In this document: one piece after another, positions 1 to 64,000 of the stretch | Numbering within the stretch: position 1 is the first letter of the stretch | Layout of the letters: each line of letters begins with the position of its first letter | Assembly: GCA_000004985.1 (NCBI GenBank) | Contig: GG738894.1 | Reading direction: 5' to 3' (one strand) | DNA from: Naegleria gruberi | Lineage: Eukaryota | DNA length: 64,000 nucleotides | Translations under genes and position numbers: made by a program | Notes under the pieces: generated by a model | Told to the model about the DNA's origin: nothing | The model's input: only the letters and a program-made list of their open reading frames with translations | The model's database searches: none

Positions 1-3000
1 NNNNNNNNNNNNNNNNNNNNNNNNNNNNNNNNNNNNNNNNNNNNNNNNNNNNNNNNNNNNNNNNNNNNNNNNNNNNNNNNNNNNNNNNNNNNNNNNNNNN
101 NNNNNNNNNNNNNNNNNNNNNNNNNNNNNNNNNNNNNNNNNNNNNNNNNNNNNNNNNNNNNNNNNNNNNNNNNNNNNNNNNNNNNNNNNNNNNNNNNNNN
201 NNNNNNNNNNNNNNNNNNNNNNNNNNNNNNNNNNNNNNNNNNNNNNNNNNNNNNNNNNNNNNNNNNNNNNNNNNNNNNNNNNNNNNNNNNNNNNNNNNNN
301 NNNNNNNNNNNNNNNNNNNNNNNNNNNNNNNNNNNNNNNNNNNNNNNNNNNNNNNNNNNNNNNNNNNNNNNNNNNNNNNNNNNNNNNNNNNNNNNNNNNN
401 NNNNNNNNNNNNNNNNNNNNNNNNNNNNNNNNNNNNNNNNNNNNNNNNNNNNNNNNNNNNNNNNNNNNNNNNNNNNNNNNNNNNNNNNNNNNNNNNNNNN
501 NNNNNNNNNNNNNNNNNNNNNNNNNNNNNNNNNNNNNNNNNNNNNNNNNNNNNNNNNNNNNNNNNNNNNNNNNNNNNNNNNNNNNNNNNNNNNNNNNNNN
601 NNNNNNNNNNNNNNNNNNNNNNNNNNNNNNNNNNNNNNNNNNNNNNNNNNNNNNNNNNNNNNNNNNNNNNNNNNNNNNNNNNNNNNNNNNNNNNNNNNNN
701 NNNNNNNNNNNNNNNNNNNNNNNNNNNNNNNNNNNNNNNNNNNNNNNNNNNNNNNNNNNNNNNNNNNNNNNNNNNNNNNNNNNNNNNNNNNNNNNNNNNN
801 NNNNNNNNNNNNNNNNNNNNNNNNNNNNNNNNNNNNNNNNNNNNNNNNNNNNNNNNNNNNNNNNNNNNNNNNNNNNNNNNNNNNNNNNNNNNNNNNNNNN
901 NNNNNNNNNNNNNNNNNNNNNNNNNNNNNNNNNNNNNNNNNNNNNNNNNNNNNNNNNNNNNNNNNNNNNNNNNNNNNNNNNNNNNNNNNNNNNNNNNNNN
1001 NNNNNNNNNNNNNNNNNNNNNNNNNNNNNNNNNNNNNNNNNNNNNNNNNNNNNNNNNNNNNNNNNNNNNNNNNNNNNNNNNNNNNNNNNNNNNNNNNNNN
1101 NNNNNNNNNNNNNNNNNNNNNNNNNNNNNNNNNNNNNNNNNNNNNNNNNNNNNNNNNNNNNNNNNNNNNNNNNNNNNNNNNNNNNNNNNNNNNNNNNNNN
1201 NNNNNNNNNNNNNNNNNNNNNNNNNNNNNNNNNNNNNNNNNNNNNNNNNNNNNNNNNNNNNNNNNNNNNNNNNNNNNNNNNNNNNNNNNNNNNNNNNNNN
1301 NNNNNNNNNNNNNNNNNNNNNNNNNNNNNNNNNNNNNNNNNNNNNNNNNNNNNNNNNNNNNNNNNNNNNNNNNNNNNNNNNNNNNNNNNNNNNNNNNNNN
1401 NNNNNNNNNNNNNNNNNNNNNNNNNNNNNNNNNNNNNNNNNNNNNNNNNNNNNNNNNNNNNNNNNNNNNNNNNNNNNNNNNNNNNNNNNNNNNNNNNNNN
1501 NNNNNNNNNNNNNNNNNNNNNNNNNNNNNNNNNNNNNNNNNNNNNNNNNNNNNNNNNNNNNNNNNNNNNNNNNNNNNNNNNNNNNNNNNNNNNNNNNNNN
1601 NNNNNNNNNNNNNNNNNNNNNNNNNNNNNNNNNNNNNNNNNNNNNNNNNNNNNNNNNNNNNNNNNNNNNNNNNNNNNNNNNNNNNNNNNNNNNNNNNNNN
1701 NNNNNNNNNNNNNNNNNNNNNNNNNNNNNNNNNNNNNNNNNNNNNNNNNNNNNNNNNNNNNNNNNNNNNNNNNNNNNNNNNNNNNNNNNNNNNNNNNNNN
1801 NNNNNNNNNNNNNNNNNNNNNNNNNNNNNNNNNNNNNNNNNNNNNNNNNNNNNNNNNNNNNNNNNNNNNNNNNNNNNNNNNNNNNNNNNNNNNNNNNNNN
1901 NNNNNNNNNNNNNNNNNNNNNNNNNNNNNNNNNNNNNNNNNNNNNNNNNNNNNNNNNNNNNNNNNNNNNNNNNNNNNNNNNNNNNNNNNNNNNNNNNNNN
2001 NNNNNNNNNNNNNNNNNNNNNNNNNNNNNNNNNNNNNNNNNNNNNNNNNNNNNNNNNNNNNNNNNNNNNNNNNNNNNNNNNNNNNNNNNNNNNNNNNNNN
2101 NNNNNNNNNNNNNNNNNNNNNNNNNNNNNNNNNNNNNNNNNNNNNNNNNNNNNNNNNNNNNNNNNNNNNNNNNNNNNNNNNNNNNNNNNNNNNNNNNNNN
2201 NNNNNNNNNNNNNNNNNNNNNNNNNNNNNNNNNNNNNNNNNNNNNNNNNNNNNNNNNNNNNNNNNNNNNNNNNNNNNNNNNNNNNNNNNNNNNNNNNNNN
2301 NNNNNNNNNNNNNNNNNNNNNNNNNNNNNNNNNNNNNNNNNNNNNNNNNNNNNNNNNNNNNNNNNNNNNNNNNNNNNNNNNNNNNNNNNNNNNNNNNNNN
2401 NNNNNNNNNNNNNNNNNNNNNNNNNNNNNNNNNNNNNNNNNNNNNNNNNNNNNNNNNNNNNNNNNNNNNNNNNNNNNNNNNNNNNNNNNNNNNNNNNNNN
2501 NNNNNNNNNNNNNNNNNNNNNNNNNNNNNNNNNNNNNNNNNNNNNNNNNNNNNNNNNNNNNNNNNNNNNNNNNNNNNNNNNNNNNNNNNNNNNNNNNNNN
2601 NNNNNNNNNNNNNNNNNNNNNNNNNNNNNNNNNNNNNNNNNNNNNNNNNNNNNNNNNNNNNNNNNNNNNNNNNNNNNNNNNNNNNNNNNNNNNNNNNNNN
2701 NNNNNNNNNNNNNNNNNNNNNNNNNNNNNNNNNNNNNNNNNNNNNNNNNNNNNNNNNNNNNNNNNNNNNNNNNNNNNNNNNNNNNNNNNNNNNNNNNNNN
2801 NNNNNNNNNNNNNNNNNNNNNNNNNNNNNNNNNNNNNNNNNNNNNNNNNNNNNNNNNNNNNNNNNNNNNNNNNNNNNNNNNNNNNNNNNNNNNNNNNNNN
2901 NNNNNNNNNNNNNNNNNNNNNNNNNNNNNNNNNNNNNNNNNNNNNNNNNNNNNNNNNNNNNNNNNNNNNNNNNNNNNNNNNNNNNNNNNNNNNNNNNNNN

Positions 3001-6000
3001 NNNNNNNNNNNNNNNNNNNNNNNNNNNNNNNNNNNNNNNNNNNNNNNNNNNNNNNNNNNNNNNNNNNNNNNNNNNNNNNNNNNNNNNNNNNNNNNNNNNN
3101 NNNNNNNNNNNNNNNNNNNNNNNNNNNNNNNNNNNNNNNNNNNNNNNNNNNNNNNNNNNNNNNNNNNNNNNNNNNNNNNNNNNNNNNNNNNNNNNNNNNN
3201 NNNNNNNNNNNNNNNNNNNNNNNNNNNNNNNNNNNNNNNNNNNNNNNNNNNNNNNNNNNNNNNNNNNNNNNNNNNNNNNNNNNNNNNNNNNNNNNNNNNN
3301 NNNNNNNNNNNNNNNNNNNNNNNNNNNNNNNNNNNNNNNNNNNNNNNNNNNNNNNNNNNNNNNNNNNNNNNNNNNNNNNNNNNNNNNNNNNNNNNNNNNN
3401 NNNNNNNNNNNNNNNNNNNNNNNNNNNNNNNNNNNNNNNNNNNNNNNNNNNNNNNNNNNNNNNNNNNNNNNNNNNNNNNNNNNNNNNNNNNNNNNNNNNN
3501 NNNNNNNNNNNNNNNNNNNNNNNNNNNNNNNNNNNNNNNNNNNNNNNNNNNNNNNNNNNNNNNNNNNNNNNNNNNNNNNNNNNNNNNNNNNNNNNNNNNN
3601 NNNNNNNNNNNNNNNNNNNNNNNNNNNNNNNNNNNNNNNNNNNNNNNNNNNNNNNNNNNNNNNNNNNNNNNNNNNNNNNNNNNNNNNNNNNNNNNNNNNN
3701 NNNNNNNNNNNNNNNNNNNNNNNNNNNNNNNNNNNNNNNNNNNNNNNNNNNNNNNNNNNNNNNNNNNNNNNNNNNNNNNNNNNNNNNNNNNNNNNNNNNN
3801 NNNNNNNNNNNNNNNNNNNNNNNNNNNNNNNNNNNNNNNNNNNNNNNNNNNNNNNNNNNNNNNNNNNNNNNNNNNNNNNNNNNNNNNNNNNNNNNNNNNN
3901 NNNNNNNNNNNNNNNNNNNNNNNNNNNNNNNNNNNNNNNNNNNNNNNNNNNNNNNNNNNNNNNNNNNNNNNNNNNNNNNNNNNNNNNNNNNNNNNNNNNN
4001 NNNNNNNNNNNNNNNNNNNNNNNNNNNNNNNNNNNNNNNNNNNNNNNNNNNNNNNNNNNNNNNNNNNNNNNNNNNNNNNNNNNNNNNNNNNNNNNNNNNN
4101 NNNNNNNNNNNNNNNNNNNNNNNNNNNNNNNNNNNNNNNNNNNNNNNNNNNNNNNNNNNNNNNNNNNNNNNNNNNNNNNNNNNNNNNNNNNNNNNNNNNN
4201 NNNNNNNNNNNNNNNNNNNNNNNNNNNNNNNNNNNNNNNNNNNNNNNNNNNNNNNNNNNNNNNNNNNNNNNNNNNNNNNNNNNNNNNNNNNNNNNNNNNN
4301 NNNNNNNNNNNNNNNNNNNNNNNNNNNNNNNNNNNNNNNNNNNNNNNNNNNNNNNNNNNNNNNNNNNNNNNNNNNNNNNNNNNNNNNNNNNNNNNNNNNN
4401 NNNNNNNNNNNNNNNNNNNNNNNNNNNNNNNNNNNNNNNNNNNNNNNNNNNNNNNNNNNNNNNNNNNNNNNNNNNNNNNNNNNNNNNNNNNNNNNNNNNN
4501 NNNNNNNNNNNNNNNNNNNNNNNNNNNNNNNNNNNNNNNNNNNNNNNNNNNNNNNNNNNNNNNNNNNNNNNNNNNNNNNNNNNNNNNNNNNNNNNNNNNN
4601 NNNNNNNNNNNNNNNNNNNNNNNNNNNNNNNNNNNNNNNNNNNNNNNNNNNNNNNNNNNNNNNNNNNNNNNNNNNNNNNNNNNNNNNNNNNNNNNNNNNN
4701 NNNNNNNNNNNNNNNNNNNNNNNNNNNNNNNNNNNNNNNNNNNNNNNNNNNNNNNNNNNNNNNNNNNNNNNNNNNNNNNNNNNNNNNNNNNNNNNNNNNN
4801 NNNNNNNNNNNNNNNNNNNNNNNNNNNNNNNNNNNNNNNNNNNNNNNNNNNNNNNNNNNNNNNNNNNNNNNNNNNNNNNNNNNNNNNNNNNNNNNNNNNN
4901 NNNNNNNNNNNNNNNNNNNNNNNNNNNNNNNNNNNNNNNNNNNNNNNNNNNNNNNNNNNNNNNNNNNNNNNNNNNNNNNNNNNNNNNNNNNNNNNNNNNN
5001 NNNNNNNNNNNNNNNNNNNNNNNNNNNNNNNNNNNNNNNNNNNNNNNNNNNNNNNNNNNNNNNNNNNNNNNNNNNNNNNNNNNNNNNNNNNNNNNNNNNN
5101 NNNNNNNNNNNNNNNNNNNNNNNNNNNNNNNNNNNNNNNNNNNNNNNNNNNNNNNNNNNNNNNNNNNNNNNNNNNNNNNNNNNNNNNNNNNNNNNNNNNN
5201 NNNNNNNNNNNNNNNNNNNNNNNNNNNNNNNNNNNNNNNNNNNNNNNNNNNNNNNNNNNNNNNNNNNNNNNNNNNNNNNNNNNNNNNNNNNNNNNNNNNN
5301 NNNNNNNNNNNNNNNNNNNNNNNNNNNNNNNNNNNNNNNNNNNNNNNNNNNNNNNNNNNNNNNNNNNNNNNNNNNNNNNNNNNNNNNNNNNNNNNNNNNN
5401 NNNNNNNNNNNNNNNNNNNNNNNNNNNNNNNNNNNNNNNNNNNNNNNNNNNNNNNNNNNNNNNNNNNNNNNNNNNNNNNNNNNNNNNNNNNNNNNNNNNN
5501 NNNNNNNNNNNNNNNNNNNNNNNNNNNNNNNNNNNNNNNNNNNNNNNNNNNNNNNNNNNNNNNNNNNNNNNNNNNNNNNNNNNNNNNNNNNNNNNNNNNN
5601 NNNNNNNNNNNNNNNNNNNNNNNNNNNNNNNNNNNNNNNNNNNNNNNNNNNNNNNNNNNNNNNNNNNNNNNNNNNNNNNNNNNNNNNNNNNNNNNNNNNN
5701 NNNNNNNNNNNNNNNNNNNNNNNNNNNNNNNNNNNNNNNNNNNNNNNNNNNNNNNNNNNNNNNNNNNNNNNNNNNNNNNNNNNNNNNNNNNNNNNNNNNN
5801 NNNNNNNNNNNNNNNNNNNNNNNNNNNNNNNNNNNNNNNNNNNNNNNNNNNNNNNNNNNNNNNNNNNNNNNNNNNNNNNNNNNNNNNNNNNNNNNNNNNN
5901 NNNNNNNNNNNNNNNNNNNNNNNNNNNNNNNNNNNNNNNNNNNNNNNNNNNNNNNNNNNNNNNNNNNNNNNNNNNNNNNNNNNNNNNNNNNNNNNNNNNN

Positions 6001-9000
6001 NNNNNNNNNNNNNNNNNNNNNNNNNNNNNNNNNNNNNNNNNNNNNNNNNNNNNNNNNNNNNNNNNNNNNNNNNNNNNNNNNNNNNNNNNNNNNNNNNNNN
6101 NNNNNNNNNNNNNNNNNNNNNNNNNNNNNNNNNNNNNNNNNNNNNNNNNNNNNNNNNNNNNNNNNNNNNNNNNNNNNNNNNNNNNNNNNNNNNNNNNNNN
6201 NNNNNNNNNNNNNNNNNNNNNNNNNNNNNNNNNNNNNNNNNNNNNNNNNNNNNNNNNNNNNNNNNNNNNNNNNNNNNNNNNNNNNNNNNNNNNNNNNNNN
6301 NNNNNNNNNNNNNNNNNNNNNNNNNNNNNNNNNNNNNNNNNNNNNNNNNNNNNNNNNNNNNNNNNNNNNNNNNNNNNNNNNNNNNNNNNNNNNNNNNNNN
6401 NNNNNNNNNNNNNNNNNNNNNNNNNNNNNNNNNNNNNNNNNNNNNNNNNNNNNNNNNNNNNNNNNNNNNNNNNNNNNNNNNNNNNNNNNNNNNNNNNNNN
6501 NNNNNNNNNNNNNNNNNNNNNNNNNNNNNNNNNNNNNNNNNNNNNNNNNNNNNNNNNNNNNNNNNNNNNNNNNNNNNNNNNNNNNNNNNNNNNNNNNNNN
6601 NNNNNNNNNNNNNNNNNNNNNNNNNNNNNNNNNNNNNNNNNNNNNNNNNNNNNNNNNNNNNNNNNNNNNNNNNNNNNNNNNNNNNNNNNNNNNNNNNNNN
6701 NNNNNNNNNNNNNNNNNNNNNNNNNNNNNNNNNNNNNNNNNNNNNNNNNNNNNNNNNNNNNNNNNNNNNNNNNNNNNNNNNNNNNNNNNNNNNNNNNNNN
6801 NNNNNNNNNNNNNNNNNNNNNNNNNNNNNNNNNNNNNNNNNNNNNNNNNNNNNNNNNNNNNNNNNNNNNNNNNNNNNNNNNNNNNNNNNNNNNNNNNNNN
6901 NNNNNNNNNNNNNNNNNNNNNNNNNNNNNNNNNNNNNNNNNNNNNNNNNNNNNNNNNNNNNNNNNNNNNNNNNNNNNNNNNNNNNNNNNNNNNNNNNNNN
7001 NNNNNNNNNNNNNNNNNNNNNNNNNNNNNNNNNNNNNNNNNNNNNNNNNNNNNNNNNNNNNNNNNNNNNNNNNNNNNNNNNNNNNNNNNNNNNNNNNNNN
7101 NNNNNNNNNNNNNNNNNNNNNNNNNNNNNNNNNNNNNNNNNNNNNNNNNNNNNNNNNNNNNNNNNNNNNNNNNNNNNNNNNNNNNNNNNNNNNNNNNNNN
7201 NNNNNNNNNNNNNNNNNNNNNNNNNNNNNNNNNNNNNNNNNNNNNNNNNNNNNNNNNNNNNNNNNNNNNNNNNNNNNNNNNNNNNNNNNNNNNNNNNNNN
7301 NNNNNNNNNNNNNNNNNNNNNNNNNNNNNNNNNNNNNNNNNNNNNNNNNNNNNNNNNNNNNNNNNNNNNNNNNNNNNNNNNNNNNNNNNNNNNNNNNNNN
7401 NNNNNNNNNNNNNNNNNNNNNNNNNNNNNNNNNNNNNNNNNNNNNNNNNNNNNNNNNNNNNNNNNNNNNNNNNNNNNNNNNNNNNNNNNNNNNNNNNNNN
7501 NNNNNNNNNNNNNNNNNNNNNNNNNNNNNNNNNNNNNNNNNNNNNNNNNNNNNNNNNNNNNNNNNNNNNNNNNNNNNNNNNNNNNNNNNNNNNNNNNNNN
7601 NNNNNNNNNNNNNNNNNNNNNNNNNNNNNNNNNNNNNNNNNNNNNNNNNNNNNNNNNNNNNNNNNNNNNNNNNNNNNNNNNNNNNNNNNNNNNNNNNNNN
7701 NNNNNNNNNNNNNNNNNNNNNNNNNNNNNNNNNNNNNNNNNNNNNNNNNNNNNNNNNNNNNNNNNNNNNNNNNNNNNNNNNNNNNNNNNNNNNNNNNNNN
7801 NNNNNNNNNNNNNNNNNNNNNNNNNNNNNNNNNNNNNNNNNNNNNNNNNNNNNNNNNNNNNNNNNNNNNNNNNNNNNNNNNNNNNNNNNNNNNNNNNNNN
7901 NNNNNNNNNNNNNNNNNNNNNNNNNNNNNNNNNNNNNNNNNNNNNNNNNNNNNNNNNNNNNNNNNNNNNNNNNNNNNNNNNNNNNNNNNNNNNNNNNNNN
8001 NNNNNNNNNNNNNNNNNNNNNNNNNNNNNNNNNNNNNNNNNNNNNNNNNNNNNNNNNNNNNNNNNNNNNNNNNNNNNNNNNNNNNNNNNNNNNNNNNNNN
8101 NNNNNNNNNNNNNNNNNNNNNNNNNNNNNNNNNNNNNNNNNNNNNNNNNNNNNNNNNNNNNNNNNNNNNNNNNNNNNNNNNNNNNNNNNNNNNNNNNNNN
8201 NNNNNNNNNNNNNNNNNNNNNNNNNNNNNNNNNNNNNNNNNNNNNNNNNNNNNNNNNNNNNNNNNNNNNNNNNNNNNNNNNNNNNNNNNNNNNNNNNNNN
8301 NNNNNNNNNNNNNNNNNNNNNNNNNNNNNNNNNNNNNNNNNNNNNNNNNNNNNNNNNNNNNNNNNNNNNNNNNNNNNNNNNNNNNNNNNNNNNNNNNNNN
8401 NNNNNNNNNNNNNNNNNNNNNNNNNNNNNNNNNNNNNNNNNNNNNNNNNNNNNNNNNNNNNNNNNNNNNNNNNNNNNNNNNNNNNNNNNNNNNNNNNNNN
8501 NNNNNNNNNNNNNNNNNNNNNNNNNNNNNNNNNNNNNNNNNNNNNNNNNNNNNNNNNNNNNNNNNNNNNNNNNNNNNNNNNNNNNNNNNNNNNNNNNNNN
8601 NNNNNNNNNNNNNNNNNNNNNNNNNNNNNNNNNNNNNNNNNNNNNNNNNNNNNNNNNNNNNNNNNNNNNNNNNNNNNNNNNNNNNNNNNNNNNNNNNNNN
8701 NNNNNNNNNNNNNNNNNNNNNNNNNNNNNNNNNNNNNNNNNNNNNNNNNNNNNNNNNNNNNNNNNNNNNNNNNNNNNNNNNNNNNNNNNNNNNNNNNNNN
8801 NNNNNNNNNNNNNNNNNNNNNNNNNNNNNNNNNNNNNNNNNNNNNNNNNNNNNNNNNNNNNNNNNNNNNNNNNNNNNNNNNNNNNNNNNNNNNNNNNNNN
8901 NNNNNNNNNNNNNNNNNNNNNNNNNNNNNNNNNNNNNNNNNNNNNNNNNNNNNNNNNNNNNNNNNNNNNNNNNNNNNNNNNNNNNNNNNNNNNNNNNNNN

Positions 9001-12000
9001 NNNNNNNNNNNNNNNNNNNNNNNNNNNNNNNNNNNNNNNNNNNNNNNNNNNNNNNNNNNNNNNNNNNNNNNNNNNNNNNNNNNNNNNNNNNNNNNNNNNN
9101 NNNNNNNNNNNNNNNNNNNNNNNNNNNNNNNNNNNNNNNNNNNNNNNNNNNNNNNNNNNNNNNNNNNNNNNNNNNNNNNNNNNNNNNNNNNNNNNNNNNN
9201 NNNNNNNNNNNNNNNNNNNNNNNNNNNNNNNNNNNNNNNNNNNNNNNNNNNNNNNNNNNNNNNNNNNNNNNNNNNNNNNNNNNNNNNNNNNNNNNNNNNN
9301 NNNNNNNNNNNNNNNNNNNNNNNNNNNNNNNNNNNNNNNNNNNNNNNNNNNNNNNNNNNNNNNNNNNNNNNNNNNNNNNNNNNNNNNNNNNNNNNNNNNN
9401 NNNNNNNNNNNNNNNNNNNNNNNNNNNNNNNNNNNNNNNNNNNNNNNNNNNNNNNNNNNNNNNNNNNNNNNNNNNNNNNNNNNNNNNNNNNNNNNNNNNN
9501 NNNNNNNNNNNNNNNNNNNNNNNNNNNNNNNNNNNNNNNNNNNNNNNNNNNNNNNNNNNNNNNNNNNNNNNNNNNNNNNNNNNNNNNNNNNNNNNNNNNN
9601 NNNNNNNNNNNNNNNNNNNNNNNNNNNNNNNNNNNNNNNNNNNNNNNNNNNNNNNNNNNNNNNNNNNNNNNNNNNNNNNNNNNNNNNNNNNNNNNNNNNN
9701 NNNNNNNNNNNNNNNNNNNNNNNNNNNNNNNNNNNNNNNNNNNNNNNNNNNNNNNNNNNNNNNNNNNNNNNNNNNNNNNNNNNNNNNNNNNNNNNNNNNN
9801 NNNNNNNNNNNNNNNNNNNNNNNNNNNNNNNNNNNNNNNNNNNNNNNNNNNNNNNNNNNNNNNNNNNNNNNNNNNNNNNNNNNNNNNNNNNNNNNNNNNN
9901 NNNNNNNNNNNNNNNNNNNNNNNNNNNNNNNNNNNNNNNNNNNNNNNNNNNNNNNNNNNNNNNNNNNNNNNNNNNNNNNNNNNNNNNNNNNNNNNNNNNN
10001 NNNNNNNNNNNNNNNNNNNNNNNNNNNNNNNNNNNNNNNNNNNNNNNNNNNNNNNNNNNNNNNNNNNNNNNNNNNNNNNNNNNNNNNNNNNNNNNNNNNN
10101 NNNNNNNNNNNNNNNNNNNNNNNNNNNNNNNNNNNNNNNNNNNNNNNNNNNNNNNNNNNNNNNNNNNNNNNNNNNNNNNNNNNNNNNNNNNNNNNNNNNN
10201 NNNNNNNNNNNNNNNNNNNNNNNNNNNNNNNNNNNNNNNNNNNNNNNNNNNNNNNNNNNNNNNNNNNNNNNNNNNNNNNNNNNNNNNNNNNNNNNNNNNN
10301 NNNNNNNNNNNNNNNNNNNNNNNNNNNNNNNNNNNNNNNNNNNNNNNNNNNNNNNNNNNNNNNNNNNNNNNNNNNNNNNNNNNNNNNNNNNNNNNNNNNN
10401 NNNNNNNNNNNNNNNNNNNNNNNNNNNNNNNNNNNNNNNNNNNNNNNNNNNNNNNNNNNNNNNNNNNNNNNNNNNNNNNNNNNNNNNNNNNNNNNNNNNN
10501 NNNNNNNNNNNNNNNNNNNNNNNNNNNNNNNNNNNNNNNNNNNNNNNNNNNNNNNNNNNNNNNNNNNNNNNNNNNNNNNNNNNNNNNNNNNNNNNNNNNN
10601 NNNNNNNNNNNNNNNNNNNNNNNNNNNNNNNNNNNNNNNNNNNNNNNNNNNNNNNNNNNNNNNNNNNNNNNNNNNNNNNNNNNNNNNNNNNNNNNNNNNN
10701 NNNNNNNNNNNNNNNNNNNNNNNNNNNNNNNNNNNNNNNNNNNNNNNNNNNNNNNNNNNNNNNNNNNNNNNNNNNNNNNNNNNNNNNNNNNNNNNNNNNN
10801 NNNNNNNNNNNNNNNNNNNNNNNNNNNNNNNNNNNNNNNNNNNNNNNNNNNNNNNNNNNNNNNNNNNNNNNNNNNNNNNNNNNNNNNNNNNNNNNNNNNN
10901 NNNNNNNNNNNNNNNNNNNNNNNNNNNNNNNNNNNNNNNNNNNNNNNNNNNNNNNNNNNNNNNNNNNNNNNNNNNNNNNNNNNNNNNNNNNNNNNNNNNN
11001 NNNNNNNNNNNNNNNNNNNNNNNNNNNNNNNNNNNNNNNNNNNNNNNNNNNNNNNNNNNNNNNNNNNNNNNNNNNNNNNNNNNNNNNNNNNNNNNNNNNN
11101 NNNNNNNNNNNNNNNNNNNNNNNNNNNNNNNNNNNNNNNNNNNNNNNNNNNNNNNNNNNNNNNNNNNNNNNNNNNNNNNNNNNNNNNNNNNNNNNNNNNN
11201 NNNNNNNNNNNNNNNNNNNNNNNNNNNNNNNNNNNNNNNNNNNNNNNNNNNNNNNNNNNNNNNNNNNNNNNNNNNNNNNNNNNNNNNNNNNNNNNNNNNN
11301 NNNNNNNNNNNNNNNNNNNNNNNNNNNNNNNNNNNNNNNNNNNNNNNNNNNNNNNNNNNNNNNNNNNNNNNNNNNNNNNNNNNNNNNNNNNNNNNNNNNN
11401 NNNNNNNNNNNNNNNNNNNNNNNNNNNNNNNNNNNNNNNNNNNNNNNNNNNNNNNNNNNNNNNNNNNNNNNNNNNNNNNNNNNNNNNNNNNNNNNNNNNN
11501 NNNNNNNNNNNNNNNNNNNNNNNNNNNNNNNNNNNNNNNNNNNNNNNNNNNNNNNNNNNNNNNNNNNNNNNNNNNNNNNNNNNNNNNNNNNNNNNNNNNN
11601 NNNNNNNNNNNNNNNNNNNNNNNNNNNNNNNNNNNNNNNNNNNNNNNNNNNNNNNNNNNNNNNNNNNNNNNNNNNNNNNNNNNNNNNNNNNNNNNNNNNN
11701 NNNNNNNNNNNNNNNNNNNNNNNNNNNNNNNNNNNNNNNNNNNNNNNNNNNNNNNNNNNNNNNNNNNNNNNNNNNNNNNNNNNNNNNNNNNNNNNNNNNN
11801 NNNNNNNNNNNNNNNNNNNNNNNNNNNNNNNNNNNNNNNNNNNNNNNNNNNNNNNNNNNNNNNNNNNNNNNNNNNNNNNNNNNNNNNNNNNNNNNNNNNN
11901 NNNNNNNNNNNNNNNNNNNNNNNNNNNNNNNNNNNNNNNNNNNNNNNNNNNNNNNNNNNNNNNNNNNNNNNNNNNNNNNNNNNNNNNNNNNNNNNNNNNN

Positions 12001-15000
12001 NNNNNNNNNNNNNNNNNNNNNNNNNNNNNNNNNNNNNNNNNNNNNNNNNNNNNNNNNNNNNNNNNNNNNNNNNNNNNNNNNNNNNNNNNNNNNNNNNNNN
12101 NNNNNNNNNNNNNNNNNNNNNNNNNNNNNNNNNNNNNNNNNNNNNNNNNNNNNNNNNNNNNNNNNNNNNNNNNNNNNNNNNNNNNNNNNNNNNNNNNNNN
12201 NNNNNNNNNNNNNNNNNNNNNNNNNNNNNNNNNNNNNNNNNNNNNNNNNNNNNNNNNNNNNNNNNNNNNNNNNNNNNNNNNNNNNNNNNNNNNNNNNNNN
12301 NNNNNNNNNNNNNNNNNNNNNNNNNNNNNNNNNNNNNNNNNNNNNNNNNNNNNNNNNNNNNNNNNNNNNNNNNNNNNNNNNNNNNNNNNNNNNNNNNNNN
12401 NNNNNNNNNNNNNNNNNNNNNNNNNNNNNNNNNNNNNNNNNNNNNNNNNNNNNNNNNNNNNNNNNNNNNNNNNNNNNNNNNNNNNNNNNNNNNNNNNNNN
12501 NNNNNNNNNNNNNNNNNNNNNNNNNNNNNNNNNNNNNNNNNNNNNNNNNNNNNNNNNNNNNNNNNNNNNNNNNNNNNNNNNNNNNNNNNNNNNNNNNNNN
12601 NNNNNNNNNNNNNNNNNNNNNNNNNNNNNNNNNNNNNNNNNNNNNNNNNNNNNNNNNNNNNNNNNNNNNNNNNNNNNNNNNNNNNNNNNNNNNNNNNNNN
12701 NNNNNNNNNNNNNNNNNNNNNNNNNNNNNNNNNNNNNNNNNNNNNNNNNNNNNNNNNNNNNNNNNNNNNNNNNNNNNNNNNNNNNNNNNNNNNNNNNNNN
12801 NNNNNNNNNNNNNNNNNNNNNNNNNNNNNNNNNNNNNNNNNNNNNNNNNNNNNNNNNNNNNNNNNNNNNNNNNNNNNNNNNNNNNNNNNNNNNNNNNNNN
12901 NNNNNNNNNNNNNNNNNNNNNNNNNNNNNNNNNNNNNNNNNNNNNNNNNNNNNNNNNNNNNNNNNNNNNNNNNNNNNNNNNNNNNNNNNNNNNNNNNNNN
13001 NNNNNNNNNNNNNNNNNNNNNNNNNNNNNNNNNNNNNNNNNNNNNNNNNNNNNNNNNNNNNNNNNNNNNNNNNNNNNNNNNNNNNNNNNNNNNNNNNNNN
13101 NNNNNNNNNNNNNNNNNNNNNNNNNNNNNNNNNNNNNNNNNNNNNNNNNNNNNNNNNNNNNNNNNNNNNNNNNNNNNNNNNNNNNNNNNNNNNNNNNNNN
13201 NNNNNNNNNNNNNNNNNNNNNNNNNNNNNNNNNNNNNNNNNNNNNNNNNNNNNNNNNNNNNNNNNNNNNNNNNNNNNNNNNNNNNNNNNNNNNNNNNNNN
13301 NNNNNNNNNNNNNNNNNNNNNNNNNNNNNNNNNNNNNNNNNNNNNNNNNNNNNNNNNNNNNNNNNNNNNNNNNNNNNNNNNNNNNNNNNNNNNNNNNNNN
13401 NNNNNNNNNNNNNNNNNNNNNNNNNNNNNNNNNNNNNNNNNNNNNNNNNNNNNNNNNNNNNNNNNNNNNNNNNNNNNNNNNNNNNNNNNNNNNNNNNNNN
13501 NNNNNNNNNNNNNNNNNNNNNNNNNNNNNNNNNNNNNNNNNNNNNNNNNNNNNNNNNNNNNNNNNNNNNNNNNNNNNNNNNNNNNNNNNNNNNNNNNNNN
13601 NNNNNNNNNNNNNNNNNNNNNNNNNNNNNNNNNNNNNNNNNNNNNNNNNNNNNNNNNNNNNNNNNNNNNNNNNNNNNNNNNNNNNNNNNNNNNNNNNNNN
13701 NNNNNNNNNNNNNNNNNNNNNNNNNNNNNNNNNNNNNNNNNNNNNNNNNNNNNNNNNNNNNNNNNNNNNNNNNNNNNNNNNNNNNNNNNNNNNNNNNNNN
13801 NNNNNNNNNNNNNNNNNNNNNNNNNNNNNNNNNNNNNNNNNNNNNNNNNNNNNNNNNNNNNNNNNNNNNNNNNNNNNNNNNNNNNNNNNNNNNNNNNNNN
13901 NNNNNNNNNNNNNNNNNNNNNNNNNNNNNNNNNNNNNNNNNNNNNNNNNNNNNNNNNNNNNNNNNNNNNNNNNNNNNNNNNNNNNNNNNNNNNNNNNNNN
14001 NNNNNNNNNNNNNNNNNNNNNNNNNNNNNNNNNNNNNNNNNNNNNNNNNNNNNNNNNNNNNNNNNNNNNNNNNNNNNNNNNNNNNNNNNNNNNNNNNNNN
14101 NNNNNNNNNNNNNNNNNNNNNNNNNNNNNNNNNNNNNNNNNNNNNNNNNNNNNNNNNNNNNNNNNNNNNNNNNNNNNNNNNNNNNNNNNNNNNNNNNNNN
14201 NNNNNNNNNNNNNNNNNNNNNNNNNNNNNNNNNNNNNNNNNNNNNNNNNNNNNNNNNNNNNNNNNNNNNNNNNNNNNNNNNNNNNNNNNNNNNNNNNNNN
14301 NNNNNNNNNNNNNNNNNNNNNNNNNNNNNNNNNNNNNNNNNNNNNNNNNNNNNNNNNNNNNNNNNNNNNNNNNNNNNNNNNNNNNNNNNNNNNNNNNNNN
14401 NNNNNNNNNNNNNNNNNNNNNNNNNNNNNNNNNNNNNNNNNNNNNNNNNNNNNNNNNNNNNNNNNNNNNNNNNNNNNNNNNNNNNNNNNNNNNNNNNNNN
14501 NNNNNNNNNNNNNNNNNNNNNNNNNNNNNNNNNNNNNNNNNNNNNNNNNNNNNNNNNNNNNNNNNNNNNNNNNNNNNNNNNNNNNNNNNNNNNNNNNNNN
14601 NNNNNNNNNNNNNNNNNNNNNNNNNNNNNNNNNNNNNNNNNNNNNNNNNNNNNNNNNNNNNNNNNNNNNNNNNNNNNNNNNNNNNNNNNNNNNNNNNNNN
14701 NNNNNNNNNNNNNNNNNNNNNNNNNNNNNNNNNNNNNNNNNNNNNNNNNNNNNNNNNNNNNNNNNNNNNNNNNNNNNNNNNNNNNNNNNNNNNNNNNNNN
14801 NNNNNNNNNNNNNNNNNNNNNNNNNNNNNNNNNNNNNNNNNNNNNNNNNNNNNNNNNNNNNNNNNNNNNNNNNNNNNNNNNNNNNNNNNNNNNNNNNNNN
14901 NNNNNNNNNNNNNNNNNNNNNNNNNNNNNNNNNNNNNNNNNNNNNNNNNNNNNNNNNNNNNNNNNNNNNNNNNNNNNNNNNNNNNNNNNNNNNNNNNNNN

Positions 15001-16943
15001 NNNNNNNNNNNNNNNNNNNNNNNNNNNNNNNNNNNNNNNNNNNNNNNNNNNNNNNNNNNNNNNNNNNNNNNNNNNNNNNNNNNNNNNNNNNNNNNNNNNN
15101 NNNNNNNNNNNNNNNNNNNNNNNNNNNNNNNNNNNNNNNNNNNNNNNNNNNNNNNNNNNNNNNNNNNNNNNNNNNNNNNNNNNNNNNNNNNNNNNNNNNN
15201 NNNNNNNNNNNNNNNNNNNNNNNNNNNNNNNNNNNNNNNNNNNNNNNNNNNNNNNNNNNNNNNNNNNNNNNNNNNNNNNNNNNNNNNNNNNNNNNNNNNN
15301 NNNNNNNNNNNNNNNNNNNNNNNNNNNNNNNNNNNNNNNNNNNNNNNNNNNNNNNNNNNNNNNNNNNNNNNNNNNNNNNNNNNNNNNNNNNNNNNNNNNN
15401 NNNNNNNNNNNNNNNNNNNNNNNNNNNNNNNNNNNNNNNNNNNNNNNNNNNNNNNNNNNNNNNNNNNNNNNNNNNNNNNNNNNNNNNNNNNNNNNNNNNN
15501 NNNNNNNNNNNNNNNNNNNNNNNNNNNNNNNNNNNNNNNNNNNNNNNNNNNNNNNNNNNNNNNNNNNNNNNNNNNNNNNNNNNNNNNNNNNNNNNNNNNN
15601 NNNNNNNNNNNNNNNNNNNNNNNNNNNNNNNNNNNNNNNNNNNNNNNNNNNNNNNNNNNNNNNNNNNNNNNNNNNNNNNNNNNNNNNNNNNNNNNNNNNN
15701 NNNNNNNNNNNNNNNNNNNNNNNNNNNNNNNNNNNNNNNNNNNNNNNNNNNNNNNNNNNNNNNNNNNNNNNNNNNNNNNNNNNNNNNNNNNNNNNNNNNN
15801 NNNNNNNNNNNNNNNNNNNNNNNNNNNNNNNNNNNNNNNNNNNNNNNNNNNNNNNNNNNNNNNNNNNNNNNNNNNNNNNNNNNNNNNNNNNNNNNNNNNN
15901 NNNNNNNNNNNNNNNNNNNNNNNNNNNNNNNNNNNNNNNNNNNNNNNNNNNNNNNNNNNNNNNNNNNNNNNNNNNNNNNNNNNNNNNNNNNNNNNNNNNN
16001 NNNNNNNNNNNNNNNNNNNNNNNNNNNNNNNNNNNNNNNNNNNNNNNNNNNNNNNNNNNNNNNNNNNNNNNNNNNNNNNNNNNNNNNNNNNNNNNNNNNN
16101 NNNNNNNNNNNNNNNNNNNNNNNNNNNNNNNNNNNNNNNNNNNNNNNNNNNNNNNNNNNNNNNNNNNNNNNNNNNNNNNNNNNNNNNNNNNNNNNNNNNN
16201 NNNNNNNNNNNNNNNNNNNNNNNNNNNNNNNNNNNNNNNNNNNNNNNNNNNNNNNNNNNNNNNNNNNNNNNNNNNNNNNNNNNNNNNNNNNNNNNNNNNN
16301 NNNNNNNNNNNNNNNNNNNNNNNNNNNNNNNNNNNNNNNNNNNNNNNNNNNNNNNNNNNNNNNNNNNNNNNNNNNNNNNNNNNNNNNNNNNNNNNNNNNN
16401 NNNNNNNNNNNNNNNNNNNNNNNNNNNNNNNNNNNNNNNNNNNNNNNNNNNNNNNNNNNNNNNNNNNNNNNNNNNNNNNNNNNNNNNNNNNNNNNNNNNN
16501 NNNNNNNNNNNNNNNNNNNNNNNNNNNNNNNNNNNNNNNNNNNNNNNNNNNNNNNNNNNNNNNNNNNNNNNNNNNNNNNNNNNNNNNNNNNNNNNNNNNN
16601 NNNNNNNNNNNNNNNNNNNNNNNNNNNNNNNNNNNNNNNNNNNNNNNNNNNNNNNNNNNNNNNNNNNNNNNNNNNNNNNNNNNNNNNNNNNNNNNNNNNN
16701 NNNNNNNNNNNNNNNNNNNNNNNNNNNNNNNNNNNNNNNNNNNNNNNNNNNNNNNNNNNNNNNNNNNNNNNNNNNNNNNNNNNNNNNNNNNNNNNNNNNN
16801 NNNNNNNNNNNNNNNNNNNNNNNNNNNNNNNNNNNNNNNNNNNNNNNNNNNNNNNNNNNNNNNNNNNNNNNNNNNNNNNNNNNNNNNNNNNNNNNNNNNN
16901 NNNNNNNNNNNNNNNNNNNNNNNNNNNNNNNNNNNNNNNNNNN
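1..16943. other. assembly gap (run of N)
   Basis: 16,943 consecutive n characters; no sequence information. Confidence 0.99.
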
Positions 16944-17035
16944 AGAACCTAAGTTGAATTATTTTGATTAGATATACATTATAAACGTTGAACACATAAC
17001 ATAGCACTATGATTTTCAAACAAGGAAACAATAAT

Positions 17036-18295
17036 TTATTGTTGGTTGAGCATTTCCTTAAGTTTGGCAATTTCTAATTGCTGATTCGACACTATTTCTT
17101 TTAACTTCATAATTTCAGAAAACATAAACTGCATTGGTTCAGAAACTGGGGCAAATGATGAAATAGGTGGGAGGGTATTATTTACAGGGATTGGAGTTGT
17201 CATCATTGCATCGCCATGACTCACTACAGTAGTTTGATCTGTTTCAATCTTCACTTTCTTATCAGAATCATTATCTTCATCATCTCTCTTTCTCTTTTGA
17301 GATTCAACAGAAGAAGATGTAGAAGTCACTACAGTTCCTGGCTCAATATACAATTTTCTCTTAGTGTCCTTATCAAGTTGCAATCTACTTCTGGATCTAA
17401 TCCAGAAAAAGCTGGAAACTGCAATACATTCATCATCTTGATTATAAATTTCAATGTAACCTATTCTCGATGATGAACTTCCCTTCAAGGTTGTAATCTT
17501 TTGTGGAATTGTAACTGTACACTCGAATGTTGTTAAATTATTCATATTATTAGGTTTAAAAGCTTCAGATGAAACTATAACACCATCTGCAGAACCATCC
17601 TTCAATTTCAATTTACAAGTACATCTATTAAAAGCTTGAGATGAAATATGGAGAGAATCACGAATAGTGAGGTTATGTGAAGTATCTGGAGGAGCTTTCT
17701 TAGAGTCATTCAAAAGGAAACCTTCTTTACAAACAAATGAATGAGATGGAATTTCACCCTTCCAGTAGTTAGAGAAACTCAAAATTGGGATAGAGGAAGT
17801 ATTCTTTGAAGGTGTAGATCTTTTTGGTTTTTGTTCTTCTCCAACAGCGCTATTCTTTCTCGTAGTAGTTATATTTGAAATATTTTGGAAGGTTTGGATT
17901 GGTTTGATTTCTGATGGACACATTTCATCTCCTGATGATGAACTTGAGCTAGAGTCAGAAAGATTAGATTGTTTTGCTCTTATCAACTCGTTAGTCTTCA
18001 TCAATTTCTTTTGATGTATAGAAGTTAATGGCATTGTTTTGATAGAGTTATCCATAGTCGAAATTGATTGAATTGCAGCTGGTGCAGTATTATTAGTTAT
18101 TGGTTGTTTAACTATTTGAAATGGTTGGGAAAATGGATTAGTATATGCTTGAGCTCCAACAGAATTGAGTACAGATTCTGGTTTGAATGGAGATGATGTA
18201 ATACTAGTATTGGTTGGATTGTTAGTAGGATTCATTAGAAAGAAAGTTGGTGGTAAAGGCTTTTCAGAAAGGTGTGGCATGAATGAATGAGTCAT
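17036..18295 (-). CDS. hypothetical S/T/N-rich protein, possible nuclear factor (globular Cys-containing core, KRKRDDED basic patch, C-terminal coiled coil)
   Basis: Uninterrupted 419-aa ORF with a genuine ATG at 18295-18293. Core NYWKGEIPSHSF...IYNQDDECIAVSSFFWIRSRS is flanked by low-complexity Ser/Thr/Asn segments. Heptad-like C-terminus MKLKEIVSNQQLEIAKLKEMLNQQ. Family not recognised with certainty. Confidence 0.5.
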   Translation of the reverse strand: MTHSFMPHLSEKPLPPTFFLMNPTNNPTNTSITSSPFKPESVLNSVGAQAYTNPFSQPFQIVKQPITNNTAPAAIQSISTMDNSIKTMPLTSIHQKKLMKTNELIRAKQSNLSDSSSSSSSGDEMCPSEIKPIQTFQNISNITTTRKNSAVGEEQKPKRSTPSKNTSSIPILSFSNYWKGEIPSHSFVCKEGFLLNDSKKAPPDTSHNLTIRDSLHISSQAFNRCTCKLKLKDGSADGVIVSSEAFKPNNMNNLTTFECTVTIPQKITTLKGSSSSRIGYIEIYNQDDECIAVSSFFWIRSRSRLQLDKDTKRKLYIEPGTVVTSTSSSVESQKRKRDDEDNDSDKKVKIETDQTTVVSHGDAMMTTPIPVNNTLPPISSFAPVSEPMQFMFSEIMKLKEIVSNQQLEIAKLKEMLNQQ

Positions 18296-19348
18296 ATTGT
18301 GTTTGCTCTGATTTATATATCAGCTTGCGGAGTTGTGTGTATTGCTAAGTTCTTTTTAGAAGGACAAAATTTATAGTGTTGAATTGGAATGTTAGTCTTG
18401 TTTAAATTATCCTCTCTTCAGAGTAAGTATGTTGATATTCCTTAGAGGTTACGAGCGTGTGATTTTTTTTCTTGTTGATTTTGGAAAACAATTTTGCTAG
18501 CTTTATTGATGAATTCTTCACTTTGAGCTAAAAATAGATAGCGAACATTAACTTTTGTCTTCCAATTTCACGTTGGTTGAATATTAATGGGCAGGTTAAA
18601 TTTAAAACGTGTTTTATCCAAATATTCAAAGACATCCATCACTTTCAAAGGATCGTTTGTTGTTGGTGGTCTAACTAATTATTGCGTTTTTGTGCATATT
18701 GATACGTTTGTGCATATCTCTTTGATATCAAAATCTTTGTTGTTGTTATTAATACTTCAATTTTGTTCCTACACCTTCAAGCTGGAAAGAAACCAAGTGA
18801 CACTAATCTCTATGGTGAAACTGCGAGGTGAGAAATCGAAGGAAGTACGCATAAAATCTGTCGTTGAAAATTGAGGAATTTGGTAGGATTAGTGAGACCG
18901 CCCTTCACGGAACCTGACGTGTGGCGATGAACTTGGAAGAAAAAGAAGGAATTTAAATTAGGTGGTAAGAGTTGTTACCGATGTCTCGATTAAATGTGTG
19001 AAACAATGCTATTATAGAGGGCATCATCACAGTTGACAGGATTAATGATGTAATATTACAACGTGTTATGAACATATCTACGGTTCCTTTCCGTGATTGA
19101 TTTGAATAACAGTGAAGAAGAGGAACTATCATAGTTCAACAGCTGAAATTCAGAACTGCACCTTCAAATCTACGGTAGAGCAAGGAATTCAAAATGTAAA
19201 AATAATGGTATGGTTCATCATTATCCAATAATGAAAATCATTAATTGTATATCAGTGTGAATGGGTGTTTTTGAAATCAAGCATTCCACTTCTAGTTTCT
19301 TGAAAATCGTCTTCTAATTGCCTTCTAAAATGATTAAGGATTATCTAC

Positions 19349-20844
19349 CTAACTCCACGGATAGAAATTGCTGAACAGTAAGCATCCTACCATCGAAAAA
19401 GATATGAAATAGAAAATAATAAGCTGTTTCCATTTGGATTCCATTCCTAATGAAATGAATTGTCCAATAAACCAATACATTGCAGGAGTTGTAGAGGAGA
19501 GGAATCTTGTTAGAACCTGAACATGCATTAATAACAATCCCTGTAATAAGAGAACCAACCAGTAGAAAATATAAACGAAAATTTGGTTGTTGGTTTCGAA
19601 TAGAGACTTTTCTTGAGGATGAGTGGGAAAGAGACCAATAGAGATGAATCTCATCTTGTCGTGTGAAAAGTATTGATAAATGGCTGTTAATGATATTAAT
19701 ATCTGTATTGAGGATTAATGAGAAATTAATAAGACGAAAATATACTTACCATAGGACTAGCAAGCAAGAAATTTGGAATTTGTTTGAATTCGTAATATTT
19801 GAATAGTCCAACATTCCAATATTTGCTTTGTACGTAACCATAGAGGTGAGGTAATGTTGATTGGCACCATGGATGATATTTGGAAATGTAATCCTTTCCA
19901 ATTGGAGAGCTTAATCCGTTTTGAGCAGTGCAGAATGAGATATATCCATAATATTGAAATAATAAATAAGGTAACATTACGGATGCACATCCTACAATGA
20001 TATATTTTACAAAATCAAAAAGAAAGTATTTGAATAATTTTGAAATTCTGTCTTCAGACTTTCTATTTTTCCATAAATTAAATTGGTCGAATATAAATTG
20101 ATAAATGTAAAATCCACAAAGAGCTATTCCATTTCCTCTTGTTGCAGTTGCCAGGCAAAAAAATAGACATGATAGTACGTGTCTTTTCTTTGCATGGAAA
20201 TACATTCCCAACAGTGAGAATAGGGAGAACATGCTCTCTGTATAGGCTACACTCATAAAAACAGTAGCAGGATTAATAATATACAGTAGAGTACTAATCT
20301 TGATGAGTTTCCAATTATTTCCAAATAGTTCCTTAGTCAGCTTGATAAATACATAAACCGAAATTATGAAACAAATATTCGAAATTAGTACTCCACTAAT
20401 TACATAATCGTCTACATGATGTAATTGACTACCACTGAATAAAAATTCTCTAACAGGTTGAACAACAAACAATGTCAAATATCGTACACTGAAGGGAAAG
20501 AGAGGAAAGAAGGCAAAAAAATTCTCATATTCATAATAACCAACTTTTGCAATCCTCATGAAGAAAACACTATCCCAATGGGCGAAACCCTTTCCGAAAA
20601 ATTGATTAGAATTTGTTTCATAATCAATGTAATTTGTTGTTGATGAAGAATTATTCAGAGAGGACATAACATAGGAAGATGAATCATAATCTTTCACAAG
20701 CCAATCATTTAATATTATCCATCCAATTATTACTATTCTAAATATCACTGTATAGAAGCAATATTTCCTGGTAATATTTTCTTGCTGATCAATTACTTGT
20801 ATTGTGTTTTTAGTTTCATTCCGTGATGAAGAATTTTCTTGCAT
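19349..20844 (-). CDS. PIGV: GPI mannosyltransferase 2 (PIG-V/Gpi18 family), two exons (20844..19750 and 19702..19349) joined across a 47-nt intron
   Basis: Motif HWDSVFFMRIAKVGYYEYENFFAFFPLFP matches the PIG-V signature (HWDAEHF..IAEHGY..E...AFFP). Multiple TM helices. ORF 19726-20844 ends ...SPM followed on the minus strand by GTAAGTATATTTTCGTCTTATTAATTTCTCATTAATCCTCAATACAG. Downstream ORF 19349-19654 continues in frame with more TM helices. Exon lengths 1095+354 nt = 483 codons, similar to PIG-V (~490 aa). Confidence 0.6.
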
Positions 20845-20962
20845 TTTTTAAAAATCAAATTGTGTAACGGCAAATTTCCTTTAAATTTAGATATTGAAAA
20901 TTCCCTCCAAAAACGTAAACAACAAAAAAGATATTCAAAAATACATTAAGGCGGTAAAAAAA

Positions 20963-21478
20963 ATGCATGAACAACGAAGTAGACATCATCATCACCATCA
21001 CAAGATATCAATCAACAACACTGGAAATACATCAACATTATCGGCGAACAATAATAATAATGGTAATGGCAATAACAATGGTAATCGGAGGATAAAATAC
21101 AACTTTTTTCATAGACTGGATGGAGTATCTTCGGGACAGAGAGAAGAGCCAGAAAGTATGATAGAAATAATGGAAAAGGAGGATGACCGAGTAAAAAAGG
21201 AAGAAGAAACAAGAAAACACTTTGAGGAAATTCACCGATTGGAAGAGGAAATGGATAAAAGACGAATAGTAAAGAATGAAATGAAAAATATGAGAGACAA
21301 GAGAAAACAAAAAAGGGAAAAAAGAATAGCCATGAAAGTTCTCTTGTTAATGAATGAAGAAAGAGCCAAGGAATTGAAACCTCAATTCATGGAATTCAAA
21401 CACGGACGTTTATCAAGATATGATGTGAGTAGTTCATTTTATGAAATAATTAACTTTGGTAGTTTATGGCAGTTATGA
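20963..21478 (+). CDS. His/Asn/Glu/Lys-rich ORF (HHHHHH, NNNNNGNGNNNGN, charged coiled-coil segment); separate small gene or 5' exon of the downstream WD40 gene
   Basis: Open frame 20894-21478. The track start is TTG; the first ATG is at 20963. Purine-rich composition makes chance ORFs more likely. It overlaps the WD40 ATG (21466) by 13 nt in another frame. A GTGAGT donor at 21425 and a TAG acceptor at 21460-21462 would join it in frame (..RYD|FMAVMK..) through a 38-nt intron. Confidence 0.3.
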   Translation: MHEQRSRHHHHHHKISINNTGNTSTLSANNNNNGNGNNNGNRRIKYNFFHRLDGVSSGQREEPESMIEIMEKEDDRVKKEEETRKHFEEIHRLEEEMDKRRIVKNEMKNMRDKRKQKREKRIAMKVLLLMNEERAKELKPQFMEFKHGRLSRYDVSSSFYEIINFGSLWQL

Positions 21479-24400
21479 AAGATTTTGTAGTAAAATATTC
21501 GGAAAAGGATTACGGTTCATTGAGTGAACCTCCTTCATCACCAATTGAGGAGGAGGCTTCATCCGCATTGACATATACTGAATACTTTCAAAATTCATCA
21601 GAGGATGAGAGAAATTTGGTTTTAAACTTGTGCGAGCTTTTTAATGAAATTGATTTTACTGGAGAGAAGTATATAACTTGGGATGATTTCATGTCATACT
21701 TGTTGGATGCTGTTTCGGATCAATCATCTAAGGAAGATCAAATCAAAGAATATGGCCTCTCGTTTACATCTCCTGGAAGTGATATCGATGATGCAATCAA
21801 AAAGATTTGTTATTTTGATAACTGGGACAAGATAGTGACATGTGGAAAAACTAAAAGATGTAGAATTTATGAGGCAAAAGATATGTCTGTTGTTGCATCT
21901 CTTCCAGACCATGATGGTGCAATTTTAGATGCAGAATATTTACCAAATCCTTATAATTTATTAGTGACAAGTTCTGCAGATCTGAGTGTTCGTTTTTGGA
22001 ATACATCAAGGCTAGAGTTTGATTTGGAATATTTGGAACAGCAAGATGTTACTCAAACAGCCATTAAATTTTATCCAAGGAATAATATTCTATTCACAGC
22101 ATCAAGAACTGGTGATCTAACATACTGGGTTCATGGTATTCCTCCAAATGACTATAGAAAAAAAGCTCATCTAGACAAAATTACAACAATAGGTGTAACT
22201 CCAAAGTATCAAAAGCAACAAAATAAGGATAGTTCAAGGGAGGTTTTCTATCAAAGCAGGAGGATACCAAATCTCCATCAAGATGTCATTACAGATATGA
22301 TAGCCCTTCCAATGGATAATAGAGTAGTGACAAGCTCTCTAGATTCTACAATCAAAATTTTTGATGTGGAAAAGGAGGTGAAAGTGAAAGAGTTTTTAGG
22401 CCACAACAAGGGTGTTGTTTCCATAGCATGGACTAACGAATACCATTTCTTAATTAGTGCTGGGTCTGAAAGAGAGCCTCTTGTATGGATTGCCAATGTG
22501 GAAAATAGATCACCATTCAGATTGAGAGATCAAAGAAGCCCTCACCAACACTCTTTGATTGGTGTTTATGCAGTTCCTAATACTCCTCAAATTATTAGTG
22601 CTGACCATAGAGGTTTAATCAAGATTTGGGATATCAGAACTCACAGATGCTGTCAAACAATTTACACAGAGCAAAATCTTCCCAAAACCGATTTCCATAA
22701 CTTTTACCTGAATTCTTTTGCCTACATGAACCAGAGAAAGCAGATTGTCACTGCTAGTAGAACAATCAAATTATATGAATATGAAAGAACTGAGAAACCA
22801 AAGGGTGCCGATGATTATCCACTTATTTTAGCACTTTATAATCCATCAAATCTCCATTTTATGTCATGTTCCAGAAAAGGAGTCAAGCTGTGGGATGCTC
22901 TTAGTGGAGCTTGTTCTAAAAATTTCAGAAATATTTCAACAACAGATATTACAGCAGCATGCATTGATGACAGAGGAAGAAAGTTTATTGTTGGAAATCA
23001 TTCAGGAGAAATTATTTGTTATAATTTCTCTAATGCCAGTCTCGTTAAACAAATGAGTATTTTCCAAAGCGAAATCACAAGTCTTACATACTGTGACGAT
23101 GGATCGAAATGCATTGTTGTTGGTTCAGCTGATGGAAATGTAGCTATAGTTTTGGATAAGACTAATTATGAAGTTAAGGAACTCAAATTTGCCCACAAGA
23201 CAGAAGTAAAATGCTCCTCCTTCTCAAGAACCTATGCTATAACAGTAACAGGAGACGCTTCATCTTATTGCTTCCTTTGGGATATGAAAAATTATTCCAA
23301 ATTGGCAGAAATCAAAGGTCAAGGTGGTGAAATTACAGCTCTTTGTTTTATGGGTGTTTTACCTGCTTTTATTGCTGCTGAGAATACTGGACGACTCATA
23401 ATGTATACAACCAGACCATTCCATACACCAAACATCCCTATTGTACAGTGGTTCAACGAATCTAAAACCGAAACAAGACAAGACTCTTCACAAAGCGATA
23501 ACAGATCATTTATTACTGAAACACCAGCAACAACCTCTACCCCATTTTCTAATTTATTCTACCCTTCCATTGTTTTAAATGATGACACATCTAGCTTGAA
23601 ATCAGGTAACACAATTCCAGTTGAACCAAACAGAAACCAACTCTATCATATTGTCACTGCTCTTGAGTATGATTTTACATGTAACAGATTAATTACAGGA
23701 GACGAGAAAGGTTTTATTTGTGTATATGATATGGAGAATATTGTTGAGGAAGCTCAGATTAGATTATCTTCAAGAATGTCTCTAGGTCCAAAGATTCCAC
23801 TTTCTGAGATTTCAAAATTGAGACCAGAAAAAATCGCTAGATTTAAGGCCCACACGGATGCCATTTCAAAGATTCAAATTATCAGAGAACCATATAGTAT
23901 TCTAACTTCTTCATTGGATTCTTGTTCTGCCATTTGGACATTTAATGGAGAGTTAATGGACTCTTTAAGACAAGAAACTAAGGAGTGGAATGACGTCGAG
24001 TTTGAAAAGATTATGAACGATCCAACAATTGTAAATCCAAAACCATTCAATTTCCCTATTAACCTTGAAGAAAGAAGAAAAGAAGATGCTCTTACTGTCT
24101 CTGGAGTGATTGAGAAAATTACAAAACAATTGAGATTAATCGGTATTTGGAAATCTACGACTAGAGAAAGCAATTCATCCAAGAAGGATGTTATATCCAT
24201 TCTTAACACATTTGAAAAGTCATCTTCTTCAGCCATGTTTATGCGAAGAGGCTCTAGATCTAGTCCTCTAACCAGTCCATCTGTTACCTCTTTCCAATTC
24301 GACACCAAGAAGGTAGAAGATCAGACACCTCCTCCTGAGGGTGTTTTCAATAGAATCTCTCGGTCTCAATCACCAATAAGAACGCCATCACCTTCTCTTC

Positions 24401-24579
24401 TTTCCACAATGCCAAACGGATCCTTCTTGAAACGAAAGTTCAGTACCAATTCACTATCCACCAAGTCAGATTCTGATTCCACCCACAATACAGTTCTAGT
24501 TGAAAGAAGAGCTACTACTACAGTAACTAAAAGCAGAAAAAAGCCAATGTTGGCCCTTGTAACACCTGTTAAAAAGTAA
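21466..24579 (+). CDS. large WD40-repeat protein (1037 aa) with N-terminal EF-hand-like segment
   Basis: Long uninterrupted ORF with a true ATG. Repeated WD40-type units (e.g. LVTSSADLSVRFWN, VVTSSLDSTIKIFDV, ISAGSEREPLVWIANV, GLIKIWDIRTHRC, ILTSSLDSCSAIWTF). N-terminal ELFNEIDFTGEKYITWDDFMSYLLDAV resembles an EF-hand. S/T-rich C-terminal tail. Confidence 0.8.
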   Translation: MAVMKDFVVKYSEKDYGSLSEPPSSPIEEEASSALTYTEYFQNSSEDERNLVLNLCELFNEIDFTGEKYITWDDFMSYLLDAVSDQSSKEDQIKEYGLSFTSPGSDIDDAIKKICYFDNWDKIVTCGKTKRCRIYEAKDMSVVASLPDHDGAILDAEYLPNPYNLLVTSSADLSVRFWNTSRLEFDLEYLEQQDVTQTAIKFYPRNNILFTASRTGDLTYWVHGIPPNDYRKKAHLDKITTIGVTPKYQKQQNKDSSREVFYQSRRIPNLHQDVITDMIALPMDNRVVTSSLDSTIKIFDVEKEVKVKEFLGHNKGVVSIAWTNEYHFLISAGSEREPLVWIANVENRSPFRLRDQRSPHQHSLIGVYAVPNTPQIISADHRGLIKIWDIRTHRCCQTIYTEQNLPKTDFHNFYLNSFAYMNQRKQIVTASRTIKLYEYERTEKPKGADDYPLILALYNPSNLHFMSCSRKGVKLWDALSGACSKNFRNISTTDITAACIDDRGRKFIVGNHSGEIICYNFSNASLVKQMSIFQSEITSLTYCDDGSKCIVVGSADGNVAIVLDKTNYEVKELKFAHKTEVKCSSFSRTYAITVTGDASSYCFLWDMKNYSKLAEIKGQGGEITALCFMGVLPAFIAAENTGRLIMYTTRPFHTPNIPIVQWFNESKTETRQDSSQSDNRSFITETPATTSTPFSNLFYPSIVLNDDTSSLKSGNTIPVEPNRNQLYHIVTALEYDFTCNRLITGDEKGFICVYDMENIVEEAQIRLSSRMSLGPKIPLSEISKLRPEKIARFKAHTDAISKIQIIREPYSILTSSLDSCSAIWTFNGELMDSLRQETKEWNDVEFEKIMNDPTIVNPKPFNFPINLEERRKEDALTVSGVIEKITKQLRLIGIWKSTTRESNSSKKDVISILNTFEKSSSSAMFMRRGSRSSPLTSPSVTSFQFDTKKVEDQTPPPEGVFNRISRSQSPIRTPSPSLLSTMPNGSFLKRKFSTNSLSTKSDSDSTHNTVLVERRATTTVTKSRKKPMLALVTPVKK

Positions 24580-24776
24580 ATGCTACAATATTTTAAATAA
24601 TTATTACTGTTAATTGCATTTTTTATTTCTAAAATTCAAAAGTGGCAAATAATTAAAATTTCTGTTTTGGATCAAAGGTCTAAAAATGGTCTCATTGGAA
24701 GAAAACAAAAAAACACTTTTCTAAACTCTTTGTCATCAACAACATTGAAAAAAATCCCTCACAAACCAAACATACA

Positions 24777-25372
24777 ATGCCAATCCCACAAACTTGTGCC
24801 GAACTCAAAGCTTCTACAAGCCACTCAAAGCTCGTTGTTGTTACACCAGAAACAACATTGGATAAGTGTTGTAAGTATATTTAATATTGATGATGATAAT
24901 TAAAATCTTCAAGTGATGGCTATGGTCGAAAATGATGTAAGTGTTTCGGAAGTAATTGTTCAAATATATGATGATCATTAAATAGGTTAGACATTTGGTA
25001 GTAGTTTCAAGCGAAGATAATGGAAAGATTGTTGGTCTCATTTCTGAAAGGTAAATATCTAATAATATTTAATATTGATTGATCATTGTATGCAGAGATA
25101 TTCGTCTTGCTATCGGATCACCATTGATCCACAAGGATATGGATATTAAGAAGGAAATTGATGAATTTTCTAAACAAGTTGCCAGCTCAATCATGACAAA
25201 GAATGTTTTCACTGTTAAGGAAAATGATTCTATTCTTGAAGCTGCCAAGATTATGAGAGTTTCTAGAATTGGTTGTTTGCCAATTGTCAATGATGCTGAT
25301 TCTATTGTTGGAGTCATTACTAGATCTGATATGTTGGATCAACTTATTCGTGTTTTGGAACCTAAGGAATAA
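24777..25372 (+). CDS. CBS-pair (two CBS domains) protein, four exons: 24777..24870, 24914..24936, 24986..25050, 25096..25372
   Basis: Exon 4 (ORF 25079-25372) carries a clear CBS domain (IMTKNVFTVKENDSILEAAKIMRVSRIGCLPIVNDADSIVGVITRSDMLDQL). Upstream are three micro-exons with GTAAGT/GTAAAT donors and AG acceptors that keep frame (94+23+65+277 nt = 153 codons). They encode a first CBS domain: MPIPQTCAELKASTSHSKLVVVTPETTLDKC-LMAMVEND-VRHLVVVSSEDNGKIVGLISER-DIRLAIG... The track ORF 24667-24903 is out of frame with this model. Confidence 0.65.
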
Positions 25373-25550
25373 ATGTATATAAATTGTATAAAGATAGTTG
25401 TAGATTAGATTCGGAAAAGAGGCAACAGAATTTAATTGAGTTAAAATGGATTACTTTCAATTAAAGACAATTGCTAAATACGCTCTGTTGAGTTGTTAAA
25501 TAAAATCCTAAGTTTAATTTGCCAAATGGAAAACTTCAAACAAAAACAAA

Positions 25551-25883
25551 ATGGTCGACAAGAAAGATAGTAGCATTCCAGAGTTTCTCTTAGATAATCC
25601 TTCCTCAAACAAGGTAATGAATCAAAACGAGCAGGCCAAGTTGACTGTCCTGGTAAAGGACCCACTTGCTGCAGAAGTATCACAGGAAGGGTCCTTAAAA
25701 GAAAGAGAGGTTGGCATGCTTGAGAAAGGCATTCATGAAGTGAAGAAGGTGTTTTCAAGTGAACCTTATTCGAAAGAAATTAAAACATCGAAAGAAGAAA
25801 CTCAAGAAGAACCACAAGAATCTAAAGGATTTATTGGAAAGACACTCGAACTGTTAGGTGTTGGAAAGAGTGAAGATAAATAA
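25551..25883 (+). CDS. small hydrophilic/acidic protein (110 aa), hypothetical
   Basis: ATG-initiated ORF in the 525-bp convergent intergenic space between the CBS gene and the Mut7-C gene. Disordered-looking, K/E/S-rich sequence. A competing antisense ORF (25474-25758) overlaps it. Composition is locally GC-richer than the flanks. Confidence 0.35.
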   Translation: MVDKKDSSIPEFLLDNPSSNKVMNQNEQAKLTVLVKDPLAAEVSQEGSLKEREVGMLEKGIHEVKKVFSSEPYSKEIKTSKEETQEEPQESKGFIGKTLELLGVGKSEDK

Positions 25884-25896
25884 ATTATTGGTTTGA

Positions 25897-27006
25897 TTAT
25901 TCACATGATGTTTCATCCTCTGGATTGTAAGAGAATTCTTTTGCAAATGATTTAGCAGATTTGTAATTCACATGTTCACTTGTTTTATCTTTCCCCCAAT
26001 AGATTTTATCTTTAAAGGTATTGTTATGCAACTGATATTCCAATAAATACTTACTGCATCCAGAACATCTAAAGAAATTATTGTAAGTTTTGTAAACACT
26101 TGGGAAAACTTCATCCTTAATTGATTCCTTGTCAATACTAACAATATGGTGATTACATTGAATGCATATTGTAAATATTCGATCCTCCTCAAATTCAATC
26201 TTGAAGAATTTCACAGTTTCATTGATCATTTCTTTAGAACTTCTACTCTTTACAAAATAGTAAATATAGTCGAATTCTTCAGTAGTTTCTTCTTCCTCTT
26301 CATCTTCCTCTTCACTGCTATATTCCTCAAATTCCTCGAAATCTTCTCTATTAAATTCCAATCCTTGTTCCTTGTAAATCAATTCCAATTCTTTCATTTC
26401 TCTTTCATGATCTTCAGAAACAACTGTCTCTTTCGTTGAAGGTTTTCGATTCTTTTTCATCTCCTTCTTCTTTTGATTTCTCAAATCCATAGCTTTTCGT
26501 TGGTAACCAAGTTGATTAATTAGAGTTCTATTCTTTGTCAAAATAATCCTATTCTGAGTTCTGGCAATGTACAACATGTAATTAGTAGTCATGGATGAAT
26601 CATAAAAACAGTTTCCTCCCAACATTCTAATATGTTTGGCCAATCTTCCCAAAGTTGCATCACAAACAAAAGCCAAATCAATTCCTTTCTTTTGTAAAAC
26701 ACGATCAGGAACATAATACTCATCAAACTTGAGAGGTTTCTTCCTCTTTTTTGTTTTTGCTTCCTTTCCGATATTTTCCTTCTTCTTTTCGTCATCTATA
26801 TTTTCGGAATCATTCTCAACATCTATATTATCGTCATCATTATGATGAATATTATTACAATGGTCATCGTCATCATCATTAATACCACCATTAGATGAAT
26901 TGGTTATTGAATTCTCTAATACAACAACATCTTCCTCTTTCTGGTGATGAGCGTCGTTACTACTTGAAGAATTGGTGCTGGTTTGTGGTAATTGCACTTT
27001 CGACAT
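25897..27006 (-). CDS. Mut7-C (DUF82) PIN-like nuclease-domain protein with C-terminal zinc ribbon and acidic N-terminal/central regions
   Basis: True ATG at 27006. GIDLAFVCDATLGRLAKHIRMLGGNCFY...NRIILTKNRTL matches the Mut7-C core (F[LV].D.MLGRLA[KR]WLR.LG.D). C-terminal CIQCNHH...FFRCSGCSKY is the zinc ribbon typical of this domain. D/E-rich low-complexity stretches. Confidence 0.55.
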   Translation of the reverse strand: MSKVQLPQTSTNSSSSNDAHHQKEEDVVVLENSITNSSNGGINDDDDDHCNNIHHNDDDNIDVENDSENIDDEKKKENIGKEAKTKKRKKPLKFDEYYVPDRVLQKKGIDLAFVCDATLGRLAKHIRMLGGNCFYDSSMTTNYMLYIARTQNRIILTKNRTLINQLGYQRKAMDLRNQKKKEMKKNRKPSTKETVVSEDHEREMKELELIYKEQGLEFNREDFEEFEEYSSEEEDEEEEETTEEFDYIYYFVKSRSSKEMINETVKFFKIEFEEDRIFTICIQCNHHIVSIDKESIKDEVFPSVYKTYNNFFRCSGCSKYLLEYQLHNNTFKDKIYWGKDKTSEHVNYKSAKSFAKEFSYNPEDETSCE

Positions 27007-27266
27007 TTTTTTATTTTTGGATTTTGTTCGGTTTTTGGCGGAAGTGCAATTTTGAATTTACAATTGAGCTAGTTGAGTGATTTTGAATCATCTGAATTGT
27101 AAACAGCAGGATTTTCTTTAATTTGATTTATTTTCATTAATAAATATCTTGCATAACCTTATTGCCAAGATAACCATATCGGTCGGAGATTTTGGAATAA
27201 AAAAATTTTAATCTCTGATTGTTTAATGGAGAATTTGTTAATAAATAAATAGATAAATTTTAGTGT

Positions 27267-28967
27267 TTATTGTTGAAAATGAAGGGAAATATCAGTTAGG
27301 GAAAATAAGGTGTGTGAGGTAAATTTTGAAAGACCTGGTTGATCAGGAATAGTTTCATCTAGGAAGTGAACAAGATTGTTTCTAATTATTTGTGGCAGGT
27401 GTTTTCTTCTCATATCAGCACTGGTTAATTCAAAAAGTGGAATAAGGAACTTTGATTTTTCATTTTCAACTGTCATTAAAGGACCTCTCACATTACATTT
27501 ACCTTCCATCAAATGTTTAACAAACGCACCAGAAGATACAATCTTTGAATTCTTATGGTCTTTAAGGATTTGTTCTCCTGATTTCCAACTTTGAATATAA
27601 ACTTTAGTTTCGTTTGATTTGATAAGAATCTCATTTTTCACTAAGTTAATATACATTTGATTAATATTAGATCTGTAGTTTTGATGTACTGTTACAATAC
27701 TATCCTTATTATTTTCAATATATATGGATGCAAATTTGGATTTGGTTTCGAATAGAGATTTCTCTTCTCCATTTCGAGCAATGAACAATTTGAAAGGACT
27801 AGCTCCAAAACTATAGAGCATTATAAGACATTTCGAATGTTCATATTGGCCTTCATTGAAGCGAAGTAATTTTTCTGCTCCTTCGTTATTTTCAAAATAA
27901 GTTCTCATTTCGAAGGTTCTATTACTATCACCAGCCATAGCTCCATGAATTCTGATCATGTCAAAGTTAGTTTCGCGGTTAGTATTGGATTCATTTGATG
28001 CACAAATTATGTGATCAGTATTATGCTTTGAGATAGTCAAGGTTTGGTGTTCAATCTTGGAAGCTACATATATCTCATCATCCTTGTCTATTGTGTAGTA
28101 AACAACGAGATACTTGATAACTCCTGCCCAAGTATCTCCAAATGTGTTATTGGTTGCCTCTACTCTCAAGAACGTTCTTTCAGTATTCAGAAATTCTTTA
28201 ACTTTTTCAGTAACATCCTCAGGGCCATATGTAGCAGCCAAAATATTAATACCATCCTGTGGAACATATTTACAAACTTCCTTATTGACAGCCTCATGTC
28301 TCCGTTTTCTAACGATTGAACTTAATGGACTATTTGCTTCAAATACAATGGATGAATTCAATTCCTCAATGATATCAACCCTTAAGAGAGCATGTTCCTC
28401 ACAAACTTTAACTCTTGGTTCACTCCATTGACCACTCTGCAACTTGACTCTGTAGACCAAGGTAAAACTCTTGAAAACATTTGGCCATGGATCTCCAAAC
28501 ACTGAATTTGAGGCATGAACAGTTAGCTCATTTCCAGTCTGCTTATCAAAAATATCAGCAACTTTTTGAGTACATTCCAATAGCCCATAAACAGCCAACA
28601 CCACTTGTATTCCATGTTTTTTGCAAGTATGTGCGTTTAAACTCTTTGTAATCTTTCTTGTTGCAAAAGCTGAAAACTCCCCACTAAATATTTCATACCA
28701 TAATTCATTCCTTTCATCCTCGACAACCAATACCAAGGCCCTTTGTATGGTATTCAAATCATCAAAACATTCTACATTTTTAATATTCATCACCATATTA
28801 AATTCAGCCTTATTTTCCTGAAGGAATCGGAAGTATTGGGTAACATTGGTCTTACCATAGGAAGCTCCGATCACTGATTTACAGTCTTGCAATGAAGGAG
28901 ATGATGCGGCAGCAGCACTACCCTTACGAAATCGTTTCATTTTTTTTGTTCTTATTTGCAAGTTCAT
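27267..28967 (-). CDS. hypothetical 566-aa protein with an internal tandem duplication of a ~55-aa module
   Basis: Uninterrupted ORF with a true ATG at 28967. Two similar modules: IQVVLAVYGLLECTQKVADIF..NELTVHASNSVFGDPWPNVFKSFTLVYRV and INILAATYGPEDVTEKVKEFL..TFLRVEATNNTFGDTWAGVIKYLVVYYTI. P-loop-like GASYGKT near the N-terminus, not a canonical Walker A. Family not recognised. Confidence 0.55.
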   Translation of the reverse strand: MNLQIRTKKMKRFRKGSAAAASSPSLQDCKSVIGASYGKTNVTQYFRFLQENKAEFNMVMNIKNVECFDDLNTIQRALVLVVEDERNELWYEIFSGEFSAFATRKITKSLNAHTCKKHGIQVVLAVYGLLECTQKVADIFDKQTGNELTVHASNSVFGDPWPNVFKSFTLVYRVKLQSGQWSEPRVKVCEEHALLRVDIIEELNSSIVFEANSPLSSIVRKRRHEAVNKEVCKYVPQDGINILAATYGPEDVTEKVKEFLNTERTFLRVEATNNTFGDTWAGVIKYLVVYYTIDKDDEIYVASKIEHQTLTISKHNTDHIICASNESNTNRETNFDMIRIHGAMAGDSNRTFEMRTYFENNEGAEKLLRFNEGQYEHSKCLIMLYSFGASPFKLFIARNGEEKSLFETKSKFASIYIENNKDSIVTVHQNYRSNINQMYINLVKNEILIKSNETKVYIQSWKSGEQILKDHKNSKIVSSGAFVKHLMEGKCNVRGPLMTVENEKSKFLIPLFELTSADMRRKHLPQIIRNNLVHFLDETIPDQPGLSKFTSHTLFSLTDISLHFQQ

Positions 28968-29051
28968 AAGTTCATCACTTTTATTCCATTGAATATTTAT
29001 TTCTGGATTTTAATATATTATAATTATTAAAATGATGTAATTTTTTATTTT

Positions 29052-32000
29052 CTATTTGAAATAAGTGAGAGAAAGTAATTGTGCAGCAGATGGTCTTTGC
29101 TTTGCATCCTTCTCTAACATTTTCAAAACTATCTGAATTAATTCTTCAGAATATTCATTGTGAGCTGTTTCCTTCATTTGATTTGTCAAAATTTTAATGG
29201 CATTCTCTGCTTGATTTCCCATAAGCAAGTTACTGATCGAAGTTGCTTGGTCGTTGGTCATGATTTGATAGATTGAAATTCCCAAAGAGAAGATATCTGT
29301 GTTAAATGAATATGAACTTCCAAGTGCAACTTCTGGACTCATATCTTATGAAGGGTTTAGTTTAAATTAGAAATGAATAAACTTACAAAGTGGAGTGCCA
29401 GCGTAGGAATGACCTGACATTTCTTGATACTTTTTGGCTAATCCAAAATCTGCCAATACAATTTCTATATTATCACTCGACAGTTTCTTAATAAAAATAT
29501 TAGTTGGCTTAATATCTCTGTGAATAATGTGCATTTCTTCGTGAACATATTTCAATGCGCTCAACATTTGTTTCAAAATTTGCTTTACAATCTTTTCCCT
29601 GCAATTATCTGTGTTCAATTTAGATAAATCGCCCAATTCATAAAAATCCATGTCAATAATCAACAAGTTATCATTGGTAATGAAATAGTCATTAATTTTG
29701 ATAATATTTGGATGTTTGATATTGCTTAATTGGGATGCTTCTTTCATTATTGTGTTCAGGTCTGTCAATGATTCAAATTTAACAGTCTTGATTGCTTTCG
29801 GTTTGTTTGTTTTCAAATCGGTCACTTTGTAAACGCTTCCAAAAGCTCCTTGACCAATTCTTGAAATATTGGCATATCTGGAAAATGGATTTGCCGTATC
29901 AGAACCAACGGAAGAACCAGCAGATGAGGATATAATCATTGAACTAATAGAAAGGAAGGTGGTTTCGGAAAGTTCTACATTTCTAGTATCCAATTTAGCT
30001 AGTTCAAAATCCTTCTTCCTTTTCTTGGAGAAACACATGAATAGTACAATGATCAATATCAAAACTGTAAGCAAAATCAATATAAATGCAACAACTGGTA
30101 TGACAATAGCAACTATTAACACTGTAGAATCTTGAGTTTTCTGAATTTCACAAAACTGTCCTTCAAATCCACTCTTACATTGACAAACATTAAAATCGGA
30201 ACATTGCCCATTTCCATTACAAACATTTTCACTTATTGCCAATGTTCCATTACAGCTCAATTTGGCATCACATGTATTATTCCAAGAATTATAAAGGTAG
30301 TTTTCACCACAATATGGAATAACTTTTCGAATATATACAGAATCAATGAGAAAGATTTCTCCCGTGCCTTCATCATAGTCTACTTGTTTTGAGAACAATG
30401 TAAACATTGAATATGTTCCAAATCCATCCCCATTGAATTTTGAGGCTACAGATCTTGACCCAGCAATATCCAATAGTAATCCACTTTGATTCTGATACAT
30501 TCGAACAATACAAGCACCAATGCCGTCCAAAATAATTACATCTCCATTCTTTTTCACATAGAGAGCAGATGGATTGTCGATGGATGATTGGAGTGCTGGT
30601 AATTTGTCTCCTGAATATCCTGCAATAAAATTGCCAACTATAGTTCTCAAATAAAAAGTACCATCAGATAACTTTTCAATTCTTCTAATGGTAGATGACG
30701 TACAAATATACAAATAACCATCTTGGTAGAGAATATTTGCTATTAGTCCAGGAATTGTTGCATTATTAATTATTCCATCAGAAGAAATTACGGTACCAAC
30801 AATAGAAAAAGCAAACTCTAATGAAATGAATTGAGTTTTCAGATTATATCTAAAAATGGAAGAAGCTGTGGAAAAAAGTAAATCACCAGTTGTCTCATCA
30901 TAAGTCATTCCTGTCATTGCTGTATTAGCAGCTGGGCAAGGAGAATCAGTTCCTTTAACACCAACCACAAACATGCCACATGCATTTCCAATAAGTTTTT
31001 CAAAACTCACGGTTTTCGGGTCGATTCTAATAATTCTACAAGCGTCCTTAATGTAGATTTTTCCATCAAACTTTGAAAAGAGACCATATGGCCTTGACAC
31101 AGATGGCTGAAGATTCAATGTTAAATAGGGTGTATCGAATGGAGTGGTTATGCTAGTAAACAGTGATGTACTGAGAGAGGTTGACTTTCCGGTTGTTTCA
31201 TCAAATTTCTTTAAAGTCCTATTATCAACAAAGTAGATCACCTTCTTAGATGAATCTCTCATTAAAAGACCTGGGACTAATGTTCTAGAAATTGGGCTAA
31301 GTCCAGCTATTGTTGTAATTTTCCCATTCGAAAGTTCACTAATATGATAAACATTAGTCACGATAATGCTAGAGCTTTGTCTAGTAGCTCTGGGAGAAAA
31401 TCTAGATATTATTGGAATTGGTTTCATATGAAAATATAATTGTACTTACAGGGCAGAATTTTCTATTGGAATATTCTCACCATTGTATCCAACAATAAAA
31501 TAAGCTGAATTTGAAACATTATAGTAGTCCAAGCCTGAAATTTTCTTCAGTGAATGGGTTTCTAATTGGTAATCATAGAGTTGACCAGCATTCCAAAAAA
31601 ATAGAGAATTGTTACCATTCATTGAAAACCCAGTAAAAGAAAAAGATGATGGTATAGGCATAGTAACAACTGTTGTTGATCCATTCTTAAAATCAAGATA
31701 TTCGTAAAGAGTGTTCAATACAGTTGAATAAGTAAATACTGAATTACAATTAGGGTATCTTAAATTTGGAAAAACAACAATTTGATCAACAATACTCGTT
31801 GGAATTGGTAATAAATAATACACAATTGTTGATTTTTGAACAGCTGTTATATAATTACTATATCTGACATAAATTGTAGAATTGTTAAAAGAATCTCCAA
31901 TTGCAGCCAACGAAGGATAAATTTGTGAAGAGGAAAATGCTAATGTCAAAATTTGAGTTTCCAAATTGAAATTGTAAATAGAATATTCACTTAAAAGTAA

Positions 32001-33369
32001 TACATCACCATTTCCAATATAAAATACAGTAGTAATAGGAAGGTAAATACGTTGTGGAATGCCTGCACTGTACTTGATGGGATAGTCTCTATGACAGCCC
32101 AATACCGTTTTCATCTTTCCATTCGAAACCTTTCTAAGGAACCACAATTTTTCAACAAAGTACAACTCATTCTTATGGTAGAATGGAAAATTAATATCAC
32201 CTCCTGAATACATTTGGAGAGGCGAAATGTCTTCACCGTTTGGATGATTAACTATTCCACCTGATAATGTGGAAACCATTTTGGTTTGTAAATCAATCTT
32301 TCGAATGCATCTATTCGATTTATCTGCCACTATTAATGTATTTTGAGTGACAATCAAAGAGGAAGGTTCATAAAAACTGATATTAGGAGAATTATATAAT
32401 TGATTATCTCCACCATATCCCTCTGAACCTCCAACAAAAATTTGAGTTTCGGCTGAATTCACTAATTTCATTTGTACAAAATTATTACTTTGAGATGAAG
32501 CGTAAATTTCACCTCCATTAGAAACATAGACGCCATATCTTAGAATTGGTTATCAATTGAATCATTCAATTATTCACTTACAAATTAGATTGAGCCACTC
32601 CTCCATCCACAATTCTATACTTTCCATTTTCATCAATTGACTTGAGTCTTTCTGCATCTGTGAAATAGACAATATCCTTATTTCCATTAGAAACAACGAA
32701 TATATTCTTTGGAGATTGTAATTTCAAAAGCTTGGCATCTACACCATCATAATCACCATTTAAATAACCACCTCCTCCAATAACGGAAATTTGTGATGTT
32801 GAAATTTCGTATTTTTTGATTAAATTATTATCTGTATCCGAAATGTATACAAAGCCATTCACAGAAACATAAACACCTCTTGGATTATTAAACATGTGTG
32901 CAATAGATGTTGTTCTGGTTCTATTAGAAACTATTCTAATCCTATTATTGAGTGAATCAGCAATATACAAATCGCCATTCACTGGATTCACAGATATAGC
33001 TGTTGGTGTATTCAATAATGTACCCACAGCCTTCAATCCATCTCCATTGTATCCATTCGTTACATAACCAGCATAAACCTCCACCAATGACATGGTGTTA
33101 AAAATCCTAAAAACTACATGTCTCTCTGCATCCGAAACAAAAACATCTCCATTCAAGCCAAGACACAATCCAGTGGGAGACAACATGTAGGCATTCTTTG
33201 CCTCCACTACTTTATCCAAAGTATTGTAGAAACCATCAAGTGTTTGTATATAATAATTGACAGGTGTAGATAAAGAAGATATCACTGAAAGATTCGTCAA
33301 GAATCCAACAAGAAGAAGAAGAAATAAACAAGTGTGTGTCAAAGGACTGGACACAAAACAACCACTCAT
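29052..33369 (-). CDS. receptor-like protein kinase: signal peptide, NHL-repeat ectodomain, EGF-like Cys-rich module, TM helix, Ser/Thr/Tyr kinase domain; four exons 33369..32582, 32538..31450, 31401..29387, 29344..29052
   Basis: Four track ORFs (32578-33369, 31446-32471, 29367-31427, 29052-29342) each end at a GTAAGT donor and resume after an AG acceptor in frame. Introns are 43, 48 and 42 nt. Exon lengths sum to 4185 nt = 1395 codons with consistent phases. N-terminal hydrophobic signal (CLFLLLLVGFL). Many NHL-like blades (NGDLYIADSLNNRIRIV, GFVYISDTDNNLIKKY, YGVYVSNGGEIYASS..). EGF-like CDAKLSCNGTL..CNGNGQCSDFNVCQCKSGFEGQFCE. TM VLIVAIVIPVVAFILILLTVLILIIVLF. Kinase motifs GQGAFGSVYKV, AIKTVK, HRDIKPTNIF, DFGLAK. 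The GTPLY|MSPEV (APE) motif is completed only by splicing across the last intron. Confidence 0.65.
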
Positions 33370-33746
33370 GTTATAACAATTACGTTTTGTTACTTTTTTT
33401 TCTTTTTACAATTCCACTTTTGTTTGGTCAGGACTGAGGGGAATTGCGGGGAATCATGTTGAACAATGTCATCCTTTGTTGGTAACACAACAACAATTTA
33501 TAGATATTAAAATCGTTGCACTGTCAGATTTTTGTCCATGTCCTTGCAAGTTCCTGAATGGGGACAAAACACCAATAGCTTTCAAGCACCTGAAATGAAC
33601 AATTTTTGCTCTAGGTAGTTCTCTTGGTTTCTGAAGGTTTACAAAATCAGTACTCACTACAATATTTTAATATTTAGTGAGAGCTGAATTGCGCAATTTG
33701 TTGTAAAATTTTTTAAGGTAACTTTTTTAAAAAACCTTAGAAAAAA

Positions 33747-34730
33747 ATGGCAAGAAAGCAAAACAAGAAGAAGCACAACTCTTCTTTCATAGATAAGGGT
33801 TGTAACAACCCAATAAATCCACCCCAGGAATTTAACATCTATTCAATTTGTCCAGAATACATGGAAAAACTAAATCAAAGAATTTGCAATAATCTTCTCG
33901 ATAAGTTTTTGGTAGAGTTTGAACAGGAGAGCCTTAAAGATAGTAAGGAAGAAAAATTCAGAAAGTGGAACGAGATGATTGCAAAGTTGAACAAGGTTGT
34001 TGTTCCTAAGAAAACGAAACTATCGAAAAAGAAAACAAGAGTTTCAGTTCTTCCGACTGTTGATTCGCCTTTGAAAACAACACTTATGGAAATAAGGAAA
34101 GAGTGGATTCAAAAACTGCGAATCAAAGAAAGTAAAAAGAAAGAAACCACAAGAACATCAGGAAGAGTTATTATTCTCCTTGATAGAAGCATTTCTGATC
34201 AAAGAATTACGAAAATCTATTCCGATATCTCCAGAGAGATTGTTGCCAATAATAATTACAAGTACTTTCTGCTTAATGTGTTAGAACACGGCTACCGTGG
34301 CTACCACGATTGGTCAAAGGTTCCAAGAGAATATTTAGCTGATGAATACTTTATTAGAAAGTTAATTTCATTTGGCTCAAGCTTCTATGACATTTTACAA
34401 TACATTTCATATTCAATTTGGAATAATCAAAGACTTATCATTTCATTCTTAAAGAAAACAAGGGGAGATTGCTTTAGTAGTTTTCCAAATGATATGAAAA
34501 ACCACCAAACATTTGCAGAGGTTGCTGTTAACATGGATCCAAAAAATATGAGATATACTAACCTTAATTCAAAACCAGTTTTTGTCAGGATGATGGCTAA
34601 GGAAAATGTGAAATGCTTGCCTTACATTGATCATCAATTGTTATTTGATCAGAAGTTTATGGTTTCTCTCATGTTAGAATTGAATATTAAGAATACGGAT
34701 TTATTTGGAAAGAAATATCGTTACAATTAA
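33747..34730 (+). CDS. hypothetical basic protein (327 aa); C-terminal part shows DUF4116-like repeat character
   Basis: True ATG at 33747. Lys-rich N-terminal half. C-terminal FPNDMKNHQTFAEVAVNMDPKNMRYTNL..VKCLPYIDHQLLFDQKFMVSLM resembles the repeats of the DUF4116 gene at 52944-54098. Weak call. Confidence 0.45.
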   Translation: MARKQNKKKHNSSFIDKGCNNPINPPQEFNIYSICPEYMEKLNQRICNNLLDKFLVEFEQESLKDSKEEKFRKWNEMIAKLNKVVVPKKTKLSKKKTRVSVLPTVDSPLKTTLMEIRKEWIQKLRIKESKKKETTRTSGRVIILLDRSISDQRITKIYSDISREIVANNNYKYFLLNVLEHGYRGYHDWSKVPREYLADEYFIRKLISFGSSFYDILQYISYSIWNNQRLIISFLKKTRGDCFSSFPNDMKNHQTFAEVAVNMDPKNMRYTNLNSKPVFVRMMAKENVKCLPYIDHQLLFDQKFMVSLMLELNIKNTDLFGKKYRYN

Positions 34731-34754
34731 AGAGTGTAATGAATTTATAAACTT

Positions 34755-36326
34755 CTACTGTTTAACTCTTTTAGAAATATCAGTTTCTTCAGTCGATTCT
34801 CTCTTTCTCTTCTCAGTTTCTTCACTATTGTAGTTTCTCACAATGTTTTCAATCACATTGTATGCTTCTAATATTTTCTTATTTTCAAAGCCCTGCTTAT
34901 CGAATATGTAATCAAATCTATGGGCTAATGATCTTGGCTCAAAGAATCCTCTCTCAGCCAGTTTACCAATGAGGGATGGATGGTTATTGAGAAGAAAATT
35001 GAAAAATTCTGTAAAATCCTTCTTGAAATTCTTCTCATAAACATCCACAAAGAATAATTCAATATTAGCACATGCTCTTTCTTCATCTTCTACCCTGACT
35101 CGGAGAGTATCTATAATAAGATCACTAATTAGTCTGGAATAGGAATAGGTAACGTGTGTCATTGTACTGCTTGTAAATTTAGGTAATTTGTAGAAATAAT
35201 GCTTTTCCAAGAGATTCCATAATTGAGTATTTGAGTAGTGATTAACAATTGCTATGCAGAAAAATGAATACACTCTGTAAGATACATCAAAGAGATGACC
35301 TCCATTCTCAAGAATCATTTCAACATTTTCAATCAAATCATCCTCATCCTTTGAAAATGCTCTTTGCAGTAAAGTATCAACAAGAGTATTAGAGAGGATT
35401 CCATACATTTTCAAAGAATTATCAATGAGTGTTCTTGTGGGTACACTCTCATCATAATAAGACGGAGTACTAAGTGGTACTAGAGTTACATGTTTTGGAA
35501 TTTCGATTCCATACTGCAGAGGCCCAAAGTGAGAAAGACCTTTTGTGTAATTTAATCCCATCTTTTCCATTAAAACCAAATCTTGTTCAGTCAACTTATC
35601 CTCATTCTTATATTCGCCAAAACGAACCAAATCATGAAATACTAATTTGATAGATTTTGATTTTGCTCTTCCACAAAACATTCCTTCAATATCAGATAAT
35701 GTCATTCTACAGGATTGAAATAAAACACTCCTCAAATTGGTGCATTTAGAAAAATTCAAAGATTTAGCTTCGAATGAACATCCAACAAATGAAATATGTT
35801 CCACAGTCTCAAAAACAGTACAATCACTCATCCTAAATGTTATTCTATCGTTTGTGTTTTCTCTAATCGTCCTCTTATCATACATTAAATTATCCAGTAA
35901 ATCCTTTGTAATATGCAAATCAGAAAAGTGAATTCTTTTTGCATTTACAAATACAGTACTCAATAAATTTCTAAATTGTTTTAAAATTAAACTTTTTGAT
36001 GCCTTGTCACGAGAGGGAATTTCCTTCTCATCAGATAAAGCTGTTAGTTTAATTCTGGTTGGGAAGGAATTAGAGGTTATAGCAGACGAATCAAGTGCAA
36101 AGGCCGAAAGTGCAGAGAGTCTATTTTTTCCAGCAGTTTCTATTCGAAACTTTAACCATCTGGTCATCCGAAACTCATCATAAATTGCCAAGTGTTGTAA
36201 TGCTCCTTGATAAAAGTATGAATTGACCATTTGCATCCGAATACATTGTTCTACATTCAAATAGGAACAAATTTCTTGTACAACATTTGCTGTTATAGTA
36301 TCATGTGAAAACAAGAGAGATTGCAA
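34755..36326 (-). CDS. F-box-like domain protein (523 aa), 5' end unresolved
   Basis: N-terminal ITANVVQEICSYLNVEQCIRMQMVNSYFYQ fits the F-box pattern. The track start is TTG. The first in-frame ATG (MQMV) lies inside the F-box-like motif, so the true start is either non-ATG or on an unresolved upstream micro-exon. Acidic C-terminus. Confidence 0.5.
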   Translation of the reverse strand: MQSLLFSHDTITANVVQEICSYLNVEQCIRMQMVNSYFYQGALQHLAIYDEFRMTRWLKFRIETAGKNRLSALSAFALDSSAITSNSFPTRIKLTALSDEKEIPSRDKASKSLILKQFRNLLSTVFVNAKRIHFSDLHITKDLLDNLMYDKRTIRENTNDRITFRMSDCTVFETVEHISFVGCSFEAKSLNFSKCTNLRSVLFQSCRMTLSDIEGMFCGRAKSKSIKLVFHDLVRFGEYKNEDKLTEQDLVLMEKMGLNYTKGLSHFGPLQYGIEIPKHVTLVPLSTPSYYDESVPTRTLIDNSLKMYGILSNTLVDTLLQRAFSKDEDDLIENVEMILENGGHLFDVSYRVYSFFCIAIVNHYSNTQLWNLLEKHYFYKLPKFTSSTMTHVTYSYSRLISDLIIDTLRVRVEDEERACANIELFFVDVYEKNFKKDFTEFFNFLLNNHPSLIGKLAERGFFEPRSLAHRFDYIFDKQGFENKKILEAYNVIENIVRNYNSEETEKRKRESTEETDISKRVKQ

Positions 36327-36436
36327 AAAATATTACAAACTAAATCTTTCCACTACTTCATGAATTACCTACCATCTAAATGTACCACTTTTGATTTTGG
36401 CATTTTTTATTGAGTTTGTGAATTGTTACGTTTTTT

Positions 36437-38704
36437 TTACAATATGAGATAGTTCATTGAATTGGTCATCCAATCAATACAATAAAAATCAGAAATTACA
36501 AATATTTGATTGATAATTTCCAATCTGTTGGTGCATTTCATTAAATTGGAAGGAGGTTGCAAGTAAAGAAGGTCAACCAGGTCATTGAGATCTGATTCAT
36601 TGAGGGTAATGTCATTGTTAAGGATTATTTTGGAGGATAATCTCTCATTGAATTGTCCACTGATGAGTTTGGAGAAGAATTGGGAAGTGATTATGCAAAT
36701 TTCAGAGTCAATGGAGAGTTTCAAGTTTCGGTTCGTTTCTAATGTCAGAGTTAAATCACCCTTTCGTTTTCCACTTTTAATTTCCTCTCTCAAATAGGAA
36801 AAATAGTCCAATAAATCTTGCAATGGAAACTTAAAGTCAACTAAGGAAGCATGTTGAGAATCATTAGTTGAGTTTCTGACTTCTTCACAAATTGGCCTCA
36901 ATCTCGGAATGGATTCGCATAACATCAATTCCTCCTCAACATTATCCTTATTCGAAATTAGTGATTTTCTAATCCTATTAATGAGATAGGGATGAAGAGT
37001 TTGTTCTAATTTTTTGAATTGTAAAGTTGCCCTGAAAAGTTCAATCAAATCCAATAATTCAGCATTCAATTCTTTTCCTACGAGCCAATCTTTCAATAAT
37101 TCAACACAATTAACACTTGTTTCCATCTCAATTCCATTCTTTAATTGATCTTCCTTCATTAGTTCACTTTCGTCCAATCTTTTCATCAAAATTAAAGGTA
37201 TCAAGGATACGAATCCTTCTCTCGACTTTACAGGAATCTTTTTCATTGGTAAATTCGAATCTAGAAACCTTTCCATACCACCAATCAACTCTTGTTCACC
37301 ACAAATCTGTAAATCCAACTCAACCAAGGTGTCCAGATGAGGTTTCTCAACGCATGGATTATATCCACCAATTGAATAGCATTTCTTTTCAGAAAATATC
37401 AGAAACGAATCATAGTACATGTTCAATAAATTTGAATTGCTAATCTTGTACCATTGATTGGTGTGAATGTCAATAATCATCACTTCATTAATGTAATGTC
37501 TTCTGTCGTAGTGATCATTAATTAAACCATTCGAAACTATTAAATATCGATCCATGAATAAATTACCTCCCTTATTGTAAGATTTGATAAATTGTCGATT
37601 ATCATCATAAGAAATGAATCCTGATTTAACTAAATTTGGAGCACTAAATGCAGACCATTCCTTTTTTTGGAAGGAATAAATGTGGAGGGAGTTGGTGAGA
37701 GGACCGAAAGGTTTCTCTCTAGTCTTACCTGCATAGATTATCAATTCATCCTTTGATTCACAATACACAGAGGTGTGATAGGCAAGTTTAGTAAATTGTG
37801 GAGCAGTGGACGAAACTCTTTCGTTTGATGTAGACGAAAGAAGAGAAGAAGCAGAAGAGAAGAGCACACTTGGTACTTGAAGCATGGGATTCGCTGGTTT
37901 GATATTCATATCTTCTGATAGAAATTTCCATGTTTGACTGTCAAGATTAATCTCAATAATCTCATTCGAATATTGATCAGTGTTATATTCGTAACCTGCA
38001 ATAATGTACAGACAATCCTTTCGAATAAAACTTGAATGACCCTCTCTTCTTGGAAGTCTTTCCCTCGAATAGATATTTTTCTTTGAGATTCGAACAGGGT
38101 TTAGAATCGTCCATTCTTCAGTCTTTACGTCAAATTCGTATAGATTATTTGAGGAAATAACCGAACTTGTTCTTCCACCGAATACGTAAATCTTGTTTCG
38201 TTTAGGACAAGCACTCACCGAGTGATAGAAACAAGGATTCAGATAAATTCTACTATTAGTTGGAAGTTGATTCGTCTGATTGTTGGTAGACGAAAGTAAA
38301 GAAGGACCAACAAGTTGATTCTCAAATTCTCTACACTCTATGAATGATGGAAGTACTTTCCACTTTTTACTTTCTATATTATACTCCAAGAAACTATTCG
38401 AATTCAATTCTTTCCTCGTACTCCCGCCAAAAACATATATCTTTGAGTTTAGAATAACTGCCTTGTGTAGATGAATCCCAAATGGAAGGGAAGAAGGTAA
38501 ATCATTGGCGAGATTAGGATTATTTGTTGATTTTCTAATGGAAACTCGAGCCAAATCTTGTTTTTCCTCATAATTCGAATGTGGTTGAAAGAGAATTAAA
38601 TCAGCACCACTACTTGATGAAGAATCTTTTTGTAATTCTAACCAGTTTCCAACAGGCTTTGAGTTTCTTCCAAGTTTCGACTCTACACTTTGCAATACTC
38701 CCAT
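36437..38704 (-). CDS. Kelch-repeat protein with C-terminal BTB/POZ domain (LZTR1-like domain order)
   Basis: True ATG at 38704. Kelch blades in the N-terminal half (KIYVFGGSTRKELNSNSFLEYNIESKKWKVL, KIYVFGGRTSSVISSNNLYEFDVKTEEWTIL, LYIIAGYEYNTDQYSNEIIEINLDSQTWKFL). BTB near the C-terminus (DLTLTLETNRNLKLSIDSEICIITSQFFSKLISGQFNERLSSKIILNNDITLNESDLNDLVDLLY). Confidence 0.7.
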   Translation of the reverse strand: MGVLQSVESKLGRNSKPVGNWLELQKDSSSSSGADLILFQPHSNYEEKQDLARVSIRKSTNNPNLANDLPSSLPFGIHLHKAVILNSKIYVFGGSTRKELNSNSFLEYNIESKKWKVLPSFIECREFENQLVGPSLLSSTNNQTNQLPTNSRIYLNPCFYHSVSACPKRNKIYVFGGRTSSVISSNNLYEFDVKTEEWTILNPVRISKKNIYSRERLPRREGHSSFIRKDCLYIIAGYEYNTDQYSNEIIEINLDSQTWKFLSEDMNIKPANPMLQVPSVLFSSASSLLSSTSNERVSSTAPQFTKLAYHTSVYCESKDELIIYAGKTREKPFGPLTNSLHIYSFQKKEWSAFSAPNLVKSGFISYDDNRQFIKSYNKGGNLFMDRYLIVSNGLINDHYDRRHYINEVMIIDIHTNQWYKISNSNLLNMYYDSFLIFSEKKCYSIGGYNPCVEKPHLDTLVELDLQICGEQELIGGMERFLDSNLPMKKIPVKSREGFVSLIPLILMKRLDESELMKEDQLKNGIEMETSVNCVELLKDWLVGKELNAELLDLIELFRATLQFKKLEQTLHPYLINRIRKSLISNKDNVEEELMLCESIPRLRPICEEVRNSTNDSQHASLVDFKFPLQDLLDYFSYLREEIKSGKRKGDLTLTLETNRNLKLSIDSEICIITSQFFSKLISGQFNERLSSKIILNNDITLNESDLNDLVDLLYLQPPSNLMKCTNRLEIINQIFVISDFYCIDWMTNSMNYLIL

Positions 38705-38961
38705 TTTTTAATTTGACTAATTTACAAAAAAGGAATTTGTAAAAACGTCGTTATGTGTATTGAAAATGTTAATATTCTTCAATATTCCAATTAAATACTC
38801 GGTCATTCTTATTTTCGAATGTAATTATCTGAAACTTTTCTATCTACTCTGTTTACAACAATATGAACTTTGCTTTTCTTCATTTTCCATCTGGAACTTT
38901 GAAAAAAACATTTTTAAAATTAAATTGCTTTGAGGATCCTCAATTTGAACTTTGAAAAAAA

Positions 38962-39743
38962 ATGAGCAAAAACAAAGCTAACAATAATTCTAACAAATCT
39001 ACTGCACAAATTGTGGATAACAAATTGGACATGTCGAGTGTGAAACGTTATGTACCAAAGCAAAGATCTGCAATGGCAGGACTTAAGGAGACAGTTCAGA
39101 ATAATTCGGAGAATGGAGTGGTGACATTGGCAGGTAATAAGTTTAAAACACCCAAGTCAGTATTGTGTTTTATTCCACCAGTTGAAGTTTGGGAACCAAT
39201 TCAAGAAATTAGAAATAAGTATGCAAATGTTGCAAGATGGGTAAGTTGCTAATTTGACATGTTTTGATGATTATTGACATTCAATAGCCACAACCACACA
39301 TTTGTTTATTGTACCCTTTCGTTCCGAGTGAATTATTTGATGAAGCTGAAACTCTTTTGAAACCATCTCTTTCAAAAATCAAACCATTTGAAGTGACTCT
39401 TTCAAAATTTTCATATTTTAATACAATTGACCATTTGACAACTAAAGGACAAGGAACAATTCACTTTGAACCAGATAAGGACAGTTATGAGAAGATGAAA
39501 ATTGTACAAAAAACATGCTTTGATTTATTCCCATATTGTAATGCCTTAACAAAGAGAGGATCTTTCAGACCTCATTTAAGTGTTGGAGTTTTTGACATTG
39601 ACACTCTGGATGAAACAATGAAACAATTCAAGAGTGAATGGAAGGATTTGACATTTACATTGGATCATGTTTGTTTGATGAGTAGAGTGGATAATGAATC
39701 ACCATTTGTTATTTCACATAGAATTCCATTCGAAGGAAAATAA
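38962..39743 (+). CDS. 2H phosphoesterase superfamily protein (LigT / 2',5'-RNA-ligase / cyclic phosphodiesterase-like), two exons 38962..39240 and 39288..39743
   Basis: ORF 38962-39252 ends ..ARW followed by GTAAGT (39241). The acceptor CAATAG (39282-39287) rejoins the frame of ORF 39309-39743, whose listed start is TTG. Spliced product has a first motif P-H-I-C-L (H-x-C-x instead of the usual H-x-T/S-x) and a second canonical motif P-H-L-S-V-G. Overall size (~244 aa) fits this fold. Confidence 0.5.
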
Positions 39744-39897
39744 CTTGGTGGAATTTCATCAACTTTCGTTTGATAAATAGATTGCCAATTCGTTTTTGAA
39801 AAGGGTGGAATAACATTGTTGCTTGGCATTTAACATGCTACTAGTTCATCAATAAACTCTACTCTTTTTTTGATAAACCATAGCTTTCACCACTTAC

Positions 39898-41043
39898 TTA
39901 ATCATCCAATATTCCTATTGGTTTCATGGATGCTTGATAGTAATCCCAATCTTCATGATTATTTCTATCATGATGATTCTTTTGACAACAATTCTTCCAA
40001 CATTGAACACAAGAGAGGGCAATATTCTTTCCCTCTATTGGATTTGAAAAGTAAATTAAAACATTAAAGAAACCAACCAGTGGTGAAATAATTGTGTGAA
40101 TTAAACTCATGTAATTGGAATAATCTGTATCAGTAATGAAAAAGTTTGAAATTCTGTGAAAGGTTGGGATTATATAAATGAGAACCATCATGATTGGATA
40201 TCCCATCAATTTAGAATAGGCCTTAATTCTCTTTCCTTTTCTGTGATCATCATCTCCGATAGTACTCATACCAACTTTGAGTATAAACAATGATAAATTA
40301 ACTTCAATTATTGAAATACTACTTACCCTTTCCGAAATTCCTGCACACCTTCGCCAACACAATCATATACAACACCAAAACAAGTATAATTGAAATCCAG
40401 AGAGGTCCATAAAAAGCACCATAAGTCCAAGTAACTCCCATTGGTTTGTTCTGATCTATCCAACACCACTTTCCAGAATTTCCATAAGTACTTCCAATGA
40501 AAGGTAATCCAGTTAATAAACCAGAAACAAGAAAGACAATTGTGATGGAACAACCTTCAAATAAAAGTACTGATTTCTTCCTTGTTAATTTCCTTAGCAC
40601 AATGGATGAGAAGAGAAAGATGGCAATTACAACACTCCAAATGAAGAACCCTACAGAGAAGAATCTGTATCAATATTCAGCCATGATTATTTCATCACCA
40701 TCATCACATGGTAAATTAATTATGATCAAATCATCCAAGATATTCCTTAGTAAATAATAAGAAGAAATAACAACACTTACTGATTACAAACAGCCTGAAA
40801 TATACACACCCAATCTTGATCCGTCTTGTAGGCTGTATAGAGTGTTAGCAAGTGATTCAATGAAGCAAATAAGAGAAAGGTTTGCAAATAGGACAAGAAC
40901 CTCACTGATGGAAGCTTAAAAAACCTCCTCCGAAACACCACAATCACATAAATCAAGAATGAAAAACATGCAAGAGCACTCAGAAAGCCAGAGCATGCTC
41001 TCGCAAGTGCAATTGCTGTTTTCCACATATCTGGCGTCATCAT
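39898..41043 (-). CDS. seven-transmembrane GPCR, cAMP-receptor-like (Dicty_CAR-type) family; three exons 41043..40781, 40664..40327, 40274..39898
   Basis: Three track ORFs, each hydrophobic/TM-rich, chain through a GTAAGT donor (40780) and a GTAAGT donor (40326) with in-frame AG acceptors. Phases are consistent and the total is 326 codons. GNSGKWCWID motif in an extracellular loop is characteristic of the cAMP receptor-like family. The first acceptor is ambiguous: 40665/40666 (116-nt intron) or 40635/40636. Confidence 0.5.
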
Positions 41044-41499
41044 ATTTTCTTTTTTTCTTCCAATAACAAGATTTACTCTGTTGCTCTCCGAACTGTAATG
41101 ATGAAGATATTATATCAGATTGAATGATAATCTCGCTGGACTAGTACGATAATTATAGACGAGAGCAAACAAAGGGATACTTACTCCTCTCTTTAATATA
41201 ATCTTGTTATTTATTGTTGGTTGTTCTTCACTTTAAATAACATAAAGTCTTCAGGGTTGGTATCAGTCAACATTTAACAACATCAAAACCAATAAATGAT
41301 GAAGATTATTACTTCTGTCAATTACCGATTAATGATGAAGAAGTGGTAAAACCCCCATGATGAGTATTCCGTGTTTTAATTGTTTAATGTAAATTACATG
41401 TTGGTGATGCTGTTGACTGGAGAGGTGTGAATTAGCCAAACATTTTATTTTTTTTAAATTTTAAAATCATTATTCTTATTTGTAACGACTTGTTTAATA

Positions 41500-42708
41500 T
41501 TATTGTAAATGGCATGACTTTTTTTGTTTTTTCTTAAAAGCAGGATCATTCCACATATTGATACCTCTGACCATCACTTGGTGAAGGTCAGCCATTCCAC
41601 TATTGTTAATAGCACCTACTTCAACATAGGTGAAACATCCCATTCTTCTGGCCAGCAGTATTCCTTGCTCAGTACTTGATGGTTTTCTATGTCTCTTAAC
41701 CAGTAGCTCCCTTCTCTTGATTGGATCATCCCTTAAATCAGTTTTGGTACAAATCAGAATAATTAGACTATTTGGATGGAGGCGATTGATTTCAACAATC
41801 CATTTCGAATAAACGTTACGAAGGGAGGTCTCTAATGAACAGCTAAAGCAAATACAGAACATGTCAGTCCCAGGGTAAATATATCTGCGCAATCTTCAAT
41901 GTTTTGTTATAATAATTTAAAATCAATTGACTATTTGATAATTACCTATCGAATTCTGTAAATCATTCAATGAAGAGAATATTCTTAATTGACTTACCAT
42001 AATGTCCTTCAGAATCATGTAATTCCAAATGACAAACTCTTTCATCGACCAAACAATTCTTTGAGTAATTGTCAGATGAAGTTGTTGGTAAATGTTCATA
42101 TTGTGGAAACGAATCTGTACTAAACGTGTACAATAAACTGGTCTTACCAACAGTGTCATCTCCTTAATTCCCAATAATTTAATGAAAATAATTGAAAATA
42201 TTTCACACATACCCACTAGAACTATTTTGTAATGACTTGAAGTTACATTACTATTCAATTTGTAGTTTAGTATATCTTCCTTAGGTACATAAATATCATT
42301 CCACGCATAATAACCTTCAATTTCTCTCGTCAGCTCTTGCTGTTCTCTTTCTGCATTAATCATCCACTCTCCAACTAATTCAATCAAATGTTGCTTGTAA
42401 TTTTCAGTATATTCCACATGTTTAGTATAAAGTTCAGATTGTAAAATCACAACATCATATGTTCCTGTTGTCTTATTCCATCGGTTGGTCTTACTGGCCT
42501 CCGAAAACCAATGAATCCTCTCCATGTAATAATCTTTCCAATATTGATCTTCTGTTGTCAGTTGACATATTCTCAATTGTTTAGAAGCTAATTGTAATTT
42601 ACACAAATCTGTAATTTGCAGGAAGGAAAGAACCAATCGGAAAATGTCATCATTCAGCACAGAATTATTAATGTTGAATTCCGACTGTTTCTGTTTTTTA
42701 TGTATCAT
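41500..42708 (-). CDS. F-box-like domain fused to an atypical Rho-family small GTPase with polybasic tail and CAAX box; at least three exons (42708..42213, 42162..~41998, ~41893..41500)
   Basis: ORF 41923-42729 (track start GTG; first ATG 42708, MIHKK..) has the F-box-like LNDDIFRLVLSFLQITDLCKLQLASKQLRI. About 120 aa later it ends ..SSHYKIVLVG at a GTATGT donor (50-nt intron). It continues in frame as DDTVGKTSLLYTFSTDSFPQYEHLPTTSSDNY..LELHDSEGHY (G1 P-loop, switch regions). A GTAAGT donor at 41997 leads to exon 3 (ORF 41500-41892): RRYIYPGTDMFCICFS..WIVEINRLHPNSLIILICTKTDLRDD..FKKKQKKSCHLQ, with G4 TKTD, a polybasic tail and CAAX CHLQ. The exon 2/3 junction phase is ambiguous. An alternative weak donor AA|GTCAAT at 41994 gives a frame-consistent 353-codon model. 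Confidence 0.55.
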
Positions 42709-43027
42709 ACTTTTAATCAAAAAAAACACGTGAAATTTGTTCTGTTGATTGTGATGATATTTTTTTGAGAATATTGTAAAGGTGTTTGTAGTTGTTCTTA
42801 GTTCATCATATTAGCACAAGTTAACCACTACTGGGTAGGGAAGGAAACTTAGTTTTGATTTTTGTAAACAGTTGGCAACTGGCCTATATTCATTGAGTTT
42901 GTTTTGATGGATAAATTTTGTTATGAGAGTGATGAATTAATCTTTAATTTTAAAATTCGAAAAGTGGAATTCTTCATATTATTTAGAACTGTGAACTTGG
43001 TGTGAACCACCTGCTTTAAAAAGAAGA

Positions 43028-43711
43028 ATGCAAACTTCATCTCTTACAACAACATATCAAAAAGAATACCTCCACAACAACAAGATGCAACAACAACCAA
43101 AAGTCAACATTATCGAGCAAGGAAACATTTGGACCATTGAAAATCTTTACTCACCAGAAGAATGTCAACAACTCATCAAGATTTGTGAATCGAATGGATT
43201 TGTGGAAGCTCCATTCAATGCCAATATGGCCAAAGATACAAGAAATAACGATAGAGTGATTCTTGATTTACCACAACATGCTCAATTGTTTTGGGAAAGA
43301 GTTTCACCTTATTTACCTCAACATGCTTCTCAATTGGGAAATCAAGTATTGGAAAGTAATGCAAAATCTGGATTTCAATTGTTAAATCCAGGATTTTCGA
43401 ATAGATTGAGATTCTACAGATATAAGAAGGGTCAATATTTTGCTCCCCACACAGATGGTTGTTATTTTGATAATAGAGATAAATATGTGGACCAGTCATT
43501 CTTGACAATCTTGCTCTATTTGAATGATGTCAATAATGCTGGAGGAGAAACTAATTTTATTCAAAATGGAATCAAACATAGTGTTCAACCAAAGAGTGGA
43601 TCTGTGTTGATATTTGTGCATTGGAATTGTCACGAAGGTGCTGAGGTGACATCTTCTAATGCTTTGAAGTATGTTATGAGAACAGATGCAGTTTTTAGAA
43701 GAATTAAATAA
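43028..43711 (+). CDS. 2-oxoglutarate/Fe(II)-dependent dioxygenase, prolyl 4-hydroxylase-like (P4Hc)
   Basis: True ATG at 43028. HxD...H iron ligands (YFAPHTDG ... FVHWNCHEGAEV). Basic 2OG-binding residue in KYVMRTD. Typical ~225-aa jelly-roll size. Confidence 0.7.
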   Translation: MQTSSLTTTYQKEYLHNNKMQQQPKVNIIEQGNIWTIENLYSPEECQQLIKICESNGFVEAPFNANMAKDTRNNDRVILDLPQHAQLFWERVSPYLPQHASQLGNQVLESNAKSGFQLLNPGFSNRLRFYRYKKGQYFAPHTDGCYFDNRDKYVDQSFLTILLYLNDVNNAGGETNFIQNGIKHSVQPKSGSVLIFVHWNCHEGAEVTSSNALKYVMRTDAVFRRIK

Positions 43712-43771
43712 AAATCAATCTGATCTGATAGACAGATGTAAAATTGTTCTGAGCCTCAAAGCAAAATCAAT

Positions 43772-43842
43772 TGCATTAGCCGGGAGTCGAACCCGGGTCA
43801 CCAGCTTGGAAGGCTGGTATGATACCGTTACACTACTAATGC
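43772..43842 (-). tRNA. tRNA-Gly (anticodon UCC)
   Basis: Reverse complement reads GCATTAGTAGTGTAACGGTATCATACCAGCCTTCCAAGCTGGTGACCCGGGTTCGACTCCCGGCTAATGCA. Perfect 7-bp acceptor stem (GCATTAG/CTAATGC). Anticodon stem CCAGC/GCTGG with loop CTTCCAA. T-arm CCGGG-TTCGACT-CCCGG. No encoded CCA (eukaryotic type). Confidence 0.85.
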
Positions 43843-43930
43843 TCTTGTCCCTTAATAATAATTCCCAACATTATTAAAATCTATTAAGGAACAGAATTGC
43901 CACCAAAATAATGCAAAGCAAAATTTCAGA

Positions 43931-44011
43931 CGCAGACTGCAGGATTCGAACCTACGAAGGTTTCCCCAACAGATTTCAAGTCTGTCGCCTTAACCACTCG
44001 GCCAAGTCTGC
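43931..44011 (-). tRNA. tRNA-Ser (anticodon UGA) with long variable arm
   Basis: Reverse complement reads GCAGACTTGGCCGAGTGGTTAAGGCGACAGACTTGAAATCTGTTGGGGAAACCTTCGTAGGTTCGAATCCTGCAGTCTGCG. Perfect acceptor stem GCAGACT/AGTCTGC, discriminator G. Anticodon stem ACAGA/TCTGT, loop CTTGAAA. Long extra arm typical of Ser. GGTTCGAATCC T-loop. Confidence 0.85.
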
Positions 44012-44080
44012 TACATTTGGGTAAGAAATATTACAAATTTGTGCAATCTAACAATGACTGTTTTAGATGTCATTCAAAAT

Positions 44081-45754
44081 TTATTGATTGGATTCCTTGT
44101 AGGATTGAGCTACTAACTTCATTAGTTCTTTTCGATCGAGATGTGGATTCTTATCTTTTAGTTTCTTGTAATTTTCCTTCATAAATAAATTATACTTGGT
44201 TGGTTGCTTGGTTTTTCCAATTGGTTCCAATATTCCAGTGCAAACTCCACACCTTTGTTTTGTGGTATCAACAGATTTGGAATGTCTCTTTACAATTGAT
44301 CCACAATCCGTGCATTGCCACTGATATTTATATTCAATATCGTATGAGTGGCAAGTCGTGATTGGAATGTCAGGATAGTATTTCTGAATAATTCCACCAT
44401 ATAAATAAAATGTTTTACCATGGCCTGTAATGCCGTCGAACATAAATGAAGCAGCATGACACATTTCGTGAGCTAGTGTATGAACAAGTCTCTCTTCACA
44501 ATCACAAACCTTTGTGGACATTTCAATGGCACATACCTTGATTTGTGATTTAGTGATTGTAAAGAGTTTACACAACCCAGCAGTTTTCCTCAAATGTTGA
44601 TTCCATAATAAATATGCTTTCCCTTTCAGATCTTTAGCCTTACCCTTTGTAACTTTCATAGCTGGAAGTTTGTTTTGGAAGCATACCTTGTTGAATTCGT
44701 CATAATATTTCTGTAATAAATCATCTCTGACCTTTTTGAATTTTTTGGCATCCATCTTTTCAAAAGTTAATGTCTTTGAATTTTTGGAACTTTTTGCTGG
44801 CTTTTTGTTAGTTAATATGGATTTTTCATGGAAATCATCATCATCGTCATCAATTTCAATAACATTGGTATCAATCTTGTTTTTTGGGTTGGATTTTGTT
44901 TTCGTTTTGGATTTCTTAATTTGTGGACTTTCTGCTTCCATTTCGTCATAGTCCTCATCATCGTCATCATCCTCTCCACTACTTTCAGCATATTCCTCAT
45001 CACTCTCCTCGTCAAAGTTGAAATCCTCTTCATCAGATGATATTGCTTCCTCCTCCTCCTCCTCAGAAGAATCACTCAGCTCAAAAGCATTCTTTTTCTT
45101 TTCCTCCTCCTCAAATTCCTCAATAATATCCTGCCCCACAATATCAGATTCTTTCACCCAAGTATTTTCACTACTTGGATATCCCTCCCATTTCACATAG
45201 TATTCAACAAGCTTATTTTTCACTCGTTTTTTAATGATCCTTTCAATGGAATAAACATCATCTTTCTCCTTATCCTTCTCAAAATCATATTCTTCCTCAG
45301 AATCTGAATGATCCTCAATCACTCGCTTTCCAAATGATTTTCTCGATTTTCTTCTCACTGGCGAAGTGTTTGCCATCTCTTCATCACTTTCATCATCATC
45401 ATCGGAAATAGCAATCACAACTCTTTCATTAAATTCATTTCCAGATTTTCCGTGATGGTGATGATCAGCAGCTTCTTGAGTGGCTAATAGTGGTGGTAAT
45501 GTTGCTTGCTCCTCCTGGAAATGTACAGTACTTCTTCTTGGTAATTCCTGCTCTTCTTCCTTCTTTAATAGTGCAATTGGTTGCTCAGGAAGAGTGTTAT
45601 CACTTTCGGAAAGGAGACCTTTTGGAAGAATCGTCTCTGGATTCGAAAAGAAATCATGCCAAGTAATTGAACGCCATCCAAATTCGTTACACATGTTCAA
45701 GTATCGATTACGAGTTACTTCATATGAAAATTCTTGTTCTTGATAAATATTCAT
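44081..45754 (-). CDS. SprT-like zinc metalloprotease of the GCNA/ACRC type (acidic disordered region, SprT HExxH domain, zinc finger, C-terminal HMG box) with an embedded chromodomain
   Basis: True ATG at 45754. Long D/E-rich tracts. Chromodomain DDVYSIERIIKKRVKNKLVEYYVKWEGYPSSENTWVKESDI. SprT motif LVHTLAHEMCHAASFMFDG (HEMCH). Cys cluster CTDCGSIVKRHSK...CGVC. HMG-box-like PTKYNLFMKENYKKLKDKNPHLDRKELMKLVAQSYK at the C-terminus. Confidence 0.7.
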   Translation of the reverse strand: MNIYQEQEFSYEVTRNRYLNMCNEFGWRSITWHDFFSNPETILPKGLLSESDNTLPEQPIALLKKEEEQELPRRSTVHFQEEQATLPPLLATQEAADHHHHGKSGNEFNERVVIAISDDDDESDEEMANTSPVRRKSRKSFGKRVIEDHSDSEEEYDFEKDKEKDDVYSIERIIKKRVKNKLVEYYVKWEGYPSSENTWVKESDIVGQDIIEEFEEEEKKKNAFELSDSSEEEEEEAISSDEEDFNFDEESDEEYAESSGEDDDDDEDYDEMEAESPQIKKSKTKTKSNPKNKIDTNVIEIDDDDDDFHEKSILTNKKPAKSSKNSKTLTFEKMDAKKFKKVRDDLLQKYYDEFNKVCFQNKLPAMKVTKGKAKDLKGKAYLLWNQHLRKTAGLCKLFTITKSQIKVCAIEMSTKVCDCEERLVHTLAHEMCHAASFMFDGITGHGKTFYLYGGIIQKYYPDIPITTCHSYDIEYKYQWQCTDCGSIVKRHSKSVDTTKQRCGVCTGILEPIGKTKQPTKYNLFMKENYKKLKDKNPHLDRKELMKLVAQSYKESNQ

Positions 45755-46136
45755 TTTTTTTAAATGTTAATTTTCCAAATATTTTGGCGCCAAAGTGATG
45801 TGCAATATTGATGAATTTATTGGAAATTAGCCATTTCATAGACCTCCTCAATGAGTGTAACAAAACAACTTCCTTAACTCACGGGAAATATATTAATTAG
45901 GAGTTTGGATTGGTTTGAGTAGTCCTTGGAGAGTTGGTGCAGACCAACAATTCATCTTTGATTTCAACATGATAATAGTCTTACAAATACTTTACAACAT
46001 TATGTGGAGATGATCTCATCCGAATCATGGAGAGCTATTCGAGTCATACACTTCAATCCGGAGTTGCTCCTCTCTATAAAAGATAGTGAAACTTGTAAGC
46101 AACTCCATAACAATTGAAAAAAAAACTGTGATCGTA

Positions 46137-47120
46137 ATGAAAACTTTCCAATCTACAACTATTGCAATCATTGCAGCAACATGCATGCTCATTGCCATGA
46201 TGCTCTCATGCACCAATGCTCAACGTTTGTCTACTCAATTCGGTCACTTGATGAGCTCACAAGCTCTGATCAAGCAAATTAATTTGGATCCACAATCAAC
46301 ATTTAAAGCTCAATTGTATCCAAGATTTGAGTGGGGTCATGTGTTGGTGAAATTAAAATGAAGGTCAATGTGGTGCTGTTTGGGCAATGGTAAGTTTTTT
46401 AATTCCGATCTAAATGATCAATAATTATTATTTTGCAATTTCGAATATTAATTTTTATTGGAAACCATTTAGGTTCCAAGTGCTACAGTTTCTGATAGAA
46501 TGTGCGTTCAATCGAGTGCTAAATTCCAAGAAAGATTATCCACCCAATATATTTTGGAATGTGATACTAGAGATTTTGGATGTAATGGTGGTTATTTGAA
46601 TACTGAATTCGAATTTGAATTAAAGAGAGGTATTCCAACTGAAAAATGTGTTCCATACTCTGCTGTTAATGGTACTTTGGCTAATTGTCCATCCAAATGT
46701 GTCAATGGTGAACCATTAGTTTTATACAAGACTAAGGCAGTTCAAAACCTTACTGGAGAGCATGATATGCAACAAGCCATCTTACAAGGAGGAAGTATTA
46801 TGACAGAACTTGACATGTATCAAGATTTCCTCTATTATTCCAGTGGTGTCTATCAACATTCTGCAAATTTGAGACAACCAATTGCTAAGTTTGTTGTCAG
46901 AATTATTGGATGGGGAGTTGAAAATGGTGTTAAATATTGGATTGTTCCAAATATTTGGGGTAAAACATGGGGAATGCAAGGTTATATCTGGATTCGTGTA
47001 AGTATTGAAGGAAATTATTTTTAAATTTAATTTATAATATTTATTACAATTATTGTAAAATAGAGAGGTAATAATGAAAGTAATATTGAAAAGGATGCAT
47101 TCGCTTTCCAAGTTTACTAA
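46137..47120 (+). pseudogene. cathepsin B-like (papain-family C1) paralogue, copy A, with disrupted pro-region exon
   Basis: Signal peptide MKTFQSTTIAIIAATCMLIAMMLSC. Relative to copy B it lacks ~140 nt of the propeptide/mature junction and shifts frame, giving an in-frame TGA at ~46358 before the conserved NEGQCGAVWAM. Exon 2 (46473..46997) and exon 3 (47064..47120) are intact and introns (83 and 66 nt) are conserved with copy B. Catalytic Cys and His are substituted as in copy B. Confidence 0.45.
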
Positions 47121-47241
47121 ACAACTTCATCCATACACAAACTATTCAATAAAATAATTGAGTTTTAAAATAATTATACCAAATCAATATATAATATATA
47201 TACTCGTTTATTAATTCCATTTAATGGACATCCAATCATAT

Positions 47242-47291
47242 NNNNNNNNNNNNNNNNNNNNNNNNNNNNNNNNNNNNNNNNNNNNNNNNNN
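47242..47291. other. scaffold gap (50 N)
   Basis: Run of 50 n immediately 3' of the phospholipase-B-like gene stop codon. Confidence 0.99.
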
Positions 47292-47293
47292 GT

Positions 47294-49002
47294 TTATTCC
47301 ACATGGCTGAACTTGGCAGGGCATTGACCATTCCAAACAAAGACTGGTTGATCAACACTGGTTGGTCCATTGATAATGTGAACAGTGTTAATGTCGAGAA
47401 TTGAAGAAACCTTAGTATCATAACCTCCACTGCAGCTTCTTGTAGCATCAGTAGCAGTTGGAGACAAATCATTTCTGCTCGAAATGGAATAGCCAGGTTG
47501 ACCAAGAGAAAGTGGATCATACTTCCAATTGTTATATCTAAGAAGATTCTTAATAGTATCAATTGAGTTGACCTTATTTTGATCTCTTCTAAAAATGTTA
47601 GCTCTAACACATGTTTCATAGGACAACATGTCTGAGGCATTTGGTCTCTTTAAGATTTCAGGATATCCAGAAATTGTGAAAACTTCCTTATAGAATGGAA
47701 CATTGTAACTAGGCCAGTATCCATAGCTGAGAATTTGAGTTTGATCAGCACCAATAACCTTTCCTGGAATTTGCTCAACAACCCAAAACAAGTCATTGGC
47801 AAGTGGTTGGCCAGGAACGAACTTTTTAGTATCCAAAACCATGAATTGATTATTGTAAGTACCAGAGTTATATTCAGAAAAGATTTTACTCCATGAAGGA
47901 GCATCATCAGCAAGTCTGTTGGCTAAAATAACTCTTTGCCAACACAACAATGATTCTGGTTTGAGTAAATCATATAAGGAAGTGTTGAAAATATTGTTGG
48001 AAGTCTCAATAACAACTAATCCATTTTGAGTAATGTAAAAATCATCATTTGAAGCAAGTGTAGCTGGGTAACCAGAGAATGTGACCTTTGGTGAAGCAAC
48101 CAATTTGTTATTGAAATTGAAAGTGTAAGTCTTATAGATACGACTGAAATTTTCAATGATATAATGATAATGGTTAGAAAACAAACTTACGTCATAGCTG
48201 CAAACACGAACCACGAATTATGTCCAAAGTAGATATTACTGAAATCTGGTGCGACCTTGAAGATGGCAGAGCAGTGACCATTGTCTCTGGCGAATTGTAA
48301 AATTTGAGCTGAGGTCATCTTGTTAAAATTTGGTCTGAAATCCTTCTTAACATTGACAATATCAAACAAGTCACCAGAAGCACTCATTACTTGCAATTCA
48401 GCATAACTAATTTTTTCTGAACTATTTGTAGTGGCATAATTGTAACCATCAAGCAAACCCTCCATTTGCAAATAAACAGTTCTGACCTGTTGCCAGAACG
48501 GATCGTTGGCATACTTGGCAGATGAATCTCTAACCCAAGCACGTTGAGACTCCAAGAAATCTCTCACATATTGTGGCATCTTCTTATCAGGATTCTCAGC
48601 CCACACATACGTATTCAAATTAACAAAGTGATTGTAAATTCTCTTCCTTGTCAAGACTCCTTCCAAATAACCGGCAGCATAACTTTGCAATTCATCCTTT
48701 ATCAATCCATTGGTTTCAATAGAGAGAACATCCCATCCTTTTGCCTCATAACTATCATCATAATGTGCTGCAGCAATACCCGATCGCAGATTATAAACTC
48801 CATTCCTAACTATGTAATTCCCATTTTCATAGTAAAAGGTGGCATCGAGAGCCAAAACCTTGTTGGAGGCTTCATTTAAAACACCACAAACAATCAAGAG
48901 TCCGAGGATAAGTAAAAGAAGTGGTGATTTGTTCATTTTTTTTTTATCAAGACTATTAATGTGAACCTTACGGAGATGTAAGCTATAGAATGGAATTTTC
49001 AT
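47294..49002 (-). CDS. phospholipase B-like protein (PLBD/LAMA family), two exons 49002..48191 and 48143..47294; probable signal-peptide start at ATG 48936
   Basis: Family-typical segments GWDVLSIETN, YAAGYLEGVLT, IYNHFVN. ORF 48187-49002 ends ..FAAMT at GTAAGT (48190). A 47-nt intron and acceptor TTTCAG rejoin the frame of ORF 47294-48214 (..RIYKTYTFNFNN..). 812+850 nt = 554 codons. MNKSPLLLLILGLLIVCG looks like the signal peptide. The stop lies 3 nt from a 50-N gap. Confidence 0.7.
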
Positions 49003-49089
49003 GTTTTAAATATAATAGATTTTTAACAAATATTTACATTATATTTAGCACAAATAATTAAATTTTCAATACTACCAAACAAATAAAAA

Positions 49090-50121
49090 ATGGACAAAAT
49101 CACACCACAAGCCATTCTTCATGCCGAAAAAATAATTCGTTCCGTAGGCGTGAAGAAAACCTCCCTCGACACTTGTCTTTCTCTGTCCAACCAGAAAAGA
49201 GCCATTTTGTTTAAATGTGAAAATGAACAAATTACAGGATCTTTCAAGATGAGAGGAGCCACTCATAAATTAATGCAATACATGATGAAAGAGGATGATA
49301 ATTTGAAAAAGAGAATTTGTACTGCATCGTCTGGAAATAATGGATTTGCTGTGGCGTATGTAGCTAAAGCATTTGGATATAATGCAACTGTGTTTGTGCC
49401 TGAAAATGCAGACACGGCAAAGATTGCAAATATTAGAGATGTGATGGGAGCAGATATTAGATTGTATGGTGAAAATTGTTTGGATACTGAATTGTTTGCA
49501 AAGAAATATGCACAAGAGAATGGAATTCCATATTTCTCACCATACAATGATTCAGATATTGTTATGGGACAAGGAACAATTGGTGTGGAAATTGAGGAAC
49601 AATTGAATGAAATTATGAAAAATAGAGGAGGTTCAATTAATGGAATTAAATTGGAAGATGATGGATCAAATCTTAATGTTTATGTATCAGTCGGAGGCGG
49701 TGGATTAATTGGTGGAATAGCTCGCTACCTTAAACATGCCTTCCCTAAATGTAATATAATTGGATGTCAACCACAAAATAGTGCTGTCATGTACCATTCA
49801 GTTAATGCAGGTAAAATTCTGGAAGTTGTTGAAGAATTTGATACAATCAGTGATGGAACTGCTGGCTTAATTGAAGTAGATACAGTCACATTCGAGATTT
49901 GTCAACAATTTGTGGATCGATATGTCCTCTCAACTGAAGAGGAAATTCTCTCATCACTCAAATTCCTCCTCCTGAAAGAACATACTCTAGTAGAAGGTGC
50001 AGCTGCTTGTGCTTTGGCCTGCCACTTGAAAGATGATCAATGTAAAGATAATTCGATCAACGTGATTGTTTTATGTGGAAAGAATATTTCCTCTGAAAAG
50101 ATTAAAAAGATTTTACAGTAA
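49090..50121 (+). CDS. PLP-dependent serine/threonine dehydratase family enzyme (threonine dehydratase / serine racemase-like)
   Basis: True ATG. PLP-lysine motif ITGSFKMRGA. TASSGNNG and GGGGLIGG glycine-rich loops typical of the fold-type II family. 343 aa. Confidence 0.8.
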   Translation: MDKITPQAILHAEKIIRSVGVKKTSLDTCLSLSNQKRAILFKCENEQITGSFKMRGATHKLMQYMMKEDDNLKKRICTASSGNNGFAVAYVAKAFGYNATVFVPENADTAKIANIRDVMGADIRLYGENCLDTELFAKKYAQENGIPYFSPYNDSDIVMGQGTIGVEIEEQLNEIMKNRGGSINGIKLEDDGSNLNVYVSVGGGGLIGGIARYLKHAFPKCNIIGCQPQNSAVMYHSVNAGKILEVVEEFDTISDGTAGLIEVDTVTFEICQQFVDRYVLSTEEEILSSLKFLLLKEHTLVEGAAACALACHLKDDQCKDNSINVIVLCGKNISSEKIKKILQ

Positions 50122-50647
50122 TACTTTTAATTAAATTATTAATAATTTTATTTTCAATTAAATTTTTACTAATTTTTTTCAAAAAAAATGAGTACTGTTC
50201 TGATTGCTTGCTATTCGGAATCGATGATGAACACGAGAAGCTGATTATCTAAATTGTTTTTGAATTGATGATCATCATTATGATGATTTTCGATAAAAAA
50301 GCATTGAAATGAAGACAAATAAACCTATACTCGATGAACTGAAGATTCCGAAATGTAATGATCACGAACTGGAAGTAATTTTAATAAAATCAAATATTCA
50401 TCACCAAGTTAACTAATCTTTTCCGATCCAAAGCTTGGGGTTATTGGCTTTAAATAGAAACCACTTCAATAATTAGAAGAAAGAAACCATTCAACAGTAA
50501 TTTTCGATCGTCATAAGGACGATTTGAAATCCAGTGCACTACTTCCTTCTTAATTATTAAAAAATTTTGTTTAAAAAATACCTCAAATCTAATAGAATCA
50601 ATAAGTATATTAAATTTTATTGCTCATACATTAATAAGGATACAATC

Positions 50648-51184
50648 ATGTTAGAATCAAACATTAAGGTACATCTTGAGAATATTAGTATCACTGGAGT
50701 AGATAAAAACGAACTTTCGTATATGATAGCGAATGGAGGTGCGTTCACCACTTTAATTGTTAAAGCCATGCTAAGGGGAAATGAGGAGCAAATTAAAAAG
50801 GAGGTTAATGATTTTTTGAACACCACAGACAAGGCAATAATAGAGATTTTCCTTTCCTTATCCTGTAGGTATCAAATTGAGGATGATGAGCATGATTGTA
50901 AATTCTTGGACAGGATTAATCCTCAAGAGTTTAGCAGAAACATACAATCAATTCCTAAACCTCAATTCTTAAAAGATATATTCAGCTTTAAAAAGGCTCC
51001 ATTCCTGGATGGAATGAGAAAATTAATAACATCACATCGAATTGCATTTGAGAAGGAAGAATTAGAAGCAATTGAAGCAAGAAAGTTGCTATTCGGTGAA
51101 GATGTTCAACAAAAAAAATCGACTAAGAAAAAAGCTGCCACTAAAACAATTAAAAAAAGCTACCAAGAGAAGAAGAAAGAATAA
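50648..51184 (+). CDS. hypothetical protein with Lys-rich C-terminus
   Basis: ORF 50567-51184. The track start is TTG; the first ATG is at 50648. No recognisable domain. C-terminal KKSTKKKAATKTIKKSYQEKKKE. Confidence 0.4.
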   Translation: MLESNIKVHLENISITGVDKNELSYMIANGGAFTTLIVKAMLRGNEEQIKKEVNDFLNTTDKAIIEIFLSLSCRYQIEDDEHDCKFLDRINPQEFSRNIQSIPKPQFLKDIFSFKKAPFLDGMRKLITSHRIAFEKEELEAIEARKLLFGEDVQQKKSTKKKAATKTIKKSYQEKKKE

Positions 51185-51466
51185 AGTTTGTTGATTGTTT
51201 AGGAGCTATTCTCTACCATGTCGCAAGACCTGATATTACAAACTATGCTCAGTACAACTCTATAGTTAATAAAGCTAAATCTCAATAATGCCAAACAAAA
51301 GTATCTCATTAAATAACCTCTTCTTATTTCAGATCATTGATCAAAGTAATTGTTATATTCATCGAATCGGTATTGAAAGAATGTAATTGGACAACAAGGT
51401 ATGAATTGAATAGTTGGAGGTATTGGTATGTGTTCCACTTGTATAGTGTTGTGTTTGGTTTTGTAC

Positions 51467-52716
51467 TCAAAGAGTCTCAAGCCCTCTGATTGATAATGGT
51501 AAACCTCTGGCATCAAGGTATTGCAACGAGTCCAAGTTGACTAGAAATTCAACTCCCTGATCATTAATAGAAGTTGCAGGAACAGAGAGTCTTTGGAGGT
51601 TTTTCATTTGGGAAAGATAAAGAGCTCCCAACTTGGTAATCATGTGATTTGTGCCAATTTGGAGATCTCGTAAACTGGCCATTTTAGAAATATATTCAAC
51701 TCCCTTATCGTTCATACAAGTGTTTGTTAAATTCAATTCTCGTAAATTAGTCAATTTAGAAATCAAGACTGCTCCTAGTTGACCAATCGGGTTATCGTTC
51801 AAAATGAGTGTCTTTAAAGTTTTCATTTTCACAAGATATTCAACACCTTCTGCATCAATTTCATTAAATCCCAAATAAAGAACTTCCAAACTGAGTATTG
51901 CTAAAGAATTTGGTTATTTTCTAAATGTAAACATTTCAAAGATGTTATTCTATATATGTGTTCCAACCCAATTCCACTAATATTAGTATTATTCAATCCA
52001 AGAAATGTCAAAGTTCTCATATTAGAAATGCATTCAGCATGTAAATTACCAATCTTGTTGAGCTCCAAATTAAGATGACTTAGTGATCCAAATTCTAATA
52101 ACAGATTGATGTCTTTCAGTTCTAATTCACAATTCACTAGCTCCAATAATTTCAAATGCTTCAATCTAGTCAAGTTCTTCAACTCTCCATTGTAATAATT
52201 CTTATCTAACTGTAATTCTTTTAAACTCTGAATTTGTGAAATATAGGAAAATACTTTTGGCTCCAAAACACAATGATCAATTTCCAATCTCTTTAAACCC
52301 TTCAATTTGGATACATAATATGAATTATCATCCGAAAGTAAACTCTTTTTCAATTTTAAAACTTGTAAATTTTCAAAATAGGGAAAACATTCCATCACCC
52401 CCAAACCAATCTCACAGAATTCTGCTCTTTCCATTCCAAAAAACAATCCATCGTCACAAAAATTCCAAAAATCTTCATTGGTTTGTAATTCCAATCCAAG
52501 TTTTCGTCCTACATTGAAAGAGAAGGGACATTCCCTTATAATTTGCTGCCACTTCTTACAAACTAGTCGGAAATAGGAAATCAATTCAATTCCTTCTATG
52601 AAAGGAAAGATGTTATCTCGTAATATGTCATCAGGCAGTCCGTAAAATTGTGATTGTATGGAAGAATGGAAGCACAAACACGAGTAGCTGGTAGTATCCT
52701 GATGTGTTGTTGACAT
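51467..52716 (-). CDS. F-box-like / leucine-rich-repeat protein, apparently frameshifted at ~51895 (sequencing error or pseudogene)
   Basis: True ATG at 52716. F-box-like LPDDILRDNIFPFIEGIELISYFRLVCKKWQQII followed by ~24-residue LRRs. ORF 51901-52716 stops at ..ENNQIL*. The downstream ORF 51467-51889 continues the LRR register (LEVLYLGFNEIDAEGVEYL...) but in the -1 frame. There is no room for an intron. Confidence 0.5.
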
Positions 52717-52943
52717 TTTTTTGTAAAGTTCATCCTATAATGACGTACCAGACACATGGTTTTAAACGTTGAACTAATTTACAATTTTACATGACTTGGC
52801 TCAAGTAATGGACTTTAATTGCTTGAAGAGATGCAATATATCTCTGACAAGATTTAAACAATTTGTTCACATAGTCTTAATTATTAGGATTCAGAATCGA
52901 ATAGATGATAAGTAATATCACAACGTTTCTCAACATTTTAGTG

Positions 52944-54098
52944 TTATATACTTGATATGTCAGGGAATTTCTCACGTATTTCCAACATGAATTTGTTATC
53001 CCTTCTTAGCTTTTCTCCAATAAATGTATCAAGGTTTACATGGTGATTGTGTGAAGGATCTTTGTATGATAATCCTATTCCCAACATTACAATTTCCTTA
53101 TCATTTTTGTACATGTTTGGAAGGCTGTATACAACTCCATTCTTTAAGCATCGAATGACCAGATCTCTATCTTCCAATAAATTATGTGGTAAATAATTCA
53201 GAATATTATTATTGATATCGAGAGAAAGATATTGTTCTGTGATTTCTCTTGTTTTAAACATATTGTTCATAAAGCAATAAGATATTCCATTTCTTTGAAA
53301 TACTGCCTTGGCAATATCCGTATCTGTAATCAAATGATCTGGGATGAAGCTAAAGATGTCATATGATACATAGTTTGTCTTTTGAATCAATAAGAGGAGA
53401 AATTCTTTGGTTAGAATTGATTTGTGTACGCAACCTAAATCTGAACATCTTTTGCCTATACAAATTTGAACTATCTCTGTGTCCATTCTAAAATTATTGG
53501 GAAATATAAAAAGTGGAGCATTATTGTGTACCAATTTCAGAACATTTTCTCTCTTTTCTCTAATTGGTTCTGGAAACTCACGATAGGAGAATATATTTGC
53601 CTTCACAGATTCCAGGAAGAAGTTTTCATCGTTTTGCAATCTATCACTAATTAGCTCAACATTCTTGGGGTTCTTTTTGATAGCTGCCATAGCAATTTCC
53701 TTGTCATCCAAAAACTGTTGAGGTATTTCTCTAGCAATAAATCTCAAAGAAAATGATTGAGTCATGACCATTAGCTTGACAATTTCTCTGTCATTATAAA
53801 ATTGTTTCGGTACTGAAATATCATACTTGCAACAAAGTGTCCTCAACACAAATGCTCTATCCTGTTGAAACTCCTCAGGTAAATGAGAATAGAGTGGATA
53901 TGATTTCAGAGCAGCAAGACAAATATTCCTATTCCTCTTCAACACTTCATTGCAATGAAAGTAAAACAGACCATATTGGGAAACTAATTTCAAAGCAACT
54001 CGATAACAATCTCTCAATTGTTGAGGAATTTGATTAAAAACTTTTACAGTCCTAATTAAATGTGCAATCTTTCCAATCACGTATTCATTTCCTACCAA
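52944..54098 (-). CDS. DUF4116-type repeat protein, 5' end unresolved
   Basis: Repeated ~35-aa units of the DUF4116 kind (NRNICLAALKSYPLYSHLPEEFQQDRAFVLRTL; DKEIAMAAIKKNPKNVELISDRLQNDENFFLESVKAN; DTEIVQICIGKRC..). The frame stays open to ~54266 without any in-frame ATG. The track start is TTG. Confidence 0.55.
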   Translation of the reverse strand: MVGNEYVIGKIAHLIRTVKVFNQIPQQLRDCYRVALKLVSQYGLFYFHCNEVLKRNRNICLAALKSYPLYSHLPEEFQQDRAFVLRTLCCKYDISVPKQFYNDREIVKLMVMTQSFSLRFIAREIPQQFLDDKEIAMAAIKKNPKNVELISDRLQNDENFFLESVKANIFSYREFPEPIREKRENVLKLVHNNAPLFIFPNNFRMDTEIVQICIGKRCSDLGCVHKSILTKEFLLLLIQKTNYVSYDIFSFIPDHLITDTDIAKAVFQRNGISYCFMNNMFKTREITEQYLSLDINNNILNYLPHNLLEDRDLVIRCLKNGVVYSLPNMYKNDKEIVMLGIGLSYKDPSHNHHVNLDTFIGEKLRRDNKFMLEIREKFPDISSI

Positions 54099-54527
54099 AT
54101 CATCGGGAATTTTCTCATAATCCCTAAACTTTCTTCTCCCTTTTGATTCTTTTAAATATTGATCAATACGATTCCAAAGTTTGATGATCCGATCCGATTC
54201 TGTTTTAAAATTATTTTTTAATAAATTGAAATAATTAATATTGCAATCTTCTCCATGATGATGAAATCATGCAGAATAATCATTTGTACCATTTTTTTAA
54301 ATTGTAAATAATTTCTCAATAATGTCAATAAGAAAGTGTTGAACATTATTCCGAATCTTCCTTTTCACTTACAAATAAAGAATTTTACAGGAGTTTAATA
54401 TGAGGTAGGACTTGGATATTAAGGTTTGTTCCTTCAAGGTTGAATTTTTGAAAAAAATAAAACAAAGAGAGGAATTTTTCACTCCAGAATTTTGCACAAA
54501 ATTCAGCATCATCGGGAATATAATAGG

Positions 54528-55639
54528 ATGGAAAGGAGAGTTGGAATATTGATGATATTCATCATCGGAATGGTTATTTGTATAATGATGAATGTTTCGG
54601 TGAATGGTCAACGTTTGTCGAGTGATTTTGGACATTTGGTAAACTCTCGGACACTGGTTAGACGAATTAATGAAAATCCAAAATCACCATTCAAGGCAAA
54701 ACTGTATGAAAGATTTGATTCTATTGCCAAGTTGATTAATTTATCGAGGAGAAATGGTGGCAGAAAATTTTCTATGAAAACTGTTCAATCAAGAAAGTTT
54801 AAACTTTCGAAAGGATTGGCAATTCCACCTGAATATGATTTGAGAAAGAATTGGTATCAATGTGTTGGTGATATTCAAAATGAAGGTCAATGTGGTGCTG
54901 TTTGGGCAATGGTAAGTTTTTTCCAATTATTTCAATTCTAATGTGAAATATTTCAATAATAATCTGCTCTATTTTCTAATTTAAACCATTAGGCTCCAAG
55001 TGCTACTGTTTCTGATAGAATGTGCATTCAATCTAATGCTAAATTCCAAGAAAGATTGTCCTCTCAATATATTTTGGAATGTGATACTAGAGATTTTGGA
55101 TGTAATGGTGGATATATGAATACTGAATTTGAATTTGAATTGAATAGGGGTGTTCCAACTGAGAAATGTGTGCCTTACATTGCCTTCAATATGACATTAC
55201 AACCTTGCCCAACTAGCTGTTTCAATTCTACTCAACCAATGGTTTTATACAAGACAAAATCAGTGCAAAATGTGACTGGAGAGTTGGACATGCAGCAAGC
55301 CATTTTGCAAGGAGGAAGTATCATGACTGAAATGGACGTTTATCAAGATTTTATATATTATTCCAGTGGAGTGTATGAACATGATCCATCTTTCACTCAA
55401 CCAATAGCGAAAACAGTTGCAAGAATTGTTGGTTGGGGAAGTTTGAATGGAGTTAATTATTGGATTGTAGCCAATGTTTGGGGGAAAACTTGGGGTTTGG
55501 ATGGCTACGTTTTGGTTCGTGTAAGTTATTTAGTGGCTTAATATTTCAATATAATCACTTGAATATTTATGTATTACTATAGAGAGGTACTAATGAGAGT
55601 AACATAGAAAAGGACGCATATGCTTTCCAAGTTTACTAA
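54528..55639 (+). CDS. cathepsin B-like papain-family homologue lacking the catalytic Cys and His (predicted secreted pseudoprotease), three exons 54528..54911, 54993..55520, 55583..55639
   Basis: Signal peptide MERRVGILMIFIIGMVICIM. Propeptide/mature junction PPEYDLRKNW. Active-site region reads QCGAVWAM where papain-like proteases have QCGSCWAF (catalytic Cys replaced by Val). Exon 1 ends there at GTAAGT. Exon 2 starts APSATVSDRMC (cathepsin B: GAVEAISDRIC). The His region reads KTVARIVGWG (cathepsin B: GHAIRILGWG). Asn retained (ANVWG). Exon 3 RGTNESNIEKDAYAFQVY. Confidence 0.65.
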
Positions 55640-55890
55640 TCATTAAGTAAATAAAAAATCTATTTTGTAATATTCTTCTAGTTGAACTGTGACACTCATT
55701 ATAATAAATGATGAACATACCTAAATAGATGTTGTTTGCCAAGAACATTAATTTCTCACCAATCAACACTAAAGCAGAATAGAACTAAATTTGTCATGTT
55801 TTATTCTCAATAAAACAATTAAAAACATTACATTCCTATTCAAAAATTATGTAATTGACTTTCCAATTCTACGAGAATCCCTTGGTTAAA

Positions 55891-57483
55891 TCACTCAAAC
55901 ACATTAGAAGGGTTAGTTTTCAACTCGTGCCAAAGCTTGTACTCGTCAGTGTAAATGAATCTGGAGAACGAATCAACTAGGTTCGTATATAAATCTCTCT
56001 TAATTTCATGTAATAAATGCTTGCTGGTATCAAGATTAATGGTACCACTCTTTCTTTCAGTATCTACCAATTTCTTTGTTTTTCCTCTAATGTTAATTTC
56101 TTCTGAGCAACCATCATCAAGGAATTTATCATAGACCATGTTAATCACCTTGCTTCTTCTTTTTCCTGACATGTCAATAAAATTCTTTTCCATATCCAAA
56201 AGCTCTTGCCAACAATTCAAATTCTCGACTGAAAACTCTGCAACACAAAAGTCTTTGAATAATTGAAATCCCATAGCATCTCGTAAAAGTAGCTCCAACT
56301 CGTTTGTCATTATTGAAGGAGCAGAGGCTGAACGTTCCAAATTCTTTCTATCAGATGGTGTTTTACCATGATCTGAAGAGGGAATTTCCACATGACTATG
56401 AGATTGAGTCTTAATGACTGTTCTAGTCTTTGAAAATGATTTGTTGAGAATGTTGGCAATCTTTTTCTTTTCATCCAATTCAGCAGCAATAGTTGTATCA
56501 GTATCTGTATCAGCTCCTGCTCTTGTTGCTGAAGATGAAGAGTCTGAAGTTGCTGCACTCGTAATTGAATGAACTCTAGGTCTGTGTTGTGGAAGTTGTG
56601 TTGATGATGAAGGAGAAAGATCCACAATTGGTGTATTCACATTTTGCATTGAAATAAACTCCTCACTATCGGTAACTCTTCTTCCAAATTCCTCTTCCCC
56701 TTTCATTTCTGCCTCATCGATAGTATTTCTTCTGTGAAGCATAAAGAAGGCCTTGAGCACATTCTTCTTCTTTAAGAGAGAAAGCTTGGGCGTTGAAAGT
56801 GATCGTCTGTAGCCTGAATTTTCTTGTAACCTAGCAATTTGTTGTTGAGTGGAAGGAGGAAGGGATTGTCTGGACTTGAGATTGGATGATTCGTTAGTAG
56901 TTGAGATTGTGGTAGTATTATTTATAGTGGTGGTATGAATGGTAGTGTTGTTGTTGGTAGTGGAGGCTCTAGATTGTGTTGGGTTTGAAATTTGCATGAC
57001 TGTGTTAATGTTGGTTGGAATATCTGAAATATGAATACTAGTACTGAGCGCAGTCCTAGAGTTTCTAACACTCGTCGTTGTGCTGGTCAGTGAGGTCATG
57101 TCACTATCAACATGGTGCAATGGAAAAACGTTGAAAGATGTATTCATGGATGAGGAGAGGAGTACGGGAGAAGATGGTGTTTGTTGTTGATTGTTATTTG
57201 AACAATGTGATGAAGAGGCAGCTCCAATTCCAACAAGAGCATGCGATGCAGCAAACACTACATCACTTGGAGGTTGTTGCTCTTGATTATTAGGTGTAGA
57301 GATGGCATTATTCGAAACTTGATGATGAACATTAAAACTGGATACAGTGGTCAGAGGTGATTGATTTCTCGTTGTTGCTGTTATTGTTGGTATTGATGAT
57401 GAATTCTTAGAGGAGGATGAAATGTGCCTCTCACTCCTCCTAAATGAGAAGCGTTGTTTAGAATGAGAATTTGTATTGCCCAT
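55891..57483 (-). CDS. RGS-domain protein with N-terminal myristoylation motif and long S/T/N-rich linker
   Basis: True ATG. MGNTNS at the N-terminus (MGxxxS). C-terminal RGS domain ELLLRDAMGFQLFKDFCVAEFSVENLNCWQELLDMEKNF...VINMVYDKFL...EINI. Confidence 0.75.
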   Translation of the reverse strand: MGNTNSHSKQRFSFRRSERHISSSSKNSSSIPTITATTRNQSPLTTVSSFNVHHQVSNNAISTPNNQEQQPPSDVVFAASHALVGIGAASSSHCSNNNQQQTPSSPVLLSSSMNTSFNVFPLHHVDSDMTSLTSTTTSVRNSRTALSTSIHISDIPTNINTVMQISNPTQSRASTTNNNTTIHTTTINNTTTISTTNESSNLKSRQSLPPSTQQQIARLQENSGYRRSLSTPKLSLLKKKNVLKAFFMLHRRNTIDEAEMKGEEEFGRRVTDSEEFISMQNVNTPIVDLSPSSSTQLPQHRPRVHSITSAATSDSSSSATRAGADTDTDTTIAAELDEKKKIANILNKSFSKTRTVIKTQSHSHVEIPSSDHGKTPSDRKNLERSASAPSIMTNELELLLRDAMGFQLFKDFCVAEFSVENLNCWQELLDMEKNFIDMSGKRRSKVINMVYDKFLDDGCSEEINIRGKTKKLVDTERKSGTINLDTSKHLLHEIKRDLYTNLVDSFSRFIYTDEYKLWHELKTNPSNVFE

Positions 57484-58260
57484 TGATTCAACTTCTTATA
57501 TTGTTGATGATGATGTTACAATTACTGTAGTTACACTTTAACTTGCCCAACAATCAGACAAGAAGCCTTTTTATCTAATGATGATGCTATATTGCTCAAT
57601 AATGATGATGAAACACACAACACCCTTGATGGTGGATGTATAATATTCTCGAATCTAAAAGGCAACAACACAATGGAGTGTGTTGCGATTCTCAAGAGAT
57701 GAGGAAAAAACAACGTGAAAAACCGTTGGATTTGTGTTCGTGCTGCGAAATGGCCTACAACACTCAAAAAATGAAGGCCGATGAAGTGTTGAGTTTTTTT
57801 TCTCTTTCTGCTCTCTTCATTGCTTCGGCTACTGAAGATGAGTTTGGTGAGTGAATTTGAACAGGCAGGAACAATGACAAGGAAGATTGAGGGCTTAAGG
57901 TATTGGTACCATACTCCAAAATTGTTAAGCGTACAGAAAAGAAATTGTATACGAAAGCTTCCTGAATGAGAATATTGGGTAGGTGTTAAAGCTGTAAGCA
58001 CGATTATTATTCGAATTTTAAACTGTTATTTGCAGTTTGTCTGAAATGTGGAAAGTAAATAATTGGTCAGTGTATTGAGAGATGTGAAAAACAATATTGG
58101 CGCCAAATCTGTACAACTATTGATTAGTGACGGGTAATTTTGGTTTTAGATGTGCTTTGTATTTTTTAGGATCTACTGAAGGAGGCGGATTATCCTTTTT
58201 GTGGGTTGTATTTGAAAAAGTCCATTGATTTTTCCATTACCTCAACCACCTTCAAAAATC

Positions 58261-61200
58261 TCAAAAACTTGGAAATTCTCTTTCCTTTGAAAGAGGAAAA
58301 CAATAAGACAAGTCCAGAAAATAATTATTCAATGGACACTCTAATAAAATAGTTTTTGAGACTTTTTCATTTCGAGATTGCTTGATACGGATAGTAAATC
58401 TTGGGCTTACAATATGTGGCATTTTCTCTTCTTGATTATTGAATAATTTGAAGCAATTCAAATTGAAAAGGCAACATGTATACACAAATGGACTTCTAAT
58501 GAGTGACTTAAATCTTTCTTCAAGATTAAACTCATTGTCGTCCTCTTCTATGTATTGATTGTAGGTATGGAAGAGCCAGTATGCTGCCTTGTGGTTGAGC
58601 TTATCCAAACTGTCTCCATCATGTTTGATAAAGACTTTCTCCCAGTTTATCTTATCTTCTTCAAGGCAATCTTTAATGCTTTCGAATAATTTCTGTTTGT
58701 GTGCTGAGAATTTATCAGAAAGGACAATCTCATCATTTTTTCTGGTTGACCAATAGAGTCTCCATTGTGAATACGCTTCCTTAAATTCATCTTTCCATCT
58801 TTGCCACTCTGAGGAGTATATTTCAGATGGGTTTTCAAAAACAGTGTCAAGTTGCTTTGTATCTGAAAAAACCATCCTATTGAATATATTTCTAATTAGG
58901 TCAAACATTCTTGCTTCGAATGTATCAAGTTCTATATGAGATTGGTCAGTAATCTTCAATTTGCAAAGTTCCATCCACTTTGGAGAATCCTTTTTTGGAA
59001 TTTCATACAACTGTTTAGCATTAAAAGCTGATCCCTTAATAGTATCAATGCTGTCGTGATACATTTTGGACAATTTAAGTTTGATATCTATTCCAACCTT
59101 GGAAGAATCTTCTCTCCAACACATTGTTTTAAGATAAACTTCTGAAATTTTTGATGATTGTTCCATCATTTCCAATACAGTTTTTCTTACATCTTCCATG
59201 CTTAGTGAATTTTTAACAGTTTTGGTCACCTTATTGGTGGCAGCTCCATCGTTATAATTCAATTTTGGTTTGAGATTTTGATCAAATAACTTGACAATTT
59301 CTGGATCGAAAATAATCTCATACAAGTCGCCATCCAAATCACCTCCTGCCATGTAGCATAATGGTTCTGGGACTTTCTTATAATTTGGATTGTGTCCAAA
59401 GACAATGACATCTCTTCTTGATTGGAGGAATTCTGTTGGGGGATGCTTGACCAACTTTAAGCATTGGATATCACCTTCATAGGCAAGAGGATTTCTATAG
59501 ACAAGAACCTTGTCAATTTTAGCATAATCTAAACTTCGAATCAACTTGGAGCATGGGATGTGAACTTCATCATGTTTCAAAGTCGAACTTTCATCATAAA
59601 CACCCATACCACTTAAAAACCCAGGATGTTTACATTTCATACTGAGCTTGTCACTAACCATGGATTCAAACTTGCTTTCAATATTGTCTTTTACAACGGA
59701 GGAAATAAAATAATTATCCAATGAATGTTCAGCCATTATTAAATCTCTAGCAATAGATTCTTGCGAAGTTTCTCCTGATTGAGAGAGGAGCACGTTGCAT
59801 AAATATTCTGGATTATCCTTATTCTCAACAATTTCCATTAATTGAGTTTCGTAAAAATTTTTGAACAATTTTTCCATTTCTTCTTCATTCGTAGTCATTT
59901 GCAGTAAGCAAGACATGATATTTCTATTAATATTGCCACCATGAACACGAGCAACATTCAATATATCAATCTTATTGTAAATTGAATAATTTCCTTCAAA
60001 TTTCACCATTGAATTTCTCAAAATGACTTTGGTATTGGATGGCAATTTGTGCTTTTTAAGTAATTCTGCCCACATTGATTTGTTAACCTTTTGAATGACT
60101 CCTTTGGCTCCCAAAATTCTTACCTGCATGGCACTGATGTTCTTGAAATTCTTTTCGAATAGTCTACCTTGTTTCGTATCTGATTCAAATAACTTGTCCA
60201 TAAAGAAATATGGAACAGAGTAGGTATTTTCCAGGACTTGTTCGAAGAAATCTTCAACAGCCATACCAGCACCATCAGTCACTGCAATATCATCTGAAAT
60301 AATTTGGATATCATCTTGTTTCCATTCCACAATACTTGGAGTACTAGTTCCCATACTCAATCCAACTCTACTAGCAACCTTTCTAGGTCCATGCTCCTCA
60401 GCTTTTTCAAAGGTACCCAACATTTGCTTCAATATTTCCAAATTCAACAATGTTGAGTTGTAAAAGATACAGGAATCACCTTTCAAACCAGAATTTGAAG
60501 TACCTAACAAACAATACTTATGACCTTCATGAACAATACCATAGGAGAGACAATATTCCTTCTTGCATTCTGAGAGTGCTTTCAGATCCTCTTTGGATGT
60601 AAAATCAAATTTTACAACCATTAAACATTTTCCCAAATTCAAACTCATTAAAATTCTTGCTAATCTTGAGAATGAATTCAAGATTGAGTAACGATTGGTT
60701 CCATCACCAATAATCGCATACTTTCCATTGTTTCCCTCCATTTTCTTCCATCTGTTTTTCACATGACAAACTAGTGGATAGAATTCACCAAAGAATTGTT
60801 CGTATCCACCAGCAACATTTGAATTGAAAAGTGATTGAAAAAGAGTTTGATTAGCTTGTGATTCAAACAGTTCCAATTCTCTGGCAAAGTATCTGTATCT
60901 CTTCATCAAGTATTCCAATGGATTCTTTGCTAAATCCATGGTGCTATCACACATATAGGAAATCTTTGCACTCAACTCTGAATATTGAACATTATCTATC
61001 TTGACAACAATCTTCCAAACATTCTTTCCAAAACCAAGAACATTCCAATCTTCCCAGCCGGTGATTGTTTGCAAATCTTCATCTCTCATTGGCAATACAA
61101 TAATCAATTTACCATTAACCNNNNNNNNNNNNNNNNNNNNNNNNNNNNNNNNNNNNNNNNNNNNNNNNNNGTTGATTGCATTAACCAATGTCTTTTGATC

Positions 61201-61407
61201 TCTCATTCCTCTCTCATGGACCAATAAAACTTGTTGAACAGTTGATGAATCACAGTTTTCCAATTTCAAATAAGTACGAATCTTTCGGAACAGAATATCC
61301 TTGATCTTCTCTGTAGCTCCAATCTTGATAGATGGAGGACCAGAAATTGTTGTGGATGGGGAAGTGTCCATCATGGAAAGGGTGAGTGGGTGGTTATTGT
61401 TGATCAT
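58261..61407 (-). CDS. cellular RNA-dependent RNA polymerase (RDR family), interrupted by a 50-N scaffold gap
   Basis: Catalytic signature CYMAGGDLDGDLYEIIFD (DLDGD) preceded by YRNPLAYEGDIQCLKLV, as in eukaryotic RdRPs of the RRF/QDE-1/RDR6 type. About 1050 aa. The ORF as listed starts at 61557, but the first plausible ATG is 61407 (MINNNHPLTLSMMDTSPS..) or MMDTSPS at ~61374. Gap 61121-61170 lies inside the N-terminal region. Confidence 0.75.
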   Translation of the reverse strand: MINNNHPLTLSMMDTSPSTTISGPPSIKIGATEKIKDILFRKIRTYLKLENCDSSTVQQVLLVHERGMRDQKTLVNAINXXXXXXXXXXXXXXXXXVNGKLIIVLPMRDEDLQTITGWEDWNVLGFGKNVWKIVVKIDNVQYSELSAKISYMCDSTMDLAKNPLEYLMKRYRYFARELELFESQANQTLFQSLFNSNVAGGYEQFFGEFYPLVCHVKNRWKKMEGNNGKYAIIGDGTNRYSILNSFSRLARILMSLNLGKCLMVVKFDFTSKEDLKALSECKKEYCLSYGIVHEGHKYCLLGTSNSGLKGDSCIFYNSTLLNLEILKQMLGTFEKAEEHGPRKVASRVGLSMGTSTPSIVEWKQDDIQIISDDIAVTDGAGMAVEDFFEQVLENTYSVPYFFMDKLFESDTKQGRLFEKNFKNISAMQVRILGAKGVIQKVNKSMWAELLKKHKLPSNTKVILRNSMVKFEGNYSIYNKIDILNVARVHGGNINRNIMSCLLQMTTNEEEMEKLFKNFYETQLMEIVENKDNPEYLCNVLLSQSGETSQESIARDLIMAEHSLDNYFISSVVKDNIESKFESMVSDKLSMKCKHPGFLSGMGVYDESSTLKHDEVHIPCSKLIRSLDYAKIDKVLVYRNPLAYEGDIQCLKLVKHPPTEFLQSRRDVIVFGHNPNYKKVPEPLCYMAGGDLDGDLYEIIFDPEIVKLFDQNLKPKLNYNDGAATNKVTKTVKNSLSMEDVRKTVLEMMEQSSKISEVYLKTMCWREDSSKVGIDIKLKLSKMYHDSIDTIKGSAFNAKQLYEIPKKDSPKWMELCKLKITDQSHIELDTFEARMFDLIRNIFNRMVFSDTKQLDTVFENPSEIYSSEWQRWKDEFKEAYSQWRLYWSTRKNDEIVLSDKFSAHKQKLFESIKDCLEEDKINWEKVFIKHDGDSLDKLNHKAAYWLFHTYNQYIEEDDNEFNLEERFKSLIRSPFVYTCCLFNLNCFKLFNNQEEKMPHIVSPRFTIRIKQSRNEKVSKTILLECPLNNYFLDLSYCFPLSKEREFPSF
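61121..61170. other. scaffold gap (50 N) inside the RdRP gene
   Basis: Run of 50 n; translated as X in the ORF track. Confidence 0.99.
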
Positions 61408-61955
61408 CACAAATATTATAATTTGTCTGGTTGAGTAGTTGTTGTTGATTTGTTTTTTTTGATTTTGAAAATTGTGTGATGTGGAGAATTCCCAATTAAA
61501 AACCCAAATTTTTGTTTTCCAGATCAAAAGAACGAGAATATTTGTTTCTCTCAACAAATCTCAAAAGAGGCAATGAGAACAAAACCATTTTACAGTACCA
61601 ATTACATTCAGTAGAATATTTGGATAATCACAATTGATCTCAACAAGGGATATTCATCTAATAATCGGTAGTGTTAGCCCAATTTGTTCCCCATTGATTG
61701 GCGAGTGTTTTCTTCTCCACATACTTTTTATCATCAATTGATTAACCCCCTCTTTGTATTGTTCCTCCTCTTCGGAAGAATGATATCAACATGTATTACT
61801 CTAGAGAATCATATTAAGTGTTATTGTGATTTCTTAAGGGATTTTTTTTTCTTCTAAACAACATACCTCATCCTTTTGGATGAAGAATATGAGTAGGCTT
61901 TTGTCTATTAGGTGACAATTATCAACGGTGTTTTATAGTTCCATATCCAAACACC

Positions 61956-63300
61956 TTATTTTCTTAGTGATGTTAATTGTTTCATTTCACTTATATATTT
62001 GGCTCCTTCATCACCAATTCGATTGTTATATATTTGAAGTGATGTCAATCGTTTCATTTCACTTATGAATTTGGCTCCTTCATCACCAATTTCATTGCCA
62101 CCAATATTAAGCGATGTTAATTGTTTCATTTCACTTATATATTTGGCTCCTTCTCCACTAATTAAATTGTTAGATATACAGAGTGATGTCAATTGTTTCA
62201 GTTCACTAATAGACCTAGCTCCTTCATCACCAATTAGATTGTTATATGTATGAAGTGATGTCAATCGTTTCATTTCACTTATGAATTTGGCTCCTTCTAC
62301 ACCAATTCGATTGCTATAGTATTAAGTGATGTTAATTGTTTCATTTCACTTATCAATTTAGCTCCTTCATCACCAATTCATTGCCACCAATATTAAGCGA
62401 TGTTAATTGTTTCATTTCACTTATATATTTGGCTCCTTCATCACCAATTCGATTGTTATATATTTGAAGTGATGTCAATCGTTTCATTCCACTAATTAAT
62501 TTAGCTCCTTCATCACCAATTTCATTGACACCAATATTAAGTGATGTTAATTGTTTCATTCCACTAATTAATTTGGCTCCTTCATCACCAATTCGATTGT
62601 TATATATATGAAGTGATGTCAATCGTTTCATTCCACTAATTAATTTAGCTCCTTCATCACCAATTTGATTGCCACCAATATCAAGTGATGTTAATTGTTT
62701 CATTTCACTTATATATTTGGCTCCTTCATCACCAATTCGATTGTTATATGTATGAAGTGATGTTAATTGTTTCATTTCACTTATCAATTTAGCTCCTTTT
62801 ATACCAATTCGATTGCCACCAATATTAAGCGATGTTAATTGTTTCATTTCATTTATATATTTGGCTCCTACATCACCAATTCGATTGTTATATATATTAA
62901 GTGATGTTAATTGTTTCATTTCACTTATGAATTCTGCTCTTTCAAAAGAGTCAAGCAACCAACTAGAAAATTTAACATTAACAATACTATTCATAAATTG
63001 ACTTTTCATGAATAATTCAACTCGTTTCTCTGTAAATTTCTTTTTAAATTTAATAACAAGTTTTGAACGTTCCCTGATCACATTAAAGAATTGTTTTGAA
63101 ATTAAAGTACAATTATTTAAAATAAACCACGAATCATCAAGCATTGAAATTATTTCAAAACAAACATCATATGAAAATATTTCTTTTTCGAGTTTCACAA
63201 ACTTTGCTTTCTCTTCCATATTATTATTATTGTTAGTGAATATTTCCTCCGAATTAATGAATTGATGATTTTCAAAATCTTGTCTGTTTCGTTTGCTCAT
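61956..63300 (-). CDS. F-box-like / RNI-type leucine-rich-repeat protein encoded largely by a 72-bp tandem array; two frameshifts split it into ORFs 62353-63300 and 61956-62273
   Basis: True ATG at 63300. F-box-like FSYDVCFEIISMLDDSWFILNNCTLISKQFFNVI. Then >=17 near-identical 24-aa LRRs (LTSLNIGGNRIGDEGAKYISEMKQ). Between 62274 and 62352 two repeat copies carry 1-nt deletions relative to neighbours (e.g. caccaattcattgcc vs caccaatttcattgcc), breaking the frame. Confidence 0.5.
61960..62940. repeat. tandem array of ~13.6 copies of a 72-bp unit (coding LRR repeats)
   Basis: Unit ...tgatgttaattgtttcatttcacttatatatttggctccttcatcaccaattcgattgttatatat... recurs every 72 nt with a few substitutions per copy. 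Confidence 0.85.
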
Positions 63301-63501
63301 TTTTTTTTAATTAAAACTAATTTGGTGTCAATCCAAAATCAATAATCTTAATAATTCCTCTAATTTTCATGCGAATTTAAATTCACACTCCAAAAATTTG
63401 AACCTTATAACTTGGCACAGTTTTCATTTTTTTTAATTCATCAAACCTCTTCATCATTTCATGTTTTTAACGTGCTTTTACGGAAAAAAGTATTAATAAA
63501 A

Positions 63502-64000
63502 ATGACAAAACGATCCATTGAAGAAAATTGCTCATCTTCAAAGAAGATAAAGATTCAAGATCATGTAAATCACATTTCGGAAGATGTTTGGAGTCAAACC
63601 ATTTTCCCATTTCTTGATGGCAATGAATTATTTAAATCAATAAGATTAGTTTCGTTTCTGTGGAATAATCTTGTTTTGGCCACTCGATGTAATATTCAAG
63701 TTTATTTTCCAGGTTTCACAATGGAGGAAGTAGAACGAACTGTTGTCCAATTAAAAGAATGGGAATTTTCTGATAGAGAAACCTATGAGGTAACAAGTTT
63801 TAAATATTCGAATGATAAAGAGCATTGTAAACGAGTGAGAGAATTTATTCAAAGTGGAGAGGAAGGTAAATTCAAAAATGTTACTGGAATTACTTTCAAG
63901 AGTAAAATTCATCCATGCTTCTTTGAAAAGATTTTCAGTTTGGATTGGCAACATTTGAAAACTCTCAATTTGAGTAATAATACTCTCAATGCTGAGGGAG
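63502..64000 (+). CDS. partial (5' portion) F-box-like/LRR family protein running off the window end
   Basis: ATG at 63502. Open frame to position 64000 without a stop. ISEDVWSQTIFPFLDGNELFKSIRLVSFLWNNLV is F-box-like. Ends LKTLNLSNNTLNAEG (LRR start). Not in the ORF track because no stop is reached. Confidence 0.5.
   Translation, partial: MTKRSIEENCSSSKKIKIQDHVNHISEDVWSQTIFPFLDGNELFKSIRLVSFLWNNLVLATRCNIQVYFPGFTMEEVERTVVQLKEWEFSDRETYEVTSFKYSNDKEHCKRVREFIQSGEEGKFKNVTGITFKSKIHPCFFEKIFSLDWQHLKTLNLSNNTLNAEG

What the first reader, a model, noticed from the sequence alone, without database searches (positions are those of the whole stretch)
29052..33369. Four separate six-frame ORFs are one receptor-kinase gene (NHL propeller ectodomain - EGF - TM - kinase) joined by 42-48-nt introns
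Each upstream ORF ends exactly at a GTAAGT. Each downstream ORF is entered in frame after an AG 42-48 nt later, with consistent phases. The kinase APE motif (GTPLY|MSPEV) and an NHL blade (..SNL|YGVYVSNGGEIY..) are completed only by these splices. The resulting ~1395-aa type-I membrane protein combines a large NHL beta-propeller ectodomain with an intracellular active kinase (VAIK, HRD and DFG motifs all present). Annotating the pieces separately would produce a soluble NHL protein, a second NHL protein and an N-terminally odd kinase.
Basis: seen in the sequence. Interest (0 to 1): 0.6.

Follow-up and report, generated by a model that had tools for sequence, protein, structure and literature searches.

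The report
Annotated Naegleria NHL-propeller receptor kinase gene
The four open reading frames are one four-exon gene of the amoeba Naegleria gruberi for a membrane receptor with a beta-propeller outside and an active kinase inside, but this exact gene model is already in public databases, so the finding is correct rather than new.

Summary
On the minus strand, exons 33369-32582, 32538-31450, 31401-29387 and 29344-29052 are separated by three GTAAGT...AG introns of 43, 48 and 42 nt. They join into a 4185-nt reading frame with no internal stop. The 1394-aa product is identical, residue for residue, to XP_002672977.1 / EFC40233.1 / UniProt D2VSQ4 (NAEGRDRAFT_81100, "predicted protein", Naegleria gruberi).

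The splices are supported by homology across each junction. They are also supported by a paralog that is 81% identical in DNA. It keeps introns 2 and 3 at the same positions, but with different lengths (one differs by 5 nt) and lower identity than the exons.

The protein reads signal peptide, NHL beta-propeller ectodomain (about 17-18 blades, probably three propellers), one EGF module, one transmembrane helix, then a complete Ser/Thr kinase. It belongs to a family of at least 14 loci in N. gruberi, also present in N. lovaniensis and N. fowleri, all uncharacterised. Its kinase clade is Naegleria-specific.

The closest analogues are M. tuberculosis PknD (opposite topology) and teneurins (no kinase). 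Several paralog models, unlike this one, are truncated near the same intron. No transcript data could be reached. The receptor function is inferred.

The parts
32582..33369 (-). Exon 1 (ATG at 33369). Encodes aa 1-262 plus 2 nt of codon 263: the signal peptide (aa 1 to about 32, 33369-33274) and NHL blades 1-4.
   Evidence: A in-frame TAA lies 4 codons upstream of the ATG (read from the sequence; the script count stepped over it). There is an A at position -3.
32539..32581 (-). Intron 1: 43 nt, GTAAGT...CTAAG, phase 2.
   Evidence: It is kept with the same length and GT..AG in the 96.5%-identical copy L001. 490 non-Naegleria HSPs span the junction.
31450..32538 (-). Exon 2. Encodes aa 263-625: NHL blades 5-6 and the divergent middle beta region. 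It has no start codon of its own until 32471.
31402..31449 (-). Intron 2: 48 nt, GTAAGT...TCTAG, phase 2. It contains an ATG at 31427 that is in frame with exon 3.
   Evidence: In paralog L002 it sits at the same position but is 42 nt long and 64% identical, against 82% in exons. The splice restores the motif GYNGENIPIENSAL|FSPR, which matches the NHL pre-blade consensus G-Y-x-G-D..A..A-x-L-x-x-P.
29387..31401 (-). Exon 3. Encodes aa 626-1297: the third propeller region (aa 613 to about 1000), EGF (aa 1009-1043, 30254-30150), TM helix (aa 1053-1083, 30122-30030), SKKRKK, juxtamembrane segment, and the kinase from the G-loop through HRD (29522-29499) and DFG (29450-29442) to GTPL.
29345..29386 (-). 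Intron 3: 42 nt, GTAAGT...ATAAG, phase 1, lying inside the kinase activation segment just before the APE (SPE) motif.
   Evidence: In paralog L002 it is at the same position and 47 nt long, a 5-nt difference that is not a multiple of 3. Paralog model P0005 reads into the equivalent intron ('GTPLCKFLHNWSI').
29052..29344 (-). Exon 4. Encodes aa 1298-1394 (kinase subdomains VIII-XI: YMSPE, DIFSLG, KQRPS) and the stop codon at 29054-29052.

Best explanation
Window 33369-29052 (minus strand) is the four-exon gene NAEGRDRAFT_81100 of Naegleria gruberi.

Gene structure. Three short U2-type GT-AG introns (43, 48 and 42 nt) are removed to give an mRNA for a 1394-aa type-I membrane protein. Its order is: cleavable signal peptide, a six-bladed NHL beta-propeller, about two further propeller-like domains, one EGF module, one transmembrane helix with a basic stop-transfer, and a catalytically complete RD-type Ser/Thr kinase in the cytoplasm.

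Proposed mechanism. This part is inferred from the architecture and from how single-pass receptor kinases generally work. It was not tested. The propeller/EGF ectodomain would bind an extracellular or cell-surface ligand. Candidates are a prey-derived, glycan or self-surface molecule. Binding would change receptor pairing or clustering, the kinase domains would phosphorylate each other's activation segment (DFG...SYAGTPLYMSPE), and the active kinase would then signal inside the cell.

What is shown: the gene structure, the domain content, the topology signals, the intact catalytic motifs, purifying selection, and membership of a Naegleria-wide paralog family.

What is inferred: splicing in vivo, surface localisation, ligand binding, and activation by dimerisation.
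For: - The joined frame is open, and its product is identical to XP_002672977.1 / D2VSQ4.
- Pfam gives Pkinase at full length, NHL (63 bits against a cut-off of 20), TEN_NHL and EGF_2.
- Hydropathy shows only an N-terminal leader and one helix at aa 1053-1083 followed by SKKRKK. There are 13 N-glycosylation sequons outside and 1 inside.
- The junctions are bridged by homologs: 490, 20 and 2 non-Naegleria HSPs respectively, plus the paralogs.
- Comparison with L001 (96.5% identical): both introns are retained, all four exon indels are 3 nt, and synonymous/non-synonymous codon changes are 30/36 in frame against 15/55 and 13/55 out of frame.
- Comparison with L002 (81% identical): introns 2 and 3 are at the same sites, their lengths are 42 and 47 nt, and intron identity is 64-67% against 82% in exons. 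dN/dS is 0.35 overall, 0.12 in the kinase and 0.40 in the ectodomain.
- GTAAGT marks exon ends throughout the window.
- The AF2 model is all-beta with about 17-18 four-stranded blades.
- Foldseek matches multi-propeller ectodomains: LRP2/6, the BT4663 sensor, teneurin and ROS1.
- The family is present in N. gruberi, N. lovaniensis and N. fowleri.
Against: - No transcript, EST or protein evidence could be reached. A spliced-junction pattern found nothing in metagenome contigs, and the locus is not mentioned in the searchable literature.
- Alternative in-frame acceptors exist with the same donors: 94-nt, 60-nt and 57-nt introns. Minor isoforms cannot be excluded.
- The middle of the ectodomain (about aa 466-571) is modelled at pLDDT around 30. 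It has no Pfam or blade-HMM hit, so 'three propellers' is provisional.
- The signal peptide and TM helix rest on hydropathy only.
- The ligand and downstream pathway are unknown.
Confidence: 0.88

Rival explanations
1. The four ORFs are separate genes, or ORFs translated separately, with no splicing: a secreted NHL protein, a second NHL protein, an NHL-EGF-TM-kinase fragment and a small C-terminal peptide.
For: Each piece is listed as an ORF with a start codon. An ATG inside intron 2 (31427) happens to be in frame with exon 3. Prokaryote-style gene callers do output these pieces from metagenome contigs (P0002, P0004, P0125).
Against: - Homology to paralogs and to bacterial NHL proteins starts 22 codons before the first ATG of ORF 2 and runs across all junctions.
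- The kinase would lack subdomains VIII-XI, and the 96-aa piece would be a kinase C-lobe fragment.
- The gaps between ORFs are only 42-48 nt, each bounded by GTAAGT...AG.
- The same arrangement is conserved in a paralog of 81% identity, with intron lengths that would shift the frame.
Confidence: 0.02
2. The locus is a decaying pseudogene. On this view the in-frame stops are disabling mutations rather than introns.
For: Three in-frame stops interrupt an otherwise continuous homology. No expression data were available.
Against: - Every interruption is a clean GTAAGT...AG unit of 42-48 nt whose removal restores the frame exactly.
- The same units occur in L001 and L002.
- dN/dS against the paralog is 0.35 overall and 0.12 in the kinase.
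- All catalytic motifs are intact.
- Exon indels against L001 are all multiples of 3.
Confidence: 0.02
3. It is one gene, but the main mRNA uses different acceptors from the reader's. Examples are a 60-nt intron 2 (removing FSPR), a 57-nt intron 3 (removing YMSPE) or a 94-nt intron 1.
For: These alternatives keep the frame open with the same GTAAGT donors. No transcript data exist to decide directly.
Against: - The 57-nt option deletes the conserved APE/SPE motif, and the 94-nt option deletes an NHL blade. Both elements are present in all complete paralogs.
- The 48-nt acceptor gives L-F-S-P, matching the L-x-x-P consensus and the paralog's L-Y-F-P.
- The alternative CCCAG acceptor of intron 2 is not conserved in L002.
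Confidence: 0.05
4. The gene model is right, but the ectodomain is not a ligand sensor. It would be either a teneurin-like adhesion or phagocytic-recognition module, or an enzyme of the six-bladed lactonase / PAL / strictosidine-synthase type tethered to a kinase.
For: - There are weak Pfam hits to Arylesterase (E 0.025).
- Kinase-less NHL-EGF-TM proteins with short tails exist in N. lovaniensis and N. fowleri (P0009, P0010, P0026, P0030).
Against: - No enzyme family passes a Pfam threshold.
- Adhesion and sensing are not mutually exclusive for a receptor kinase.
- The ectodomain evolves faster (dN/dS 0.40) than the kinase (0.12), which is typical of recognition surfaces.
Confidence: 0.2

Closest known systems
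XP_002672977.1 / EFC40233.1 / UniProt D2VSQ4 (NAEGRDRAFT_81100, Naegleria gruberi), with its paralogs such as XP_002672884.1 (NAEGRDRAFT_71976, same scaffold)
   Same: Identical over all 1394 residues. The paralogs share the order signal peptide, NHL, EGF, TM, kinase, at 40-50% identity.
   Different: Nothing differs. This is the same gene model. It is named only 'predicted/uncharacterized protein', and no paper in the searchable library mentions it.
Mycobacterium tuberculosis PknD (sensor domain PDB 1RWI) and bacterial NHL-kinases such as P0022 and P0114
   Different: The topology is opposite: in bacteria the kinase is N-terminal and the propeller C-terminal. Bacteria have one propeller rather than about three, no EGF module, and a kinase domain only about 25-28% identical. 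It is a functional analogue, not the same family.
Teneurins and teneurin-like proteins (PDB 9G42, 8FIA, 6FAY, 9IFO)
   Different: Teneurins are type-II proteins with a YD-shell/toxin-like C-terminus and no kinase. None of these features is present here.
Type-I receptor kinases with beta-propeller ectodomains: plant CRINKLY4 (bioRxiv 10.1101/2020.08.10.245050; PMC4617170) and animal ROS1/Sevenless (PDB 9OZI, 9PVP)
   Same: Same overall logic: N-terminal propeller(s), a cysteine-rich or EGF-like module, one TM helix, a cytoplasmic kinase. The ROS1 ectodomain appears among the Foldseek hits.
   Different: The propellers are of other types (WD40-type in CRINKLY4, YWTD in ROS1). The kinase here shows no particular similarity to receptor-type kinases: it is HRDIKPTN (Ser/Thr type) and closest to NEK, CDPK, ULK and STE20 at 37% identity or less.

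Membership tests
Spliceosomal GT-AG (U2-type) introns | GT at the 5' end and AG at the 3' end, with removal restoring one open frame | tested here: met
   All three introns are GTAAGT...AG. The joined coding sequence of 4185 nt has no internal stop.
Spliceosomal GT-AG (U2-type) introns | Evolves as non-coding sequence: position conserved, length free to change by non-multiples of 3, lower identity than the exons | tested here: met
   In L002, intron 2 is 42 nt against 48 nt and intron 3 is 47 nt against 42 nt. Intron identity is 64-67% against 82% in exons. L001 was too close (2 of 91 differences) to be informative.
Spliceosomal GT-AG (U2-type) introns | Junctions observed in mature RNA | not testable with these tools
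   No transcript collection was available. The spliced-junction pattern gave 0 hits in metagenome contigs.
Eukaryotic protein kinase (ePK), catalytically competent Ser/Thr kinase | Full kinase domain containing the G-loop, beta-3 Lys, alpha-C Glu, HRDxKxxN, DFG, APE and subdomain XI Arg | tested here: met
   Pfam Pkinase profile 1-263, 195 bits against a cut-off of 31.7. Motifs found: GQGAFG, AIK, MKE, HRDIKPTN, DFG, SPE, QRP. APE/SPE is present only after splice 3.
Eukaryotic protein kinase (ePK), catalytically competent Ser/Thr kinase | Phosphotransfer activity | not testable with these tools
   This needs an in vitro kinase assay.
NHL-repeat six-bladed beta-propeller | NHL repeat profile above threshold and six blades forming a propeller | tested here: met
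NHL-repeat six-bladed beta-propeller | The remaining ectodomain (aa 345-1000) is also made of NHL propellers | tested here: inconclusive
   There are weak blade hits at 613-630, 727-745 and 882-918. Bacterial NHL proteins align over aa 560-1000. The model shows 4-stranded blades throughout, but pLDDT is about 30 for aa 466-571.
PknD-type bacterial NHL sensor kinases | N-terminal cytoplasmic kinase, one TM helix, C-terminal extracellular NHL propeller | tested here: not met
   The order here is propeller, TM, kinase. The bacterial relatives P0022 and P0114 have the kinase at the N-terminus. The resemblance is functional only.
Teneurins | Type-II topology, EGF repeats, NHL propeller, YD-shell and a toxin-like C-terminal domain | tested here: not met
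   Only the NHL and EGF modules match. There is no YD/Rhs or Tox-GHH hit, and the topology is type I with a kinase tail.
Receptor tyrosine kinases / plant RLK-Pelle (TKL) receptor kinases | Kinase domain belonging to the TK or TKL/IRAK-Pelle groups (for example HRDLAARN in TKs) | tested here: not met
   The catalytic loop is HRDIKPTN. Pkinase scores 195 bits against 113 for PK_Tyr_Ser-Thr. The best solved relatives are CDPK, NEK7/1/2, ULK3 and STK24/25. The nearest non-Naegleria sequences are 37% identical or less and are NEK/CDPK/ULK-like.
Type-I single-pass membrane protein | Cleavable N-terminal signal peptide, a single TM helix, positive-inside flank | tested here: met
   The hydropathy peaks that define the topology are aa 9-35 and 1048-1087 (a marginal one, 1.63 at aa 501-519, was disregarded), and SKKRKK follows the helix. 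Four paralogs (P0007, P0008, P0012, P0009) show the same layout, with both an N-terminal leader and one TM helix; P0010, P0026 and P0030 show the TM helix but no leader. SignalP and DeepTMHMM were not available, so this is a hydropathy-level test only.

The most novel reading that the evidence does not exclude
Naegleria carries an expanded receptor kinase family that nobody appears to have described. There are at least 14 loci in N. gruberi, and the family is also present in N. lovaniensis, N. fowleri and in unnamed metagenome sequences. Members are type-I receptor Ser/Thr kinases whose ectodomains are teneurin/bacterial-type NHL propellers plus EGF modules (an RCC1-propeller variant also exists). 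Their kinase domain forms a Naegleria-specific clade. On this reading, receptor kinases were invented independently in Heterolobosea, converging on bacterial PknD with the opposite topology. A conserved short intron near the APE motif has caused several public models of the family to be truncated.
Probability: 0.55. Interest if true: 0.45.

Novelty: already known. Interest (0 to 1): 0.22.

Why it matters
For the finding as given, it matters little. The reference annotation already has exactly this four-exon model, so nothing needs correcting at this locus.

The useful by-products are practical:
- The case shows that six-frame or prokaryote-style ORF calling on Naegleria DNA splits this family into misleading 'soluble NHL protein' and 'kinase' pieces. 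Those pieces are already present in public metagenome protein catalogues.
- Several paralog models in the N. gruberi reference (P0005, NAEGRDRAFT_70916, NAEGRDRAFT_70317, probably NAEGRDRAFT_34130) appear truncated at or near the same short intron. Kinome and receptor counts for Naegleria are therefore likely to be off.

Biologically, a genus-wide and fast-evolving family of NHL-propeller receptor kinases is a reasonable candidate for sensing of prey, surfaces or the environment. The genus includes the pathogen N. fowleri. All of this remains untested.

Tried and rejected
- Reference DNA of paralogs. The look-up of encoding contigs for P0005, P0006 and P0001 returned nothing. Intron positions in the reference paralogs could therefore be judged only from protein tails and from two metagenome contigs (L001, L002).
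- Transcript evidence. A degenerate 32-nt pattern spanning spliced junction 3 gave 0 hits in metagenome contigs.
- Literature. There are no relevant papers for Naegleria + NHL + kinase and none naming the locus. The 2010 N. gruberi genome paper is not held. The Acrasis and Naegleria pangenome papers do not mention such receptors.
- The afdb50 fold library was not available.
- An error of mine. My first GTAAGT 'enrichment' figure (expected about 3.4) and the window GC of 24.4% were wrong, because 17,043 of the 64,000 bases are N. Corrected, GC is 33.3% and GTAAGT is not enriched in number. I replaced that argument with a positional test.
- An early impression overturned. After it looked as if NHL-kinases were restricted to N. 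gruberi. The exhaustive search showed otherwise.
- L001 was too similar (2 differences in 91 intron bases) to separate introns from exons by divergence. L002 did this job.
- I considered an enzymatic ectodomain (lactonase or PAL) and rejected it as the main reading, because no such family passes its threshold.
Full report
**1. The observation**

The minus strand of window 29052-33369 carries four ORFs of 263, 341, 686 and 96 aa.
- The introns are 32581-32539 (43 nt), 31449-31402 (48 nt) and 29386-29345 (42 nt). Each begins GTAAGT and ends AG. The phases are 2, 2 and 1.
- The exons are 33369-32582, 32538-31450, 31401-29387 and 29344-29052. They give a 4185-nt frame with no internal stop and a 1394-aa product.
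- Minor corrections: the third ORF runs 6 codons into its intron (..GTPLCKFIHF*), the lysine motif is KAIK, and the length is 1394 aa.
- Many other GT..AG pairs also keep an open frame (39-44 per junction). The open frame alone is therefore weak evidence, and the case rests on the consensus donor, the short length and homology.

**2. Is it more than chance?**

I first have to correct myself. The window contains 17,043 N (positions 1-16943 and two 50-N gaps). Real GC is therefore 33.3%, not 24.4%, and GTAAGT is not numerically enriched (23 sites against about 32 expected).

What is non-random is where the sites lie.
- 12 of the 23 GTAAGT sites terminate an open frame of at least 100 codons that stops within 25 codons.
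- Only 3.65% of random positions do so (P = 5e-12).
- Composition-matched hexamers with the same TAA register do so at 1/31 and 0/33.

GTAAGT followed by a 40-60-nt AT-rich stretch and AG is thus the general exon-end signal in this window. The three sites of this gene fit that pattern.

**3. Identity**

The spliced product is found, residue for residue, in the public collection as EFC40233.1 / XP_002672977.1 / UniProt D2VSQ4, 'predicted protein [Naegleria gruberi]', NAEGRDRAFT_81100, on a 499,907-bp scaffold.
- The GC of 33% agrees with the published N. gruberi figure: 33% GC, 1.7 exons per gene, mean intron 203 bp (PMC8296547).
- With three introns, the gene has more introns than that genome-wide mean (1.7 exons per gene).

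**4. Independent support for the splices**

- Homology. 490 BLASTP HSPs from non-Naegleria, mostly bacterial and hence intronless, NHL proteins span junction 1. Twenty span junction 2. The kinase Pfam model and two bacterial kinases span junction 3.
- Junction 1 falls at the first strand of NHL blade 5 (YGVYVSNGGEIYASS).
- Junction 2 restores GYNGENIPIENSAL|FSPR, matching the pre-blade consensus G-Y-x-G-D...A-x-L-x-x-P seen in the family alignment.
- Junction 3 restores GTPLYMSPE.
- Contig L001, from a soil/water-type metagenome assembly (ERZ929261), is 96.5% identical over window 33267-30688. It keeps introns 1 and 2, has only 3-nt indels in exons, and shows 30 synonymous to 36 non-synonymous changed codons in frame, against 15:55 and 13:55 out of frame.
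- Contig L002 from the same sample is an 81%-identical paralog, the counterpart of NAEGRDRAFT_34130. Introns 2 and 3 sit at exactly the same codon positions with GTAAGT donors.
- In L002 those introns are 42 and 47 nt instead of 48 and 42, and only 64-67% identical, against 82% in exons. The 5-nt length difference in intron 3 would destroy the frame if the segment were coding.
- After removing them, L002 also gives an open frame. dN/dS against our gene is 0.35 overall, 0.12 in the kinase and 0.40 in the ectodomain. This argues for two functional genes rather than pseudogenes.
- No transcript data could be reached. Splicing in vivo remains inferred.

**5. The protein**

- Pfam gives Pkinase 1135-1393 (profile 1-263, E 2e-57), NHL and TEN_NHL in aa 105-190, and EGF_2 at 1017-1043.
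- Hydropathy shows an N-terminal leader (aa 9-35) and one very hydrophobic helix (aa 1053-1083) followed by SKKRKK. There are 13 N-glycosylation sequons before the helix and one after. Six cysteines lie in an EGF spacing at 1009-1043.
- The catalytic motifs GQGAFG, AIK, HRDIKPTN, DFG, SPE and QRP are all present. This is an RD-type Ser/Thr kinase, not a pseudokinase.
- A blade HMM I built from bacterial NHL units finds six blades between aa 56 and 344, with weaker ones at 613-630, 727-745 and 882-918.
- An AlphaFold2 model of aa 30-1051 was built from an 18-sequence alignment. Mean pLDDT is 66 and pTM is 0.47. It is all-beta with about 17-18 four-stranded blades followed by the EGF module.
- The stretch aa 466-571 is unreliable in that model.
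- Foldseek returns multi-propeller ectodomains: LRP2/LRP6, the Bacteroides BT4663 sensor, teneurins and ROS1.
- I therefore read the ectodomain as one secure NHL propeller plus probably two more divergent ones.

**6. The family**

- An exhaustive HMMER search with the exon-3 product finds 87 proteins at E <= 1e-30. The top ones align continuously from the last propeller through EGF and TM into the kinase.
- All named ones are Naegleria. In N. gruberi the loci include NAEGRDRAFT_71976 (same scaffold), 70916, 70624, 72652, 70317, 58454, 68566 and 49308, plus P0005-P0008 and P0012.
- Six N. lovaniensis loci and N. fowleri FDP41_013523 also belong to it.
- Pfam confirms NHL(+EGF)+kinase in those tested.
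- Complete members share the layout signal peptide, ectodomain, TM, kinase.
- Unnamed metagenome proteins have the same architecture (P0178, P0167, P0212), and one has an RCC1 propeller instead (P0146).
- The kinase domain drops from at least 50% identity within Naegleria to 37% or less elsewhere, where the hits are NEK-, CDPK-, ULK- and STE20-like. It is therefore a lineage-specific clade and not a TK or TKL/RLK-Pelle kinase.
- Kinase-less NHL-EGF-TM proteins also exist in N. lovaniensis and N. fowleri.

**7. How it probably works**

The architecture is that of a single-pass receptor kinase.
- The propeller/EGF ectodomain evolves fastest (dN/dS 0.40), so it is the likely recognition surface.
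- The kinase is conserved (0.12) and is an RD kinase with a phosphorylatable activation segment.
- The most likely mechanism is ligand- or contact-induced change in receptor pairing, followed by trans-autophosphorylation and intracellular signalling.
- This is inference from domain logic and from analogues (PknD, CRINKLY4, ROS1), not from any test. An adhesion or phagocytic-recognition role of the teneurin-like ectodomain is a live variant. An enzymatic ectodomain is unlikely.

**8. Comparison with known systems**

- It works like bacterial PknD, which couples an NHL propeller sensor to a Ser/Thr kinase. It fails PknD membership because the topology is reversed.
- It shares NHL and EGF modules with teneurins but lacks their defining YD-shell and type-II topology.
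- It resembles propeller-bearing type-I receptor kinases of plants and animals in layout, but not in propeller type or kinase group.
- As a gene and a protein sequence it is already in RefSeq and UniProt. I found no paper describing it or the family, though the 2010 genome paper could not be read.

**9. Verdict**

Observation confirmed and interpretation supported. Novelty is 'already known', because the gene model is identical to the public one. Interest is low (0.22).

The residual value has two parts:
- The family appears to be undescribed.
- Several paralog models (P0005, NAEGRDRAFT_70916, NAEGRDRAFT_70317, and probably the 277-aa NAEGRDRAFT_34130) look truncated at or near the conserved intron by the APE motif.

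Noticed in passing
Paralog proteins P0005, P0130 (NAEGRDRAFT_70916) and P0138 (NAEGRDRAFT_70317); equivalent of window intron 29386-29345: Three public N. gruberi paralog models end 12-25 residues after 'GTP..' in the kinase activation segment. Their tails are GTPLCKFLHNWSI, GTPIFMVSFF... and GTPLFMVCYL... Their Pkinase matches stop at profile position 164 of 263. The tails back-translate to GTAAGT/GTATGT-like donors, so a conserved short intron near the APE motif was probably missed and the kinases are annotated as truncated.
   Followed up: partly
P0003 (NAEGRDRAFT_34130, 277 aa) against L002 1-2719: The reference model is kinase-only and starts at 'MIISSS' in the juxtamembrane segment. The near-identical gene on metagenome contig L002 has propeller, EGF and TM continuous upstream in the same frame. 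Several other N. gruberi 'kinase-only' models of about 190-290 aa (P0128, P0282, P0283, P0286, P0287) may likewise be fragments of receptor genes.
   Followed up: partly
P0006 (1223 aa paralog): Its model jumps from the start of the EGF region straight to the juxtamembrane segment, so it has no TM helix, and it also lacks an N-terminal leader. This is probably a false intron and a wrong start in the public model.
   Followed up: no
They cluster there with the full-length protein.
   Followed up: yes
L001 1-1391 against window above 33267; exon 1 (33369-32582): The 96.5%-identical copy L001 diverges abruptly at the 5' end. It has a different signal-peptide region and unrelated upstream DNA. Exon 1 carries 49 changed codons against 9 and 8 in exons 2 and 3. 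This suggests a fast-evolving or recombined N-terminal propeller, or that L001 is a very recent paralog rather than an allele.
   Followed up: partly
window 31427 (inside intron 2): An ATG within intron 2 is in frame with exon 3. The six-frame ORF (686 aa, 'MKPIPIISRFSPR...') therefore looks like a self-contained gene that lacks a signal peptide. This is a trap for ORF-based annotation.
   Followed up: yes
window 1-16943, 47242-47291, 61121-61170: These stretches are runs of N (16,943 nt, then two of 50 nt). Only about 47 kb of the window is real sequence, and statistics over the whole window are distorted unless the Ns are removed.
   Followed up: yes
window 61966-62944: Self-alignment shows a tandem repeat with a 72-nt period (about 13 copies, 81-90% identity between copies). 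If it is coding, it would be a 24-aa repeat.
   Followed up: no
window 46339-47120 and 54860-55639 (+ strand): These are diverged duplicate segments (78% identity). Each has two GTAAGT donors about 608 nt apart (46390/46998 and 54912/55521). They are probably paralogous genes with conserved introns about 8.5 kb apart.
   Followed up: no
window minus strand 48190, 41997, 40780, 40326, 26054, 19749; plus strand 24871, 39241, 47855: Further GTAAGT sites close long open frames of 67-366 codons and are followed by short AT-rich stretches ending in AG. Neighbouring genes probably also carry 40-60-nt introns and would be split by ORF-based calling.
   Followed up: no
P0146 (1399 aa, ENA metagenome): This is a relative with the same EGF and C-terminal kinase order but an RCC1-type propeller in place of NHL. 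It suggests that ectodomains are swapped on a common kinase chassis.
   Followed up: no
window 27267-28967 (-) and 33747-34730 (+): These are the flanking genes. A 566-aa ORF starts only 84 nt downstream of the kinase gene's stop and has no Pfam hit. A divergent 327-aa ORF lies 377 nt upstream and has only a sub-threshold DUF4116 hit.
   Followed up: partly
L001 627-714 against window 43843-43757: An 88-nt segment upstream of the L001 gene copy matches an unrelated place in the window at 94% identity. It may be a small dispersed repeat.
   Followed up: no

Follow-up and report, generated by a model that had tools for sequence, protein, structure and literature searches.

Does one gene of Naegleria gruberi encode both an F-box and a Rac-type GTPase, and, if it does, is the product an intact protein held mostly in the GTP form or a duplicate on its way to decay? 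The question is raised by positions 41500 to 42708, on the minus strand, of a 64,000-nucleotide stretch of contig GG738894.1 (assembly GCA_000004985.1), which was analyzed as a whole and is referred to here as the window. An initial annotation of this DNA had proposed an F-box-like domain continuous with an atypical, CAAX-terminated Rho GTPase, and had implied that the combination was new. The architecture is attractive in that a small GTPase would be wired straight to a cullin-RING ligase.

The locus and its gene model

The window has a G+C content of 33%, and its first 16,943 bases are N. Across about 320 bp upstream of the gene of interest lies a divergently oriented 2OG-Fe(II) oxygenase or prolyl-4-hydroxylase-like gene, with two tRNA genes farther upstream; a multi-exon membrane-protein gene lies downstream. 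Other F-box/LRR genes and one Kelch gene are also found in the window, as is typical of the N. gruberi genome, and a PLP-dependent dehydratase open reading frame at 49090-50121 is 100% identical to an N. gruberi protein, with 57% identity in N. lovaniensis and 55% in N. fowleri.

The coding region of the F-box–Rac gene runs from an ATG at 42708, preceded by an in-frame stop, to a stop codon at 41502-41500, and is identified by a match to the Pfam Ras model (E=3e-29) and by homology to the N. gruberi protein XP_002672610.1. The coordinates of this region, its F-box-like peptide, P-loop, switch II, and tail are all as originally annotated. The 165-codon exon 1 (42213-42708) encodes the N-terminus, the F-box (residues 18-61), a linker (residues ~62-160), and the first β-strand and first P-loop glycine of the G domain (KIVLVG). 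Its product begins LNDDIFRLVLSFLQITDLCKLQLASKQLRICQL...EDQYWK, also written MIHKKQKQSEFNINNSVLNDDIFRLVLSFLQITDLCKLQLASKQLRICQLTTEDQYWKDYY..., continues through a linker of about 100 residues, and ends ...SSHYKIVLVG; as had been claimed, no stop codon interrupts the frame between the F-box-like N-terminus and KIVLVG. Exon 2 (41998-42162), whose product runs from (G)DDTVGKTSLLYTF... to ...LELHDSEGHY, supplies the P-loop GDDTVGKT, which is substituted G12D and A13T, then switch I and, of switch II, the DSEGH portion that contains Q61H. The last exon (41500-41893) carries the rest of the G domain, including the TKTD (G4) motif, the Rho insert DDPIKRRELLVKRHRK, and the GAI (G5) motif, followed by KKKQKK, CHLQ, and the stop; its product ends ...FKKKQKKSCHLQ, also written NDPAFKKKQKKSCHLQ-stop.

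How these exons are joined was less simple than first proposed. Two short introns had been drawn, of which the first (42163-42212; GTATGT...TTAAG, 50 nt, phase 1) stands, as its GT..AG boundaries join exons 1 and 2 in frame to give GDDTVGKT. The second, at junction 41997/41893, does not, for an exon 2 ending at 41997 requires an intron that starts with TA, and joining the canonical GT at 41997-41996 to 41893 leads to a frameshift and then a stop. Every pairing of a GT donor with an AG acceptor between DSEGH and YPGTD was therefore enumerated, and the open products were scored with a hidden Markov model (HMM) trained on 119 proteins of the Rho, Rac, and Cdc42 groups. Four of the combinations keep an open frame. 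The top solution, at 158.5 bits, has two introns (41956-41997, GTAAGT...TTTACAG, 42 nt; 41894-41945, GTAATT...TTGAAG, 52 nt) flanking a predicted 10-nt micro-exon, AATTCGATAG, at 41946-41955, which completes the E-F-D-R of switch II. The product, DSEGHYEFDRLRRYIYP or in longer form DSEGHYEFDRLRRYIYPGTD, restores the Rho switch II motif HYEFDRLRRYIYP and aligns without gaps in this region both to Rac1 and to the paralogues. The model with a single intron, which starts from a weak GTCAAT donor at 41993, reaches 143.9 bits and was ranked below the micro-exon model, and the earlier two-intron model, non-canonical or frameshifted, was rejected at 138.2 bits.

At 104 nt, the interval is also roughly double the length of the other introns of this gene and of one paralogue (47-53 nt), and the introns (17-26% GC) are clearly richer in A+T than the exons. 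Taken together, the HMM score, the gap-free alignment, the interval length, and the A+T-rich introns favor a gene that most likely has three GT-AG introns and four predicted exons, one of them the 10-nt micro-exon. Under this model, the predicted protein of 354 residues comprises the F-box, a family-specific linker of about 110 residues, the Rac-type G domain, and a polybasic tail that ends in CHLQ. The micro-exon would also explain why automatic annotation may have failed on this gene. As all workable splice models keep the frame open, the continuity of F-box and GTPase is independent of the choice among them.

The Rac-type G domain and the C-terminal tail

The G domain is recognized by the Pfam Ras model over residues 161-335. 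In a word-indexed database search with the full protein, the closest matches, at 38-41% identity, are to Rac, Cdc42, and Rho3 proteins and cover the C-terminal half only. Likewise, the best PDB matches of a profile of the F-box–Rac family, described below, are for this domain Rac1 and Cdc42 (E~4e-69). The P-loop GDDTVGKT (residues 166-173) retains the G1 pattern GxxxxGK[ST], and the G3, G4, and G5 motifs are present as DSEG, TKTD, and GAI, compared with DTAG, TKLD, and SAL in Rac1, the first residue of G5 being degenerate. The Rho insert DDPIKRRELLVKRHRK, the helix expected between β-5 and α-4, is matched in the alignment with that of Rac1, DDKDTIEKLKEKK, with no loss of length.

Within this framework the classical catalytic residues Gly12 and Gln61 are both absent. 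Alignment with human Rac1 places Asp at G12, Thr at A13, Glu at A59, and His at Q61, bearing out the G12-to-Asp and Q61-to-His substitutions of the initial annotation and placing the protein among the atypical members of the Rho family, still within it. In Ras and Rho proteins, substitutions at G12 and Q61 impair both intrinsic and GAP-stimulated hydrolysis, and Rnd and RhoH proteins are GTP-locked through substitutions of the G12/Q61 type. From the residues present, poor intrinsic and GAP-stimulated GTP hydrolysis is a fair prediction for the window protein, and an analogy with atypical, hydrolysis-deficient Rho proteins seems reasonable. Switch I, the effector loop, is altered relative to Rac1 and one residue longer; with this divergence, the binding partners of the G domain are not predictable.

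Loss of these residues extends through the family. Gly12 is kept in only about half of the members that can be aligned, and XP_002680373.1 is likewise G12D (P-loop GDDQVGKT). Of 18 members that could be aligned, only about 5 retain Gln61, the replacements including Pro in four, His in two, and others, an observation that adds to earlier accounts of these proteins the loss of the catalytic Gln in most of the alignable family.

The polybasic CAAX tail that had been proposed is found in the last exon, where KKKQKK precedes the CAAX box CHLQ and the stop. Endings of the form C-x-[LIV]-Q recur among family members. CAAX boxes in which X is Q, S, M, or A are substrates of farnesyltransferase, and by these established rules CHLQ, with X = Gln, is predicted to be farnesylated.

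The F-box–Rac family and the status of the window copy

The word-indexed homology search missed the family to which the protein belongs, and an exhaustive HMMER search in which exon 1 was the sole query recovered it, giving 39 relatives. Collinear relatives at 36-39% identity over about 340 residues share, in the same order, the F-box, a conserved linker, the Rac-type G domain, a basic stretch, and a C-x-L/I/V-Q ending. In N. gruberi these include XP_002672610.1 (39% identity over 345 residues, E=5e-77), XP_002680373.1 (36%, E=5e-64), and the revised XP_002678060.1 (36%, E=4e-67); in N. fowleri, XP_044568862.1 and XP_044569419.1 are each 39% identical. Further collinear relatives occur in N. 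lovaniensis and Willaertia magna, the similarity by BLAST spanning F-box, linker, G domain, and tail. The search of related genomes that the initial annotation had suggested thus finds the same architecture in Naegleria species and in W. magna. Several differences accompany these likenesses. XP_002672610.1 has a Kelch propeller upstream of the F-box, which the window protein does not; the second intron of the paralogue with which the window gene shares intron 1 is sited elsewhere, and the window gene has the predicted micro-exon; and the combination G12D, A13T, A59E, and Q61H sets the window protein apart within a family in which G12 and Q61 are often substituted.

The claim that the domain combination is new does not hold. 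Herman et al. (2021, BMC Biol 19:142, PMC8296547), who re-annotated the Ras superfamily in both N. gruberi and N. fowleri, describe in their Additional files 4 and 10 Naegleria proteins in which an F-box is joined to a Rab, Rho, Ran, or Gα domain. Among the N. gruberi entries of their Table S8 (Additional file 10) are "Rac" genes that carry an F-box, either alone or together with Kelch, and several of these "Rac + F-box" genes are collinear homologues of the window gene. GTPase-dependent ubiquitination was also suggested there already (Additional file 4). The architecture is, then, catalogued, and the window copy is a further paralogue, not a new kind of protein; the supplementary material of this one genome paper is the sole description of an F-box–GTPase architecture that we found.

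No protein identical to the window copy is present in a database of 5.8 billion protein sequences, and eleven of its peptide strings are absent from the supplements of Herman et al. (PMC8296547) as far as sequences are written out there. The lack of an identical database protein and of a written sequence in Table S8 suggests that the gene is unannotated, and the window copy is probably an intact member of the Naegleria/Willaertia F-box–Rac family that has been passed over.

The same lack of an identical or tabulated protein would also fit a duplicate that is decaying or not expressed, in a family that evolves by birth and death, with catalytic substitutions that reflect relaxed constraint. Such an origin would be in keeping with the unusual 10-nt micro-exon that an intact switch II requires, with nearest relatives only 36-39% identical, and with the putative pseudogenes and rapid birth-and-death evolution that Herman et al. 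(2021, PMC8296547) flagged in related F-box–Rab-like groups of Naegleria. The coding capacity of the locus points the other way: at its A+T-rich base composition, 354 codons would stay open by chance with a probability of about 2e-13, every splice site is canonical, and the contrast in A+T content between introns and exons is maintained. Moreover, the motifs for nucleotide binding are all intact, as are the Rho insert, the basic stretch, and the CAAX box, and the N-terminal positions conserved in the family (D21, L30, L35, K43, D54, and W57) have been kept. Decay of this copy seems unlikely to us.

The N-terminal F-box-like region

The core of the N-terminal motif, LNDDIFRLVLSFLQITDLCKLQLASKQLRI (residues 18-47; 42568-42657, minus strand), is predicted to form three short helices. 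For the window copy alone, the HMM check proposed for this region falls short: Pfam F-box gives E=0.004-0.009 (16.3-17.5 bits, below the cut-off of 20.5), and Pfam F-box-like gives 14.6-16.1 bits against 24.3. At the level of the family, the F-box match stands. Pfam F-box models match 23-24 of the 40 sequences scanned (the 39 relatives and the window protein), with a best E of 5e-22, and a family motif profile of 66 columns from 35 members draws almost exclusively F-box proteins from the PDB, these making up all of its top 16 matches, led by FBXO3 (E=4e-7) and FBXL5 (6e-4) and followed by FBXO4, β-TrCP, FBXW7, and FBXW11.

Structure prediction depends similarly on the family. AF2 modeling of the N-terminus from the single sequence was uninformative (pLDDT 36.8); with the family alignment, the model reaches 83.6 overall and exceeds 93 for residues 20-70. 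Predicted helices in the F-box region, three as an F-box should have, span residues 20-27, 32-41, and 46-52, all with pLDDT >93, and beyond them lie a fourth helix, a β-hairpin (residues 74-87), and a long helix (residues 104-134). Skp1-bound F-box proteins take the top ranks in a Foldseek search with this model, but with E>1, which is not significant. By profile comparison, the N-terminal region is F-box-homologous.

Homology to F-boxes is a different matter from binding Skp1. Where helix 1 of an F-box begins, the canonical Leu-Pro has become Leu-Asn, both in the window protein and in the consensus of the family (LNDD), and with Asn replacing Pro family-wide, Skp1 binding by the window protein is only putative. 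The region could instead be an F-box-derived motif that has no Skp1 binding and no ligase role, and that serves a Rac-like switch as an interaction, dimerization, or autoinhibitory module. The Pro-to-Asn change, the sub-threshold Pfam scores of the window copy, and the conserved linker of about 100 residues, with its hairpin and long helix and no significant match in fold searches, can all be read in this way. Weighing against a module of this sort are the uniformly F-box identity of the family profile's 16 leading PDB matches and the many paralogues that pass the Pfam F-box models, as well as the architecture of some relatives. In 10 of the 40 scanned sequences, a Kelch propeller is added N-terminally. 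In other F-box proteins the Kelch propeller is what binds the substrate, and its presence upstream in these relatives fits a true SCF receptor. An upstream propeller of this kind was also looked for at the window gene, and none was found, the 2OG-oxygenase gene starting 320 bp upstream. On balance, we regard a role unrelated to any ligase as improbable.

Continuity of the F-box and the GTPase

That the F-box and the GTPase are parts of one protein is indicated by several lines of evidence. Exon 1 runs in one frame into the G domain, and 24 of the relatives found with exon 1 alone carry a Ras domain (24 of 40 in the scan that includes the window protein). The full-length collinearity of the closest relatives points the same way, as do two features of gene structure. 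One N. lovaniensis member of 356 residues is a single intronless open reading frame, so that the F-box–Rac fusion is not dependent on splicing, and in a paralogue closely related to XP_002672610.1, on an environmental contig, intron 1 has the same position and phase as in the window gene. As read from these gene structures, the fusion is real. Two separate products, with the F-box and the GTPase on different mRNAs, are highly improbable, as exon 1 includes β-1 and the first P-loop Gly and leaves the G domain without a start of its own, and as the relatives are collinear, one of them intronless, with the position and phase of intron 1 conserved.

Comparison with known systems

Three groups of well studied proteins offer points of comparison, each for a different part of the molecule. 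The RhoBTB proteins of metazoa, Dictyostelium (RacA), and Naegleria likewise combine an atypical Rho G domain and an adaptor for a cullin-RING ligase in one polypeptide, and RhoBTB proteins bind Cul3. They differ from the window protein in the route and order of the parts: their adaptor is a tandem BTB, C-terminal to the G domain and leading to Cul3, whereas the window protein has an F-box of the Cul1/Skp1 route, N-terminal to the G domain, and a CAAX tail. The window protein has no Pfam match to a BTB domain and ends 19 residues past the G domain, and identity with RhoBTB is ruled out. The RhoBTB fusion of a Rho domain to a ligase adaptor domain is also cited by Herman et al. (PMC8296547, Additional file 4). 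By analogy of domain composition, RhoBTB (Rho with BTB/Cul3) is a functional analogue of the F-box–Rac protein.

For the G domain, Rnd1-3 and RhoH share the substitution of the Ras-12 and Ras-61 equivalents in a nucleotide pocket that is otherwise intact, and in the Rnd proteins the CAAX box is likewise of the farnesyl type. They are not orthologous to the window protein and are without an F-box, and the window G domain is nearest to Rac and Cdc42 generally (about 40% identity to Rac1).

For the N-terminus, the comparison is with FBXO3, FBXL5, FBXO4, β-TrCP, FBXW7, and Skp2, to whose sequence consensus the predicted three-helix motif of about 45 residues comes close. Where the window protein has a small GTPase, however, the canonical F-box proteins have WD40, LRR, or another substrate-binding domain, and they have Leu-Pro where the window protein has Leu-Asn.

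A proposed role at membranes

How the parts might work together can be outlined from these comparisons. The tail, farnesylated as expected for X = Gln, would act with the basic patch to hold the protein on a membrane. The G domain would hydrolyze GTP poorly, be insensitive to GAPs, and remain mostly in the GTP form, while the F-box would dock onto Skp1–Cul1–Rbx1. The protein would then serve as a membrane-anchored SCF substrate receptor in which the GTP-form Rac domain is the target-binding module, an arrangement that would be the Cul1 counterpart of RhoBTB–Cul3. Alternatively, the F-box may couple the GTPase's own turnover to SCF.

That a farnesylated, hydrolysis-impaired Rac module tethers an SCF-type ligase to membranes, or is controlled by one, is the likeliest of the roles considered here, though to us about as probable as not. 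A broader formulation takes the heterolobosean F-box–Rac proteins as a whole to be GTP-locked, farnesylated, membrane-resident SCF receptors, with the GTPase replacing WD40 or LRR domains; this would be an independent, Cul1-based reinvention of RhoBTB–Cul3 in which the loss of Gln61 is adaptive. It is offered tentatively, as possible rather than probable.

To this family the window copy adds an apparently missed N. gruberi gene model, and a clean example of G12D combined with Q61H in a protein whose nucleotide pocket is intact and whose CAAX box is of the farnesyl type. Were both Skp1 binding and GTP-locking to prove true, RhoBTB would have a Cul1 analogue in this family, which would also be a tractable entry to GTPase-dependent ubiquitination. 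Should the broader formulation also be true, Naegleria would have a large and fast-diversifying system of "GTPase-addressed" ubiquitination at its membranes, and the loss of Gln61 from so many family members would be adaptive design, not decay.

Gene structure and catalytic residues

In the F-box–Rac gene (42708..41500, minus strand), restoration of the Rho switch II is predicted to require a putative 10-nt micro-exon (AATTCGATAG; 41946-41955, minus strand), flanked by two GT-AG introns of ~45 nt each. This differs from the arrangement in a close paralogue on L002, an environmental contig (ENA metagenome contig ERZ929261 k127_303396), where a single intron (1765-1813), displaced by a few bases, is found without a micro-exon. 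The L002 gene has a Kelch–F-box–Rac architecture with at least 90% identity to N. gruberi XP_002672610.1, and prokaryote-style gene calling has broken this gene at both of its introns, yielding three ORFs. For the N. gruberi gene, the predicted micro-exon arrangement may be the reason for its absence from the automatic annotation.

Comparison of the alignable heterolobosean members of the family (alignment A1) reveals substitution of the catalytic Gln61 in most of them, by Pro, His, Ser, Gly, Leu, and other residues, whereas roughly one in two has lost Gly12. Most of the family retains the P-loop Lys/Thr as well as the DxxG and NKxD elements.

Genomic neighborhood

Upstream, in divergent orientation and separated from the F-box–Rac gene by ~320 bp, lies a gene for a prolyl 4-hydroxylase-like 2OG-Fe(II) oxygenase of 227 aa (43028-43711, plus strand; PF13640, 2e-11; prolyl 4-hydroxylase chains in the PDB, 2e-5). 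The cytoplasmic prolyl 4-hydroxylases of Dictyostelium and Toxoplasma hydroxylate Skp1. An adjacent pair of tRNA genes on the minus strand, tRNA-Gly(TCC) (43772-43842) and tRNA-Ser(TGA) (43931-44011), sits between the oxygenase gene and one combining Chromo, SprT-like, and HMG-box domains (44081-45754).

Directly downstream is a multi-exon gene with hydrophobic 7TM-like segments (39898-41043, minus strand), one of which contains a WCWID motif reminiscent of cAMP-receptor-type GPCRs; Pfam searches with fragments of this gene gave no significant match. A Kelch-repeat protein of 755 aa (36437-38704; Kelch_1, 3.5e-28) is encoded on the same strand (minus) as the F-box–Rac gene, 2.8 kb further downstream. 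In some paralogues a Kelch propeller is fused upstream of the F-box, whereas here the Kelch gene lies downstream, a gene order that does not fit a missed exon.

Other features of the window

The first 16,943 bases (1-16943) are a run of N, and two 50-N gaps follow (47242-47291 and 61121-61170), the second of which breaks an RNA-dependent RNA polymerase ORF (58261-61557; PF05183, 1.6e-59). Two closely similar ORF fragments on the plus strand, ~8.5 kb apart (46500-47024 and 55020-55541), look by eye like C-terminal halves of papain/cathepsin-type cysteine proteases, and their resemblance suggests an origin by local duplication. The ORFs at 47294-49002 adjoin one of these fragments.

Further minus-strand genes (51467-52716 and 62353-63300) have an N-terminal F-box-like motif followed by leucine-rich repeats (weak F-box matches; LRR_6, 1.7e-34). 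A 523-aa ORF on that strand (34755-36326) also has an F-box-looking start but had no match in a Pfam search. These additional genes illustrate the N. gruberi genome's abundance of F-box genes.

Follow-up and report, generated by a model that had tools for sequence, protein, structure and literature searches.

Within the window, i.e., the stretch of 64,000 nucleotides of Naegleria gruberi DNA that was analysed (contig GG738894.1), the minus strand at 44081..45754 carries one gene, whose open reading frame has no internal stop across 557 aa and which is immediately followed downstream by two tRNA genes. The 557-aa product corresponded to XP_002672982.1 (UniProt D2VSR1, D2VSR1_NAEGR) at 100% identity and equal length. 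Pfam matches of the protein comprised SprT-like, Chromo, Zn_ribbon_SprT, and HMG_box, all over their cut-offs, and in the AlphaFold2 (AF2) model each folded part had a pLDDT of ~95, with the acidic linkers below 50. The features of the gene and their coordinates in the window are listed below.

Features of the N. gruberi GCNA gene (positions in the 64,000-nucleotide window; residue numbers refer to the 557-aa protein).
Feature	Coordinates	Strand	Basis or remark
Whole gene, N. gruberi GCNA	44081..45754	-	single-exon ORF, 557 aa + stop
Conserved N-terminal module, residues 8-48 (EFSYEVTRNRYLNMCNEFGWRSITWHDFFSNPETILPKGLL)	45611..45733	-	predicted helix + aromatic-rich segment
Acidic disordered region a, residues 49-164	45263..45610	-	pLDDT <50
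Candidate SUMO-interacting motif 1, residues 112-126 (VVIAISDDDDESDEE)	45377..45421	-	motif scan
Acidic-aromatic motif EEEYDF, residues 153-158	45281..45298	-	chromodomain insertion point
HP1-like chromodomain, residues 168-216 (Pfam)	45107..45253	-	Chromo, E 1.6e-14, 54.0 bits
Acidic disordered region b, residues 228-335	44750..45073	-	pLDDT <50 over most, including most of 237-317
Candidate SUMO-interacting motif 2, residues 298-307 (VIEIDDDDDD)	44834..44863	-	motif scan
SprT-like zinc metalloprotease domain, residues 348-469	44348..44713	-	Pfam PF10263, E 1.3e-18, 67.3 bits
HEMCH motif (H429, E430, H433)	44456..44470	-	third histidine = H445
C2C2 zinc ribbon, residues 475-510 (C481, C484, C502, C505)	44225..44332	-	Zn_ribbon_SprT PF17283, 36.6 bits
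C-terminal two-helix HMG box, residues 516-556	44087..44209	-	Pfam + AF2 helices

The residues H429, E430, H433, and H445 of the protease domain were invariant across 50 GCNA relatives, as were all four cysteines of the zinc ribbon (4/4). In a family profile, the active-site residues aligned to HEMIH...HG of human SPRTN (6mdw, E 4.6e-16), and the same structure was matched by the SprT domain in Foldseek (E 2.9e-6). At the C-terminus, the Pfam HMG_box match covered residues 516-554 and profile positions 3-41 of 69 at 26.0 bits (cut-off 25.4), the AF2 model consisted of exactly two helices (520-535 and 541-556, pLDDT ~97), and the family profile matched HMGB1 (E 2.8e-8); a weak Pfam match to YABBY was also obtained for residues 512-549. 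A 3' exon missing from the gene model, which would have completed the box, was considered and rejected based on the shared end of the protein (C-terminus at the same point in five of five orthologues), the tRNA genes downstream, and the two-helix norm of the family, the two-helix HMG box being described as a GCNA hallmark by Carmell et al. 2016.

All parts by which Carmell et al. 2016 characterise GCNA were found in the protein, i.e., an acidic disordered N-terminus, an SprT domain with HExxH and a third histidine, a C2C2 zinc finger that adjoins this protease domain on its C-terminal side, and an HMG box of two helices. The initial annotation, which had named a GCNA/ACRC-type protein based on an acidic disordered region, an SprT HExxH protease, a Cys-rich zinc finger, and a C-terminal HMG box, was thereby borne out by Pfam and AF2 in each of these parts, except that the HMG box, although correctly assigned, is not a full box. 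Named homologues of the protein were GCNA/ACRC at E ~1e-25, whereas the SprT domain was 26% identical to a human SPRTN fragment (E 9e-5). Membership of the Spartan family was rejected, taking into account this weak similarity, the separate SPRTN orthologue adjoining the GCNA gene in Willaertia (40% identical to human SPRTN, E 3e-31), and the missing Spartan motifs: no PIP-box or SHP motif was recognisable in the N. gruberi protein in a pattern scan, and no UBZ-type zinc finger was among its Pfam matches. Membership of the Wss1 family was likewise rejected, as neither the Pfam nor the PDB search returned a match to WLM or Wss1. By its sequence, the N. gruberi protein is thus placed in the GCNA/ACRC family, closer to GCNA than to Spartan or Wss1, and D2VSR1_NAEGR is indeed listed among the GCNA family members in Carmell et al. 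2016.

The region upstream of the protease begins with the N-terminal module, for which AF2 placed a helix at residues 5-25 (pLDDT ~77) and in which 13 of the first 50 residues were invariant across five orthologues. An HMM of this module also matched relatives without a chromodomain (P0063, P0008, P0006). The two acidic disordered regions that follow had a mean pairwise identity among orthologues of 0.18 (region a) and 0.20 (region b). In the first candidate SUMO-interacting motif, Ser and acidic residues come after a hydrophobic core, and I114, S117, and D118 were invariant in the five orthologues; conservation of the second candidate was partial only. In a MAFFT alignment, chromo-less relatives showed EEEYVF, EEEYQF, or EAEFDF at the site of the EEEYDF motif and no chromodomain after it.

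In N. gruberi, this motif is followed by the chromodomain, and the initial annotation had already pointed to a well-formed chromodomain amid the acidic region (the string quoted there, YYVKWEGYPSSENTWVKESDI, represents residues 185-205). The Pfam score of 54 bits, the AF2 fold, and acidic flanks with net charges of -14 (residues 51-160) and -27 (residues 221-335) confirm this. In the AF2 model, strands at 170-179, 182-189, and 198-201 and a helix at 208-227 (pLDDT ~95) form the three-stranded antiparallel sheet and C-terminal helix of the canonical chromodomain fold, reaching slightly past the Pfam bounds. Drosophila HP1 (1kna) was matched both in the PDB sequence search (E 5.6e-14) and in Foldseek (TM 0.92, rmsd 0.7 Å, 48% identity), where complexes of HP1 chromodomains with H3K9me were, along with SPRTN 6mdw, the top matches. 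According to the alignment, the aromatic cage is intact, with Y168/W189/Y192 equivalent to HP1 Y24/W45/Y48; Y168 and W189 were invariant across the five orthologues, and Y192 was either Y or F. The equivalent of HP1 E52 is present as well (E196). No Pfam match to Chromo_shadow was found in the 557-aa protein, whose remainder is GCNA, so that it does not belong to the HP1 family. The chromodomain had a mean identity of 0.58 among the five orthologues, as opposed to 0.18-0.20 in the flanking disordered regions, and 19 of its 54 columns were invariant, cage included. From sequence and model, we infer that the domain reads methyl-lysine.

The same architecture was found in four further Naegleriidae sequences, so that the fusion is kept in N. 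gruberi, N. lovaniensis, N. fowleri, one metagenomic relative, and Willaertia magna, with an identical position of the chromodomain in all five. Willaertia is the sister genus of Naegleria. A search against 1.84 billion representative proteins yielded 1,509 matches (E <= 1e-10), the best 150 of which were searched for chromodomains using hmmsearch with a chromodomain HMM and phmmer with the HP1 chromodomain; no chromodomain was detected in the other GCNA relatives among these 150. With the 73-aa chromodomain segment as query, an index of 5.8 billion proteins gave no match, as none of its entries had enough 5-residue words in common with the segment. Among the best 150 of 1,509 matches, the fusion thus appears to be restricted to Naegleriidae. 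Regarding novelty, the combination had been described as unfamiliar in the initial annotation, which holds for the literature, where no paper describing GCNA/SprT together with a chromodomain was found (broad reviews naming all three terms aside), but not for the protein itself, which was catalogued as GCNA in 2016 and whose chromo annotation is already present in public databases. Hence, what is new is confined to discussing the combination, and the chromodomain in the GCNA arm of Naegleria and Willaertia does not appear to have been discussed before.

The reading that we favour, and consider probable though by no means certain, is that of a GCNA protease which binds SUMO and has gained a methyl-lysine reader as its anchor on chromatin of the H3K9me/H3K27me type. 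The domain architecture, the catalytic and cage residues, the predicted folds, the conservation, and the distribution among the sequences searched are shown by the analysis, whereas the proteolytic activity, the binding of SUMO and of methyl-lysine, the specificity of the latter, and the targeting to chromatin are what we infer here. The gene encodes the Naegleria orthologue of GCNA/ACRC, an SprT-family zinc metalloprotease removing proteins covalently trapped on DNA, and in Naegleriidae a canonical HP1-type chromodomain was inserted into its disordered arm directly after the conserved EEEYxF motif. The three-residue aromatic cage is predicted to bind a lysine that is methylated within a sequence of the ARKS type, with H3K9me and H3K27me as the most likely ligands; H3 of N. 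gruberi has ARKS at both K9 and K27. Through this binding, the protease would become concentrated at chromatin that carries methyl marks (heterochromatin or repeats) or at the methylated histones themselves. The SUMO-interacting motifs may recognise SUMOylated crosslinked proteins, the zinc ribbon and HMG box would engage DNA, and thanks to the long flexible acidic linkers, adducts in the vicinity could come within range of the tethered protease. In ACRC mutant zebrafish, DNA-protein crosslinks (DPCs) of histone H3, Top1/2, Dnmt1, and Parp1 accumulate (PMC13092972), and work on Drosophila Spartan/MH has tied DPC proteases to satellite DNA, with the model extended to the whole family including GCNA (PMC11210505). 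The more specific proposal of a chromatin-state-directed protease that preferentially clears DPCs, possibly methylated H3 itself, from H3K9me/H3K27me repeat chromatin is put forward tentatively, as a possibility that we would rather doubt than assume.

Some chromo-like and chromo-barrel domains serve as nucleic-acid-binding, dimerisation, or docking modules, and the domain in the GCNA arm could be such a module, or could make an autoregulatory contact with its own disordered arm, instead of reading methyl-lysine. In favour of this, the groove beyond the cage departs from HP1 at several positions in the alignments (E56 to V200, D62 to V/F206). The sequence context that a reader would prefer is not readable from sequence, and its methyl-lysine ligand may be a protein other than a histone. 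A Tudor-knot match, weak in the N. gruberi protein (E 0.68) and stronger in one relative (P0002, E 4.4e-4), points in the same direction. The best matches, however, were HP1, Polycomb, and CBX chromodomains of the canonical type, whose structures had been determined with methylated peptides, and the three cage aromatics and E196 are present, with the cage conserved in five orthologues. An autoregulatory pseudo-substrate is argued against by the orthologues, which do not keep the sole internal stretch of the RKS type (residues 131-139), and the ARKS-like RRKSRKS therein (residues 132-138) was dropped as a ligand for this reason. Taken together, a module other than a methyl-lysine reader is considered unlikely.

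Even less probable, in our view, is that the chromodomain has no function and is what remains, neutral or in decay, of an insertion that arose by domain shuffling or from a transposon. Disordered linkers tolerate insertions, and the fusion was found in one amoeboflagellate family only (among the best 150 of 1,509 matches). Chromodomains are, moreover, among the most often shuffled reader domains and often ride with retrotransposons and lineage-specific fusions (bioRxiv 10.1101/2021.11.30.470311), and owing to this frequent shuffling the fusion may be functionally modest. A remnant is nevertheless difficult to reconcile with a domain that kept its identity and its invariant columns, cage included, at one and the same position in all five sequences while its flanks diverged, and no reverse-transcriptase or integrase Pfam family was found in the called genes flanking the orthologues in L001 and L002. 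An artefact of annotation or assembly, in which a small chromo protein and an adjacent GCNA were read as one gene, was rejected and is given next to no weight: the ORF is uninterrupted without a stop between the domains, the identical arrangement occurs in N. lovaniensis, N. fowleri, and W. magna, whose genomes were assembled independently, as well as on a metagenome contig, and GCNA relatives that lack the chromodomain begin with the N-terminal module that precedes it here. The W. magna orthologue is encoded by a single exon, one exon of the N. lovaniensis orthologue holds the chromodomain together with the first half of SprT, and an N. fowleri RNA-seq transcript (Carmell supplement) has the same N-terminal start as the N. 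gruberi protein. With the ORF continuous and this N. lovaniensis exon shared, the gene model cannot be split.

If the chromatin-state-directed protease tentatively proposed above is real, it would constitute a natural link between heterochromatin and DPC proteolysis within a single polypeptide, comparable to the link between Spartan-family proteases and satellite DNA in Drosophila, which was inferred from evolution. Recruitment of GCNA/ACRC is still largely credited to SUMO-binding motifs in its fast-evolving disordered arm, and a clade with a folded, conserved, putative methyl-lysine reader in this arm offers a simple handle on GCNA recruitment. The prediction would be that chromatin state positions the protease, at least in these amoebae, which fits recent reports of histone H3 crosslinks building up when ACRC is missing and of co-evolution between satellite DNA and proteases of the Spartan family. 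The chromodomain nevertheless represents a domain gained in a single lineage, in an organism that is not a model species, and the reach of the finding is moderate.

Compared to known systems, the protein is most similar to GCNA/ACRC (human ACRC, C. elegans GCNA-1, Drosophila Gcna), with which it has the acidic arm with candidate SUMO-interacting motifs, the protease, the C2C2 zinc finger, and the HMG box in common. It differs by the folded HP1-like chromodomain within the disordered region and by the conserved N-terminal module of ~40 aa, both of which lie outside the published four-component definition of GCNA, i.e., this definition does not cover the complete repertoire of the family. SPRTN/Spartan (human SPRTN, Drosophila MH) shares the SprT fold and the zinc ligands as well as the general design of a DPC protease directed by added recruitment modules, which in Naegleria would be the chromodomain and the candidate SUMO-interacting-type motifs. 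Wss1 (yeast, WLM family), a metalloprotease that depends on DNA and whose guidance is attributed to SUMO-interacting motifs (PMC5098910), would be alike in these two respects, but it has a WLM domain instead of a GCNA-type SprT and is without zinc ribbon, HMG box, and chromodomain. With HP1/CBX proteins, the chromodomain fold, the aromatic cage, and an acidic stretch ahead of the domain are shared; the Naegleria protein, in contrast, has neither a chromoshadow domain nor the HP1 hinge, and its single reader is located inside a protease rather than inside a heterochromatin scaffold. Plant YABBY proteins, finally, have the zinc finger and the two-helix HMG box in common with the Naegleria protein, both of which were derived from GCNA according to Carmell et al. 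2016, and they are without a protease, whereas the Naegleria protein keeps it.

The GCNA gene of Naegleria gruberi is one ORF of 557 codons without interruption, and its product has the same sequence and length as XP_002672982.1 (EFC40238.1; UniProt D2VSR1_NAEGR), deposited as 'SprT domain-containing protein'. Four Pfam domains in the protein all exceeded the curated cut-offs, with a weak YABBY match overlapping the HMG_box stretch at the C-terminus, and both flanks of the chromodomain carry a strong negative net charge (-14 over residues 51-160, -27 over residues 221-335). The initial annotation, which had described a chromodomain within a GCNA-like SprT protease, was therefore correct, far beyond chance. 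No 3' exon is missing from the gene, because all five orthologues stop at one position and the genes for tRNA-Ser(UGA) and tRNA-Gly(UCC) follow within 70-310 bases.

Features of the window, of the Naegleria protein and of the loci of relatives (neighbours named by Pfam over window 34755-54098; identities are means of all pairs among five orthologues)
Feature	Position	Strand	Residues	Support	Identity
Run of N	window 1-16943
50-N assembly gaps	window 47242-47291; 61121-61170
Kelch-repeat protein	window 36437-38704	-		Pfam
2OG-Fe(II) oxygenase	window 43028-43711	+
tRNA-Gly(UCC)	window 43772-43842	-
tRNA-Ser(UGA)	window 43931-44011	-
GCNA gene	window 44081-45754	-
Papain-family C1 peptidase fragment	window 46500-47024	+		Pfam
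Phospholipase B, two ORFs	window 47294-48214; 48187-49002	-
PLP-dependent enzyme	window 49090-50121	+		Pfam
LRR protein	window 51901-52716	-		Pfam
DUF4116 protein	window 52944-54098	-		Pfam
N-terminal module	window 45611-45733	-	8-48
Candidate SUMO-interacting-type motif 1			112-126	VVIAISDDDDESDEE
EEEYDF	window 45281-45298	-	153-158
Chromo			168-216	Pfam, 54.0 bits, E 1.6e-14	0.58
Candidate SUMO-interacting-type motif 2			298-307	VIEIDDDDDD
SprT-like (protease)			348-469	Pfam, 67.3 bits	0.75
Zn_ribbon_SprT			475-510	Pfam, 36.6 bits	0.67
HMG_box			516-554	Pfam, 26.0 bits, profile positions 3-41 of 69	0.51
Disordered regions flanking the chromodomain					0.18 and 0.20
N. lovaniensis GCNA intron	L001 about 5387-5450 (PYSW02000016.1)
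W. magna SPRTN orthologue	L002 2623-3927 (JBEGDK010000100.1)	+
Oxygenase near P0006	L003 448-1170	-

Mammal and insect GCNA/ACRC were recovered as named homologues (E ~1e-25), and a profile of 50 relatives matched both the solved Spartan SprT domain (E 4.6e-16, HEMCH...HG aligned to HEMIH...HG) and HMGB1 boxes (E 2.8e-8). H429, E430, H433, H445, C481, C484, C502 and C505 are invariant across the 50 relatives. The partial HMG and YABBY matches are explained by Carmell et al. 2016 (PMC5098910), in which a two-helix box is a hallmark of the family, plant YABBY proteins are derived from the GCNA family, and D2VSR1_NAEGR appears in the supplementary lists as a family member. Identity as Spartan was rejected, since the Naegleria protein is only 26% identical to human SPRTN (E 9e-5) and a separate true Spartan exists in Willaertia, where the product of the gene adjoining the GCNA orthologue shares 40% identity with the SprT domain of human SPRTN (E 3e-31). 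This W. magna gene (434 aa) immediately precedes the chromo-GCNA gene in the same orientation, and three SUMO-interacting-type motifs (LIVIDD, IIIIDD, IIEID) are found at the C-terminus of its product; a SPRTN neighbour of GCNA is absent from the N. gruberi window and the N. lovaniensis locus.

The combination of chromodomain and SprT was found in four more sequences (N. lovaniensis, N. fowleri, Willaertia magna and one metagenomic sequence), Naegleriidae being the family of both Naegleria and Willaertia. A gene-model artefact behind the fusion was rejected, the N. gruberi ORF being continuous, and an artefactual fusion is effectively excluded. In W. magna the whole gene is one exon; in N. lovaniensis a single exon spans the chromodomain together with the N-terminal half of the protease, and a short intron stands just before HEMCH, unlike in the intronless N. 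gruberi and W. magna genes. The 5' part of an N. fowleri RNA-seq transcript in Carmell et al. gives the same N-terminus as the orthologues.

HMMER, run exhaustively against 1.84 billion representatives, yielded 4,061 matches at E <= 0.001, and the best 150 were scanned with a chromodomain HMM and the HP1 chromodomain. Among these 150, chromodomain and SprT occurred together only in Naegleria and Willaertia representatives. The domain is genuine and conserved, and within this scope its pairing with SprT is confined to one lineage; a distant GCNA beyond the 150 could carry one. One library protein, P0072 (383 aa), has six tandem chromodomains, each ~39% identical to that of Naegleria, without SprT, and is unrelated. 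The closest chromo-less relatives in the same 150 (P0063, P0006 and P0008) are 38-47% identical to the Naegleria protein and share its N-terminal module (41.6, 28.6 and 40.1 bits, respectively, with an HMM of the five orthologues; consensus …RxRYLxMxxEFGWxSIxWxDFFSxPExxLPKGL, helix predicted at 5-25), which is matched by no Pfam family and may act in docking, peculiar to this GCNA branch. They also share an acidic-aromatic motif (EEEYVF, EEEYQF and EAEFDF in the relatives), of the form [DE]EE[YF]xF, which all chromo-bearing orthologues except that of Willaertia, where it is degenerate, have kept (four of five). SUMO-interacting-type stretches follow it, and it may function by itself as a short linear motif. 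In the alignment with these relatives the chromodomain (~60 residues) forms a clean block immediately C-terminal to this motif. The simplest reading is a gain in the Naegleriidae stem, and loss elsewhere is possible.

Homologous 2OG-Fe(II) oxygenase genes (33% identity, E 5e-29) lie near GCNA in N. gruberi and near P0006 on a 64.6-kb JGI contig, which suggests that P0006 is a positional orthologue without the chromodomain; the relative orientation of oxygenase and GCNA differs between the two loci, and the neighbourhood may be conserved microsynteny. The GCNA and oxygenase genes converge with 370 bases between them, and both tRNA genes lie in that interval on the strand of GCNA, the nearer ending 70 bases from the GCNA stop codon. 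The phospholipase B gene adjoins the first of the two 50-N assembly gaps, and the split of its coding sequence over two overlapping ORFs indicates an intron or frameshift. No functional link of GCNA to the Kelch, C1 peptidase, PLP, LRR and DUF4116 neighbours is apparent over window 34755-54098. G+C is ~33% outside the N run at the start of the window.

An AlphaFold2 model, built from an alignment of 50 family members, gave a pLDDT of ~95 for the chromodomain (strands 170-179, 182-189 and 198-201, then helix 208-227), the protease, the zinc ribbon and the C-terminal helices, of which there are exactly two (520-535 and 541-556), and below 50 for residues 49-164 and most of 237-317. In Foldseek searches against the PDB, the protease part matched human Spartan (6mdw, E 2.9e-6), and the chromodomain matched many chromodomains solved with methylated peptides, the top one being Drosophila HP1 with H3K9me2 (1kna; TM 0.92, rmsd 0.7 Å over 50 columns, 48% identity). 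This Drosophila HP1 chromodomain was also the best PDB match by sequence (E 5.6e-14).

GCNA/ACRC proteases work on DNA-protein crosslinks. Their disordered arms have been proposed to recruit via SUMO-interacting motifs (PMC5098910), and zebrafish without ACRC build up histone H3-, Top1/2-, Dnmt1- and Parp1-crosslinks (PMC13092972). Two candidate motifs of this type were located in the Naegleria protein, the first with I114, S117 and D118 invariant and the second less conserved. The chromodomain would be a second address label, binding methylated lysine in an ARKS-type context, present at both K9 and K27 of N. gruberi H3, and holding the protease on methyl-marked chromatin while flexible acidic linkers let the catalytic end sweep nearby DNA. 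By alignment, the HP1 cage Y24/W45/Y48 corresponds to Y168/W189/Y192, of which Y168 and W189 are invariant in the five orthologues and position 192 is Y or F, and HP1 E52 corresponds to E196. The domain may have a role other than methyl-lysine reading: in the groove, HP1 E56 is replaced by V200 and D62 by V/F206, and with these departures from HP1 the mark read is not decidable from sequence. A neutral remnant is less probable, the chromodomain having kept an identity of 0.58 between flanks at 0.18 and 0.20.

GCNA membership of D2VSR1_NAEGR is already published, public databases already carry its Pfam domains as precomputed annotation, and the N. lovaniensis orthologue is named 'Chromo domain-containing protein' in UniRef. 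No description of GCNA/SprT-like with a chromodomain was found in Carmell et al. 2016 (PMC5098910) or the 2026 ACRC paper (PMC13092972). A literature search for SprT-like with chromo domain returned nothing, and one for GCNA, SprT and chromodomain returned only broad reviews; in the part covered of a survey of chromatin-reader domain co-occurrence, the only SprT-like architecture is a transposon fusion without a chromodomain. Chromo-GCNA is a testable lead on how GCNA is targeted; it is a known protease family to which one lineage has added a reader domain, and not a new kind of system.

What the first reader, a model, noticed from the sequence alone, without database searches (positions are those of the whole stretch)
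58261..61407. RNA-dependent RNA polymerase gene (DLDGD) broken by a scaffold gap; RNAi-type machinery in the window together with a Mut7-C protein
The 1050-aa ORF has the diagnostic DLDGD catalytic loop and flanking RdRP motifs, so the organism encodes an RDR-type polymerase. The gene contains a 50-N gap (61121-61170), so its N-terminal region is incomplete and frame continuity across the gap is unverified. About 32 kb away, 25897-27006 encodes a Mut7-C (PIN-like nuclease) domain protein, a domain named after the C. elegans RNAi factor MUT-7. The two are not adjacent and eukaryotic genes are not operonic, so the link is only thematic.
Basis: partly seen in the sequence, partly recalled or inferred. 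Interest (0 to 1): 0.55.

Follow-up and report, generated by a model that had tools for sequence, protein, structure and literature searches.

The report
Annotated Naegleria RdRP gene with gap
This is an ordinary, already catalogued RNA-dependent RNA polymerase gene of the amoeba Naegleria gruberi whose start is interrupted by a 50-N assembly gap, and the Mut7-C gene 32 kb away has no demonstrable connection to it.

Summary
The window is a Naegleria gruberi nuclear scaffold. A minus-strand ORF (ATG 61407, stop 58261-58263) matches Pfam RdRP PF05183 (E 1.6e-59) and carries GGDLDGDLY at 59326-59340. It is interrupted by exactly 50 N (61121-61170).

The gene is already public as NAEGRDRAFT_72038 (XP_002672987.1, UniProt D2VSR9, named "RNA-dependent RNA polymerase"). 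That model is 942 aa and starts at the first Met after the gap, so it is N-terminally truncated. The 79 codons between ATG 61407 and the gap look coding: their codon-usage score equals that of the gene body, and the other five frames score negative. They align collinearly, though weakly, with the N-terminus of a 40%-identical paralogue. The true start is therefore probably 61407.

Reading in frame across the gap means nothing, because both internal gaps in the window are 50 N, which looks like a placeholder.

Homologues exist in N. fowleri, N. lovaniensis, Acrasis, Willaertia and Pharyngomonas, so this is a vertically inherited heterolobosean family.

The Mut7-C call is also right (PF01927, E 5.7e-25, minus strand, 45-nt in-frame intron). 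But the protein has no exonuclease domain, and its orthologues in other Naegleria species lie on different contigs from their RdRPs. The window holds no Dicer or Argonaute. Verdict: already known, low interest.

The parts
58264..61119 (-). RdRP coding sequence downstream of the gap (952 aa, no stop), followed by the stop codon at 58261-58263. Residues 11-952 are identical to the public model NAEGRDRAFT_72038.
58966..60588 (-). Stretch matching Pfam RdRP PF05183 (aa 178-718 of the 952-aa piece).
   Evidence: E 1.6e-59; aligns to plant RDR2 (7w84, E 5.5e-8) and Neurospora QDE-1 (2j7n, E 3.8e-5).
59326..59340 (-). Catalytic loop DLDGD, within GGDLDGDLY.
   Evidence: Conserved as GGD[LFY]DGD across heterolobosean homologues. 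Aligned to GGDLDGDL of RDR2.
61121..61170 (.). Assembly gap of 50 N inside the N-terminal coding region. Its length is probably a placeholder.
   Evidence: The second gap in the window, 47242-47291, is also 50 N.
61171..61407 (-). Probable first 79 codons of the RdRP (MINNNHPLTLSMMDTS...VNAIN), which are absent from the public protein model.
   Evidence: Open frame. Codon-usage score 0.188 against a gene-body mean of 0.195; the other five frames score -0.15 to -0.46 and the 150 nt upstream of the ATG score -0.03. Only 90 of 20000 shuffles stay open. Weak collinear match to residues 1-67 of the paralogue, E 0.14. No database protein matches it.
25897..27006 (-). Stand-alone Mut7-C (PIN-like plus zinc-ribbon) gene NAEGRDRAFT_59120, with a 45-nt in-frame intron at 26010-26054. 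It is not functionally tied to the RdRP by any evidence found here.

Best explanation
The locus is the Naegleria gruberi nuclear gene NAEGRDRAFT_72038. It is one of at least three paralogous cellular (RDR-type, PF05183) RNA-dependent RNA polymerases in this amoeba. The coding region appears to be a single exon on the minus strand, running from ATG 61407 to the stop at 58261. A 50-N scaffold gap interrupts it about 80 codons in, and the public model was therefore cut back to the first Met after the gap. By inference from characterised family members (plant RDR1/2/6, Neurospora QDE-1, C. elegans EGO-1/RRF-1), the enzyme copies single-stranded RNA into double-stranded RNA. It would use the Mg2+-binding aspartates of the DLDGD loop, and the product would feed a Dicer/Argonaute small-RNA pathway. 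The domain, the motif and the homology are shown here. The activity and the pathway role are inferred. The Mut7-C gene 32 kb away is an unrelated neighbour.
For: Pfam RdRP scores E 1.6e-59, far above the gathering score. The DLDGD loop is intact and aligns to the catalytic loop of solved RDR2 and QDE-1. The last Asp of DLDGD is required for activity according to PMC4791657. Residues 11-952 are 100% identical to XP_002672987.1 / D2VSR9, named 'RNA-dependent RNA polymerase'. The sequence is 40% identical over 916 aa to the paralogue NAEGRDRAFT_64904. A full HMMER scan gives 402 homologues at E<=1e-3. The nearest are N. fowleri, N. lovaniensis, Acrasis kona, Willaertia magna and Pharyngomonas kirbyi, roughly tracking organismal relatedness as I recall heterolobosean phylogeny. 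The catalytic loop is conserved in all of these. The upstream 79 codons have gene-like codon usage in that frame only. The literature reports Dicer-like genes in N. gruberi (PMC4791657) and Dicer and Argonaute candidates in N. fowleri (PMC13315211).
Against: Nothing here bears on expression or activity. The content of the gap is unknown, so a frameshift, a stop or an intron there cannot be excluded. The match of the upstream piece to the paralogue is not statistically significant (E 0.14), and N-termini in this family are very divergent. The structure prediction was unusable (pLDDT 31.7), so the fold was not independently confirmed. RNAi has not been demonstrated experimentally in Naegleria according to PMC13315211.
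Confidence: 0.9

Rival explanations
1. The gene is a pseudogene or an inactive paralogue, and the gap hides a disabling lesion. A redundant copy in a three-member family could be decaying.
For: The gap content is unknown. A third N. gruberi paralogue model, NAEGRDRAFT_47340, has a catalytic loop shortened to AGDGDAY, so degenerate copies may exist in the family.
Against: There are 952 uninterrupted codons in AT-rich DNA (about 33% GC), where stops are frequent. The GGDLDGDLY loop is intact. Codon usage is gene-like on both sides of the gap. The length budget against the paralogue leaves room for only about 6-8 missing residues.
Confidence: 0.05
2. The RdRP and the Mut7-C protein are functional partners in one small-RNA pathway, and their presence in one 64-kb window reflects that.
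For: Both domains are associated with RNAi in C. elegans. Both genes lie on the same scaffold, 12 gene models apart.
Against: No 3'-5' exonuclease domain was detected in the Mut7-C protein. Stand-alone MUT7-C proteins are ancient and occur in prokaryotes and plants, and the RNAi recruitment function maps to a Caenorhabditis-specific insertion (PMC11347159). Linkage is not conserved in N. fowleri or N. lovaniensis. Ten or more unrelated genes lie between the two.
Confidence: 0.04
3. The 79-codon open frame upstream of the gap is not part of the gene. It would be 5' UTR or a chance ORF, and the true start would be the Met after the gap, as in the public model.
For: The public model starts at MRDEDLQ. 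The upstream piece has no database homologue. 11.7% of all 79-codon windows in this gene-dense window are open.
Against: The codon-usage score is 0.188 in that frame only, equal to the gene body, whereas the stretch upstream of the ATG scores -0.03. The frame is also open for 10 codons between the gap and that Met. The paralogue has 127 residues ahead of the first strongly aligned block and also begins M[IL]NNN. The 942-aa model would lack that N-terminal region.
Confidence: 0.1

Closest known systems
NAEGRDRAFT_72038 (XP_002672987.1 / EFC40243.1 / UniProt D2VSR9), Naegleria gruberi 'RNA-dependent RNA polymerase'
   Same: Identical sequence over residues 11-952 of the post-gap ORF, with the same stop codon. 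This is the same gene.
   Different: The public model is 942 aa and starts after the gap. The window supports about 89 further N-terminal residues (79 before the gap, 10 after it) plus whatever the gap hides.
N. gruberi paralogues NAEGRDRAFT_64904 (D2V7S1) and NAEGRDRAFT_47340 (D2V7P4), and the heterolobosean RdRPs of N. fowleri FDP41_004019 and FDP41_003380, N. lovaniensis C9374_005270 and others, Acrasis kona, Willaertia magna and Pharyngomonas kirbyi
   Same: Same domain and the same GGDxDGD loop, with collinear alignment over about 900 aa.
   Different: Only 31-44% identical, with N-termini that cannot be aligned. NAEGRDRAFT_64904 has DFDGD. The NAEGRDRAFT_47340 model has a shortened loop.
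Plant RDR2 (PDB 7w84/7w82) and Neurospora crassa QDE-1 (PDB 2j7n)
   Same: Significant sequence similarity across the catalytic region, including the DLDGD loop (E 5.5e-8 and 3.8e-5).
   Different: Very distant, with similarity detectable only over about 120-260 residues. No N-terminal RRM or other accessory Pfam domain was detected in the Naegleria protein.
C. elegans MUT-7 / human EXD3 (for the Mut7-C gene)
   Same: Shares the MUT7-C module, a PIN-like N-terminal part plus a four-Cys zinc ribbon. The cysteines C281, C284, C314 and C317 are invariant among the orthologues.
   Different: No 3'-5' exonuclease domain. The lineage-specific acidic insertion lies before the first Cys pair, not between the pairs as in animals (PMC11347159). 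The architecture is closer to the stand-alone prokaryotic and plant Mut7-C proteins.

Membership tests
Cellular RNA-dependent RNA polymerase (Pfam PF05183, RDR/QDE-1 family) | Match to the family HMM above the curated gathering score | tested here: met
   202.6 bits against a cut-off of 23.8, E 1.6e-59, covering profile positions 49-558 of 582
Cellular RNA-dependent RNA polymerase (Pfam PF05183, RDR/QDE-1 family) | Catalytic DxDGD loop with all three aspartates | tested here: met
   GGDLDGDLY at 59326-59340; aligned to the same loop in RDR2. (PMC4791657): the last Asp is needed for activity.
Cellular RNA-dependent RNA polymerase (Pfam PF05183, RDR/QDE-1 family) | Double-psi beta-barrel catalytic fold | tested here: inconclusive
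   the AlphaFold2 model from a 2-sequence alignment had mean pLDDT 31.7, so no fold comparison was attempted
Cellular RNA-dependent RNA polymerase (Pfam PF05183, RDR/QDE-1 family) | RNA-templated RNA synthesis in vitro or in vivo | not testable with these tools
   needs biochemistry
RNAi pathway component (RdRP acting with Dicer and Argonaute) | Dicer and Argonaute genes present in the same genome, and RdRP-dependent small RNAs | not testable with these tools
   Only this window is available and no Dicer or Argonaute was found in it (20 of the 22 other ORFs of at least 180 aa scanned against Pfam). The literature lists N. gruberi Dicer-like genes and N. fowleri Dicer and AGO candidates. No small-RNA data were available.
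MUT-7 / EXD3 / Nibbler exoribonuclease family | 3'-5' exonuclease (DEDDy) domain | tested here: not met
   only PF01927 is reported at E<=0.01. The N-terminal 110 aa are low-complexity sequence.
MUT-7 / EXD3 / Nibbler exoribonuclease family | C-terminal MUT7-C domain | tested here: met
   E 5.7e-25; the conserved Asp and the four zinc-ribbon Cys are invariant in the orthologues.
Stand-alone Mut7-C (PIN-like) proteins | Mut7-C as the only recognisable domain, conserved as a single-domain protein in related species | tested here: met
   orthologues of 272-375 aa in N. fowleri, N. lovaniensis, Willaertia magna and environmental samples, all carrying PF01927 only

The most novel reading that the evidence does not exclude
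The N. gruberi RdRP family has sub-functionalised: one copy with DLDGD (this gene), one with DFDGD, and one whose model has a truncated loop. In addition, the un-annotated, family-specific N-terminal region that straddles the gap would be a lineage-specific targeting module, possibly working with the conserved stand-alone Mut7-C RNA-binding protein in a heterolobosean small-RNA pathway.
Probability: 0.04. Interest if true: 0.4.

Novelty: already known. Interest (0 to 1): 0.08.

Why it matters
It matters very little beyond bookkeeping. The public model of NAEGRDRAFT_72038 is probably truncated at its N-terminus by an assembly gap and could be corrected once the gap is closed. For anyone planning RNAi tools in Naegleria, it is useful to know two things. 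N. gruberi has at least three RdRP paralogues, and homologues occur across Heterolobosea, including the pathogen N. fowleri. Neither point is surprising.

Tried and rejected
1. The word-indexed protein search returned only two N. gruberi proteins, although the same database holds N. fowleri and N. lovaniensis proteomes. I briefly suspected that RdRP is specific to N. gruberi within the genus. The exhaustive HMMER scan and the name look-ups refuted this.

2. Attempts to close or bridge the gap all failed. A protein search with the upstream 79 aa found nothing. Exact-match scans of metagenome contigs with the 30-mers on each side of the gap found nothing. An exact look-up of contigs encoding P0001 found nothing on record.

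3. The structure prediction from the only admissible alignment (window plus paralogue) gave pLDDT 31.7. It was discarded and no fold search was run.

4. A 12-aa insertion relative to the paralogue near the N-terminus (VLGFGKNVWKIV) was considered as a read-through intron. I rejected this because it would be only 30-36 nt with a non-consensus 5' site (reading of the sequence), and the public model retains it.

5. A PDB sequence search with the Mut7-C protein gave no hit.

6. Pfam scans of 20 of the other 22 ORFs of at least 180 aa found no further RNAi genes. The remaining two (55891-57483 and 62353-63300) were not scanned, only read by eye.

Full report
**Observation.** The window has three N runs: 1-16943, 47242-47291 and 61121-61170. 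The remaining sequence is about 33% GC. The minus strand carries an ORF from 61557 (TTG) to the stop at 58261. Read from ATG 61407, it gives 79 determined residues, 17 X and then 952 determined residues. DLDGD lies at 59326-59340 in the context CYMAGGDLDGDLYEIIFDPE.

**Family assignment.** The 952-aa piece after the gap matches Pfam RdRP PF05183 at E 1.6e-59, 202.6 bits against a gathering score of 23.8, covering profile positions 49-558 of 582. No other Pfam domain is found. By sequence it also matches the solved plant RDR2 (7w84, E 5.5e-8) and Neurospora QDE-1 (2j7n, E 3.8e-5). In that alignment aGGDLDGDLyeiifD lines up with sGGDLDGDLffitwD of RDR2. PMC4791657 states that DLDGD is the key motif and that its last Asp is required for catalysis. 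The sequence-based features that define a cellular RDR-type polymerase are therefore met. The fold could not be confirmed independently, because the only alignment I was allowed to submit (window plus one paralogue) gave a useless model with pLDDT 31.7.

**Identity of the gene.** The protein is 100% identical over residues 11-952 to a 942-aa Naegleria gruberi protein. That protein is EFC40243.1 / XP_002672987.1 / NAEGRDRAFT_72038, UniProt D2VSR9, which UniRef already names 'RNA-dependent RNA polymerase'. The finding is therefore an already annotated gene of the published N. gruberi genome.

The public model begins at MRDEDLQ, the first Met after the gap. It was evidently trimmed because of the gap.

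**Family context.**
- A paralogue, NAEGRDRAFT_64904, is 40% identical over 916 aa and has DFDGD.
- A third paralogue, NAEGRDRAFT_47340, lies on the same 602-kb scaffold as the second. Its model shows a shortened loop, AGDGDAY.
- The word-indexed search found only the two N. gruberi proteins, which briefly suggested a species-specific gene.
- The exhaustive HMMER scan found 402 homologues at E<=1e-3.
- The closest named ones are from N. fowleri (two), N. lovaniensis (several), Acrasis kona, Willaertia magna and Pharyngomonas kirbyi, followed by fungi.
- The ranking roughly tracks organismal relatedness as I recall heterolobosean phylogeny, and the GGDxDGD loop is conserved throughout. This is a vertically inherited heterolobosean family.

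**The gap and the N-terminus.** Base 61120 plus 50 N equals 51 nt, so the ORF finder reads straight through in frame. Both internal gaps in the window are exactly 50 N, which looks like a placeholder length. The apparent frame continuity therefore carries no information.

Several results indicate that the 79 codons upstream of the gap are nevertheless coding:
- The frame is open, while the other two frames on that strand are full of stops.
- Only 90 of 20000 shuffles of the segment stay open.
- I scored the segment with a codon-usage log-odds trained on eleven other long ORFs of the window. It scores 0.188 in that frame, against 0.195 on average (range 0.07-0.37) for the RdRP body.
- Its other five frames score -0.15 to -0.46, and the 150 nt upstream of the ATG score -0.03.
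- The piece aligns collinearly with residues 1-67 of the paralogue (MINNN against MLNNN; QQVLLVHE against QQVRVKLVHE). This match alone is not significant (E 0.14), and N-termini in the family are otherwise too divergent to align.

The length budget against the paralogue suggests that only about 6-8 residues are hidden by the gap. This is a rough estimate.

I could not close the gap. The upstream peptide has no database match, 30-mers flanking the gap have no exact match in metagenome contigs, and the exact-protein contig look-up returned nothing.

**The Mut7-C gene.** The ORF 25897-27006 is on the minus strand and matches PF01927 at E 5.7e-25. It is NAEGRDRAFT_59120, 354 aa. The 369-aa ORF reads through a 45-nt in-frame intron at 26010-26054. 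That intron is spliced out of the annotated N. gruberi model (NAEGRDRAFT_59120), and the corresponding 15 residues are missing from the N. fowleri, N. lovaniensis and Willaertia orthologue proteins. A conserved Asp and the four zinc-ribbon cysteines are invariant.

The protein has no 3'-5' exonuclease domain. According to PMC11347159, MUT7-C is an ancient RNA-binding module that exists as a stand-alone protein in prokaryotes and plants. That paper attributes the RNAi function of MUT-7 to its exonuclease domain and to a Caenorhabditis-specific insertion. A stand-alone Mut7-C protein is therefore not evidence of RNAi.

Linkage to an RdRP is also not conserved. In N. fowleri and N. lovaniensis the Mut7-C orthologue and the RdRP homologues lie on contigs of different lengths.

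The genes between and around the two encode PIG-V mannosyltransferase, WD40, kinase, NHL, Kelch, 2OG-Fe oxygenase, chromo-SprT-HMG, phospholipase B, a PLP enzyme, LRR and DUF4116 proteins. None of the 20 ORFs scanned against Pfam is a Dicer or Argonaute.

**Mechanism.** By homology with characterised RDRs, the enzyme should synthesise complementary RNA on single-stranded RNA templates. It would use the Mg2+-coordinating aspartates of DLDGD and generate dsRNA for Dicer. The domain, the motif and the homology are shown here. The activity and the pathway role are inferred.

The literature lists Dicer-like genes in N. gruberi and Dicer and Argonaute candidates in N. fowleri. It also notes that RNAi has not yet been exploited or demonstrated in these amoebae.

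**Verdict.** The thematic link between the two genes is unsupported. The gene is already annotated. The only increment is a probable N-terminal extension of the public gene model. Interest is low.

Noticed in passing
window 26010-26054 (-): A 45-nt in-frame intron (GTAAGT...AG) with no stop lies inside the Mut7-C gene. A naive ORF translation therefore inserts 15 spurious residues (SKYLLEYQLHNNTFKD instead of N).
   Followed up: yes
outside the window: N. gruberi NAEGRDRAFT_47340 (P0169): The model of the third RdRP paralogue has YLAGDGDAYEVVF where the family has GGDxDGDxY. The catalytic loop is two residues shorter, so this is either a degenerate or inactive copy or a mis-modelled gene. It lies on the same 602-kb scaffold as the paralogue NAEGRDRAFT_64904, about 15 gene models away by accession number.
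   Followed up: partly
window 44081-45754 (-): A 557-aa protein combines Chromo, SprT-like metalloprotease, SprT zinc-ribbon and HMG-box domains. This looks like a chromatin-targeted, Spartan/Wss1-like protease architecture.
   Followed up: no
window 47242-49002 (-): A phospholipase B gene is split into two overlapping ORFs (47294-48214 and 48187-49002), through an intron or a frameshift. Its 3' end abuts the other 50-N gap (47242-47291).
   Followed up: no
window 61956-63300 (-): Two ORFs of RNI-like leucine-rich repeats (KQLTSLNIGGNRIGDEGAKYISEM...) appear to be one gene with a short intron. They are typical of the large Naegleria LRR expansion and lie immediately upstream of the RdRP.
   Followed up: no
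window 1-16943: The first 16,943 bases of the window are all N. This is either padding or a very large scaffold gap, and only about 47 kb of the window is real sequence.
   Followed up: partly
window 38705-41922: This stretch has no ORF of at least 180 aa, yet some 79-codon windows on the minus strand reach gene-like codon-usage scores (maximum 0.188). It probably holds intron-containing or short genes.
   Followed up: no
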